Part shown: positions 1-48,143 of the stretch, one piece after another | Numbering within the stretch: position 1 is the stretch's first letter | Layout of the letters: each line of letters starts with the position of its first letter | IMG/VR virus record: IMGVR_UViG_3300020044_005177 | Location: 1 to 48,143 of that record | Direction: 5' to 3' (one strand) | DNA from: a virus | Lineage: Duplodnaviria > Caudoviricetes | Length of the DNA stretch: 48,143 nucleotides | Position numbers and translations under genes: made by a program | Notes under the pieces: generated by a model | What the model was told of the DNA's origin: nothing | What the model saw: only the letters and a program-made list of their open reading frames with translations | The model's database searches: none

Positions 1-1
1 T

Positions 2-1003
2 ACGATAAATTGGCCTAACGTATGCAGAAAGAATTCTATCGGCAATTCTATTTCCAGTATCCTTAAATGCAAGATCATTAAATTTAATATTAAATTGATC
101 ACTCTTGTATTCTGAAATATATTGATTTACATAAGGAAGATTATTGCATTTAATATCATTAATGATAAGGCTTGTGGCTTGTTTTATGTCTTGTGGAATA
201 ATAGGCCATCCTGCTTCAACCCAAACAACATAGTCCCATCCAGATGGAAACATTACAGAGTTACCACCGTAATCTGAAAATGTCTTAGTATCATATACAT
301 CATATGCAAAGTTTGGAGAATCATTAGTATTATATAAAGTAAAGGAGTCTGATGCACCTCTTCTCATATTTACTGGTTTTGATTGAGTTCTATTGAATCC
401 AGTTGTACCCGGAACTACTACGCTTATTGATGCCTTATCTGTGGTAATAAAATAATCTTTTATATTCGTCCAAGTTTCTGGATCTTCTGGTTCTGTGTCA
501 TATACAATAACATCATTTTCATATACTCTAACTATTTTATTAAGCCTAAAGGGAACTGAAAGATAGTCATTTCCTAATCCCACTGTTTCAATAAGTTCCC
601 TCCTATACATAAATCCACCAGTTATGGAATTAATTATTGCTCTTGCAATATCTTCATATATTATTGCATTTGCTATATCTTCTGGTGTTTCTGCAATAGT
701 TAGTGGATCTACATATGGCCTCATAATTGTTAGAGTGTCTACCCATACAAGATCACCAAGTAGGATTGTAGTTTCTGGTGTTAAAGATAAATTATAATAA
801 ATTTCTACACGATACTCATCATCATATTTAGAAAAATAATTTGGAAGTTCTAATGAGATAACGCCGTCTTCGTCACTCATCACTGCAATCTCTGCAACAC
901 TTATTGTATGATCATCAAGAATCCAAACTACATAGGATCTTTCTGATTCAAATCCAGATTGAGTAAAAGTTAATGGAAACGGCGGTACTCTCATTATCTG
1001 CAT
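2..1003 (-). CDS. Putative head-to-tail adaptor/connector (runs off the window start)
   Basis: Open frame from ATG at 1003 (MQIMRVPPFPLTFTQ...IARAIINSITGG...DIKQATSLIINDIKC) that runs off the window. It lies downstream of the capsid gene, and the motifs resemble head-completion proteins. Confidence 0.6.
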   Translation of the reverse strand, partial: MQIMRVPPFPLTFTQSGFESERSYVVWILDDHTISVAEIAVMSDEDGVISLELPNYFSKYDDEYRVEIYYNLSLTPETTILLGDLVWVDTLTIMRPYVDPLTIAETPEDIANAIIYEDIARAIINSITGGFMYRRELIETVGLGNDYLSVPFRLNKIVRVYENDVIVYDTEPEDPETWTNIKDYFITTDKASISVVVPGTTGFNRTQSKPVNMRRGASDSFTLYNTNDSPNFAYDVYDTKTFSDYGGNSVMFPSGWDYVVWVEAGWPIIPQDIKQATSLIINDIKCNNLPYVNQYISEYKSDQFNIKFNDLAFKDTGNRIADRILSAYVRPIYR

Positions 1004-1006
1004 AAA

Positions 1007-1471
1007 TTACTTACCGAAATAAGTCGCTACTTCTTCAGGGGTAGCCTTACGAATACCATCCCTAGATAACCACTTTTCGGATGCCTCCTCTGTTACGATA
1101 TTATAACCTTTCTTTAAGGCTCCAACATCTGACCAACGAACATTCTTATTTGACCAAAGCGCAACTTTTTCTGAATTCTTTTTTGGCTCTTCTTCTTTTA
1201 TAACAATTTTTGCAAGAGCCTTGTCAGCGGCTCTTGAACCAAGCACATTTTCAGGATTCTTTTGCATGTTTGAAGACTTTGATGGTTTTGCTTTTGCTGG
1301 ACCAGTGATAACCTTTTGATTATCATCATTAAGTACTTCTTCAATCTTTACATTTTCGATTGTTGAATTTTCTTTTGCTATTGTTTCTACAGAAGTTTCA
1401 GTTTCTTCAACATTTGAATCTTCTTCAACCTTTGGTGCTTCTTCCACCAAATCTGTTGACTCATCTATCAT
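1007..1471 (-). CDS. Hypothetical protein downstream of major capsid
   Basis: 154 aa with an acidic low-complexity N-terminus and a compact C-terminal domain. RBS AAGGAGAGG lies upstream. Confidence 0.7.
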   Translation of the reverse strand: MIDESTDLVEEAPKVEEDSNVEETETSVETIAKENSTIENVKIEEVLNDDNQKVITGPAKAKPSKSSNMQKNPENVLGSRAADKALAKIVIKEEEPKKNSEKVALWSNKNVRWSDVGALKKGYNIVTEEASEKWLSRDGIRKATPEEVATYFGK

Positions 1472-1514
1472 AGTACACCTCTCCTTTATGTTAATTATAT
1501 CATTATATGGTTAA

Positions 1515-1538
1515 GGGGAGGGACCGAAGCCCCTCCCC
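1515..1538 (-). terminator. Hairpin terminator after major capsid gene
   Basis: GGGGAGGG-accgaagc-CCCTCCCC inverted repeat just downstream of the capsid stop codon. Confidence 0.6.
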
Positions 1539-1558
1539 AAAACATAACGCATTTGATA

Positions 1559-2695
1559 CTAGGAAACAACTGGTGTTGCTTCTGCGTATGCGATTGCGTC
1601 AAGTTCTTCCCATGTGATGCCAAAACGAACGAAAATTGTATATTCAATTGTGTCCTTCTTTGGCTTGTACTCACGGTTAACAGTAATATCGCGTTGGAAT
1701 CCCCATACACGGTTCTGTGGGAATGTCAAATCGACATAATCCGCAGGGTAGTAAGGAACTTCCTGAACATCAATACCAAGAACGCGAGTGGTACGAGCGC
1801 CACCAAATGTCTGACCATTACCTGAAAGGTAATCCTCACGACGGCCTGGTGTACCGCTAACTCTTGGCATAAGTGCCTCAGAGATAGCATCTGCAAGCGT
1901 ACCGTTGTTCTTTACGATGTTTGCAAAGATATCCGTACCTGCATAGAACTTGAGTCCTGACTTGATAGCACGGTACTTGCGTGGAAGAGCATAAATGATC
2001 TCCTGCATTACCTCAGGTGTCCATCCTCCTGTTGTGTCAACAACGGCTTCATGTGAATCTCCATCAGTTGCCTGATTTACGAAACCATTCATGATGCCAA
2101 GGAATGGGTCTATGCCTCCAGTTCCATTGATAGCAAGATCCTCAAGGTCATTACCAAATGCGTTTGTCATCAAACGAACTAGATGATCTTCAAGTGCTGC
2201 ACCTTCGATATTATCTTCAAGTGCCTCAGTTGAAACCTCCCAGTCAAGACGAATCTTCTTTGTGGTAAGTTCTACCTTTGTGAATGTTGCACCAGCATTT
2301 TGGTACTCACCAAGTGCCTGTGCTGCTGAACGAATAACACGTTCACCAACGTTAACCTTCTCAAGTTCAATCGTGTTTGCACGCATTGTAACTCTACGGC
2401 CATCTTGGGCGAGAACTGTTGCATCCCAAACATAGTCGATAAATCGACGTGCCTGTTCTGGGTTTAGAATACCACCAGGTGTTCCTACTGGATTAACTGC
2501 GTTTGGGCCTGTTGTGTCTCCATAGTTTGCAACTGGAATGTTTCCTGCTGTACCCCATGCGTCACCACCCATTACTGGATCAGTTCCTCCGATTCCAAGG
2601 TTGGCTACTGCACCCTGACCTTGATATAGACCTGGGTTTGGATCTCCATACTCTCCTGAATCACTTGGTTGGTTCTTAATAATTTCTTGTGCCAT
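1559..2695 (-). CDS. Major capsid protein (HK97 fold)
   Basis: 378 aa with GGILNPEQARRFI, VSTEALEDNIEG and DLEDLAINGTG motifs typical of HK97-fold capsids. Strong RBS (GGAGGTG) and position after the protease gene. Confidence 0.9.
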   Translation of the reverse strand: MAQEIIKNQPSDSGEYGDPNPGLYQGQGAVANLGIGGTDPVMGGDAWGTAGNIPVANYGDTTGPNAVNPVGTPGGILNPEQARRFIDYVWDATVLAQDGRRVTMRANTIELEKVNVGERVIRSAAQALGEYQNAGATFTKVELTTKKIRLDWEVSTEALEDNIEGAALEDHLVRLMTNAFGNDLEDLAINGTGGIDPFLGIMNGFVNQATDGDSHEAVVDTTGGWTPEVMQEIIYALPRKYRAIKSGLKFYAGTDIFANIVKNNGTLADAISEALMPRVSGTPGRREDYLSGNGQTFGGARTTRVLGIDVQEVPYYPADYVDLTFPQNRVWGFQRDITVNREYKPKKDTIEYTIFVRFGITWEELDAIAYAEATPVVS

Positions 2696-2725
2696 TTTGT
2701 TTCACCTCCTGAATTTCTTTCTGTA

Positions 2726-4321
2726 TTATTTAAATAGGTCGGCATTTTTGAGGAAACTACCGCCCCACAGTGACTTTTTGATCACTGTTGGTTGTTCCTG
2801 CAAGATCTCGCCAAGATCAGCAGACTTACGGAAAGCGGTGTCCTTTTCCACAGCGTCCACACGCTTTCCAAAACTATCTCTTACTTCACTTACCTCATTG
2901 CTAACTCCAGCAACCGCCTTGTTAATGCCTTCAATCTTGGCATCAAGAGCCTTTACTGTTTCAGCAAGAGTGGAAAGTACAGATGTAAGATGATCGTTAA
3001 TGCTGTTAATCATTTTGGTTGTAGCATTAACATCTTCTTCACTAACTGCTGCTGGCATATCAGCCTTTTCTGTCATGCCATAGCACTTATCACACATTCC
3101 ATTCTTCATATCTGAAGGAGAACATGCTTTATCGCATTCTTTGCAATTAGTCATTGCCTTATTGACATCTGATTCTTCTAAATCATCCATTTCATCTTCT
3201 TCTGTAACTTCAATTTCAAGAGCCTTCTGCGTGTCATCAATGGTAACAGGAATTGCGTCCTCCATTGGTGGATTTACTTGATCTTCGCTCATACTCTTTT
3301 CAATCTCATCTACAACGATAATATCTGAATCCATCTTGCTTACCTCCTTTACCTCTGATTTACTAATCGCATTAACTTTTTCTAGTGATGAAATATTTTT
3401 AATAACGCGACGATTTATAGGTATTATTATACCGTCTTTTTGTGAATATGATTTTATTATCACAACAGGATCGTCTGCTTTTGCCATAACAGCAACTTCT
3501 TCAGACGAAAGTCTTGCTCCACCCTTAAATATTAAATCAATTACACGACCATACTCACTATCAAACTTTACATATGATCCAACTTCAACATTCTTTTGAA
3601 TTGTTGATTTTTTTGTGCTTACAATAATATTCTTTATCATTGAAGATTTTTCAGGATCATTACTTTCCACAAAACCAATGTTTGCCATAGCCTTATCGCA
3701 TTGAGGGCAAGCCTTATTCTGACTGTATGCCATTTGAATAACATCATCTTTTCTGCACCAAAAAACATTTTCTATTGTGGCCTTCATCAGGTATCCCGTT
3801 CCCTCGCCTTTTTCAATACTGATGACATTAGCAAACTGATTTGCTGGATTATCAACTAAAGAGAGTTCACTTAATGAATATTCTTTAATAATTTGACATT
3901 TTTTGCCCAATTGTTCATCATAAATGTCTTCTGCATCATGAACTTCTCCACCTATTGAAAATGCACTGAGAGTTCCATCAAGTACTTTTTCCCATGTATC
4001 TTGAGCACCCTTACTCACATATGCAGAAACATAAATTCCATTATAGAACTTATTGGTATCTTCATCAAAATACTTTTCTTCTTTAAATGAAACAACCTTG
4101 CCAACAGATATTGGCTGATGCATTTCTCTTATGTTTCCTCTAAAAGATTCAAAAGCCTTGATTGATGCTTCAAGTGGAACAATGTCGCCCTGTTTATCAA
4201 GGTTATCTAATGTTGCAAATCCATGTACCATTCTTTTTTCTACATCTATCTTAGAAATAGGGGTAGAGAAGTTAAGATGGTTGCCACTGATTGCTGTTTT
4301 AGTTTCTTGGAATTTAATCAT
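2726..4321 (-). CDS. Prohead (capsid maturation) protease fused to scaffold region
   Basis: N-terminal HK97/XkdF-like protease motifs (VHGFAT..D.QGD, IREMH, FSIGG, ELSLVD.PAN) and an acidic coiled-coil C-terminus. Confidence 0.85.
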   Translation of the reverse strand: MIKFQETKTAISGNHLNFSTPISKIDVEKRMVHGFATLDNLDKQGDIVPLEASIKAFESFRGNIREMHQPISVGKVVSFKEEKYFDEDTNKFYNGIYVSAYVSKGAQDTWEKVLDGTLSAFSIGGEVHDAEDIYDEQLGKKCQIIKEYSLSELSLVDNPANQFANVISIEKGEGTGYLMKATIENVFWCRKDDVIQMAYSQNKACPQCDKAMANIGFVESNDPEKSSMIKNIIVSTKKSTIQKNVEVGSYVKFDSEYGRVIDLIFKGGARLSSEEVAVMAKADDPVVIIKSYSQKDGIIIPINRRVIKNISSLEKVNAISKSEVKEVSKMDSDIIVVDEIEKSMSEDQVNPPMEDAIPVTIDDTQKALEIEVTEEDEMDDLEESDVNKAMTNCKECDKACSPSDMKNGMCDKCYGMTEKADMPAAVSEEDVNATTKMINSINDHLTSVLSTLAETVKALDAKIEGINKAVAGVSNEVSEVRDSFGKRVDAVEKDTAFRKSADLGEILQEQPTVIKKSLWGGSFLKNADLFK

Positions 4322-4359
4322 GACTATTGTAATTATAACATCATTTTATAACGATTTCG

Positions 4360-5991
4360 TTATGATGTTTTTGCTCCTTGACCTTTAGGATTGCGTCCTG
4401 TTACTGCTCCAGCACCATCAGACTGATTATTTGATCTTTCTGTATCTCTTGTCTTGTTCCCCGTCATATTTCCTTTAGCATCTGCTGCTTGTCTTGGGTT
4501 TAGTTCAAGAGGAACATCTCCACCATCTCTTTGTGGATATCCAATCTTTTCACGAACTTCGTTTGGAGTAAGAACTTGATTCTTTACATATCTTTCATTA
4601 ATCTGAGAATCTGCAATTTCATCAGTGAGACTGATTTGATTAAAGGAAAGTTTAATGATGTCTGTCTTTTCTTTAATGATCTTGTTTACAGCCTTTTCAA
4701 CATACTCTTGTAATGGCTTTGCAACTTGATCTCTGAATGTCCTATCTTGGCTCATTGCCGCAGCAGTTCCACCTGAATCAGTACCGCCTAACTTAGATAG
4801 CGGTACTTGATGCGCCATAAGAATATCGTCACGATTACGCAAACGATAGTCACTAAATGATGCCTCTTGTACACCGTTTTCTACAGGATGCATTTCAAAT
4901 TCAATCTTACTTCCTTCACTATCGCCAGGAAGTGGTATATATAAAGTTCGATGTGACTGACCCTTAAGTCCAGTTTGGAAGAAACGAAATAACTTATCCT
5001 CTGCTTCTGGAGTTAATTTAGCACCTTTGACTGTAATAATGTATCGTGGAACAGCCTTATTTTCAAAATAATCAATGTTATATTGTGCAGCCATCTGATC
5101 ACCACGAAGTGAAGTCATTGCAGCAACGATATCTGGCACACCATAGAATGTATTTAATGGAGAATATTCTTTAAGATGAATAACCTCATTAGGTCTATTG
5201 TCAGTTGTAACTGGATTTGGATTAGTAGCACCAAAATTCCTAAAATATGTAATGGTTCCTGCAATAATCTGAATATATCCATCGTGAAGACGACGGACAC
5301 GCATGGTAGTTGAAGGAATGTGACCGATATACCCAATATCACTAGCCACTGTTCTACCAATTTCAATATAACCGTTTCCAGTTGCTTGCATATCGGTAAC
5401 TACTTTTTCAAGAGTTTTTGTTAAACTATCATCATCATTGCAACTTTCAATCCAGTCAGATAATTCAATCTTTAATTGTTCAATACGCTTCTTGGCTTTC
5501 TTTTTTGCAGATTCACTTGATGTGGCTTCTAATCTAAGCAATGTTTCTGTTGTCATGTCAAACTTATAACCAAGACTGACTGTATTTGATACTTTTGTAT
5601 CTACCGCCGCATGATTGGCAAATGAGGTGTCGTAATAGGATGAGAGTTCATATAGATTGTATGGAGGGGTAATTAAATCAAAGATTCCATATCCGTTTCT
5701 ATATACCTGACCAGGATTAATTTTCTTTGAGTTTGCATCTCCACTTTCTGACTGACCAATTGCATTTGCTTCAGATAAATATCTCTCAGAAATCTGACCA
5801 TCTGCTTGACGAGGAACATTGTTGATTGTTGTATTTGCTTTTTCAGTACGAGCAAGTCTACGCTTAAAATTTTTATCTATTCCATTTAAACCAATAAGAG
5901 TTTCCCAACTTTTATTGAATGGATCTGAATTTAAAAACTCGTTCTCAATAATAGCGTCTGCTAATTTTGCATCAATAAGGAATTCAGACAT
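4360..5991 (-). CDS. Portal protein
   Basis: 543 aa with GNGYIEI, EVIHLK, YGVPDI, YFENKAVP, ILMAHQVP and LTPNEVRE portal motifs. Confidence 0.9.
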   Translation of the reverse strand: MSEFLIDAKLADAIIENEFLNSDPFNKSWETLIGLNGIDKNFKRRLARTEKANTTINNVPRQADGQISERYLSEANAIGQSESGDANSKKINPGQVYRNGYGIFDLITPPYNLYELSSYYDTSFANHAAVDTKVSNTVSLGYKFDMTTETLLRLEATSSESAKKKAKKRIEQLKIELSDWIESCNDDDSLTKTLEKVVTDMQATGNGYIEIGRTVASDIGYIGHIPSTTMRVRRLHDGYIQIIAGTITYFRNFGATNPNPVTTDNRPNEVIHLKEYSPLNTFYGVPDIVAAMTSLRGDQMAAQYNIDYFENKAVPRYIITVKGAKLTPEAEDKLFRFFQTGLKGQSHRTLYIPLPGDSEGSKIEFEMHPVENGVQEASFSDYRLRNRDDILMAHQVPLSKLGGTDSGGTAAAMSQDRTFRDQVAKPLQEYVEKAVNKIIKEKTDIIKLSFNQISLTDEIADSQINERYVKNQVLTPNEVREKIGYPQRDGGDVPLELNPRQAADAKGNMTGNKTRDTERSNNQSDGAGAVTGRNPKGQGAKTS

Positions 5992-6383
5992 TATTCAGCA
6001 TCTCCGTACAGAGCAGCAGTTTTCTTTGCAGCACTAACTGCACCCAGATCATTCATTGATGGAATTAAGCCTTGACTTAAACGATCAAGTTGCTCACCAT
6101 ATTCTTCATCTGTAGCCCTATTTGCACCAGCATAGAACCACGCTTCGCCCTCTGGTTCACCATATGATGTGGCTACTTGACGAATCTTTGACATTTGGCC
6201 GATATCTCCTTTTACAGAAGGGATGTTGAGAAGTCTACCCTCATTGTCTTTGAATAGTCTTCCGCTTGGCAGCCTCCAAAAATAAAGACCCCATTCGTAG
6301 CCAAACATATTCCTTTGACCAGAGCCTTTATCTATATGCGTTATCTTAGTTTTACCAATTTTTGGATTTTTTGTATTACTCAT
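5991..6383 (-). CDS. Conserved hypothetical protein upstream of portal
   Basis: ORF overlaps the portal start by 1 nt. The likely start is ATG 6383, 7 nt below a TGGTACAAT extended -10. Confidence 0.7.
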   Translation of the reverse strand: MSNTKNPKIGKTKITHIDKGSGQRNMFGYEWGLYFWRLPSGRLFKDNEGRLLNIPSVKGDIGQMSKIRQVATSYGEPEGEAWFYAGANRATDEEYGEQLDRLSQGLIPSMNDLGAVSAAKKTAALYGDAE

Positions 6384-6401
6384 AACCATAATTGTACCAG
6401 A

Positions 6402-9400
6402 TTATGCAGGTTTTCTTATATCCTGTGACCAAACGGTATCTGAGTAGGCAGAGAAACCATAAGATCCAACATAAACCCCACCATCATCATCAATAACCTC
6501 TCTGTTCGTACCAAGATATGATTGATAAATATCTTCTGGAGTAAGAATATATGTAACTGTTTGATCAAGTACATATACGTCTCTCCAATTTCCATTATCT
6601 TTCCAATGCTGCCAATCATAAGTTATTGGCAAATCTTGATACACTTGACCCCAGTCTCTTGCAACAATTCCAACTCTCTTTCCAATACTTTCTTCCAAAT
6701 AATAAGATATATTATTGAAATACGTTCTACCAAAAAGATTGATTTTTCCAACAAAGTTTGTGAATTCAAGTGATTCTTGAAACAACATGCCCAAACAAGA
6801 CCATTCATGCATTTTTATTGTTGGAAGGTTTACATAAATTCCATTCTGATAAAAGGAAATAGATGTAATTGGTTCAAGTGTATCCTTATCCCTTGCATAT
6901 ATCTGTGCCCTGTTTCCATTATCAATTGATGTAAGCATAATCTCAATAGTATTATTTACATTTACAATTTCAAATATTGGAATATCTATTTGTGAAAATT
7001 CTGAAAAGTCATGCTTCATCCATATTTGCATTGCCGCGATATTGTAGTTATTTGATGCAGATGGATTTATTGCAATAGAGGCTAAAAATTCTTTATCCTC
7101 TAAATGCTTTACAACCTTAATCCCTGAGTCATCAGTTAAATATAAATATGGACTTGTCTTTTTATAAATATATACTGGATTTTGTTCCTTACCGTCAAAT
7201 ATCGTACCATCATTTGTGTAGGTGTATACACTATTTCCAAATTTTGTTTTTATTGGATTGAGAAGGTAATCGTTATTTAATGGTCTTGAGGCAATTTCAA
7301 ATGTTCTAATATTAAATGGATTTGAAAGAATTCCCTTTTGATTTAATACAAAATGAACAGCCATAGATAAGTTAGTAAAGTCTATGTTTTCTTCATTATA
7401 TACTTTTGGCGGGTATATGATTGTTCCATTAAGTATTTCAAATTTTGTATTGAATGCCTTTGATGGACTTGCAATGGTATTCTCTTGTTCAACATAAATT
7501 ACTTTTGATGCATCAAGTTTCTTTGTATAAACAAAAGAATCCAATGAATTAACATTATTATTAAAGATTGATTGAAATGTTGCATACATCTTTAATGATG
7601 ACATGGATACATCTATATCTCCTCCAGATGTATTATTATATTTTAGATCTAAATAGTTTGAGTACCCCGAAATAACTGGATCGTCTAAATCTGCATATGT
7701 TTGAGTTGAGAATAACGTATTTAAATCTTGATACAAAAATAAAAAGGGAGAGGATACAGATGGATATCCAATATTTAATTGCAATGAATCTATATCGTAT
7801 ACTGTGTTTCCATTCTCATCTATTACTGGAGAAGCAAAGTATGAAAGTGGGTAATATTCCTCCCATTCAGCACTTATTGCAATATCTAAAAAGAATTTTT
7901 CATATTCATACATTGGAAGCAAAGTGTAACTTGCAAAATGATCAAGAAACAAGCCATTATCTTGTGGAAGTGTTATTCCAGAATCATCAAAATGTTCCGA
8001 AAGTTCATTATAATTTATTTCATTACAAAAACCAACTCTATAAATTTTTTCATCAAATGTCAGTGCATCTTCTCCAGTTTTTGCATTTCCTCCTACTATC
8101 ATTTGAATTGCAGAAACATTTGCAAAAAATGTAAGAGCCTCATATCCATATGCGTCTGCAAAAGTTTTAATATTTATTCCTGCTACCATATGATCTGAAG
8201 TGTCTACTGTTATAGATGCAAGTTCAACATTATTAAGAGTATATGTTATTTGATCTTCAAATAGATTTATTTCAAATCTTTTACCGTTAATAGTATTAAT
8301 AAAATGTATTAACGGTCTAACTGATGAAGTCTCGTTCTCTACCTCAAATACTCCATATATTGCATTTACTGGATTTGTAAGAATATTTAATGATTGAAAT
8401 TGTAGATAACAGTCTTCATTCCAATCATCTCCATCTGGATTCCAAGCGCCTCCTGATATATTTGGCCTAAATGTAATAAATTTAGGGTGATTGGCTGTTG
8501 GCAAGTATTCAAGATTGTTTACATCATTATTTGCTTCATACCAATCATAAATATTTCTACCACCTAAATAAATTGTTGGCAACTCATAGTCTGGAACTGT
8601 AATACTATTTGTTGTAGCCTTAAGATTATTAAAATATCCTCCATCCCACCTTGCAATATCTGGATAAAGAATGTTTGATTTATATCCTGATACTGGAAAA
8701 TCTATTGTTGTTGGTATTCCACCAAACCCACTATCAATAAACTGTGCTGATGGAACGGCTTGCCCCCAAGCCATTCTTCTTTTTGCAACTTGTGTTGCAA
8801 TAGCATAAGGATAAATTGAAATGCAGTCAATTTTAAAATAATCTATATCCTCATATGAATAGAATCCCCACCACTCATTACTTGAACTTGGAAATGTTAA
8901 CGAATATGGGTCATACGGTATTGTAATAACTTGCTCACCATTAATAAAAAGTGATGCACTTTCTCTTTTTATGAGAATATGAACGATCATTGGTCTATTC
9001 CATTCAGATACTGAATGAGAGCCACGACTGTTTCCTATAACAAGAGAAATGAACCCTTCTTTTACATAAATGCCCCAAGAAGTTTCTGCAAGTGGGCCAA
9101 GAATTCTTCTTGAATATGTTGTTGATGGGTTTATCTTCATCCAAAATTCTAAAGAATATTCTTTAAACTTTCCCTTTTCATTTAATACACCCACTCCAGG
9201 AAAAATAAGCGAAGGATTTCCAAGTTCAGAAGCAATAATATTTGTTGCGTTGTCTGTTCCAAAAACCAAGGGTACGCTTCCGTTATTTGCAAGAAGAATG
9301 CCATCTTCTACTAAATAATAACCATTGTCGCTCAACAATCCATACTGATCAGCAGGATATCCATTCAATCCAGTCAATCCAGTTGAAATGGGTATTGAAA

Positions 9401-10055
9401 TTGGATCAATGCCAAGAGACTTATTACAATAACTTTCTGACCATTGACCAACTGATAGACCATTCATAATAAATGTTCGATCTACTGTGTTGGAAGATGA
9501 AAGATCTTTTACATTTATTTGAATTATTAATCTTATTGGATTAGAAAATGAAATATATTGTGGAAGTTCATAAGTTCTATTAAAATTACTCCAAGATTCT
9601 GAGGATGGTGCAGGTATTTGTCCAGATAGCACAGTCTCATACGCTAAAGAATTTGTATCATAATATTCATATCCTATTTTGTACCAATTTACATACTGTG
9701 GGCTTTGATATAGAAAAAAATTAACACAAAAACTCTCAAAAGATGTATTCATATTTGAAACATCTATATTGCTACTTTTTGCTGACACAAGAGTATTATT
9801 TGGTAATGATGAATTTGATACATAGATTGCAGAACAAGTTTCATCTGGAAATGGTGGTGCAGTATTTGGAAGTGTTGGGGAGTCATTATATGTTGCCCCG
9901 CCAGTAGTTGGGCTAGTAGTTATCGTCCATGTTGAAAATTTTCTTTTAGCATTATTCATATATGATATATAATAAGAATCATCATCTAAAGGCCACATTG
10001 ATATGGGATGTTCTGCGTATGCTTTTACAGCATAGGAATTAAGGGCTACCGACAT
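6402..10055 (-). CDS. Large minor virion/tail protein with LamG/ConA-like domain
   Basis: 1217 aa, beta-rich. The YSLEFWMKI...SLFINGEQV segment resembles a LamG fold. It has a leaderless start below TGCTATAAT. Confidence 0.6.
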   Translation of the reverse strand: MSVALNSYAVKAYAEHPISMWPLDDDSYYISYMNNAKRKFSTWTITTSPTTGGATYNDSPTLPNTAPPFPDETCSAIYVSNSSLPNNTLVSAKSSNIDVSNMNTSFESFCVNFFLYQSPQYVNWYKIGYEYYDTNSLAYETVLSGQIPAPSSESWSNFNRTYELPQYISFSNPIRLIIQINVKDLSSSNTVDRTFIMNGLSVGQWSESYCNKSLGIDPISIPISTGLTGLNGYPADQYGLLSDNGYYLVEDGILLANNGSVPLVFGTDNATNIIASELGNPSLIFPGVGVLNEKGKFKEYSLEFWMKINPSTTYSRRILGPLAETSWGIYVKEGFISLVIGNSRGSHSVSEWNRPMIVHILIKRESASLFINGEQVITIPYDPYSLTFPSSSNEWWGFYSYEDIDYFKIDCISIYPYAIATQVAKRRMAWGQAVPSAQFIDSGFGGIPTTIDFPVSGYKSNILYPDIARWDGGYFNNLKATTNSITVPDYELPTIYLGGRNIYDWYEANNDVNNLEYLPTANHPKFITFRPNISGGAWNPDGDDWNEDCYLQFQSLNILTNPVNAIYGVFEVENETSSVRPLIHFINTINGKRFEINLFEDQITYTLNNVELASITVDTSDHMVAGINIKTFADAYGYEALTFFANVSAIQMIVGGNAKTGEDALTFDEKIYRVGFCNEINYNELSEHFDDSGITLPQDNGLFLDHFASYTLLPMYEYEKFFLDIAISAEWEEYYPLSYFASPVIDENGNTVYDIDSLQLNIGYPSVSSPFLFLYQDLNTLFSTQTYADLDDPVISGYSNYLDLKYNNTSGGDIDVSMSSLKMYATFQSIFNNNVNSLDSFVYTKKLDASKVIYVEQENTIASPSKAFNTKFEILNGTIIYPPKVYNEENIDFTNLSMAVHFVLNQKGILSNPFNIRTFEIASRPLNNDYLLNPIKTKFGNSVYTYTNDGTIFDGKEQNPVYIYKKTSPYLYLTDDSGIKVVKHLEDKEFLASIAINPSASNNYNIAAMQIWMKHDFSEFSQIDIPIFEIVNVNNTIEIMLTSIDNGNRAQIYARDKDTLEPITSISFYQNGIYVNLPTIKMHEWSCLGMLFQESLEFTNFVGKINLFGRTYFNNISYYLEESIGKRVGIVARDWGQVYQDLPITYDWQHWKDNGNWRDVYVLDQTVTYILTPEDIYQSYLGTNREVIDDDGGVYVGSYGFSAYSDTVWSQDIRKPA

Positions 10056-10072
10056 ATAATCATTATAGCAAG

Positions 10073-10100
10073 GACGGGGCAGTCAAACGACTACCCCGCC
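10073..10100 (-). terminator. Hairpin terminator after nrdJ-HNH
   Basis: Imperfect inverted repeat gacggggcagtc-aaac-gactaccccgcc. Confidence 0.5.
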
Positions 10101-10115
10101 CAAAATGCTATTAGA

Positions 10116-10514
10116 TTATGCAGATCTATTTAAATAATTTAGTGCATTTTGTAATATCTTTGGATCTTCTTTTAGATGTCCCAAGGCAATATTACAATCA
10201 AAACAGATAAGTCCACGAATACATTTGCCACAAGACTTTTTACTAGAACAGCATCTATGATCATGATCAACAGCAAAATTCTTAGAAAATTCTGAACGAT
10301 CTCTATAACAAATAGCACATCTATTATTTTGTTTTTTTAATAAAATATTATAGTCAACTTCTCTTATTTTAAAATTAACCCATAGATGAGAGTCTATTCT
10401 TGATCCACTAGATGTACGATATTTTGATTTACAGATAGGTGAGCAATATTTTTTTCTTGACATCACCCTATCTTTTCCGTAAAGCAATTCATTGCATTCC
10501 AAGCATTTTTTCAT
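10116..10514 (-). CDS. Endonuclease VII-family HNH endonuclease
   Basis: QNNRCAIC...VDHDH...IRGLICFDCNIALG motif. Start overlaps the nrdJ stop. Confidence 0.85.
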   Translation of the reverse strand: MKKCLECNELLYGKDRVMSRKKYCSPICKSKYRTSSGSRIDSHLWVNFKIREVDYNILLKKQNNRCAICYRDRSEFSKNFAVDHDHRCCSSKKSCGKCIRGLICFDCNIALGHLKEDPKILQNALNYLNRSA

Positions 10515-12484
10515 TATGACACCATTGCCTCCATAGAAACTAAATCGACAACCTCACATCCTGTCGATCCACTACACGCTAGTTCCTGAGAACCAGTTGT
10601 TGAATCTTCTAGTTCGTATAATGGTAATGATTGCCAAGGAATGCTTTTGGGCATTGCTAGCAGAGCGTTATTGTACTCTTCTTTAGTAATTTCTTGATAT
10701 GGCGCTTGACGATATGAATGCTCTGACAATGGAAGAAAACTTACTCCACCAATGGAATCAAAGTTATTATAAACCCAAGCGCCAACGTCTAGCCACTCAT
10801 CTTCTGCAACATTGATGGTAACAGATGGATTGTGCTCTGTCCAATGAGTTCTGTATACCTTCCAAATCTCAAGATGTTCAATTGCAGTTAAATCTTTTGT
10901 AACCGTTGCCTTATCTGGAGCCTTTACTGGGAAGTAGAATACAGTTGTTGCATCTGGCTTCATTACATCTGGCTCATTTGGAACACCAAAATCCTTGAGG
11001 AACATAGTGAGAGGATCTTTATTATCTGCTCTTACTGAACGGATATAGTATTCAGAATACCAAGGATGGATTCCGCTGGATACTCCAGTTAACTGAGAAA
11101 CTGTTCCAGAAGGCTTTACTGTAGTGATAGCAACAGAAGGTTCAATATTAAGAGCCTCTGCTTCCTTCTTATTTTCAGAAACTGCTTCTGAACGAAGTTG
11201 TTCTAACAATTTAGCAAGATCCTTATGCAATGTTCCAGTTAACTTATTACCAAAAATTCCAGTAAGCGAGACTCCTAGAAGCCTTTCTTCCTCTGTATTT
11301 GTCTGCCAAGATTTTCTGATGTACTTGAAATTGCTTAGTGTTGATTGCCAAGTACCTAGAATTGTTGCAAGACGTACTTTTTCAGAAAGGGTATCTACTG
11401 TATCCTCTGCTGAAATAACTACTTCGGTAAGATTACAGAATTGATTGGCCCGTAGAAGGATCTCTCCGCAGGGATTAGTGCCAGCGACTCTAGATGAATC
11501 TCTGCGACCGAATTTATCAATGTGCTTTCTGACAGAATCCATGTTGTAGATTCCTCGTTCTCCTGACTTTGACTCATAGAGGTTTCTCCATTCTCTGAGG
11601 AATTGAGCAGTATTTGGCTTCATATTATATACCGCGCTGTTGTTAGCAAGGGCACGCTGGCCCTCTGTCTCCCACCATTGACCTGACTTGGCCTTAGCCA
11701 TTTCAAAGTCATCTAGATTAGAAAGAGAAATAAGAGCGGAACGACGAACACCTCCAACAACAACTACCTCGCCAATCTTGCACATAATGTCATGTGCCTC
11801 AATTGACTTGAGTCTACGACCCTTGGCAATCTTAAATTGCTCAACGGTAAACTTAAATAGATCGTTTAGTGGTTCTGGTCCTGATGCACGTCCACCAAAT
11901 GTCTTGAGTCGTGCGCCTGCGGGACGAACCTTTGACATATCCCAATTTGGAATTTGACCAGTGACAAGAAGACCAATAAGTTCTTTGTATGCCTTAGCCC
12001 ACCCTAACTTTGAATCCTCTACCACAATAGTGGTATTTGTTGGATATAACTCTTCTGCAATAACAGGTAGTTGAGCAACATGCTTCTGCTCTACTGAGAA
12101 TCCCACACCAGTACCATTCATGAGGATATACATAGCCTCATCAAACGCTCTCAGGCTATCTACCGCGATAAAACTGCAATTGTATGCTGCGATATTATCA
12201 CGTTCTAAAGCAGGCCCAGCAGTCATCATGGCCCTCATGGAGGGCATCACCTTGTGATGAAGAATTGCATCTCTTACTTGTGCAAACTTAATATCATTCT
12301 TATCATAATTATGATTAGTTGAAAGATGATCCTTCATAAAGTCCATATATCTATCAACAGTCTCCACCCAAGTCTCTCGCCTGTTCTTGTCTTCTAGCCA
12401 TCTGGAATATCTTGAAACATGAATAAAATTTCTGTATGGATCTACGATAGATCCGTTGTCATCAATAAATGACATATATAGCAC
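10514..12484 (-). CDS. nrdJ: Class II (adenosylcobalamin-dependent) ribonucleotide reductase
   Basis: YNCSF, GTGVGF, VVVGGVRRSA, TNPCGEI and TTVKPSGTVS motifs plus C-terminal Cys residues. No class I beta subunit nearby. Confidence 0.92.
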   Translation of the reverse strand: MLYMSFIDDNGSIVDPYRNFIHVSRYSRWLEDKNRRETWVETVDRYMDFMKDHLSTNHNYDKNDIKFAQVRDAILHHKVMPSMRAMMTAGPALERDNIAAYNCSFIAVDSLRAFDEAMYILMNGTGVGFSVEQKHVAQLPVIAEELYPTNTTIVVEDSKLGWAKAYKELIGLLVTGQIPNWDMSKVRPAGARLKTFGGRASGPEPLNDLFKFTVEQFKIAKGRRLKSIEAHDIMCKIGEVVVVGGVRRSALISLSNLDDFEMAKAKSGQWWETEGQRALANNSAVYNMKPNTAQFLREWRNLYESKSGERGIYNMDSVRKHIDKFGRRDSSRVAGTNPCGEILLRANQFCNLTEVVISAEDTVDTLSEKVRLATILGTWQSTLSNFKYIRKSWQTNTEEERLLGVSLTGIFGNKLTGTLHKDLAKLLEQLRSEAVSENKKEAEALNIEPSVAITTVKPSGTVSQLTGVSSGIHPWYSEYYIRSVRADNKDPLTMFLKDFGVPNEPDVMKPDATTVFYFPVKAPDKATVTKDLTAIEHLEIWKVYRTHWTEHNPSVTINVAEDEWLDVGAWVYNNFDSIGGVSFLPLSEHSYRQAPYQEITKEEYNNALLAMPKSIPWQSLPLYELEDSTTGSQELACSGSTGCEVVDLVSMEAMVS

Positions 12485-12593
12485 CGTCCATTCTTAAATT
12501 TGATAGTGGTTTAGTATAGCAATAATTCAAAAAATCCGCAATGCGGTATGAGGGGAAATCAATGATTTTTATGTGAGTATTATAACGATTGTA

Positions 12594-13652
12594 TTACATT
12601 CCACCAAGAAGCATTACTGATTCTAAACCTATTCCAGATGTACCGCCGCCGCCAGTACCCAATGGTCCGACGGTTGCACCATTTACCTGAACATACAAAC
12701 CTAAACTTGTTGTCCATGTATCTCCATCTGTTGGAGATGTTGGAGCAGTTCCATGAGGAAGCCTTAAAGATGCAATAGATGTAGTTGGAGCAGTTGTAAT
12801 AAGTGCTCCTGTTAGTGTACCGCCTGTTAAAGTCAAATAGGTACTGGACGCTGTTGCTGATTTAAGATATCCTTGACTAACTACATATGCTGTCGTAGCA
12901 ATTTGCGTAGTGTTTGTATCAACAGCAGCAGTAGGAGCAGCAGGAGTTCCAGTGAGAGTAGGAGACGCCAACTTTGCATATGCTTGTCCTATTACAAAGG
13001 CAGTAGTGGCAATCTGTGTAGTATTGGTATCTACTGCGGCAGTTGTTGACAACGGCACTCCAGTAAAAGTGGGGGAATCTGAAAGCACTACATTTGTCGT
13101 TCCTGTAGAACTAGTAACTCCAGTTCCACCATTGGCTACTGGAAGTGTGCCAGATACATGTGTGGAAAGTCCAATTTTTCCCCAAGAAGGCGCAACGCCC
13201 ACACCACCAGATATTAATGCATTTCCTGTAGCAATATCAGCAAGTTTTGATAATGCACTTGTAGTGGAGGCATAAAGGAGATCTCCGACTGCATATGATG
13301 TTTGTCCAGTGCCGCCCTTGTCTGCGGCTATTGCCGTACCACCCCAAGTACCTGATGAAATCGTTCCACTAAGTGACAGTCCAACAAATGAAGGGCTTGC
13401 AGTTGATCGTATATCCTGTGCAAGTGAAAAAGTCAAAGATCCAGCAGAACTTCCATTGTCAGTGTAAACTGGGGTAGAAAAACCATTAGATACCGTAGCC
13501 CCAGTAATTAATGCTGCTGCTGCATCATCAATAGACTCCCTTAGAATACTATCTATCGTTACCGCTAGATCCTCTATATCCCCTGCAACATTTACTGGGT
13601 CTGTATCTAAGGGATATGGTAAAGCATAATTAGTCGTAGATCCACTAGCCAT
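12594..13652 (-). CDS. Tail fibre-like virion protein
   Basis: Thr/Gly-rich with LPVANGGTG and a duplicated PT.TG.P...TAAVDTNTTQIATTA motif typical of phage fibres. Confidence 0.75.
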   Translation of the reverse strand: MASGSTTNYALPYPLDTDPVNVAGDIEDLAVTIDSILRESIDDAAAALITGATVSNGFSTPVYTDNGSSAGSLTFSLAQDIRSTASPSFVGLSLSGTISSGTWGGTAIAADKGGTGQTSYAVGDLLYASTTSALSKLADIATGNALISGGVGVAPSWGKIGLSTHVSGTLPVANGGTGVTSSTGTTNVVLSDSPTFTGVPLSTTAAVDTNTTQIATTAFVIGQAYAKLASPTLTGTPAAPTAAVDTNTTQIATTAYVVSQGYLKSATASSTYLTLTGGTLTGALITTAPTTSIASLRLPHGTAPTSPTDGDTWTTSLGLYVQVNGATVGPLGTGGGGTSGIGLESVMLLGGM

Positions 13653-13728
13653 AGTTTTATTATATCATTCGCTCTCTAAGAATGACAATGCCCCGCCTAA
13701 AAGACGAGGCATAGTCAAGATTATATTA

Positions 13729-14001
13729 TTACTTTGCTGCAACTGGTTCAACAACTACTGGAGAAACAAATTCTCCATGCTCTCCAAGGGTAGCATCAAA
13801 TGCATCTCCCTGTCCTGCATATTTTCCTCTCCAGTTTGAATTGTAACTAGTTTGATACCAAGTTCCATTAAGACCAATAGAACGAATGAATGCCTGCCCT
13901 ACCGCCTCAGACGCGGGGAAATCAAGATCTCCGCAATCTTTATTGTCAATTACAATAACCTCGCGTACAATTCCATCTTCTACTCTTGCAAAATGTGCCA
14001 T
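13729..14001 (-). CDS. Small companion protein of Gly-rich fibre genes
   Basis: MAHFARV...W.QTSYN...RGKYAG.G family, typically found next to Gly-rich domain genes in phages. Confidence 0.65.
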   Translation of the reverse strand: MAHFARVEDGIVREVIVIDNKDCGDLDFPASEAVGQAFIRSIGLNGTWYQTSYNSNWRGKYAGQGDAFDATLGEHGEFVSPVVVEPVAAK

Positions 14002-14042
14002 TTTTTATACCTTTCTTTTTTATTAATTATAGCATTAGTGGA

Positions 14043-15761
14043 TTATATGGGGTAGCGGATGATCACGATGCCAGAACCACCATTACCGCCGAATGAACCA
14101 GTCGCAGCAGTACCACCACCGCCGCCTCCTGTATTTGCGCTACCAGCGGTTCCAACCCCTGAAGTAGCGCCAGCACCTCCACCGCCCGATCCACCGGCAC
14201 CAGCGACAGCGGAACCGCCTGCCCCGCCACCTCCACCGATAGCGTAAGAACCGGCAGTGTAAGTGCTAGAAGGGTTGGTGCCAGCGATAACAGTCGTCGT
14301 ACCAGCGCCTCCAGCGCCACCAGTGGTACTAGAACCAGCCGCTCCTACCGCTCCAGCCCCACCGCCACCACCACCAGCGGTAGAAGAAGACCCGACACCA
14401 CCGTTATTCCCTAGTGACGTAGTTCCAAGACCCGCAGCGCCAGAAGTCTTCTGACCACCGCCACCGCTGCCACCGGCTTTACCGTTGTCGCCGTTCAATA
14501 CCGACGTGCCACCACCCGCGCCGCCACCGGGAGCGAAGTAAGAACCTACGCTGCTAGCCCTACCAGAATCTGGGGTGTTAGTTGAAGCGGAGCCTCCCGC
14601 CCCAACATTCACGGTAATAGCGCCAACAGGTAGATACACGCTGCTGACAGCGAGAACGCCACCAGCACCGCCACCACCACCATTGTTGAGGCCTCCTGAA
14701 CCTCCACCGCCGACTACTACTAGATCAACAAACCCCGGAGACGTGACGGTTAAAGTACTTGCACCAGCAGTGGTGAACACATGGGTCTTGTAGGTGCGAC
14801 CATTTACGCCATCAGTACCGTTACCCGTGTACGTCTGTATGTTGTCACCACCACTCGCTGCGACTCCTGCTGCGCTGCCTGCGGTTACGGTACGAACAAT
14901 CACAATGCCGCTACCGCCAGCACCACCACTGTTAAGCCCAGAGCCTGCGTAGCCGCCACCGCCGCCGCCACCGCCCGTATTTACAGTGCCAGAAGTAGCC
15001 GCAGTTGCGTTACCTGAACCGGCACCTCCACCACCAGTACCGCCAGCGCCAGCCGTAGCACTGTAATTACCGCCGCCGCCACCACCGGCATACGTCTGAT
15101 TTGATCCAGTCTGTAAAGAATTCGCTAAACCAGTACCGCCAGCGCCACCGGTTCCTGATACTCCATTTGAGCCGACTGTACCAGCACCGCCGCCGCCAGC
15201 GGCTGGACCGTTCGCCGTGCAAATGCCTCCAGCATTTCCTTGACCGCTGAATCCTGACGCCGAAGTCAGCGTGTTATCTGCGGAGCCACCTCCAGAACCG
15301 CCAACCCCTCCAACATAAATAGAACCTGTAATCGCTGCCGTAAGAGTGTTTCCACCACAGCCACCTCCGATAGCAACTATTCCGCTGCCTATACTGCTAC
15401 TGCTGCCATTCTGCGCTAAAGACGTAGTAGTGCCAGCGACGCCTCCAGCGCCCACACTTACGGAGTAACTCCCTGCTGGAAGGAAAAAAGAATTGCTATT
15501 CATACCTCCAGCGCCACCACCACCACCGCCGCGATTGCCTGTTCCCCAACCACCACCACCGCCGCCTGCTATTACCAGCACATCAACTATTCCACTGTTT
15601 GATACAACAAGTGTTCCAGAACCAGTAAACGTCTGTACCTGATACGTCACGCCACCAGACGAATACGTAGTAGTAGTTCCACCACTCACAGCGGCATAAC
15701 GCCCAGCGACCGGGATAGTAGAACCAGCACCCCTCGCTGTGGACAGTTTGCTAATAGCCAT
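14043..15761 (-). CDS. Glycine-rich virion protein with two Gly-rich domains
   Basis: Two domains, each opening with (V/L)V(I/V).GGG and ending GGSGIVI(V/I)R. The likely start is ATG 15761 (MAISK) after GGAG. Confidence 0.75.
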   Translation of the reverse strand: MAISKLSTARGAGSTIPVAGRYAAVSGGTTTTYSSGGVTYQVQTFTGSGTLVVSNSGIVDVLVIAGGGGGGWGTGNRGGGGGGAGGMNSNSFFLPAGSYSVSVGAGGVAGTTTSLAQNGSSSSIGSGIVAIGGGCGGNTLTAAITGSIYVGGVGGSGGGSADNTLTSASGFSGQGNAGGICTANGPAAGGGGAGTVGSNGVSGTGGAGGTGLANSLQTGSNQTYAGGGGGGNYSATAGAGGTGGGGAGSGNATAATSGTVNTGGGGGGGGYAGSGLNSGGAGGSGIVIVRTVTAGSAAGVAASGGDNIQTYTGNGTDGVNGRTYKTHVFTTAGASTLTVTSPGFVDLVVVGGGGSGGLNNGGGGGAGGVLAVSSVYLPVGAITVNVGAGGSASTNTPDSGRASSVGSYFAPGGGAGGGTSVLNGDNGKAGGSGGGGQKTSGAAGLGTTSLGNNGGVGSSSTAGGGGGGAGAVGAAGSSTTGGAGGAGTTTVIAGTNPSSTYTAGSYAIGGGGGAGGSAVAGAGGSGGGGAGATSGVGTAGSANTGGGGGGTAATGSFGGNGGSGIVIIRYPI

Positions 15762-15824
15762 TGTCGTACTCCGTATCCTCAAGCCAGTCGGCTGTTACGT
15801 CATCGGGGAGTCTCAGGAACATCA

Positions 15825-16673
15825 TTAGACGGCTACCCTCACAATTACGATTCCCGAACCACCAGTGCCGCCATTATTGCCACCGCCAGCACCACCGCCG
15901 CCGCCTTTATTGGCTGTCGCGTTGGTGCCTGCTGCACCTGCTGCACCGCCAGCACCACCACCAAAGGTTGCAGTTCCACCAGTCACCGAACCAGCGCCAC
16001 CACCGCCGCCGCCGACCGTGTAGTTGCCTGCGACATAGGCACCTGTTGGCGTGGTGCCTGCGATAGTGATGTTGGTCCCGGTACCGCCAGCACCGCCAGT
16101 GGTGCCGGACCCTGCTCCACCGACACCGCCTGACCCACCGCCGCCGCCACCATTATTGACGCCTACCGACGCACCGCCCGTATTCCCTTGCCCGGTCATG
16201 CCGGTGCCGCCAGCGCCGCCACCAGTCCCGCCGCCGCCAGAGCCGCCCGTATTGCCTTGATAAGCCGTAGATGCAGTGGAGTTCGAATCCGCGCAGCCGC
16301 CGCCGATGGCGTAATAATTACCAAGGCGTGAACCAGCCCCGTTGTAACTCATCTGCTGCCCCACGCTTGCGCTCGGCACGCCACCTGCGCCTACGGTAAC
16401 CGTGAGTGTCCCCACGGGTAAATAGGCGTTGGTCACCTCTAGAACGCCACCAGCACCGCCGCCGCCGCCCTGATTAGCAGACGTTCCACCACCACCCGCA
16501 CCGCCAGCCACGACAACGATGTCTGCGAATCCCGCCTTCGTCACTGTCAATGTTGAACTAGCCGTAAACGTTTTGTACTTGTACCCCGTATAGGTTCCCG
16601 TGGACGTATCGCTGAAATCAGCGGCGCTAGGAAGTCCGCTCAGTTTGTTCCCACTGAGAGTGGAAAATGTCAT
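15825..16673 (-). CDS. Glycine-rich virion protein (one domain)
   Basis: Same domain as 14043-15761 (TFT..STLTVT..GF.D.VVV.GG...GGSGIVIVR). Confidence 0.75.
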   Translation of the reverse strand: MTFSTLSGNKLSGLPSAADFSDTSTGTYTGYKYKTFTASSTLTVTKAGFADIVVVAGGAGGGGTSANQGGGGGAGGVLEVTNAYLPVGTLTVTVGAGGVPSASVGQQMSYNGAGSRLGNYYAIGGGCADSNSTASTAYQGNTGGSGGGGTGGGAGGTGMTGQGNTGGASVGVNNGGGGGGSGGVGGAGSGTTGGAGGTGTNITIAGTTPTGAYVAGNYTVGGGGGGAGSVTGGTATFGGGAGGAAGAAGTNATANKGGGGGAGGGNNGGTGGSGIVIVRVAV

Positions 16674-17008
16674 TAGGAAATCTCGCTTCCGAACGCTGAA
16701 AATGAAACAGTAGAAGCACTAGCGGAACATAGCAGGTACTTATTTGTAGTATCTAGTGTTGCACCGAATGTCAAACCAACTGTGTCATTGCCAGCAATGC
16801 TTGCTTGATATACGATATATCCAGCAGCAACAAATGAAGTTGTCGTGGAAATAGCGATACTGAACGTCGCTGCTGATGAGGACGTGTTGCAAATCGTTAT
16901 TGTTGATATGACTGTACTTGTAGCGGAAGGAACCGTATATAACGTATCCGCTGTTCCTATAGTTCCTGTTGACGCAATAGCGCCAAGACGTTTGTATGCT
17001 GTAGCCAC
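16673..17008 (-). CDS. Small beta-rich virion protein (putative fibre adaptor)
   Basis: 111 aa, MATAYKRLG...TLYTVP...TITICN...FSAFGSEIS. Translationally coupled to the Gly-rich gene. Confidence 0.65.
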   Translation of the reverse strand: MATAYKRLGAIASTGTIGTADTLYTVPSATSTVISTITICNTSSSAATFSIAISTTTSFVAAGYIVYQASIAGNDTVGLTFGATLDTTNKYLLCSASASTVSFSAFGSEIS

Positions 17009-17040
17009 TTATTCCTCCTTCTAAATTATATCATATGGGT

Positions 17041-17544
17041 TTATGCACCCATTAATAGAAGTGATGATAAAGAGTCACCGCCCAGACCACTGCCGTAGAA
17101 TGTACCACTGGCATCCACTCTTGCAACAATTGTCCCATTAAGTTTCCATTCTTGCAAGTTTGCTGTTTGACCATTTGCTCCATTGATAATCAATGGAACG
17201 GTAGCCACAGTTTGCGGGGTAATCGTATTTGGAGAAGCAGTCTGAGATATCAATCGTACATATGTTGCTGGTGCGGTAGTATTTTGAAAAGTTTCAAGAG
17301 CAGTTAATCTGGTATGAATTGGAGATGGTGTTGGTGAGACTCCTGTATAACCAATGTTTGTTGCAGTGCCGTCAACTCTTGTATTTACCGTCGCTAAATG
17401 TCCTGCAATACTATTAGAATTGGTTGCTCCAGTATATGGATCATTACCAAAATGATAAAAATATAAGGCATCCATAACATTTGCATTGGCCCCAAGTGTG
17501 GGTATAAGTGTTGGATAACTGCCGCCTGTCAATGTACTAGCCAA
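17041..17544 (-). CDS. Fibre-associated virion protein
   Basis: 167 aa, TTG start, GQTANLQEW motif, C-terminal LLLMGA. Confidence 0.6.
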   Translation of the reverse strand: MASTLTGGSYPTLIPTLGANANVMDALYFYHFGNDPYTGATNSNSIAGHLATVNTRVDGTATNIGYTGVSPTPSPIHTRLTALETFQNTTAPATYVRLISQTASPNTITPQTVATVPLIINGANGQTANLQEWKLNGTIVARVDASGTFYGSGLGGDSLSSLLLMGA

Positions 17545-17591
17545 TTGATTTCACCTTAACTAATTGTATCATGGGGTTTTTTATCAATATA

Positions 17592-20836
<3,245 letters not shown>

Positions 20837-20837
<1 letters not shown>

Positions 20838-21181
20838 TACCTCGTAACCTCAGGGGTAACAATAAATTTACCCTCTATTAATCTGGTAACCTCACCACCA
20901 GAATCAAGTTCTAGGTCATATACATATTCTTTTGCAATAATCTCAGCAGTATCAATTGCACTTACGGTAATGAATATAGTTCCTTCATCGCCTCCTAATA
21001 CAATGCCGCCGTTTTCTGTAGTCAAGTTTAAATTATATATATTGCTTATATGTTTTTCACGAACTTGCATTCTGGCCGTATAATATGTAAGATCGACAGG
21101 AACATCATCAATAGTCCAAGTAAGTTGTTGATTGAATGTAGATCCTTGTGGACATACAATATTATACTTTCCAGGTATCAT
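20837..21181 (-). CDS. Small structural protein (BppU/LtfC-like beta domain)
   Basis: QGSTF...[12 protein letters not shown]...YVYDLEL...RLIEG.F.V.PEVTR. Coupled to the collagen gene. Confidence 0.6.
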
Positions 21182-21221
21182 AAAATAAAGCCTCCTGACT
21201 TTATTCTATTATATCAAAGTA

Positions 21222-21914
21222 TTAATTGTACGGATAGCGTGAAGGCCATATTCTTTTAAAAGCAATTCTATCAAGTTCAATATCACGCAATTTACTTCCA
21301 CTATATTCTGGATCTGTTTGAGACATTCCATGATCAATACCGATGCCGACCATTTTACAAATCTTTCCACCTATTGATTGACACTTTCTAAACAAATCAT
21401 CATCTCCCCACCAAAGAATAAAGTCTGGGTGAATTGCATACTTCTCATTTTTCCAAAAATCTGCGTCAACCATGAAAGCATATCCTACCCTATCTTCCCA
21501 ATTAATATCAACTGTTTCTACTGAAATAATCGGATCAAATGATCGTTTTAATATATCAACTACTGCTATCTTATAGTCTTTCATGTTATCTGCCATTGTT
21601 CTTATTGCCATAAATGGCAATCTAATGTCGTTGTTGAGTATTGCAAGTTTTACATCTCCAACTTCTGCCGCCGTTTTAATCATATGGTTCCACATATCAT
21701 ATAGTCTTACATTTTTACAATCTCTATACTTAAGACGACTATCTGTTTTCATTCTATTTGATATCCAATATCTTGTATCATCAGTTGATCCGTTATCGTA
21801 TATCCATAATTCATCTATATTGTCTCCAATAAGCAAGGACTCTACAAGGGGGGCGGTCCATCTTAATTGATTCTTCACTGGTATGGCTGCAACAATCACT
21901 TCTTGATCCCCCAA
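21222..21914 (-). CDS. Family 2 glycosyltransferase
   Basis: IPVKN, DNGSTD, ILNNDI and WWGDDD motifs. Confidence 0.8.
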   Translation of the reverse strand: MGDQEVIVAAIPVKNQLRWTAPLVESLLIGDNIDELWIYDNGSTDDTRYWISNRMKTDSRLKYRDCKNVRLYDMWNHMIKTAAEVGDVKLAILNNDIRLPFMAIRTMADNMKDYKIAVVDILKRSFDPIISVETVDINWEDRVGYAFMVDADFWKNEKYAIHPDFILWWGDDDLFRKCQSIGGKICKMVGIGIDHGMSQTDPEYSGSKLRDIELDRIAFKRIWPSRYPYN

Positions 21915-22420
21915 AAATATAAATCTTTTGACTGACTATTATAAGTAAATTCATATGAAGAGAATATTTCATCAAAATCTATATGAGATGTAAAATCTTC
22001 TTGATTAAGGTTTCTATAATAATCCCATTCAATGGTGAATGGTGAGTCTTGCGGGGTAGTTGCAGAGGTTCCATGCTCTGGCCTTCCTTCACTAGCACAA
22101 GTAAACACTACAAATCTTGATGACATTCTGCACATATTCAAAAATGTCTCAAGCCAATATGGATTATGCTCAAAGCATTCAGCAGATACGGTTACGTCAA
22201 ATAACCGATCTTCATATGTCAGATCTTGTCCTTGACCAATCACATCAACTGATGGTCCACTATCTAGGTCTACTCCAATATAAGTTTTTGAATCAAACAA
22301 TTCACGAATAGATCCATTGATATCAAGAGAACCTATTTCCAAAACATTGACCTGTGAAAACATTTCAGGAAACTTTTCCTTTAATGATAAGAAAAAATCT
22401 ATTTGTTCTTTATGAGACAT
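21896..22420 (-). CDS. Class I SAM-dependent methyltransferase
   Basis: VLEIGS motif I, YIGVD, FDVTVSAECFEH. Confidence 0.8.
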   Translation of the reverse strand: MSHKEQIDFFLSLKEKFPEMFSQVNVLEIGSLDINGSIRELFDSKTYIGVDLDSGPSVDVIGQGQDLTYEDRLFDVTVSAECFEHNPYWLETFLNMCRMSSRFVVFTCASEGRPEHGTSATTPQDSPFTIEWDYYRNLNQEDFTSHIDFDEIFSSYEFTYNSQSKDLYFWGIKK

Positions 22421-23471
22421 TATTATCTACCTTTTCTAAATAAAATTTTAAATTGCTTTTAAGTCTTTCATCTTGTGGAGATGTGCTCACGGCATTGAAT
22501 CCATGAGCATATGCTTCATGATAAAAACCTAGATTGTAAGCAGCGATAGCCGCGTAGTCGTGTGGTGCATGTCCCCAAGCAAATGGATCACATATATATT
22601 CCAATGGTTTATTTTTTATATTCAATGCTTTAATCGCAGCATCAAATGAATGATTCCATTTTTTCTTTTCATAGTAGTATTTTGCTAATTCTACCCACGG
22701 TTCCCTGCGATCTGGACATTCCTTTGAGGAACGCAGAAGCCAATACAACCTATTATCCTCATCACATTTAGCAAGATATCTCATTGATGCGGATCGTTCT
22801 GGTTTCCATGTTGCACGAGGTAAGGATAGGTGACGAATAAACTCTTTTGTTGCTTCTTCATACATGTTATTGAAATAGTATTCCCTTGCCAAATAATGCG
22901 CGTTTCTATCATCATCAGGATCTTCTTGTACCGCCAACTGAAGCAATGGAAAATATTGACCCCTAGATTTCGTATGATCAGGAAAATGATGAATTTCCAA
23001 GTCACACCATTCTTGTTTTTCAGATTCAGCAGTGAGCACTTCATGAACAGGATGCTTCCAAGTATATCCATGCCTTGCATGAATCTTGTCTCCACCGTAT
23101 TGAAGACCTGAAGATCCATCATCATTCCAAGACCAAGTGTACTTATATCTTGGACGAGTTGTATCATCATGAATTTGTTTTGTTAAATGATCTCTCCATC
23201 CTTCAACAAGTATCTCATCCATGTCAAGTGCTATGCAATAGTTTATGTCTGATGGTAAATTGTCAAGAGCCTTGTTTCTTGCAACATCAAATCTCCAAGG
23301 ATCGACTACCTCAACCTCAACATTAATTCCTAATTGTTTTGCAATCTGCACTGTGTTATCTGTGCTTCCAGTATCAAGAATGAATAAGTAATCGGCATCT
23401 CTTGCAGAATCATACCATCGTTTCACAAATTGCTCTTCATTCTTTGCAATAGTATAAATTGCTATGTTCAT
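22410..23471 (-). CDS. Family 2 glycosyltransferase with C-terminal TPR repeats
   Basis: IAKNEE, DTGSTD, FDVARN, LDMDE and HPVHE motifs followed by a helical TPR-like C-terminus. Confidence 0.85.
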   Translation of the reverse strand: MNIAIYTIAKNEEQFVKRWYDSARDADYLFILDTGSTDNTVQIAKQLGINVEVEVVDPWRFDVARNKALDNLPSDINYCIALDMDEILVEGWRDHLTKQIHDDTTRPRYKYTWSWNDDGSSGLQYGGDKIHARHGYTWKHPVHEVLTAESEKQEWCDLEIHHFPDHTKSRGQYFPLLQLAVQEDPDDDRNAHYLAREYYFNNMYEEATKEFIRHLSLPRATWKPERSASMRYLAKCDEDNRLYWLLRSSKECPDRREPWVELAKYYYEKKKWNHSFDAAIKALNIKNKPLEYICDPFAWGHAPHDYAAIAAYNLGFYHEAYAHGFNAVSTSPQDERLKSNLKFYLEKVDNNVS

Positions 23472-23536
23472 GTATCTCCAAAGATTGGATTAATTATATC
23501 ACCGATATCATTGTTATCAAGTTGTTACCATGATTC

Positions 23537-23566
23537 TTGACAATTGCAATAAAAGGTCAGTATACT
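23537..23566 (+). promoter_or_regulatory. Sigma70/SigA-type promoter for thyX
   Basis: TTGACA (23537), 18 nt spacer, TATACT (23561). Confidence 0.6.
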
Positions 23567-23655
23567 TGTCTTTAAGAAAGAAGAGAGAGAAGGAGATGCA
23601 ATCTCCTCCATCTTCCTAGCATAGACCCGCAGGGTCTAGAGATGAAAGGTTTTCT

Positions 23656-24351
23656 TTGAATATTCCAGTCCTTGATCACGGTTACGTTATGCTCATTAAT
23701 AATATGGGTAGCGATATTGATGTAGTGAACAGCGCACGTACATCTTTTGATAAATCTGTATCAGAACTAAAGATTAAAGATCATAATCTTATTAACTTTC
23801 TAGTAAAAAACAAGCATGATTCTACTCTTCGTCATTGTGTTATGACGTTTGAAGTCTATGCTCCTCTCATGGTTGCTAGACAGTGGTACAAGCACGCTGT
23901 ATCTTCTACTCATCTTGATGATCAATTAGGATGGAATGAATCCTCTCGTCGTTATATAACAGAGAGGGAAGAGTTTTATATTCCTGATCCTAATTCTTGG
24001 AGGTCTGCAACCCTTGATGTAAAGCAAGGTAGTGGAGATCCCGTCTCTCTTTATTATGGTGCTAAGTATAGTCAATGGATGCATAGGATTGTCAAGGAGT
24101 CAGAGGACATGTATCAAGAAGCCCTACGAGACGGCGTAGCGCCTGAACAGGCACGTCTCCTACTTCCTGCCTATGCCATGTATGTTCGTTGGCGTTGGAC
24201 GGCATCATTAAATGCTTTACTTCACTTCTGCTCCCTGCGTTTGGGCCACGGAGCACAGGCTGAAATAGTAGACTATGCCAAGGTAATCAACGACATGGTT
24301 ACGCAGCATTACCCCATAACAGCAAAGGCATGGAATGAGTTTCGAATCTAA
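23656..24351 (+). CDS. thyX: Flavin-dependent thymidylate synthase ThyX
   Basis: NSARTSF, ARQWYKH, WNESSRRY, EQARLLLP and LRL..GAQAEI motifs. TTG start after GAAAGG. Confidence 0.93.
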   Translation: MNIPVLDHGYVMLINNMGSDIDVVNSARTSFDKSVSELKIKDHNLINFLVKNKHDSTLRHCVMTFEVYAPLMVARQWYKHAVSSTHLDDQLGWNESSRRYITEREEFYIPDPNSWRSATLDVKQGSGDPVSLYYGAKYSQWMHRIVKESEDMYQEALRDGVAPEQARLLLPAYAMYVRWRWTASLNALLHFCSLRLGHGAQAEIVDYAKVINDMVTQHYPITAKAWNEFRI

Positions 24352-24700
24352 TTTAGGCTTGTCCGTTCGGGCGCGAAAAAGGAGAACCCACTGGCGTCTC
24401 GCAGGCATGATCAAAGTTGCATCAGGCTGCATTGATTGCGGCTATGCCGCACATGCAGCGGCATTGCAATTCGATCACACAGGCCAAGACAAGAAAGGAA
24501 ACGTGTCCGATCTCATTCGATCCGATTATTCATGGGCGACGATTATGGCAGAGATCAACAAGTGCGATATTCGTTGTGCTAATTGTCATGCGGTGAAAAC
24601 TTCCCATCGGAAACGAATTGCTGAAGAGTCTTCGTTAACTCAACTACTTGCTTCCGAAGTTGATCATTCTCGCTCAGCAATTGACGGTTCTGCACTTTGA
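24335..24700 (+). CDS. HNH-type endonuclease
   Basis: GCIDCG...LQFDH...EINKCDIRCANCH motif. Overlaps the thyX 3' end. Confidence 0.7.
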   Translation: MSFESNLGLSVRARKRRTHWRLAGMIKVASGCIDCGYAAHAAALQFDHTGQDKKGNVSDLIRSDYSWATIMAEINKCDIRCANCHAVKTSHRKRIAEESSLTQLLASEVDHSRSAIDGSAL

Positions 24701-24950
24701 GTTCTTCAATGCTTTCACGCAGCAGTTTGTTTTCGCTCAGCAGTTGGTCTATCTTTGACTGTGCCGTTTCCAAGTCGGTACGCACGGTCTGCAAGGCAAG
24801 GTTCACTGTCTCTACCGCGTTTTGCTGTGTCTCGCTCAGTGAATTGTAAATGTTGGCTAAGCCTTGACGCTTGTTCAATGCCCATGTCACGAGCGCGGCA
24901 ATCGGGGCGACAAGTAGGCTTACCACTGCTACTAATACGGGTGTTTCCAA
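24579..24950 (-). CDS. Membrane-anchored coiled-coil protein (lysis-module associated)
   Basis: N-terminal TM helix followed by a long heptad coiled coil. Lies in the holin cluster. Confidence 0.6.
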   Translation of the reverse strand: METPVLVAVVSLLVAPIAALVTWALNKRQGLANIYNSLSETQQNAVETVNLALQTVRTDLETAQSKIDQLLSENKLLRESIEELKVQNRQLLSENDQLRKQVVELTKTLQQFVSDGKFSPHDN

Positions 24951-25391
24951 TCAACACACCTTCTTATAGCGGAACCATAGGGATAATGATCTGAATACCG
25001 CCGCGTAGGTCACAAACAGCCACGACAGTGCCCAAATGATTAATAATGGATAGAAGCCTATTGGTAACCGCAGTGAGTTGTATAGCGTAATAAGTTCAAT
25101 GCACATTGTGGCTGCTCCAATAAAAGCCCATCCATACAACTGCCCGAAAAATGAGTACACTGGATGTTTTTTGTAGTCTAAACTCATTGCCACAAGAACA
25201 ACTGTACCCGCACATATTAAGTATAACGAAATGATAACGAAGACTATACCGTTGATACTTGATGCTACTTCTTCAGGCCAATTGGGATCAACAAGTTGAT
25301 ATGTGCCAAGCATAACCAACAGTGCCGCCGTAAAAATATCAAAGGGACGTTCCCTATACTTGACAGGTAAACGTCCCCAGATATTTTTCAT
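24951..25391 (-). CDS. Multi-pass membrane protein
   Basis: 146 aa with about four hydrophobic segments. Confidence 0.65.
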   Translation of the reverse strand: MKNIWGRLPVKYRERPFDIFTAALLVMLGTYQLVDPNWPEEVASSINGIVFVIISLYLICAGTVVLVAMSLDYKKHPVYSFFGQLYGWAFIGAATMCIELITLYNSLRLPIGFYPLLIIWALSWLFVTYAAVFRSLSLWFRYKKVC

Positions 25392-25438
25392 ATTATATTG
25401 TTTTCCTTACATAAGATTTACTTTAATTATACTACAGT

Positions 25439-25660
25439 TTATTCCTTGACGAGACTTGGTGTACCCTTCACGCCAATCTGTGCAGATACCAATGAAGTAG
25501 CATAAGAAAGCAATGCACCACCTAAGGATACCCCCAAGAGTGTGCGCCAATCCATCGTAAATACATTCAATGCCTGCGTTGCCGCAAGTGTCACATAGAA
25601 CTGTGCAAATGTCTTTGCTGCTCGTTCTGTTGCATCCTTCCAAAATTCCTTAGTAAACAT
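25439..25660 (-). CDS. Holin, r1t-like family
   Basis: MFTKEFWKDATERAAKTFAQ...DW...S..TS...PSLV signature. The RBS AAGGAG precedes ATG 25660. Confidence 0.85.
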   Translation of the reverse strand: MFTKEFWKDATERAAKTFAQFYVTLAATQALNVFTMDWRTLLGVSLGGALLSYATSLVSAQIGVKGTPSLVKE

Positions 25661-25901
25661 CGCTCTCCTTTTCTGGCTCTTTAGCCTCTTGCTTGAATAG
25701 ACGAACATCTTGATACGCTGCCCCGCCAATATATGAAGCAACGATAGCACCAATCAAACCAAATGCTCCTAGAGCCAATGTCGATGCAAGATTTGTATCG
25801 TCCCATTTTACGGACACATACACAATGATGAGTCCACAAAAAATCAATGATCCGAATACCGCTCTGCGTCGTAACTTCCAAGACGGCTTGCTTGCTGCCA
25901 T
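25650..25901 (-). CDS. Two-TM membrane protein (holin-like)
   Basis: WK.RRR followed by two TM segments and YIGGA. Overlaps the holin start. Confidence 0.6.
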   Translation of the reverse strand: MAASKPSWKLRRRAVFGSLIFCGLIIVYVSVKWDDTNLASTLALGAFGLIGAIVASYIGGAAYQDVRLFKQEAKEPEKESDVY

Positions 25902-25997
25902 ACACCCATTATAGCGTACTTCATTACCAAAAAATTACCATGACTCAACCATGTCTGCACCACAGTACAGCCATCTGCCTTCGGATCTGCATTATAA

Positions 25998-26237
25998 TTA
26001 CCATTTACGAATAGGACAATACGCATTCTCTAATCTTGTCTTGCCGTCCATGAAACAATGACATAAAGAACATTGTCGTGTTTTAGTAAAATTATCACAT
26101 GCCTCGCAAATTTCCAAACGCTTGGCATACACCTCTTGATCAGTCCAATTTTCCTTCTTCAGCAAATCCCATGGCTTGACTGGTCGCATCGTTCTCCTCT
26201 CTATGCCCCAAGGATTGATTCCCCCACAGCAATTCAT
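25998..26237 (-). CDS. Cys-rich small protein
   Basis: RLEICEAC...CSLCHCFM..KTRL..AYCP..KW pattern. Confidence 0.65.
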   Translation of the reverse strand: MNCCGGINPWGIERRTMRPVKPWDLLKKENWTDQEVYAKRLEICEACDNFTKTRQCSLCHCFMDGKTRLENAYCPIRKW

Positions 26238-26483
26238 GACTCATTGTACCGCAAAGTTTAAAATACTTAAAAGTTTAATATTCATATTTTTGTAAAGTTT
26301 AAGGATTTGGAATCTTGTACGATACGCAATTCTAAAGCAATGTCAAGCCCAACATAGGCCGCACACATGTGAGGTAGCCCACAAAAAAGAATTTCAAAAT
26401 AAGCCCTAAAATGGTCAAAAGTGTCAGACCCCCATGCTAGACTTTCGTCATAAGGAAAAACGGAAACAACGAAAGGCAAGAAA

Positions 26484-26612
26484 ATGATTTCATCGTTCGC
26501 ACTTGAAGGCAAGACCTCACCCAAGGGTGTCGCTTGCACGGTAGCCCCTAGCGGTTGGCATCGTACTGACGCACACGGTGTGTGCGCTTGGTGCTCACAG
26601 GCTACCCGCTAG
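26484..26612 (+). CDS. 42 aa cassette microprotein (C/H/CxxC)
   Basis: MISSFALEGKTSPKGVACTVAPSGWHRTDAHGVCAWCSQATR. GAAAGG RBS, downstream of motif copy 1. Confidence 0.65.
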   Translation: MISSFALEGKTSPKGVACTVAPSGWHRTDAHGVCAWCSQATR

Positions 26613-26670
26613 CCTCACTGTCAGACCCTACTGCTAGACTAATAACATGAACACAACGAAAGGCAAGAAA

Positions 26671-26796
26671 ATGATTCGCTCGTCAGTCAAGGGTGGTGCT
26701 GCCCAATCACAGCACAAGTGCGTTACCTGCAAGCGCAACATAGGTCGTGCTTTCATTGATGGTGCTCTGTACTGCTACAGCCATCTACCCCGCTGA
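26671..26796 (+). CDS. 41 aa Zn-finger-like microprotein
   Basis: MIRSSVKGGAAQSQHKCVTCKRNIGRAFIDGALYCYSHLPR. GAAAGG RBS; an in-frame leaderless ATG also lies at 26647. Confidence 0.65.
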   Translation: MIRSSVKGGAAQSQHKCVTCKRNIGRAFIDGALYCYSHLPR

Positions 26797-26857
26797 CATC
26801 ACTGTCAGACCCTACTGCTAGACTCTAACTAATAAGCAATCAACGAAAGGCAAGACA

Positions 26858-27007
26858 ATGATCTACTCAGTATCTGAAATGTGGGATGGCCCCATCCGTA
26901 TGTTCGCATCACGCGAGGTAGCCCAAGCATGGATGGAGCAGGCTATAGCCTCAGAGGAAATCTATAGCAGTGAGGGTTTCATGATTGAGGAATGGCCCCT
27001 CCACTAG
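26858..27007 (+). CDS. 49 aa acidic microprotein
   Basis: MIYSVSEMWDGPIRMFASREVAQAWMEQAIASEEIYSSEGFMIEEWPLH. GAAAGG RBS. Confidence 0.65.
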   Translation: MIYSVSEMWDGPIRMFASREVAQAWMEQAIASEEIYSSEGFMIEEWPLH

Positions 27008-27064
27008 GAGTGTCACACCCCCATGCTAGACTCTCAATATAAGCAATCAACGAAAGGCAACACC

Positions 27065-27196
27065 ATGAAGGTTCTCACCACTTCCACTTGGAAGACTTGC
27101 GCTACCTGCCACTCCTACCGCCGTCATGTGTGGGTAGTTGAGGGCAAGGGCATTCAGTGCGCTGCCTGCATGTACCCCGTCTATGTGGAGGCATAG
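27065..27196 (+). CDS. 43 aa CxxC-CxxC microprotein (paralogue of 27823)
   Basis: MKVLTTSTWKTCATCHSYRRHVWVVEGKGIQCAACMYPVYVEA. GAAAGG RBS. Confidence 0.7.
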   Translation: MKVLTTSTWKTCATCHSYRRHVWVVEGKGIQCAACMYPVYVEA

Positions 27197-27197
27197 C

Positions 27198-27383
27198 ATG
27201 AAGACTATCCTAATAGCCGTTGGTACTGCTGCACTTATCCTGCTTACCCTCGCGGTAGTCAATGGTACAGGTAGTACTGATTGCGAGGCTCTGTATAACG
27301 AGTATTCATCTACCGTCGAAATGTCTAGCCGTACCAACATCTTTGATGAGGGTATCGCTAACGGCTGCTTCCACAACAACTAG
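27198..27383 (+). CDS. 61 aa secreted/membrane microprotein
   Basis: MKTILIAVGTAALILLTLAVV... signal-like N-terminus. GGAGG RBS. Confidence 0.6.
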   Translation: MKTILIAVGTAALILLTLAVVNGTGSTDCEALYNEYSSTVEMSSRTNIFDEGIANGCFHNN

Positions 27384-27390
27384 GAGAATC

Positions 27391-27456
27391 ATGAAGGTCA
27401 TAATCCTTTGTATAGCAACGGTTTTTCTGGTTATCAGCCAAGTGCATCTTTTCTAG
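27391..27456 (+). CDS. 21 aa hydrophobic peptide (paralogue of 29127)
   Basis: MKVIILCIATVFLVISQVHLF. AGGAG RBS. Confidence 0.5.
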   Translation: MKVIILCIATVFLVISQVHLF

Positions 27457-27576
27457 GATAGGGCTAAAGTTGTTTAGTACCAACAACTTTTTGGCCCGGG
27501 CAACCGTTACCCAACCGTTACTTAAGAGGTGTCATATAAGGCCCAGAATGTCAGACCCCCCTGCTACAATGAATCC

Positions 27577-27687
27577 ATGATCAAAGAAAACGCAGTCGTT
27601 GCCCCTACTACCCTTGATGAGGATGAGTACTACTCTCCTGATTTCTTTGAGTGCCGCAAAGGCCATGCCTTTTGCGCTAGGCACTAA
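27577..27687 (+). CDS. 36 aa leaderless microprotein (DFFEC..GHAFC.RH)
   Basis: MIKENAVVAPTTLDEDEYYSPDFFECRKGHAFCARH. ATG is 6 nt below TACAAT. Shares its C-terminus with 30374-30562. Confidence 0.7.
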   Translation: MIKENAVVAPTTLDEDEYYSPDFFECRKGHAFCARH

Positions 27688-27822
27688 AAGTTGTTGCGCT
27701 GCAACACTTTTTAGGCGCCCGGGCCATCGTTATCTAACCGTTATTTAAGGTAGGCTCTACGACCCCCTAAATGTCAGACCCCCCTGCTAGACTGGTGTCA
27801 ACATCAACAGATAGGAACTACC

Positions 27823-27945
27823 ATGATCAACATCGTCTCTACCTCGCGCTGGATGACCTGCGTTCGCTGCGCTTCATTCCGTCGTCACGTTGCCCTTGCT
27901 GAGGGTATCGGTGCGCTCTGCTATGCTTGCGTTCACAAGCCCTAG
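27823..27945 (+). CDS. 40 aa CxxC-CxxC microprotein
   Basis: MINIVSTSRWMTCVRCASFRRHVALAEGIGALCYACVHKP. Confidence 0.7.
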   Translation: MINIVSTSRWMTCVRCASFRRHVALAEGIGALCYACVHKP

Positions 27946-27988
27946 CAGGCCCGGGCGACTGTCAGACCCCTGTGATAAGGTGTACCTT

Positions 27989-28141
27989 ATGATAACGATC
28001 TACGAAATCCTGTCCCCCCGTCCCAAGGCTACCAACTATGCCTCTTTCAAGACTAGGGCTGAGGCTGAAAATGCCTTGGCTACCAACAAGATTTCCTTCC
28101 CTGATTTTTCAGGCTATCGAATCTTCGAAACCCTCCGCTAG
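27989..28141 (+). CDS. 50 aa leaderless microprotein
   Basis: MITIYEILSPRPKATNYASFKTRAEAENALATNKISFPDFSGYRIFETLR. Tandem paralogue of the next gene. Confidence 0.75.
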   Translation: MITIYEILSPRPKATNYASFKTRAEAENALATNKISFPDFSGYRIFETLR

Positions 28142-28183
28142 GAGGCCCGGGCAATGTCAGACCCCTATGGTAGGGTATACCTT

Positions 28184-28333
28184 ATGAAGATGATCTATGA
28201 AATCCTGTCCCCCCGTCCGACTGCTACCAACTATGCGACCTTTGCGACCAAGGCTGAGGCTGAGGCTGCCCTTGCTGACCATATCCGCTTCCCAGAGATG
28301 CAGGGCTACCGCATCTTCCAATTCCTCTACTAG
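28184..28333 (+). CDS. 49 aa leaderless microprotein
   Basis: MKMIYEILSPRPTATNYATFATKAEAEAALADHIRFPEMQGYRIFQFLY. Confidence 0.75.
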   Translation: MKMIYEILSPRPTATNYATFATKAEAEAALADHIRFPEMQGYRIFQFLY

Positions 28334-28377
28334 AAAGGCCCGGGGTGACTGTCAGACCCCTGTGCTACGATGCTCTT

Positions 28378-28521
28378 ATGAATCAATGCAGCAAGTGCCC
28401 CCGTCCCTCAGTCTTCATCAGCCCTGACCACACGGACCTCTGCGTCCCTTGCCACGGCATCAAGTACCGCCCTGATCGCAAGGCTCGCAAGATCAAGTCC
28501 AACTACTACCCCTGCTCCTAG
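28378..28521 (+). CDS. 47 aa basic CxxC-CxxC microprotein
   Basis: MNQCSKCPRPSVFISPDHTDLCVPCHGIKYRPDRKARKIKSNYYPCS. Leaderless. Confidence 0.7.
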   Translation: MNQCSKCPRPSVFISPDHTDLCVPCHGIKYRPDRKARKIKSNYYPCS

Positions 28522-28566
28522 CAGGCCCGGGCAGCCAATGTCAGACCCCTATGCTACGATCATCGT

Positions 28567-28716
28567 ATGATGATGACCGAGATTGAGATGCCAGAGTTCG
28601 TTTGCGTCTACTGCGACGAGGAGGTTCCTGACGGCAAGGTCTGCTCCCCCTGCGGTGAGTACAAGGGTGTCATGCGCCTTGCTGATTGGGAAGAATACAC
28701 TAACCTGAAATGGTAG
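28567..28716 (+). CDS. 49 aa CxxC-CxxC microprotein
   Basis: MMMTEIEMPEFVCVYCDEEVPDGKVCSPCGEYKGVMRLADWEEYTNLKW. Leaderless. Confidence 0.7.
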   Translation: MMMTEIEMPEFVCVYCDEEVPDGKVCSPCGEYKGVMRLADWEEYTNLKW

Positions 28717-28785
28717 GAGGCAGCCCGGGAATGTCAGACCCCCATGCTAGTCTTACGTTATAAGACACCAACGAAAGGATGCCCG

Positions 28786-28926
28786 ATGAGCATTGACATC
28801 GACTTCGAAATGGACGTTGATTTTGTGCCCACCACCAACGCACGCTGCAAGGTGTGCAAGGATAGCCTAGAGGGTTGGGAGATGGCCGCTGGCCTCTGCA
28901 TCCTCTGCGAATGCTTGGAGGTGTAG
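28786..28926 (+). CDS. 46 aa CxxC-CxxC microprotein
   Basis: MSIDIDFEMDVDFVPTTNARCKVCKDSLEGWEMAAGLCILCECLEV. GAAAGGA RBS. Confidence 0.7.
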   Translation: MSIDIDFEMDVDFVPTTNARCKVCKDSLEGWEMAAGLCILCECLEV

Positions 28927-28968
28927 GAGGCCCGGGTCAATGTCAGACCCCTGTGCTAGCCTTACGTT

Positions 28969-29127
28969 ATGATCAGAGTTACTTACACCAGCGTCCACCA
29001 TACCCCCGTCATCATCGTTGGCGAATACCGCACCCTTCGCGGTGCTCAGATTGCCGCTGGCCTTCACCTGAATAAGTTGAACTGCCGTGGCCGTGACTGG
29101 CTGACCTATCATTTTGAGGAGGTCTAG
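28969..29127 (+). CDS. 52 aa leaderless microprotein
   Basis: MIRVTYTSVHHTPVIIVGEYRTLRGAQIAAGLHLNKLNCRGRDWLTYHFEEV. Confidence 0.68.
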   Translation: MIRVTYTSVHHTPVIIVGEYRTLRGAQIAAGLHLNKLNCRGRDWLTYHFEEV

Positions 29128-29189
29128 TGCGTATCCTTATCCTAGTGATCATAGTTGTGGTGGCACTTAGTAACATTCACCTGTTCTAG
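29127..29189 (+). CDS. 20 aa hydrophobic peptide
   Basis: GTG start, MRILILVIIVVVALSNIHLF. GAGGAGG RBS. Resembles 27391-27456. Confidence 0.5.
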   Translation: MRILILVIIVVVALSNIHLF

Positions 29190-29235
29190 GTGCCCCGGGC
29201 CAGCCAATGTCAGACCCTTATGATAGGCTTACGCC

Positions 29236-29376
29236 ATGATCACATTGACGCTCCCGCCCCTGTCCACTGGCAACGCTACCTGCTTCCACACGCTTGAGGA
29301 TTTCATCACAGGCTACATGATCCGCTGCTCCAAGTGCGGCTATGAGATGCTGACCGCTGGGACCATTTTCAAGTAG
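29236..29376 (+). CDS. 46 aa leaderless CxH-CxxC microprotein
   Basis: MITLTLPPLSTGNATCFHTLEDFITGYMIRCSKCGYEMLTAGTIFK. Confidence 0.68.
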   Translation: MITLTLPPLSTGNATCFHTLEDFITGYMIRCSKCGYEMLTAGTIFK

Positions 29377-29448
29377 CCGAAAGGCCCCGGGTAATGTCAG
29401 ACCCCTATGGTACGCTTACGCTATAAGAAACCTACGAAAGGAACGCCC

Positions 29449-29574
29449 ATGTACCGCGTCTACCACCTCACCCGCTTCGTCAAGTCCTTCAGCAGCCGTG
29501 ACGCTGCTCTGGATTTCGTCTACTCAAAGCGTGTCCCTGAGGACTATGAGATTCTAGACAAGTCTGATCTTTAG
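29449..29574 (+). CDS. 41 aa microprotein
   Basis: MYRVYHLTRFVKSFSSRDAALDFVYSKRVPEDYEILDKSDL. GAAAGGA RBS. Confidence 0.7.
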   Translation: MYRVYHLTRFVKSFSSRDAALDFVYSKRVPEDYEILDKSDL

Positions 29575-29679
29575 ACTTGCTAGGCCCGGGGCGCTTGCTC
29601 TGAGGCGTGCTTACGTTAAGACCACCCAATGTCAGACCCCCATGGTACGCTATGGCTAACCAACGAAAGGGAACCCCCC

Positions 29680-29862
29680 ATGACCTTCACCCTCGCGCAC
29701 GCAGCCACGGTGCAGCACTTTGGCTACCTCGCCATCATTGACGAGGACCAGCCTACCATGCAGTGCGCTACCTCGCCTGCCGATTTCTTCTCTGCCCCTG
29801 ACTGGGGTTCGCTCGCCCACTATGCTGAGCACTATGACCTATGCGGTTGTGGCTGGCACTAG
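29680..29862 (+). CDS. 60 aa microprotein
   Basis: MTFTLAHAATVQHFGY...YDLCGCGWH. GAAAGGG RBS. Confidence 0.68.
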   Translation: MTFTLAHAATVQHFGYLAIIDEDQPTMQCATSPADFFSAPDWGSLAHYAEHYDLCGCGWH

Positions 29863-29944
29863 CCAGCACGCCCCGGGCACCCTTGCTCCTATCCATCTTA
29901 CGTTATGACTTTACAATGTCAGACCCCAGTGCTATGATCAATCC

Positions 29945-30076
29945 ATGATCACATACGCAGATGACGAGCAGTACTTCCACCGCATTCAAGCCATGATTGA
30001 CCTTGATTTTGAGGATATCATTTCTGTTGAGCGCCTCACCTCTATCCCTGAAAATGACCCTTGGTATCTCCGTTAG
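29945..30076 (+). CDS. 43 aa leaderless acidic microprotein
   Basis: MITYADDEQYFHRIQAMIDLDFEDIISVERLTSIPENDPWYLR. Confidence 0.68.
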   Translation: MITYADDEQYFHRIQAMIDLDFEDIISVERLTSIPENDPWYLR

Positions 30077-30150
30077 GAGTACCGCCCGGGCCGCAATGTC
30101 AGACCCCCGTGTTATGATGACCACATAAGCATCCCAGTTTTGGAGGAACT

Positions 30151-30309
30151 ATGTGGTACGGTGTCCCTGTCAATGGCCTTGCTGTCTCTTTTGGCTGCTT
30201 CGTGCTTGAAACCCCTTGGGATGTGATGAACGTGGACACGGGTGAAATCCGTATGTTTGCCACCTATAAGCAGGCGTATGCCTTTGCCAAGGAGGTGGGG
30301 CTACCATAG
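30151..30309 (+). CDS. 52 aa microprotein
   Basis: MWYGVPVNGLAVSFGCFVLETPWDVMNVDTGEIRMFATYKQAYAFAKEVGLP. GGAGG RBS. Confidence 0.68.
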   Translation: MWYGVPVNGLAVSFGCFVLETPWDVMNVDTGEIRMFATYKQAYAFAKEVGLP

Positions 30310-30373
30310 CCCACCCGGGCCAATGTCAGACCCCTGTGGTAGGCTTACGTTACGTTCAACGAAAGGGTACAAA

Positions 30374-30562
30374 ATGTTCGCTCATCACCTAGACAAGGCA
30401 TCGTTTGGATGCGTCTGCGGTTCCGCTTGGAACTATGCTGAGAAGGGTTGCTCCTATCTCTACCCTGCTGAGGCCACCATGCCTGAGAGCATTGATGAGG
30501 AAGACTACTCATCTGATTTCTTTGAGTGCAGCCACGGCCATGCCTTTTGCGGAAGGCACTAG
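30374..30562 (+). CDS. 62 aa Cys/His microprotein
   Basis: MFAHHLDKASFGCVCG...DFFECSHGHAFCGRH. GAAAGGG RBS. Confidence 0.7.
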   Translation: MFAHHLDKASFGCVCGSAWNYAEKGCSYLYPAEATMPESIDEEDYSSDFFECSHGHAFCGRH

Positions 30563-30712
30563 GCCCGGGTGTTTTCTCGTATTATCGTTTTATGTATGGA
30601 CCAGTATTTTACTGCCGTTCTGCTGTTCGGTCAATACCGAACACCGAACAGCCCGGGCCGCAATGTCAGACCCTCGTGATACGCTTACGCTAACTTCGAT
30701 GAAAGGAACACC

Positions 30713-30919
30713 ATGTTCAGCACCCTGTGGGACACCGAAACCGTTGCCGATGCCGACGTGTGGGCAGACTATGGCGATCACGCTGAGGACACTTGGACCG
30801 ATGCTGAGGCCGATGCGGATACCCTCACCTCTGCGGGGTGGGGTACTGATGAGGACTATGGCTACTATGGTGGTGAGGACGCTGCTATGGAGGGTCATCT
30901 CTTTGGGTGGGACGCTTAG
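30713..30919 (+). CDS. 68 aa extremely acidic protein
   Basis: No Lys or Arg, Asp/Glu-rich, DADTLTSAGWGTDEDYG motif. GAAAGGA RBS. Confidence 0.75.
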   Translation: MFSTLWDTETVADADVWADYGDHAEDTWTDAEADADTLTSAGWGTDEDYGYYGGEDAAMEGHLFGWDA

Positions 30920-30991
30920 GCGTCCCCCCGCCCCGGGTCAATGTCAGACCCCTGTGTTAGACTTACGTCATCACCTACTGAAAGGCACAAC

Positions 30992-31174
30992 ATGAGCCGT
31001 AAAGACTATGTAACGCTGGCAGCCGATCTCGCAATTGACTGGAACTATGCCATTTATCACGGCGAGGCAGCAATGGATATGTTTAACATGGTGCTTGACA
31101 CTATCTGTGATTCGCTCAAGCGTGACAACAGTGCGTTTGATCGTGATAAGTTTGTGTCTGCTGTAAAGGGTTAA
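30992..31174 (+). CDS. 60 aa conserved small phage protein
   Basis: MSRKDY...DNSAFDRDKF.SA, a pattern common among small phage proteins. GAAAGG RBS. Confidence 0.75.
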   Translation: MSRKDYVTLAADLAIDWNYAIYHGEAAMDMFNMVLDTICDSLKRDNSAFDRDKFVSAVKG

Positions 31175-31298
31175 CCGCCTACCCCGCTTAGGCGGGGATA
31201 GGCCCGGGCCGCTGGCCCGTGTGACTCCTTACGTTAAGACCCGGGAATGTCAGACCCCCGTGGTACGCTTACGCTATCCAATCAACGAAAGGCATCAC

Positions 31299-31460
31299 AT
31301 GTCCAAGTCAGTCAAGATGGTGGAGTTCTCGCTCACCAAGCCCAAGTCCGAGGTTCCGTTCGCTACGCTGAACATCCCGCTCAAGAAGTTCAAGGTGCTC
31401 CGCTCAGACTTTGAGGATCTGTCCCTCCGAGTAGAGGTGCTTGACTTCTACAAGAAGTAG
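31299..31460 (+). CDS. 53 aa microprotein
   Basis: MSKSVKMVEF...VLDFYKK. GAAAGG RBS. Confidence 0.7.
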   Translation: MSKSVKMVEFSLTKPKSEVPFATLNIPLKKFKVLRSDFEDLSLRVEVLDFYKK

Positions 31461-31471
31461 AGGAGCGGCCA

Positions 31472-31489
31472 CCCTGCCTTCGGGCAGGG
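31472..31489 (+). terminator. GC hairpin with UUCG loop before CCCGGG
   Basis: CCCTGCC-TTCG-GGCAGGG. Similar hairpins precede CCCGGG at about 27466, 27687, 29376, 30908, 31180, 31976, 33067, 33833, 35050 and 40113. Confidence 0.6.
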
Positions 31490-31599
31490 CTGGCCCCGGG
31501 CAGTCGTTATCAAAACGTTATTTAAGATGACCCTCTACGAAACCCAAAATGTCATACCCCCATGCTAGACTGGCGTCATCGTCAAAAGAAAGGCTCCAC

Positions 31600-31746
31600 A
31601 TGTTCGTCTACCTCGTCAACCTCACCAACGGCAAGTCCATTCGCGTCGTCACCGATGGCGACCCAACCGACCATCCCTCATTCTTCAATAAGGTTGAGTC
31701 TGTCGAAACCATAGGCGAGCATGGTCGCCTGCTCTCACTCGTATAA
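31600..31746 (+). CDS. 48 aa microprotein
   Basis: MFVYLVNLTNGKSIRVV...LLSLV. GAAAGG RBS. Confidence 0.7.
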   Translation: MFVYLVNLTNGKSIRVVTDGDPTDHPSFFNKVESVETIGEHGRLLSLV

Positions 31747-31776
31747 ATGTCAGACCCTAGTGCTAGGATGATACCT

Positions 31777-31971
31777 ATGAAGATCCCAAGTGTTGAGTGC
31801 AATGACTGCCGTATCGACGGATTCTATGACGTGGCGATGAACCCTACGGGTATAGAGTCTCAGGGTGAGGACTGGGTGAACGTTGCCTACCGCTGCCCTC
31901 GCTGTGGAGAGCGTGACTATGCGATGTTCGGATTCTCCCTGTCTGAACTCTGTGAGAAGGTGTCAGCATGA
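31777..31971 (+). CDS. 64 aa leaderless CxxC-CxxC protein
   Basis: MKIPSVECNDC...YRCPRCG.... Confidence 0.7.
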   Translation: MKIPSVECNDCRIDGFYDVAMNPTGIESQGEDWVNVAYRCPRCGERDYAMFGFSLSELCEKVSA

Positions 31972-32257
31972 GCAAGGGCTTCGGCCCCGGGCTGCTAGAT
32001 CGTCATTGGGGTTTACGTTAAGACAGTATGCCAGCGCCAAACGGCCCTCGACTCCCCGGAGATCCCAGCCATGCGACAACACTACTACAGTTATTAACTC
32101 TGAATGTTACTATCGGCTGCGCTGTTGTCACCGCGAGTCCCCTGAACACGCCGCCGATCCAGGCGTGTCCGTGCAGGAACTCCCGGGCGACGTGCAGGCC
32201 CGTGACCCCCTTATGTTAAGACATACGAATGTCAGACCCCTCTGCTAAGGTTTACCT

Positions 32258-32365
32258 ATGACAATCTGCGATAAAGAAATCTGGGACGGTAACCACGATG
32301 ATCCGTCATATGCCTATTGCGATCTCCCCGCGAATCATGCGGGTGAGCACCACTACTCTTTCTGA
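32258..32365 (+). CDS. 35 aa leaderless C/C/H/H microprotein
   Basis: MTICDKEIWDGNHDDPSYAYCDLPANHAGEHHYSF. Confidence 0.65.
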   Translation: MTICDKEIWDGNHDDPSYAYCDLPANHAGEHHYSF

Positions 32366-32429
32366 CCCGAAATGTCAGACCCCTATGCTAGACTCACGTC
32401 ATAAGCAAAAGACGAAAGGGTTCCCAGTC

Positions 32430-32624
32430 ATGATCTTCTCCTACTCAGACATAAACTCTATGCACGCATCTACAGAGTGGGGCATAGTAGAGTGGGAGTG
32501 GGGTTCTCACTATGCTTATCTGGAAGGTTACCCCGTTTTCTCTTTTGGCTTTGAAAAAAATGTCACTTCCCAATTAGATTTCATAACCGAACTACTAGAA
32601 TGGATGGAGTACTCAAATGTATAA
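32430..32624 (+). CDS. 64 aa hypothetical protein
   Basis: MIFSYSDINSMH... after a GAAAGGG RBS. Confidence 0.65.
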   Translation: MIFSYSDINSMHASTEWGIVEWEWGSHYAYLEGYPVFSFGFEKNVTSQLDFITELLEWMEYSNV

Positions 32625-32925
32625 GCACAAGCACCTAGACCTTAGCAACTATTTCGATGAGGACGATGCGATTGACATCATCGTATTCTTCAAGAGCGGT
32701 GACCACGCTCAGATCACAGACATCATGGGGAGTGTCTCTATTGATGAGCAGTTCATGAGTGTTCAGCAGACTGGACGGTATGCAAGGTCATTCTACTTTG
32801 ATGCTGACTCAGTTCGGTACTTCGCTATCTGCCCCCGTGAGAATGGTAACGCTTGGAAGCGTAAGGTCATGTCTCGTGAGGCAGAGAGTGATCTTATTAA
32901 TGAGACGTTCAACCTAGAGGACTAG
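32617..32925 (+). CDS. 102 aa hypothetical protein
   Basis: From the ORF track. GGAG RBS, overlaps the previous stop. Confidence 0.7.
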   Translation: MYKHKHLDLSNYFDEDDAIDIIVFFKSGDHAQITDIMGSVSIDEQFMSVQQTGRYARSFYFDADSVRYFAICPRENGNAWKRKVMSREAESDLINETFNLED

Positions 32926-32928
32926 GGG

Positions 32929-33063
32929 ATGAAATCTAATCTAGAGATAACAGAGAAGGAGTTCATCATCTCTCAATACATCAAACAGTCAATCGTCAAC
33001 ATCGACAACCCATTGAGGGCAAAGGAGTTTTTGGTTTCTGCCTTGAGGGTGGTGCATGGGTGA
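32929..33063 (+). CDS. 44 aa hypothetical protein
   Basis: MKSNLEITEKEFIISQYIKQSIVNIDNPLRAKEFLVSALRVVHG. GAGG RBS. Confidence 0.55.
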   Translation: MKSNLEITEKEFIISQYIKQSIVNIDNPLRAKEFLVSALRVVHG

Positions 33064-33180
33064 TAACCGTTGGGGCGCAAGAACTTTGCGCCTCACGGCC
33101 CGGGCCATCGTTATCATTCTGTTATTTAAGATGACCTCATACGACCCCCGAATGTCAGACCCCTCTGCTAGTCTTATGAC

Positions 33181-33345
33181 ATGACGATCACAGAAACGAA
33201 AGCGAATCACTGCTCAGCCTCAACCTCTTGTGAGATCCCTGCCATTGGCTACTACATTGTGGCATGGGGTAAGTGGTACGCCTGCGAGCGACACTTCTCG
33301 CACCCTGTTTTTATCAACCGCAAATTCTATGTGGAGGTATCGTGA
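33181..33345 (+). CDS. 54 aa leaderless Cys/His microprotein
   Basis: MTITETKANHCSASTSCEIPAIGYYIVAWGKWYACERHF.... Confidence 0.65.
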   Translation: MTITETKANHCSASTSCEIPAIGYYIVAWGKWYACERHFSHPVFINRKFYVEVS

Positions 33346-33452
33346 TGACTCACGATGAGAACTGCCCGTGCAGCAAGGCAAAGGAGTGCTTCCTTATTTC
33401 AATGGCTACAGGCAAGTGCATTTCCTGCGAGTGTTCCTACATGGAGGTATAG
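33345..33452 (+). CDS. 35 aa Cys-rich peptide (HDENCPC), copy 1
   Basis: MTHDENCPCSKAKECFLISMATGKCISCECSYMEV. GGAGG RBS. Confidence 0.7.
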   Translation: MTHDENCPCSKAKECFLISMATGKCISCECSYMEV

Positions 33453-33454
33453 TA

Positions 33455-33565
33455 ATGATTCACGATGAGAACTGCCCGTGCAGTAGTGCAACTGAGTGCT
33501 ACCTTATTTCAAAATACACAGGTGTTTGTATTGCCTGCGAGTGTTCCTACTATGAAGGGGTATAG
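33455..33565 (+). CDS. 36 aa Cys-rich peptide (HDENCPC), copy 2
   Basis: MIHDENCPCSSATECYLISKYTGVCIACECSYYEGV. GGAGG RBS, tandem duplicate of copy 1. Confidence 0.7.
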   Translation: MIHDENCPCSSATECYLISKYTGVCIACECSYYEGV

Positions 33566-33567
33566 TA

Positions 33568-33819
33568 ATGATTGATTGGTTCGATAGTGAGTGGGCAGAC
33601 AATGCTTTCTTTGCAGTCTTCAATGGCATCCTTGCTCATATTGATGTTGCTGAGGCTGAGACAGGTTGGTTCTACATGGTTCAGGTTGGACCTGAGCGTT
33701 GTGAGTACCCCGAGATTTTTTCGTGTGGCACTCTGCCAACGCTTGAGGAGGCTCAGGCTAGGGCTGAGGAAAAAATGGTTGAGGCTGATAGTACTTATCA
33801 GCATATAGTTTATTCCTAG
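33568..33819 (+). CDS. 83 aa acidic hypothetical protein
   Basis: From the ORF track, coupled to the previous gene. Confidence 0.65.
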   Translation: MIDWFDSEWADNAFFAVFNGILAHIDVAEAETGWFYMVQVGPERCEYPEIFSCGTLPTLEEAQARAEEKMVEADSTYQHIVYS

Positions 33820-34086
33820 CATGACTTGGGGCTTATCTCATACTAAGGAACATTCTTGGTATGGGATAGGCCCCGGGCATGTGCTCTACCGTATCGTATA
33901 GATACGATTAAGACCCCTGCGAAATATAACCAAATGTAACTGAAGCACGGTTACATTTGGCATGTACCCCCGCTGCGTAATGGTAACCTAAAGTGCTGCG
34001 TAATGGAACACCTAGCCCGGGCCGCTGGCCCGTGACCTCTTACGTTATGAACCCTGAATGTCAGACCCCCATGCTAAGGTGTACCT

Positions 34087-34236
34087 ATGATAAAGAAAAT
34101 GAGGCGTAGCCCAGAGGCCCAGCGGCGTGTAGATGAATTGCGTCGGAGCAATGCTGCCCAACCGCATAGGAGCAAGGTGACCTATACGCGCAAGGTTAAG
34201 CACAAAAATTTCTCCCACTCATCTATTGACAACTGA
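34087..34236 (+). CDS. 49 aa basic leaderless microprotein (YTRKxKH motif)
   Basis: MIKKMRRSPEAQRRVDELRRSNAAQPHRSKVTYTRKVKHKNFSHSSIDN. Confidence 0.7.
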   Translation: MIKKMRRSPEAQRRVDELRRSNAAQPHRSKVTYTRKVKHKNFSHSSIDN

Positions 34237-34254
34237 CCAGACCTAAGATAGGAT
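34226..34254 (+). promoter_or_regulatory. SigA-type promoter driving leaderless gene 34261
   Basis: TTGACA-17 nt-TAGGAT-6 nt-ATG. The same -35/17 nt/-10 layout occurs at 35382, 36257, 37572, 38752 and 39560. Confidence 0.75.
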
Positions 34255-34260
34255 CATACC

Positions 34261-34812
34261 ATGACCACGATGACGATTGACCAGACCGACTATCACTCTA
34301 CCGTCGCAACTTTCAGCGACTTCATCATGCGTGCTACGCTTGCTCAGGTAGAGCAGGCTAGCGTGTGGTATTTCGAGGCCGAGGCTGTAGCCCGTGAGGT
34401 TGCTGCCAATATGACGTTGGACCTAGACCGTGCAGCGTGCATCGTGTCTGCATTCTCTCCCCGTGAGCGTTGGTCCGTCAACGTTCGCAAGGCTCTCGCC
34501 TACTCTGTCGGCCTGCCCGTCACTGGTCTGTCCAACAATGTAACGATGGCTGACGCTAGCCTAGTGCATGGCTTCGATGCGCTTAAGGGTCTGAAGACAA
34601 ATGCCTTCGCCCGTGCCATCGCTGGCGATACTGACGCTGTAGTCATTGACGTTTGGATGTGCCGTGCTGCCAACCTTGGGACCGACTCACCAAATAAGAC
34701 GCAATACAATTTCTTGGCCGATGCCGTTCGGGATACGGCACAATTGTTTGGCCTCTCACCTCGCACCGCTCAGGCGCTTATCTGGATCATCGTTAGGGGT
34801 AGTCATGCTTAG
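34261..34812 (+). CDS. Conserved phage protein, possibly DNA-glycosylase-like helical fold
   Basis: WY..A, SAFSP...W..N, KTNAF, VVIDVWM.R and QALIW motifs. The fold assignment is tentative. Confidence 0.55.
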   Translation: MTTMTIDQTDYHSTVATFSDFIMRATLAQVEQASVWYFEAEAVAREVAANMTLDLDRAACIVSAFSPRERWSVNVRKALAYSVGLPVTGLSNNVTMADASLVHGFDALKGLKTNAFARAIAGDTDAVVIDVWMCRAANLGTDSPNKTQYNFLADAVRDTAQLFGLSPRTAQALIWIIVRGSHA

Positions 34813-34948
34813 AGTAGAAATGCCAATGAAGTCATGGGATGACCTATTGTTCATGCTGTCTCTTCTAGACACTCAGTATATTCCTTCCGCAGAAATCGAC
34901 ATCATGTACGCAGACATCTCCACCCAAATCTACAGTCAGGAATCCTAG
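34805..34948 (+). CDS. 47 aa hypothetical protein
   Basis: MLRVEMPMKSWDDLLF..., overlaps the previous stop. Confidence 0.5.
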   Translation: MLRVEMPMKSWDDLLFMLSLLDTQYIPSAEIDIMYADISTQIYSQES

Positions 34949-35188
34949 TGAGCATAATGACCATAATTACCAACATGATTTTTTTCTTCCTACTCATGGC
35001 CATGCTTGGATCATGCGTCAATCTGTTTGATGGGGGAATGGTTATGCCATAGCCGAGAGGCTACGGCCCGGGCACGCCTTGCCATTTGTCAAGGGTTTAC
35101 GACAGTGATTAAGGTAACCCCAAAACCCCTACCGAATGTCAGACGAGTGTGCTATGGTGTACCTATCAATAAAAACCTAGGAGTAGAC

Positions 35189-35407
35189 ATGAGCACTGAT
35201 CTTATGGAGGTCTTCTCCCTTGAGGAGAATGACCAAATCTATGTGCAAGGCAATCTCTACCGTATCGTTTCCATTGACTATGATGAGATGAGTTACCATG
35301 ATCATATCCTTACCCTCGCAGATGAGGAAGGCAGCCTCAAGAAGATGTGTGCTACGTCACACCAGAAAGTTCGCCTAGTGCTTGACAATGACTACGCCAT
35401 AGTGTAG
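35189..35407 (+). CDS. 72 aa hypothetical protein
   Basis: MSTDLMEVFSLEENDQIYV.... AGGAG RBS, below the last, divergent motif copy. Confidence 0.7.
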   Translation: MSTDLMEVFSLEENDQIYVQGNLYRIVSIDYDEMSYHDHILTLADEEGSLKKMCATSHQKVRLVLDNDYAIV

Positions 35408-35472
35408 ACTAAAGACATAACAACAACGGAGATGCTCACCGTGGCTCTCCTCAACGAAAGGGTGGATACACA

Positions 35473-35637
35473 ATGAAGGTTATCGTCGCAACTGAGACGT
35501 GGAACGTCAACGGCAAGACTGTCGCCAAGGCAGTTGTTCGCAAGACGGACGGCACGTTTGTTGGTGCAACCAACCAGACCAAGACGCTTGAGACTCCCAA
35601 GGTCGTGCGTCCTCGTGTGACCATCGTCGGTCGCTAG
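35473..35637 (+). CDS. 54 aa basic microprotein
   Basis: MKVIVATETWNVNGKTVAKAVVRKTDGTFVGATNQTKTLETPKVVRPRVTIVGR. Confidence 0.7.
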   Translation: MKVIVATETWNVNGKTVAKAVVRKTDGTFVGATNQTKTLETPKVVRPRVTIVGR

Positions 35638-35644
35638 AGACAGA

Positions 35645-35670
35645 CACCTGAGCATGTGCTAAAACTGCTC
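35645..35670 (+). ncRNA. Putative H-type pseudoknot motif, copy 1
   Basis: cac-CTGAGCAT-gtg-ctAAAAC-TGCTC. Confidence 0.55.
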
Positions 35671-35702
35671 AAACCCTCAACCCAACAAACAAAGGAAATC
35701 AC

Positions 35703-35846
35703 ATGTCAGTGTTCATGAGCAAGGTCGGTTCGGAGTTCACTTCGCAGAAGTCAGGTTACACTGGCATTATCGCGGAGATCGTTGCCAATGACAACGGCAC
35801 TCATCGCGTTCGTTTTGAGGACGGACGTTGGACTACGGTTTCGTAG
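35703..35846 (+). CDS. 47 aa small beta-rich (SH3-like) protein
   Basis: MSVFMSKVGSEFTSQKSGYTGIIAEIVANDNGTHRVRFEDGRWTTVS. AAAGGA RBS. Confidence 0.7.
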   Translation: MSVFMSKVGSEFTSQKSGYTGIIAEIVANDNGTHRVRFEDGRWTTVS

Positions 35847-35931
35847 ACTAGGCTTGGGGGTATGCGACCCGCTTCGTGCATCGACTCGCTGACCCCAAGG
35901 GGGCAGGGCTACTAGTAGCAATAACCCCAAA

Positions 35932-35959
35932 CATCCTGAGCATGATGATAAAACTGCTC
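35932..35959 (+). ncRNA. Putative H-type pseudoknot motif, copy 2
   Basis: catc-CTGAGCAT-gatg-atAAAAC-TGCTC, ending 4 nt before tRNA-Asp. Confidence 0.6.
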
Positions 35960-35963
35960 CCAT

Positions 35964-36036
35964 GCGATTGTAGAACAGCGGTTAGTTCGCCACCCTGTCA
36001 CGGTGGAGGTCGTGGGTTCGAATCCCATCAGTCGCG
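35964..36036 (+). tRNA. tRNA-Asp (GTC)
   Basis: Acceptor GCGATTG/CAGTCGC, anticodon arm CCACC-CTGTCAC-GGTGG, T arm GTGGG-TTCGAAT-CCCAT. No encoded CCA. Confidence 0.92.
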
Positions 36037-36325
36037 CTAGGGGGTAAGACAGGTGTGAAGGCCAGCGAGGGAATTCTAGATACTCTCTCAAAACCCGACA
36101 CACTTCCGCTTACCCCCGCCTACCCCCTCCTCACAGGTTGAGCATCCACCCACCCGCTCCCTGTGGGGAGGGGCTTCAACCGCCCGGGCCGCAAACCTTG
36201 ATTTGTCAAGGTTTACGAAAGTGATTTACGATACACGAAAATGTTTCCCGAAACTATTGACTCAGCCCCTGTGATGCTGTATTGTTTACCTATAAGAAAG
36301 TTCACCTAAACGATTGGAGATCATC

Positions 36326-37309
36326 ATGGCACATATGCTTGAGCAGTACGGCGAAATGGCTGCATTCGCTTCCCTTCGCCTGCCTGCGTGGACAGGTCTT
36401 GGCACTATCCTGACCGATGAGGTCACTACGCTTCAGATGCTTGAGGCTGCATACCTTGACAAGTGGAACGTGCGCTGCGAGGAAATTATACTCCCAGGAC
36501 GTTCGCACCGCAACTACTTCGCTACCGTTCGCACCAACCCGTTTGACGGTGAGGATGACGTTCTTGGCGTTGTGGGTGAGCGTTACAAGGTTCTCCAGAA
36601 TGAGGAACTGTTTGCCTTTGGCGACAACATCCTTGACGGCGCACGGTGGGAGACTGCTGGCTCTATCAAGAATGGCACGGTCGTGTTCGGCTCCCTCGCT
36701 CTTGAGCGTGAGTCTGTTATCGACAAGGATGGCGTTGGCGATAAGGTCAACACCTACCTTCTGGTCCACACTTCGCATGACGGTTCCCTCGCTATTCAGG
36801 CGAGCATCACCCCTGTGCGTGTTGTCTGCCAGAATACGCTGAACATGGCGGTGGGTTCTGCCAAGCAGTCTTTCCGCATCCGTCACACCTCTACCGTCGC
36901 AGGCAAGATCACGGCAGCACGAGAGGCGCTTGGCCTTGCACACAAGTACATGGACGAGTTCGACATTCAGGCACAGGCAATGTTTGAGCAGTCGATCACG
37001 GCTGACAAGTTCTTTGAGATCGTCAAGGCTGCATACCCTGAGCCTGAGGCTGATGTCAAGGGCGCAGCGACCAAGTGGACCAACAAGGTTGACACCCTGT
37101 TTGACATCTGGAATGGTCCCACTAGCGTGGGTATCAAGGATACTGCTTGGGGTGCGTACAACACGCTGACTGAGCGGCTTGACTGGTATCGCAATCCTCG
37201 TGGGGGCAATGCTGAGAGTGTGCTTGCGGCTGCTAGTGGTTTCGACGCAGCGACCAACGCTGAGAAGAATCGTCTGCTTGGCATCGTGAAGGAACTCGCC
37301 TTCGCATAG
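36326..37309 (+). CDS. DUF932 / TIGR03299-like phage-plasmid protein
   Basis: MAH start, AWTGLG, LGVVGERYKVLQN, WETAGSI..G, SHDGS, TPVRVVCQNTL, IRHT and TAWGAYN motifs. Confidence 0.88.
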   Translation: MAHMLEQYGEMAAFASLRLPAWTGLGTILTDEVTTLQMLEAAYLDKWNVRCEEIILPGRSHRNYFATVRTNPFDGEDDVLGVVGERYKVLQNEELFAFGDNILDGARWETAGSIKNGTVVFGSLALERESVIDKDGVGDKVNTYLLVHTSHDGSLAIQASITPVRVVCQNTLNMAVGSAKQSFRIRHTSTVAGKITAAREALGLAHKYMDEFDIQAQAMFEQSITADKFFEIVKAAYPEPEADVKGAATKWTNKVDTLFDIWNGPTSVGIKDTAWGAYNTLTERLDWYRNPRGGNAESVLAAASGFDAATNAEKNRLLGIVKELAFA

Positions 37310-37314
37310 CATGG

Positions 37315-37341
37315 TATCCTGAGCATGATATAAAACTGCTC
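37315..37341 (+). ncRNA. Putative H-type pseudoknot motif, copy 3
   Basis: tatc-CTGAGCAT-gata-tAAAAC-TGCTC, ending 4 nt before tRNA-Asn. Confidence 0.6.
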
Positions 37342-37345
37342 ACAT

Positions 37346-37417
37346 TCTCCACTAACTCAACGGCAGAGTGAGCGACTGTTAATCGCTTGGTTCGTGGTTC
37401 GAATCCACGGTGGAGAG
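37346..37417 (+). tRNA. tRNA-Asn (GTT)
   Basis: Acceptor TCTCCAC/GTGGAGA, anticodon arm AGCGA-CTGTTAA-TCGCT, T loop TTCGAAT. Confidence 0.92.
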
Positions 37418-37422
37418 CGCAA

Positions 37423-37494
37423 GGGGGTGGAGCACGGCGGCTGTGCTGCTGACTCTTAATCAGTAGGTCGTGGGTTCGAATCCCACCACCCCCA
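37423..37494 (+). tRNA. tRNA-Lys (CTT), atypical D arm
   Basis: Acceptor GGGGGTG/CACCCCC, anticodon arm GCTGA-CTCTTAA-TCAGT, T arm GTGGG-TTCGAAT-CCCAC. Confidence 0.85.
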
Positions 37495-37606
37495 CAAAGA
37501 ACCGCCCGGGCCGCTGGCCCCGCCTGTTTACGATAACCATTAAGGATTCCCGAAAATCTTTCCCAAAACCCTTGACAACCTATTGCCCATCGTATAGACT
37601 GACGAC

Positions 37607-37768
37607 ATGAAGACAGAGACAATGACTACAGCGGAAATGCAAGAACTCTATGAAGTTCTGGGCTTTGAAGCCTATATGTGCATCGTCAAGCGCAAGTCAG
37701 ATGGTGTGACTGGCGTACTTTACTTTGATCATGCACCTCGTGTATACTACAACTTCCGACCAGTATAG
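37607..37768 (+). CDS. 53 aa leaderless protein
   Basis: MKTETMTTAEMQELYEVLGFEAYMCIVKRKSDGVTGVLYFDHAPRVYYNFRPV. ATG is 6 nt below TTGACA-17-TAGACT. Confidence 0.72.
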   Translation: MKTETMTTAEMQELYEVLGFEAYMCIVKRKSDGVTGVLYFDHAPRVYYNFRPV

Positions 37769-37776
37769 GAGATATC

Positions 37777-38253
37777 ATGACCACGTTTAACGATCCCCGC
37801 CTTGGTGCGAGCCTTGACAATCCCTCGCTCGCTGACCGTGTTATCAATCTGTCCAAGGAACTGTCTGAGGCAAACGATAAGATCGGATTGCTCACCCTTG
37901 CAAAGAATGACATGGATCAAGCGGTAGAGCGATCAGCAACTTGGCAGAAGATGTATGTTCGTCTGACCAATCAGATTGACAATGTGGCAACCATCATCAA
38001 GGATGCGATCATCGCTGATGACGTTGACGTAGATACTCTGAAGAGTATTGCCGAGGAACTCAACATTGCTCTTACCCGCGAGGTTCGTATCAAGATGACG
38101 ATCACCGCAAGCGGTACGGCTACCGTTCCCATCGACTTTGACCTTGACGACATTGACGGTGAGATCAGGGTTGAGTTCAGCAACAACTATGGTACTGATA
38201 CTGAACTGAACATTGATGTCGATGACATGACTGTAGATTGCGAGGACATCTAG
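37777..38253 (+). CDS. 158 aa coiled-coil/acidic hypothetical protein
   Basis: From the ORF track. AGGAGA RBS. Confidence 0.75.
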   Translation: MTTFNDPRLGASLDNPSLADRVINLSKELSEANDKIGLLTLAKNDMDQAVERSATWQKMYVRLTNQIDNVATIIKDAIIADDVDVDTLKSIAEELNIALTREVRIKMTITASGTATVPIDFDLDDIDGEIRVEFSNNYGTDTELNIDVDDMTVDCEDI

Positions 38254-38492
38254 TGTCTACCCTGCTTGACGAGAATACTATGGCTCTTGTCATTTCTGAG
38301 TCTGGAACTGTCCACGTTAAGGCTTGGTTTAGTAAGACAGTCTGTGGCAAGGACTGTTGGGACAGTCACAGGTGGTGGTATGGAGGCTTGACAAACCTGC
38401 GTTGGGTTGGTAGACTAGCACAGTCCACCAAGTCCAACCACTTCTGCAAGGCATGTGCCCGAACCTATAAGGATGTGAATATCAATGGCTAA
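38253..38492 (+). CDS. Hypothetical protein (H..C..CxxC)
   Basis: Likely GTG start overlapping the previous TAG. Contains VH...TVCG...FCKAC. Confidence 0.6.
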   Translation: MSTLLDENTMALVISESGTVHVKAWFSKTVCGKDCWDSHRWWYGGLTNLRWVGRLAQSTKSNHFCKACARTYKDVNING

Positions 38493-38664
38493 GTATATTG
38501 TTCGATATGAGTCCCGCGATTACTACGAGAAGGAGTATGAGGCTAATTCATTTGATGAGGCTGAAACTCTATTCTATGCTGATGACAAGTTGTTTGGGGG
38601 TAAGCCATATAATTCTGACATGGAACTGATTGAGGTTGTGAATCACGATGGACTCTATGAGTGA
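38485..38664 (+). CDS. 59 aa acidic protein
   Basis: MAKYIVRYESRDYYEKEYEANSFDEAETLFY.... Confidence 0.6.
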   Translation: MAKYIVRYESRDYYEKEYEANSFDEAETLFYADDKLFGGKPYNSDMELIEVVNHDGLYE

Positions 38665-38785
38665 CTATGAGCAACTAGAGTTTGACTTTGACTATGCGGA
38701 GGAACAGTGGAAGAAGATTCAGAATGCTACCTCATGACTATACCCCCGCTATTGACTAGCAAAGACAAACGTAGTAAGATCTGGT

Positions 38786-39055
38786 GTGCAACACACAAAC
38801 GATATGTCAAGGGAGAATGCAATGCTGCATCTGTATGAGGTCAAGGAAGACGGCGAGCACTATTGGGAGGTATACAAGAATGACCCCATCATACCTTGGA
38901 GCGATAATTTCGTAGAGTGCTTTGATGACAATGAGTTTACTGCTTATCACACGGACCTCATGGCACGAGGCTTGGACTTCGTTATTCATTTCTATGACGA
39001 GGATGTCGATGAGTACCATCTAGTGCTAGAACCACAAAGGTTGGTGAAGGCATAG
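38786..39055 (+). CDS. 89 aa acidic hypothetical protein
   Basis: GTG start just below a TTGACT-17-TAAGAT promoter. Confidence 0.65.
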   Translation: MQHTNDMSRENAMLHLYEVKEDGEHYWEVYKNDPIIPWSDNFVECFDDNEFTAYHTDLMARGLDFVIHFYDEDVDEYHLVLEPQRLVKA

Positions 39056-39094
39056 TCCTAAGGAATTCCCTAAGGACTATGGTATACTTATCAT

Positions 39095-39433
39095 ATGAAC
39101 GGATGGGAAACCAAAAGGGAAAGTAGATTCTGGTCGCAGATCGAAAGACGAAGCGAGCAGGAGTGTTGGCCTTGGTTGGGTAAAGTAGACAAAGATGGAT
39201 ATGGTTTCTTCTGGTGCGAACGCCCAAAGATACAGCGTAGCCATAGATACATGTTCTATAAAACAAATGGATATCTGCCTGAGGTTGTAAGGCATACATG
39301 CGATAATCCTAACTGTAATAACCCAAGCCACCTTCTAGGTGGAACACAAGGAGACAACAATAGAGACACCGTAGAGCGAGGCCGTTGGTCTTGTGGGTGG
39401 CTCAAAGATAAAGAATCGCTATCTAATAAATGA
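39095..39433 (+). CDS. HNH endonuclease (HNH_3-like)
   Basis: RFWSQI...CWPWLG...GYG.F...HR...VRHTCDNPNCNNPSHL..GT..DN..D motif. Confidence 0.85.
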   Translation: MNGWETKRESRFWSQIERRSEQECWPWLGKVDKDGYGFFWCERPKIQRSHRYMFYKTNGYLPEVVRHTCDNPNCNNPSHLLGGTQGDNNRDTVERGRWSCGWLKDKESLSNK

Positions 39434-39594
39434 CCTAAGTCACTTTAGGATGGTGATCACCGCCACGGTGTTGGGGTGCAACTGAAGTTGATATGCTGGA
39501 CCGTGCAGGTTGGAAAGGGGAGGGGAGTCAATTCGCTACTGACTCCCTTCCTTCCACCCTTGACTTTCTAGAGCGCAGGGGGTAGAATAAGCAC

Positions 39595-39819
39595 ATGGAT
39601 ATCAAACGTATAGAGCGAGTCGCTGACAAGGTTGTCGATGCATTCGCTGACATGCGTATCACAGATCAAGAACTGATCTATGTTGCCATGTACACGGTGA
39701 TGAAGGCTCAGCCTCCTCTCATCGTAGAGCGCATCGTTGAGTTTGGTGAGCAAGTCAAATGGGAAATCAAAAATGAGCGACGGAATAAGGAGTATGTACA
39801 AGATGGACTTTTCGACTAA
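39595..39819 (+). CDS. 74 aa leaderless hypothetical protein
   Basis: TTGACT-17-TAGAAT-6-ATG. Confidence 0.7.
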   Translation: MDIKRIERVADKVVDAFADMRITDQELIYVAMYTVMKAQPPLIVERIVEFGEQVKWEIKNERRNKEYVQDGLFD

Positions 39820-40105
39820 GTGCAGTGTGCTAGGTGACCTGTGGGCATTCTACCGTGATGACATTGAGGGTAGCGAGGCTTGGCAGGATTTTTTCAAGTA
39901 CAATGATGTGGCGCTGCCACTAGCATACATGATTGATAATGGCTACGCTACTATGATTGAGGACTCTGAGGCTCCCTCGTTTATCAATGAGACTTGGGAG
40001 ATGTTCTGCGAGTACATCAACATTCCTGCTGATGGAGACTACAAGGATATTGGCGAGGCGTTCGATGCCTCTAGTCAGCCACCTCTAGAGCCTGTAGCGG
40101 TTTAG
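39794..40105 (+). CDS. 103 aa acidic hypothetical protein
   Basis: MYKMDFSTKCSVLGDLW...YNDVALPLAY. TAAGGAG RBS. Confidence 0.7.
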   Translation: MYKMDFSTKCSVLGDLWAFYRDDIEGSEAWQDFFKYNDVALPLAYMIDNGYATMIEDSEAPSFINETWEMFCEYINIPADGDYKDIGEAFDASSQPPLEPVAV

Positions 40106-40291
40106 CCCCTGTCCCCCTAGCCCTAGTATTTTCTAGGTGCTAGGGGAACGGCCCGGGCAAACATAACAATCCTATAAACATTACGAAAGCCTTTTTAAAA
40201 ATGCCGAAAATCCGATCCGGGTATATAATAATATTCTCATAGACATTACGAGGGACATTTTAAAAATGCCGAAAAACATAAAGGAGAATTC

Positions 40292-40807
40292 ATGACAGTC
40301 ATTGTAGGTATAACAGATGGTACTAATGTATATATAGGTGCAGATAGAGGAGTATCAGATGATGTGAGCATTGTCTCACTATCCCGCCCAAAGGTGCATA
40401 TAAATAATAATTGGGTATTCGGTTATTCAGGATCATTAGGCATAGGACAACTCATGGAGTTTATTGATATGCCAGATGCGGGGGAAGATCCATATAAGAC
40501 ATTACGAATGGATGTAGTATCACATATGCGTGATGCCATAGATCTATATGGTGTTAATAATTCTGAGTATTCCGCTGATTTTATCATTGGCACGCAGGGT
40601 AGATTGTTTGAATTAAGTACATCTGACTGGAGCGTAGCGGAAGTTGAAGAAACAGCCCTAGGGTCAGGTGGACCATTTGCATTAGGTAGTCTATTTACTA
40701 CTAGGGATTTTCCTGCTAGCCCTGAATTTAGGATTGAGATGGCTTTGAATGCTGCTATCACATGTTCCCCCACTTGTCAAGGGGGGGTAGATATAATAAA
40801 TGTATAA
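40292..40807 (+). CDS. HslV/proteasome-beta-like Ntn-hydrolase
   Basis: N-terminal MT(V)IVG with a Thr nucleophile, GAD, K, GYSGS and ALGSGG.FALG motifs. Confidence 0.8.
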   Translation: MTVIVGITDGTNVYIGADRGVSDDVSIVSLSRPKVHINNNWVFGYSGSLGIGQLMEFIDMPDAGEDPYKTLRMDVVSHMRDAIDLYGVNNSEYSADFIIGTQGRLFELSTSDWSVAEVEETALGSGGPFALGSLFTTRDFPASPEFRIEMALNAAITCSPTCQGGVDIINV

Positions 40808-41440
40808 GATTTCCCTATACATATATATACATCCCTATACTAAGGTATAAGGAATTCCCCTATACATATATATAACACATGTAACTATATGTCATTACGA
40901 TATGCCCTGCCAAAACCGTACCGAAATTGGTACGCTTCTGCCATCCTCCACTGGGATATATAAATTCATAGTTTTATACAGGTTTTCCTCCATTACGGCT
41001 ACGTTTTGGGGGGAAAGTGGCATGTTTTGCTCCATTTTAAGAGATTATGTTTAAGAATCCATTTTTTCTGTAACCCAATTACACTATAAACCAAATTCTT
41101 TATTCATAAGAATGCATACAGTAACATCTTTTATGCATATCTATGTATAATATGCATACATTTGTGCATATTAAGGCATTATTGTGCATAATATGCATAA
41201 CTATGTATCAGTATTATGGACAATACTATCCATTATATGAGAATGTATAGGTTGTTCAGCCATATGTATACCTTTATGAAGAACATAAGTATATATAGGT
41301 TATTAGTGTATGTATAGTGATGAGACGTACTTTGACTGCCCCGCGAATTCTAGACAACTATCCACTGCATGAATTGTATCGTAGATACCTACCATGTGTC
41401 AAGGATGTGTCTTCTATTTTCGCGCCGAACCTAAATGCTA
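40808..41440. other. AT-rich non-coding region with short repeats (possible replication origin)
   Basis: About 630 bp with no credible ORF at a strand-convergence point. (A/G)TGCATA occurs about 6 times at 41112-41200, and CCCTATACATATATA twice. Confidence 0.4.
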
Positions 41441-42274
41441 TTACCTAGCAAAGGGAGAGGACTGCCAAACCTTGTTGGTCTTCTCTCTTTCGACAATGGC
41501 TCGTGACCATGCAAATCCTGCATCGCCACCCCATGCATCCCACATGATTCTTCCATTAGAAGGATTAGATGTATTGTTAAAGTCTTTACCCTTTTTATCT
41601 ACCTCGTGACGAGAGAAGAATGAGTACATTCTTTTTACTGTATCTAATGACATTGATCTACCAGCAACGATATCTGATGCTCTACCCCACCCTACTGGTG
41701 TACCCGCGCCTGTAGCCTTGCCCTCTTCCTTCCACTTCAATGCCCTGCGAGCAGCAGCCTTCATGCCAGCGTTTGGAGTATATCCATCTGCTTTATCCAT
41801 TGACATACCACAAGCATCACACTCATTGCAAGCAATGTCTTCAGATAGGCATTCAGCACAGTCACAGCCTTGATATGCCTTAGTGGTAGCAGGGACACAG
41901 TTAGGGACAGGCTTTCCATCTTTACCAGGCTTCATGCCTCGTTGAACATATCCTTCCCAACATGGTGCTTGCTTATTCACGTTACCTAACTCATCCTCAC
42001 AACAATTAACTAATTTATCTGGAATGGCAGCCAGTCTGCATACAGCCTTTGGTTCTACCTTATAAGAAAGAATCATGCATCCACCGTCTTGTTTATACAT
42101 AGAGCAGTTACCACACATGACACCGATACTGGCTTTATCATTCTCTGCCGCCGAAACATACCCAACCCAGATACCAGAACTGTTCTGATCAATTGATCCG
42201 TACTTATTTGCAATACCTACAAGGGCATCATGAAAATCTTTTTCTGGTTGGTTTAGCATGTCATAAAGACTCAT
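41441..42274 (-). CDS. Modular protein (HiPIP-like Cys domain, CWEGY..VPNCVP module, AARRAL..GT.VG..RA module), probably head-associated
   Basis: Recognisable short modules often found fused to phage head-morphogenesis proteins. Leaderless start below TGATATAAT. Confidence 0.6.
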   Translation of the reverse strand: MSLYDMLNQPEKDFHDALVGIANKYGSIDQNSSGIWVGYVSAAENDKASIGVMCGNCSMYKQDGGCMILSYKVEPKAVCRLAAIPDKLVNCCEDELGNVNKQAPCWEGYVQRGMKPGKDGKPVPNCVPATTKAYQGCDCAECLSEDIACNECDACGMSMDKADGYTPNAGMKAAARRALKWKEEGKATGAGTPVGWGRASDIVAGRSMSLDTVKRMYSFFSRHEVDKKGKDFNNTSNPSNGRIMWDAWGGDAGFAWSRAIVEREKTNKVWQSSPFAR

Positions 42275-42382
42275 ATATCAATTATATCATTTCTTGATAA
42301 TCCTCACAAGATCGTGAGGTATTAAAAATATTGAGGTATTAGCGAGTAATGTTACATTACGATGGGTGCTGATGTTACATTG

Positions 42383-42625
42383 TTACTCATGTGGAAGATA
42401 CCTAATCTCTACTCTGTCTCCCAAGTCTTCATAATACATGATAGTGTCAACTAACTCTTCCTCCTTGATGAATCCTAGAAAGTCCATATAATTATTTTCA
42501 TCTCTAATCCAAATGTCGTACCCGCCTTCACCTGATGCAGTCATACCTTGACCAGCATTAGTACCATACAACACTTCTTGTATTACGATTGCCTTACTCA
42601 CTTTTTGTACCTTCCTTTTTCCCAC
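42383..42625 (-). CDS. Hypothetical protein
   Basis: From the ORF track, part of an overlapping operon. Confidence 0.55.
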   Translation of the reverse strand: MGKRKVQKVSKAIVIQEVLYGTNAGQGMTASGEGGYDIWIRDENNYMDFLGFIKEEELVDTIMYYEDLGDRVEIRYLPHE

Positions 42626-42800
42626 CTATAAGCGTATCAAGCAATTCATCCGAAGGAACTTCTCTTAACAAATCAATAATCAATTGTTTTACTGATTCCC
42701 TGTTTATATTTTGCATATATGATTGATAGATATATGTTGCTGATCTTTTAACATACCAAGATTGAGTATTAGGCATGTAAATAAAATCTGACATGTTCAT
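42594..42800 (-). CDS. Hypothetical protein
   Basis: From the ORF track, ATGA overlap with the upstream gene. Confidence 0.55.
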   Translation of the reverse strand: MNMSDFIYMPNTQSWYVKRSATYIYQSYMQNINRESVKQLIIDLLREVPSDELLDTLIGGKKEGTKSE

Positions 42801-43120
42801 GATTTTTTTTCCCTTAATTTCTTAAGACGATCATTACCTCTAATAAAAGTTATCTTATCTTCAATTGGCTGCCACCCATTAATTGCATCAATAACATCAC
42901 AATAATGAAGCACATAACAATAGACACCATCTTCTTTTGATATTCTTTCTACCCGCTGCACGGCAGCAGAAGTCACATCCTGTCGCACTTGGTCGATTAG
43001 GTTACACTGGCAAGCGGGGCAAGTACGATCACATAGTTCATCGTTTGCCTTACATCCACGCAGCACGCAACTAGCGAGCGCACCAGGCTTAGGTAGTGGA
43101 CATAGTGAGTCATGGATCAT
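42797..43120 (-). CDS. Cys-rich hypothetical protein (HDxLCP family)
   Basis: MIHDSLCP...CQCNLIDQVR. Confidence 0.65.
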   Translation of the reverse strand: MIHDSLCPLPKPGALASCVLRGCKANDELCDRTCPACQCNLIDQVRQDVTSAAVQRVERISKEDGVYCYVLHYCDVIDAINGWQPIEDKITFIRGNDRLKKLREKKS

Positions 43121-43123
43121 AAT

Positions 43124-43321
43124 TTATCCAACCGCTTGTTGAAGTGTATTAATCGCAGCAGTCAAGCCATCTTGATATCCATCATCATATGTCTTACCAT
43201 CTGACTTGCCTTTAGTCTTATAATGATCTTTAACCCTTTCAATCAAATTACAATAAGCACAATGCTGCCTATCAATAAGATGTGGGTTTGGTGTTGGACA
43301 TAGCCCATCATGACCCTTCAT
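43124..43321 (-). CDS. Cys-rich hypothetical protein (HDxLCP family)
   Basis: HDGLCP...CAYCNLIERVK...YDDGYQDG. Confidence 0.65.
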   Translation of the reverse strand: MKGHDGLCPTPNPHLIDRQHCAYCNLIERVKDHYKTKGKSDGKTYDDGYQDGLTAAINTLQQAVG

Positions 43322-43574
43322 TATCTTCTTCCTCTCTCTCTTTCATACAAGTATCGCATATCCATGTAGACCATTCTCCTGCGTACCCGCAGAAAATGCA
43401 GTCATTAGTAAAATACTTTTCAGCCTCAGCATATCCTAAAGCCCAAGCCTTGTCAACAATATCACCAGTAATGCTTTCTAATGCAGATAGATGATCTTCA
43501 TATCTTACATACGTTCCGTCTGCATAATCAATATCTCCAACTACCCCCGCATAGTCAAACCGCTGAATGCTCAT
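43308..43574 (-). CDS. Hypothetical protein with C-terminal CxxC-CxxC
   Basis: G.YVRYEDH motif followed by CIFC..CDTC. Confidence 0.65.
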   Translation of the reverse strand: MSIQRFDYAGVVGDIDYADGTYVRYEDHLSALESITGDIVDKAWALGYAEAEKYFTNDCIFCGYAGEWSTWICDTCMKEREEEDNEGS

Positions 43575-43855
43575 TCCGATTTCCTTAATAGGTTGATTGC
43601 TGAAATGTAATGCTCTGCATGTGCCCCAGGCTTATTCATTAACTCTTGTACTGCTACAATCGCTTCATTGATGCCATCCTCATAACCGTTTTCGTATTCG
43701 GCATTGCAGATGTCAAACAAAATATTATTATATCTTTGTTCCATTCTTTTCTCACAAGCACGGAGAATATCACAGATGCATTGGCATGTGCAGTCACCCA
43801 TCCAAGGGCAACAAGAACCACCATAATTAATACATTCAGGAAGATGTGTACTCAT
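43571..43855 (-). CDS. Cys-rich hypothetical protein
   Basis: HLPEC...CTCQCICDILRACE...YENGYEDG. Confidence 0.65.
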   Translation of the reverse strand: MSTHLPECINYGGSCCPWMGDCTCQCICDILRACEKRMEQRYNNILFDICNAEYENGYEDGINEAIVAVQELMNKPGAHAEHYISAINLLRKSE

Positions 43856-43859
43856 CTAC

Positions 43860-44321
43860 TTATACTCCTATGTCTTCATTCCAAAGTTCTGGATTCTGAT
43901 CGCACCACTCTTGAAAGAAATGCTTTGTGACTTCATCATCCAAAACTATTACTTCTACACCATGTGATCTGAGCAAGTCTTCACTTTGCTGGAATGTTTC
44001 ATTCTCACCAATAACTACCCTTGGAATCTTATAAAGAAGAATAGTTCCTGCACACATGTAACATGGTGATAGGGTGGTATAGATTGTTGAACGTGAATAC
44101 TCTCGTGCGCTTAACCTACCTGCATTCTCAATGCAATTTGTTTCGCCATGATGAATGGAACTTCTATGCTGCACCCTGCGATTATGCCCTACTGAGAGCA
44201 ACCCATCTTCAGATGACACCAAGGCTGCTCCAATTGGAATGCCACCCTGTCTGTATCCATCAATTGCAGATGCCAGTGCAAATGCATACCACTTTTTATC
44301 TAAGACGCTTATATCATTCAT
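43860..44321 (-). CDS. Cytosine deaminase (Zn-dependent CDA fold, Fcy1-like)
   Basis: GGIPIGAAL, GHNRRVQ, HGE, YTTLSPCYMC, IPRVVIGEN and WNEDIG motifs. The likely start is ATG 44321 after AGAGG. Confidence 0.85.
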   Translation of the reverse strand: MNDISVLDKKWYAFALASAIDGYRQGGIPIGAALVSSEDGLLSVGHNRRVQHRSSIHHGETNCIENAGRLSAREYSRSTIYTTLSPCYMCAGTILLYKIPRVVIGENETFQQSEDLLRSHGVEVIVLDDEVTKHFFQEWCDQNPELWNEDIGV

Positions 44322-44379
44322 ACTATACCTCTCTTGTATACGATAAGTATAGTGCATGAAGAACATTTGTGCAATAGAA

Positions 44380-44406
44380 AAGGGCGGCAGATTTCTCTAC
44401 CGCCCT
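44380..44406 (-). terminator. Intrinsic terminator after pstS
   Basis: AGGGCGG(C/T)AGA..TCT(A/G)CCGCCCT hairpin followed by a T-run on the minus strand. Confidence 0.7.
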
Positions 44407-44419
44407 CAACTATCATAAA

Positions 44420-45469
44420 CTACTTAATGTTATTGACGAGAGTCTTTGCAGTAGCAAGAACCTTACCGCCAACAGGAACGTATCCAAGTGATGCAGCCCG
44501 TGATGGACCACACTTCTGAATAATATAGTCTGCGAACTGACGAACGCCCAAACCATTTGGACCCTTACCATCAGTACGAACAAGCATGTAACTAAAGATT
44601 CCTAGTGGGTATGCACCAGAAACGCTAACATTGTAGTTAAGTGTTACAAGTCCATTTGATCCAACATTTGTCTGGTTGGCAAGGTTCTTTGCAGCAGAAC
44701 TAGAGGATGGAGCAATGAACTCTCCAAGTGCATTCTGAACACGAGCAACTGGATAACCCTTTGCATCTCCAAAGTCTACATAACCAATTGATCCTTCATT
44801 TGCAATGATTGATGCCATAACTCCAGCATTCCCCTTACCTGCAATTGAACTTGCTAGTGGCTTGCCGCTTGGGAATGCAGTTCCGAAATCATCTTGAACC
44901 TTTGACCAAATCGTTGGTGCCCATGCATTGAGGTATTGAAGTGTGTTATTGCTTGTGCCAGATGAATCTGAGCGGTAGACAACCTTGATTGTTGTTGCAG
45001 GGATACCAGATGCAATCCTTGGATTGTCATTAAGAATTTCTTTATCATTCCATACAGTGATGTTACCAGCAAGAATCTTTGCAAGGGTAACTCTCTTTAA
45101 TTGAATTGAAGATCCAAGGGTTCTACCTGTCTTTGTATTCTTTAGATTGATTGGGAAGGCGATTGCGCCACCGATATTAGGGATGTACTCCCATTCAAAA
45201 GTAGGCTCTCCTGAAGAATACTTACTATCTGTCTGTGCAAATACGAATGTACCCTTTGTAAAATTACCCTTACCTGTACCTGAGCCTGTTGATGTGTAGT
45301 TAACTGTAAAATTACTCTGTACACCGTTAAAGTCTGCGGCACAAGATGAAATAAATGGGTAGGGGAATGATGCTCCACCACCCGCGATACCGTTTGCTGC
45401 ATGTGCTGGTGATGCAAGTGCAATTACTGCTACAACCGCTGTAGCAGTAGCCACTATAATTTTGTGCAT
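44420..45469 (-). CDS. pstS: Phosphate ABC transporter substrate-binding protein PstS
   Basis: Signal peptide, GGGASF, YTSTGSGTG, YRSDSSGTS, GSIGYV and GAYPL motifs. Confidence 0.92.
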   Translation of the reverse strand: MHKIIVATATAVVAVIALASPAHAANGIAGGGASFPYPFISSCAADFNGVQSNFTVNYTSTGSGTGKGNFTKGTFVFAQTDSKYSSGEPTFEWEYIPNIGGAIAFPINLKNTKTGRTLGSSIQLKRVTLAKILAGNITVWNDKEILNDNPRIASGIPATTIKVVYRSDSSGTSNNTLQYLNAWAPTIWSKVQDDFGTAFPSGKPLASSIAGKGNAGVMASIIANEGSIGYVDFGDAKGYPVARVQNALGEFIAPSSSSAAKNLANQTNVGSNGLVTLNYNVSVSGAYPLGIFSYMLVRTDGKGPNGLGVRQFADYIIQKCGPSRAASLGYVPVGGKVLATAKTLVNNIK

Positions 45470-45550
45470 ATATTTTCTCCTATTATTTTGGTTGGATTTT
45501 CCAACGGGATAATCATATCAAAGGTTACTCAAAAAGTAACCATATTATGG

Positions 45551-45577
45551 AAAACTTACTATGAACTATTGATGAAC
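45551..45577 (-). promoter_or_regulatory. Putative PHO box upstream of pstS
   Basis: The minus strand reads GTTCATCAATA-GTTCATAGTAA-GTTTT (11-nt period), upstream of a TGATATGAT extended -10 at 45512-45520. Confidence 0.6.
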
Positions 45578-45586
45578 AATAGAAAA

Positions 45587-45609
45587 AGCGGTAGACCGTA
45601 GCCTACCGC
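45587..45609 (-). terminator. Intrinsic terminator after 45631 gene
   Basis: GCGGTAG..CTACCGC hairpin followed by TTTTT on the minus strand. Confidence 0.65.
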
Positions 45610-45630
45610 CCCTTCCTACTAAACTAAATA

Positions 45631-47097
45631 TTAGTCTAGAAATGCTGTGTACTGAACACTACCGTTGGGGAATATGAGTCCACCATCATGTGTGAACTGC
45701 CAGAAATACTGATATGAATCTCCTGGATTCCATGCCGCTGTCTTAACGTATAGTGCATTTTCTCTTGCTTCTATCTGACTGTACTTAGATGGTCCTTGAA
45801 TTATACCTCCTGTTGGATCTCCTTCAGGTTCGTAGTCATATCTTAGCGTAACTGTTCCAGTTCCACCAGAAACTGCTTGATATGATCCATTGAAATCTCC
45901 AGCATCTTCAACATAGTAAGGGTAATCATCAAGCATGACTCTATCTGGATCTACGCTAAACGTAACATCCCAGTCACCGCCACCAACATCTACTTTGCTG
46001 ATAAGAGCCTCAATGGCAACGCCTTCGGCTTCTTCTCTTGCCTGCCAACGAACAGTTGCACCAGATGTTGATGCAATAGCAATGGCATCGTTATCCTTAG
46101 CATTCTTAATCTGAACAGTATTGTCTGGGTATCCCCAATATTCTGCTTTGATCTTATTAAGACCTTCTCCAGCAGCATCTACTTGTACGGTTCCATCACC
46201 AAAGACAATACCCTGTGGGCTTGCCCATGAGTTTAACTTGGTTCTAACATAGGCAAACTTTCCTGGTGATCCAACTGTAGTACCCCAGTCGTAAAACTTA
46301 ACTTGGTAATACTCATCTGCTTCTACGTCATACATGACGTAATCTTTGTTTAGAATATTTTCTCCAAGTCTTCCTGTTACTGCGTAAAGCGGATGATATT
46401 CTCTTACGCCAACATTAGTAAGATCATCCCATCCTTCAGTATTCCATAATGTTCCTGCTGGACTGACTGCGGGATTCCATTCTTCTTCTTTAAGGGAATT
46501 ATATATTCCTCCCTGTGCTGCTCTAACAATAGTCACATGCTCTGAGATTTCATCTCCTGGGCTGGCGGGGTTAAGATGTTCAAATGATACTGACTCACTC
46601 ATAAAGATTTCTTGACGAGTGTATGAGAATCCACCATTTTCTTCTGTATAGTTATTGTTGGCTTCTCCACCATACTCACTACCTGCCTGCCAGAAATGGA
46701 ACTGAATCTTATAGTACTTTCCAGTAGTATTATCACGCATTACTAACTTGCTGTATGGGGTATTGATGATATTTTCACCAACGTTATTGTCTAGAGCATT
46801 TCTAAAATTTGTCCAGTTTCTGTTTGGAAGAAGATGAAAATCTTCCCATCCATCAGCGTTCCAAGATGTTAGTAATGGGCTAGTGTTATTATTCCAAGAT
46901 TGCTCTTCAAGAATATTGATAAGTCCACCATTGCCGCCTCTAGCAAGATGAACCCCCTCGCTGACGTAATCAACGACTGCTCCTCCAGATGGATTACGGA
47001 CTGTAACTGGTTCGTCTGCAAAGGATTTGTGCTTAGCAACAATATATGCTGCTGGTGCCTGCCCACTCTTAGGTGGTATGTGTGAGGGTATGTCCAT
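45631..47097 (-). CDS. 488 aa protein with internal domain duplication, probably virion-associated
   Basis: Two copies of an R...GG..N...E..WN...SP..T.WN..GW.D...Y..(I/V).F..W domain, plus two G.(V/I)F..G(T/S)VQ..A fibre-type motifs. Confidence 0.6.
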   Translation of the reverse strand: MDIPSHIPPKSGQAPAAYIVAKHKSFADEPVTVRNPSGGAVVDYVSEGVHLARGGNGGLINILEEQSWNNNTSPLLTSWNADGWEDFHLLPNRNWTNFRNALDNNVGENIINTPYSKLVMRDNTTGKYYKIQFHFWQAGSEYGGEANNNYTEENGGFSYTRQEIFMSESVSFEHLNPASPGDEISEHVTIVRAAQGGIYNSLKEEEWNPAVSPAGTLWNTEGWDDLTNVGVREYHPLYAVTGRLGENILNKDYVMYDVEADEYYQVKFYDWGTTVGSPGKFAYVRTKLNSWASPQGIVFGDGTVQVDAAGEGLNKIKAEYWGYPDNTVQIKNAKDNDAIAIASTSGATVRWQAREEAEGVAIEALISKVDVGGGDWDVTFSVDPDRVMLDDYPYYVEDAGDFNGSYQAVSGGTGTVTLRYDYEPEGDPTGGIIQGPSKYSQIEARENALYVKTAAWNPGDSYQYFWQFTHDGGLIFPNGSVQYTAFLD

Positions 47098-47104
47098 GTA
47101 TCTA

Positions 47105-47335
47105 TTATAACATTCTATTTAATACTATCTCTTTAGCCTTTGCCATACCCTCACCCCATGTACCAGCATGAAGATCTTGATACCAAGCCTGAAAATTTAT
47201 CTCATTCTGAATATCAATGGCAATCTTCTGACGCCAATATTCCTCAGTCTGCTTTCTCATATTATCCTCGTAGATAACCCTCATGTGCGATACATAAGGG
47301 TCTACGGCAGGATTACGAAACAGATTCAGTTTCAC
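47105..47335 (-). CDS. Hypothetical protein
   Basis: From the ORF track, GTGA overlap with the upstream gene. Confidence 0.55.
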   Translation of the reverse strand: MKLNLFRNPAVDPYVSHMRVIYEDNMRKQTEEYWRQKIAIDIQNEINFQAWYQDLHAGTWGEGMAKAKEIVLNRML

Positions 47336-47619
47336 TGGAATCCATATTCAGTTCCATCATTCTCAGCAGGCTTTTCCTTGCGCTCTTTTGTAACATAAGT
47401 AACATATGAGAAATCACTTGCAGGAATCATACTGCAAACCTCCTGAGTACCAAACCACCTATGATAAATACTAATCCAACCTTGATAACGAATGGGATCA
47501 TGCGTAACGTTATCAAACGCAATGAGAGTCTTATCCTTCAAGTGAATGTATACTGTAACACTTTCAAACTCTTCTACATATTGCATGATTCCGAATTCTA
47601 AGAAATCATCGCTACTCAT
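47332..47619 (-). CDS. Hypothetical protein
   Basis: Likely start ATG 47619 after GAGGAGG. Confidence 0.6.
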   Translation of the reverse strand: MSSDDFLEFGIMQYVEEFESVTVYIHLKDKTLIAFDNVTHDPIRYQGWISIYHRWFGTQEVCSMIPASDFSYVTYVTKERKEKPAENDGTEYGFQ

Positions 47620-48142
47620 TATCTTCCTCCTCAATTATCATGTATCCTAGTTCTTCTGCACATTGGGTGCATAGGGTCTTGTACCAAGTACCCCGCCCTC
47701 CTGTTGACGCAAGTGCTGCGTCTTTTCCACAAGTCTCGCAAGTACGCATTGTTCGATCTTCATATTCGTCAATGATTTTATGCATCTTGTCATAATATTC
47801 TTGTCTCCGATCACGCTCTGGCTCTAGTGCATCCCATTGGTTAATATGATCTTCACCTTCTAGATGCTTTTCAAACTCATAAAACCATTGATCTAGATCG
47901 TACTGTTCTTGAAGAGAACGCTCAATACCGTAGAGCCATTTAGGGTTTACAGCACCTTCTACAGGGCGCTCAGTATACCTGTCTAGACAGCACTGTGGGT
48001 ATAGTTCTGGGAAACCAATGTAGTATCTGAGGGTTCCATACTTCTCCTTGACTTGATGAACTTCATAGTCTGGAAAGATTGCCGTATTCTTCTCATCAAG
48101 TTCAGAAAGAAGCGATTACAACACCTTATTACTTTCAATCTT
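47612..48142 (-). CDS. Conserved phage protein (QVKEKYGTLRYY...CETCG...TLCTQC), 5' part disrupted or partial
   Basis: The frame is open from 48115 to TAG at 47612 and carries the conserved motif. An in-frame TAA lies at 48116-48118 near the window edge. Confidence 0.6.
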
Positions 48143-48143
48143 T

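Follow-up and report, generated by a model that had tools for sequence, protein, structure and literature searches.

A phage array of microgenes with predicted promoters whose units are gained, lost and reordered at short shared motifs

The middle of a 48,143-nucleotide stretch of DNA from a lake phage (the window) is packed with small genes that are preceded by a repeated frame, and the question is whether this frame is an expression signal only or also the place where related phages exchange genes. A sequence-only reading of the window had proposed both roles, by analogy with integron cassettes and with the shuffled small genes of T4-type phages. The expression signal, as a predicted promoter, and the strain-level shuffling at the motifs stand, and the integron analogy does not. 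In the reading we prefer, at a probability of about 0.7, each unit is a predicted promoter with usually one microgene, and relatives gain, lose and reorder whole units at CCCGGG or TGTCAGACCC, most likely by short-homology recombination with no dedicated integrase.

The array is real and close to its first description. TGTCAGACCC occurs 27 times at one mismatch or fewer, always on the + strand and always within 26422-34068 (shuffles gave a mean of 2.4 and a maximum of 8), and if a degenerate copy at 35137 is counted there are 28 frames of the form TGTCA-N8-TG-N-TAnnnT, where about 28 had been claimed (Table 1). The unit size given earlier, 180-235 bp, is true of 15 of 27 units, and "usually one ORF" describes 23 of the 28 by our reading of the ORF table, with two to four ORFs in the other five. 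The payloads are mostly unrelated, as had been thought: the 39 ORFs of 20-183 aa form 35 families, including four paralogue pairs, and the hairpin is indeed optional, with one of -8 kcal/mol or better ahead of just 6 of 28 frames. The microgenes may serve host takeover or anti-defence, as first suggested; 36 array ORFs were compared with PHROGs and 33 of them gave no match, and Pfam returned DUF7178, DUF932 and one sub-threshold match for 37 array and nearby ORFs. The Rfam search gave three tRNAs and nothing else. The array had no blastn match in 50,697 phage records, a search of IMG/VR for the box-plus-promoter pattern gave 25 single matches and zero arrays, and the 32617 protein had no relative in IMG/VR. 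The array genes differ at pS 0.19 vs pN 0.04 (35 gene pairs covering 22 window genes, one pair from L219), figures biased toward a low dN/dS by a 75% protein identity filter on the pairs.

Table 1. Coordinates of the array, its motifs, individual units and neighboring genes in the window
Feature	Position	Strand	Basis or remark
Array of 28 units led by predicted promoters, 39 small ORFs in 35 families	26422..35407	+	sequence scan
29 CCCGGG boxes: 26 inside the array, plus 36183, 37505, 40152	27495..40157	no strand	word count
28 predicted promoters, AATGTCAGACCCC-nn-TG-n-TAnnnT, extended -10, no -35, 13 predicted leaderless	26422..35158	+	motif scan and anatomy
Predicted promoter starts 1-10	26422, 26619, 26803, 27011, 27549, 27772, 27960, 28155, 28350, 28539	+	
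Predicted promoter starts 11-20	28732, 28941, 29208, 29395, 29630, 29917, 30097, 30324, 30664, 30942	+	
Predicted promoter starts 21-28	31248, 31550, 31748, 32230, 32373, 33153, 34059, 35137	+	
Unit with 36-aa ORF 27577-27687	27495..27717	+	lost in X1; long linker kept behind different upstream genes in L220, L207
Unit with 41-aa ORF 29449-29574	29386..29590	+	translocated in L218: box-to-box behind the 32929 gene, 98% identity
Unit with 52-aa ORF 30151-30309	30085..30319	+	lost box-to-box in L221 and in runs X1, X2, X3, X15, X16; two places downstream in L218
Non-coding box-to-box segment	30564..30657	+	7-bp inverted repeat at 30624
Non-coding segment between two boxes	31203..31245	+	missing in X11, X16, L218
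Tandem paralogous microgenes	33345..33565	+	X1 lost one copy via 15 bp common inside the genes, away from the frame
DUF7178 protein	34261..34812	+	homologue inside the 4,862-bp terminal repeat of Rhodococcus phage Francesca
DUF932 protein	36326..37309	+	matches Yaboi gene 4, inside a 12,432-bp terminal repeat
Thymidylate synthase gene	23656..24351	+ (array's strand)	just upstream of the array; in Yaboi just outside the repeat

By its anatomy, the frame looks like a promoter, in line with its proposed role as an expression signal. An A stands at +6 past the -10 element in 25 of 28 frames, ATG stands at +6/+7 in 13, and the remaining 15 all have a ribosome-binding-like word; most of the 28 predicted promoters head one tiny gene. 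A -35 consensus 17 bp ahead of the -10 was not found in the 28 frames, TTGACA-type sites numbered zero among them, and a promoter scan picked up 29917 alone. TGTCA begins 16 nt ahead of the -10 hexamer and is ruled out as a -35 element because of the 11-nt gap between them. A WhiA box is ruled out as well, with GTGTC in 2 of 28 frames and the box sitting between the -35 and -10 positions, while the WhiA target motif GACAC lies upstream of the -35 in the solved complex, as far as the part of that paper available to us describes it (PMC10243135).

The second motif, CCCGGG, has 29 copies over 27495-40152 vs a shuffle mean of 3.9. Its place in the proposed unit layout, between stop codon and promoter, holds for 22 of the 28 frames and fails for six (the first four, 31748 and 32373), and three boxes lie past the array limit set by the sequence-only reading. 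TTACG stands 18-33 nt 3′ of 16 of the 29 boxes, and 17 of 23 TTACG sites occupy that box-downstream position vs 3% expected. CCGG is rare outside the array (14 vs 47 expected; in the relative G001, 8 vs 61). The box sequence varies by lineage, and unit content varies even among relatives without CCCGGG. The idea that the box is a disabled promoter, with an inverted -35 about 15 nt off, fits only two of the 29 boxes (35067 and 36183). We propose that the box and TTACG are likely to be, in the first place, a protein-docking control site.

To follow the units among strains, gene orders were taken from ten close-strain metagenome contigs; 29 metagenome loci had been found, of which 16 were dropped because they were single high-GC matches that did not resemble the window, and L213, L216 and L219, as farther relatives, were excluded from the linkage map and the adjacency count. 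The relatives do not share one gene order and content: 10 of the 19 adjacencies between common genes in close strains are new and nine conserved, a frame lies between the genes in nine of the ten new ones, whole units differ, and relatives carry genes missing from the window. Gain, loss, duplication and reordering of units with breaks at CCCGGG or TGTCAGACCC, as anticipated, are thus seen among strains. The 30090>30321 joint occurs in L221 as well as in five runs, and 255 letters flank it on each side in X1; the 30090 junction is present in both forms within X2, X3 and X16. The backward joints 29200>27960 (contig depth 33) and 29200>28539 (contig depth 19) are better explained by the gene order of a different strain than by rare circles. 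Gene 28969 is lost in L205 at a gene-end word common to both sides, and one hairpin moves along with its downstream unit. Of the words, 5-8% occurred in the RNA runs.

The joints fall in frames more often than the size of the frames predicts. Among the joints listed, 23 of 58 ends lie inside frames, which make up 8.4% of the array, and among the intergenic ends of the joints listed 23 of 39 do so vs 24% expected; neither end is in a frame for 14 of the 32 joints listed, which include in-gene divergence and the loss of a tandem paralogue. Mean identity of the tail is 0.63 in pairs with the same upstream gene vs 0.27 in unrelated pairs, and in pairs with the same downstream gene it is 0.61 vs 0.28 for the linker, 0.91 vs 0.75 for the promoter and 0.87 vs 0.35 for the leader; since pairs are non-independent and alignments are pulled toward conserved frames, the p-values of these joint and linkage figures are too small and their significance is overstated. 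What travels with the upstream gene is the tail; linker, promoter and leader travel with the downstream gene. A match of at least 80% is reached in only 10 of 27 same-upstream pairs for the tail and in only 9 of 29 same-downstream pairs for the linker. TGTCAGACCC is also used as a joint, because the upstream gene keeps the linker at 28691>28939, 29200>27960, 29200>28539 and 27686>28350. Crossovers occur at the box or within TGTCAGACCC, with no single site, and both homology islands are used.

The window, a 48-kb fragment, does not include the phage's own recombination genes, and no tyrosine recombinase was found among its 46 ORFs, in agreement with the earlier statement that no dedicated recombinase is visible there. 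A recombinase or ssDNA-annealing protein beyond the array had been suggested as something to look for, and in five relatives that are 92-100% complete RecA was present in all five, whereas the integrase, resolvase and annealing-protein families PF00589, PF00239, PF03837, PF04098 and PF04404 were found in none (for the tyrosine recombinase PF00589 the search control gave 14/14). G001 carries UvsX, SSB, a Cas4-like exonuclease, two resolvases and WhiB.

Cultured phages show like events. Protease matches in 157 records are to phages of Streptomyces (127), Vibrio (20) and Rhodococcus (9), the best being Stanwilliamsviridae; head proteins match those of Yaboi at 41-53%, and the gene order around the array matches Yaboi. 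From the gene order, the array appears to sit where related Streptomyces BE phages have their long terminal repeat, and we infer that the phage infects Actinobacteria and that the array is an early region in such a repeat. Contig depth is up near 26.35 kb in X1, X2 and X15, not in X4; such depth is no copy number and is unusable as proof of a terminal repeat. We compared the Streptomyces cluster BE records MH727564, MN369757 and PP358745; the cluster BE paper reports long terminal repeats, without the box or shuffling (PMC5764925). The BE (Stanwilliamsviridae) repeats resemble the array in related head proteins, flanking gene order, a DUF932 gene, units built of hairpin, GC box, linker, promoter and small gene, and box-to-box unit loss, but the BE box is CCG-(CCC or GGG)-CGG, BE genes are larger, and TGTCAGACCC is missing from BE promoters, with 0 copies in the Yaboi repeat. 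In Yaboi, Bordeaux and Enygma, units have been lost precisely at a 9-bp GC box, and two BE2 events join unrelated flanks there; the BE2 losses come from isolate genomes. In Yaboi the box is a dyad, with a 3-bp core that is inverted between matching sites. NootNoot and Daubenski are too diverged for joints to be mapped between them.

In the short-homology reading, transcription by the host RNA polymerase would start immediately at every extended -10 promoter, and roughly half of the messages would be leaderless. Units would all open with an identical 6-9-bp box and a 13-26-bp promoter core, and because they begin alike, exchange at box or core, whether between co-infecting genomes or between the two copies of the repeat, would transfer a gene whole and together with its promoter. 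The phage RecA-like recombinase, Cas4-like exonuclease, SSB and resolvases are likely agents, and RecA-independent slippage may act instead at the shortest homologies. By textbook standards, six to nine common bases are too few for RecA-type exchange, and the long-linker units and the two BE2 events break at a 6-9-bp box despite so little homology. These breaks would suit a dedicated phage or host protein that attaches to the GC dyad and cuts or exchanges DNA there, the box being the exchange site of an unrecognised enzyme: long linkers mostly follow the downstream gene, so that the break falls at 6-9 bp although longer homology lies 39-49 bp away, gene-less box-to-box segments also come and go, and the flipping Yaboi core and the depletion of CCGG outside the array point the same way. 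Such an enzyme is nevertheless improbable in view of the integrase and resolvase families absent from the five relatives, the crossovers in TGTCAGACCC and elsewhere, the six boxless frames, and a box that differs by lineage while relatives without CCCGGG still vary in unit content. It is similarly doubtful that the dyad is the target of an unrecognised cut-and-join activity by which actinophages, from the lake to Streptomyces BE, swap promoter-bearing units at 6-9 bp as an integrase-free cassette system within the terminal repeat.

The frame might also be purely regulatory, with illegitimate, random breaks of which selection retains those that spare gene and promoter, hence the frame-bound look. 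The spacing of TTACG after the box, as in a two-part binding site, would fit, as would the 14 listed joints that miss the frame, and the gap from stop to promoter is often under 20 bp, leaving few other harmless places. We consider this unlikely, because the excess persists among intergenic ends and junctions retain one whole box in register, which random joining seldom would. That the order differences are assembly chimeras across repeats is very improbable: the strain comparisons all use metagenome contigs of mixed strains, and several joints have 20-50 letters on one side, but no two window frames match exactly over more than 26 bp (the median is 13), the 30090>30321 joint is found repeatedly, as described, relatives have genes that the window lacks, and BE2 isolate genomes show like events.

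The array is a variant of the T4-type PeSL cassettes, mostly without the stem-loop, and is not an integron. As far as the available parts of the two papers describe them, PeSL cassettes occur in the T4-type phages RB49/phi1, PST/T4 and nt-1/KVP40, combine sigma-70 -35/-10 boxes with a stem-loop terminator, are conserved over about 100 bp, have demonstrated promoter activity and mini-circles, and have no integrase named for them (PMC2839356, PMC4122927). To the extent that these parts allow, the likeness is in repeated early promoters ahead of ORFans (here 28, predicted from anatomy only) and in close relatives that gain or lose whole genes at the promoter element, with crossovers at several element positions, so that the analogy first drawn holds. 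Unlike the PeSLs so described, the window has no -35, a TGTCAGACCC box 11 bp from the extended -10, 13 of 28 leaderless-looking genes, the hairpin at 6 of 28 frames only, and a 6-9-bp GC box as a main joint, and the phage is not T4-type, with its protease best matching Stanwilliamsviridae. The Microbacterium clusters EC, EF, EG and EI have start-associated repeated motifs with roles reported as unknown, which in the available part of that account are likewise oriented repeats in short gaps ahead of small genes, but differ in sequence and have no exchange at the motifs described (PMC7302621).

A non-exhaustive literature search found no published report of the motif, box or shuffling in actinophages. 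Integron cassette arrays consist of single-gene units of variable order and content, with an IntI recombinase, attC sites and promoterless cassettes. The integron comparison fails because the five relatives have no tyrosine or serine recombinase and every unit has its own predicted promoter; the window is also without an IntI-type recombinase, hairpins are rare, and most frames appear to lack an attC-like site.

With these observations, regulatory-cassette shuffling, described for T4-type phages, extends to a large actinophage family; the joints are placed in very short homologies, and single lake runs contain alternative junctions. Phages of cluster BE with box-to-box losses grow on Streptomyces lividans, S. 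griseus and S. mirabilis, which makes it testable how phages trade small early genes unbroken. A second point of interest is the predicted promoter itself, with a conserved spacer box and no -35, whose motif is present in an estimated 1,100 or so IMG/VR stretches.

A motif scan of the window found 28 frames of the form TGTCA-N8-TG-N-TAnnnT, all on the + strand between 26422 and 35137, and the sequence-only reading had described this array accurately. There are 29 copies of the CCCGGG box (3.9 in shuffles; confined to 27495–40152), and 15 of the 27 units, each a frame with usually one microgene, are 180–235 bp long. The motif TGTCAGACCC occurs 27 times with one mismatch allowed, versus 2.4 times in shuffles, and the box is present in 22 of the 28 frames. 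The 39 ORFs of the array form 35 families, and 35 gene pairs with relatives, pre-filtered at 75% identity, gave pS of 0.19 and pN of 0.04. A CxxC pair is found in 11 of the 39 microproteins (26484–35407) and further ones are cysteine-rich, which suggests small metal-binding proteins.

The frame is a predicted promoter. Its −10 hexamer begins 16 nt after TGTCA, a distance that rules out TGTCA as the −35 element, and inspection of the −35 position in the 28 frames found no consensus. An A lies six nt past the −10 in 25 of the 28 frames; 13 have an ATG at +6 or +7, as in leaderless messages, and all 15 others have a ribosome-binding-like word. The motif is family-wide, with 155 loci in 7 of the 64 parts of IMG/VR and an estimated total of about 1,100 stretches. 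Where relatives lack the box (L033, L034, L035, L029), the promoter often directly follows the stop codon, a classical −35 word stands immediately 5′ of TGTCA in 7 of 230, and unit content still varies, with a 31600-type gene present twice in L034. In loci L030 and L037, the TGTCAGACCC promoters of the upstream block are on the strand opposite DUF932, an apparent inversion adjoining a GC core.

To test the array for fixed gene order, we aligned relatives from a metagenome scan that gave 29 loci; ten of them come from close strains and carry the box, and some of the ten are probably fragments of a single strain. The unit orders in these strains are unlike that of the window, with whole units gained, lost or moved. 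Among 53 distinct adjacencies in the close strains, both genes have window orthologues in 19, and of these 9 are conserved and 10 are new, two of the new ones depending on 76% matches inside paralogue families; the frame lies between the genes in 9 of the 10. In contigs of eight lake or freshwater runs, the joint 30090>30321 (a jump between those window positions) occurs in five runs, and further joints include 27491>27718, 31208>31246, 27686>28143, 27686>28350, 27686>29386 and 29200>27960. Both forms of the 30090 junction are present in runs X2, X3 and X16. These order differences could be assembly chimeras, but this is unlikely because the longest exact match between any two window frames is 26 bases. 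Judged by this comparison of strains, unit shuffling is real. The DNA left of the array (25161–26383) is 73–86% identical to that of L220, L202 and L210 and shared units reach 93%, which hints at possible recent unit exchange between diverged genomes.

Unit changes in close strains and other features located in the window
Feature	Window coordinates	Position or change
Close strain L205	28969	gene absent; two additional units
Close strain L221	30151; 27989 to 29236	30151 unit absent; five units between 27989 and 29236 absent
Close strain L218	29386–29590	present box-to-box, 98% identity, after gene 32929
Close strain L218	30151	unit follows 30713-type gene
GTTAY-N6-GTTAY direct repeat	27506, 27729, 31506, 33110	inside the four 48–49-bp linkers
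GTTAY-N6-GTTAY direct repeat, fifth copy	23513	
7-bp inverted repeat, 6-bp gap	30624–30643	retained in L218, L221, L222; relocated in L218
tRNA-Asp, -Asn, -Lys genes and two HNH endonuclease genes	35964–36037, 37346–37495, 24335–24700, 39095–39433	within or adjoining early region
Glycine-rich and collagen-like tail-fibre genes	14043–16673, 17592–20837	14043–16673 is a high-GC island (56–58%) within an AT-rich arm

A linkage map of 69 unique junctions located the breaks, using 27 same-upstream and 29 same-downstream pairs that are not independent. Pairs with only the upstream gene in common share the tail (identity 0.63 versus 0.27 in unrelated pairs) and not the linker, promoter or leader, and pairs with only the downstream gene in common share the linker (0.61 versus 0.28), promoter (0.91 versus 0.75) and leader (0.87 versus 0.35). 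Thus, a unit usually extends from box to box. In L222 and L220, linkers of 39–48 bp travel with the downstream gene, which places the break at the box, and a short linker kept by the upstream gene in four run joints places it within AATGTCAGACCC. One crossover in L205 lies at the promoter's far end, and further changes run via paralogous genes, hairpins or a gene-end word. The proposal that breaks fall at CCCGGG or TGTCAGACCC holds in part: among the joints listed (32 distinct within 26372–34013, six outside that range excluded), 23 of 58 ends lie in frames, which make up 8.4% of the array, as do 23 of 39 intergenic ends versus 24% expected, and 14 of the 32 joints contact no frame. These odds are generous because conserved frames draw alignments toward them.

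We favor general short-homology exchange at the regulatory frames as the mechanism, with a probability of about 70%. A dedicated activity directed to the box is improbable, since breaks scattered over the box, AATGTCAGACCC, the promoter end and other sites are unlike the product of one cut site. The search for a recombinase or ssDNA-annealing protein that the sequence-only reading had proposed found RecA in all five relatives (each 92–100% complete), and a scan of 77 of the 107 long ORFs of G001, the closest complete relative examined (capsid 90% identical to the window's), also turned up an SSB, a Cas4-like exonuclease and a pair of resolvases. None of the five yielded a tyrosine integrase, serine resolvase, RecT, Rad52 or ERF; controls were positive in 14, 12, 4, 2 and 1 of 14 genomes, respectively, so the last three negatives are less well controlled. 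The window's own recombination genes would lie outside the 48-kb fragment. With a tyrosine integrase in 0 of 5 relatives, the array is not an integron, an analogy that had been offered. The other analogy, to the promoter/stem-loop (PeSL) cassettes of T4-type phages, holds for how the array works (PMC2839356, PMC4122927) and not for the −35 element and stem-loop described there, a good hairpin being present in only 6 of the 28 frames; the array is a PeSL-like variant of a known cassette kind. PMC7302621 describes start-associated repeated motifs of unknown role in actinophages, and the literature text searched, including word look-ups in PMC13191466 and PMC13587820, gave no account of this promoter motif, GC box or shuffling.

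TTACG lies 18–33 nt downstream of 16 of the 29 boxes, and this interval after a box holds 17 of the 23 TTACG sites versus 3% expected; in short-linker units, the promoter sits between the two. This pairing around a nested promoter makes the box likely to be primarily a control site, where a bound protein could switch the promoter off. CCCGGG was not found in 15 DUF932-linked loci, and G001 and G004 (a second relative's genome) have different GC cores at the equivalent place. AGCT is absent from the window parts tested (135 expected) and from G004, and G001 has a single copy. Beyond the array, CCGG is under-represented in both the window and G001, yet boxes are 29 of the 31 CCGG sites in 26.3–41 kb. 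The pattern looks like restriction-site avoidance sparing the box. Linker words after the GC core in G004 and G001 resemble host regulator sites: CRP-like palindromes number 11 in G004:C1 66000–84000 versus 1 outside, and exact DnaA-box-like 9-mers 5 versus 0 (G001:C1 16000–32000) and 4 versus 2 (G004:C1 66000–84000). The exact DnaA-like word was not found in the window. The GTTAY direct repeat resembles sites of MtrA/GlnR-type regulators, and the tabulated inverted repeat shares its arms with the mycobacteriophage cluster O repeat but differs in its 6-bp gap.

The left part of the window encodes, on the − strand, holin, tail fibres, ribonucleotide reductase, portal, protease and capsid, and 16 DNA runs labelled lake or freshwater contain 29–35% of the array's words. 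G001 encodes WhiB, which points to an actinobacterial host, a use made of whiB in PMC10914622. The window's best relatives in culture are Streptomyces BE/BK phages. In the 12,432-bp terminal repeat of one, Yaboi, small genes are opposite in strand to the structural genes, and a DUF932 gene lies within the repeat with thyX just beyond its edge. The window has the same gene order, so the array is probably a collapsed terminal repeat, a reading from gene order and not proven by depth. Early action of the array genes would fit, purely as an analogy, the Listeria phage whose terminal-repeat genes peak at 5 minutes (PMC12282133).

The corresponding BE box, CCG-(CCC or GGG)-CGG, has 21 copies in the Yaboi repeat against a single one in the 63,387 bp examined beyond it, with 20 in Bordeaux, 16 in Enygma and 6 each in Daubenski and NootNoot; it was not found in the stretches searched of Moab and the Rhodococcus phage Francesca. 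In examples selected from four pairwise comparisons, not a full tally, the Yaboi 1180–1585 unit is absent from Enygma and the Bordeaux 6457–6751 unit from Yaboi and Enygma, each with a join at the box and flanks from either side, and neither Bordeaux nor Enygma has the Yaboi 5295–5684 unit, the right linker there being substituted. At three matching sites in two BE2 phages (L001 744, 5684, 8195 versus L244 742, 5322, 8219), the 3-bp box core is CCC in one and GGG in the other, a micro-inversion or conversion.
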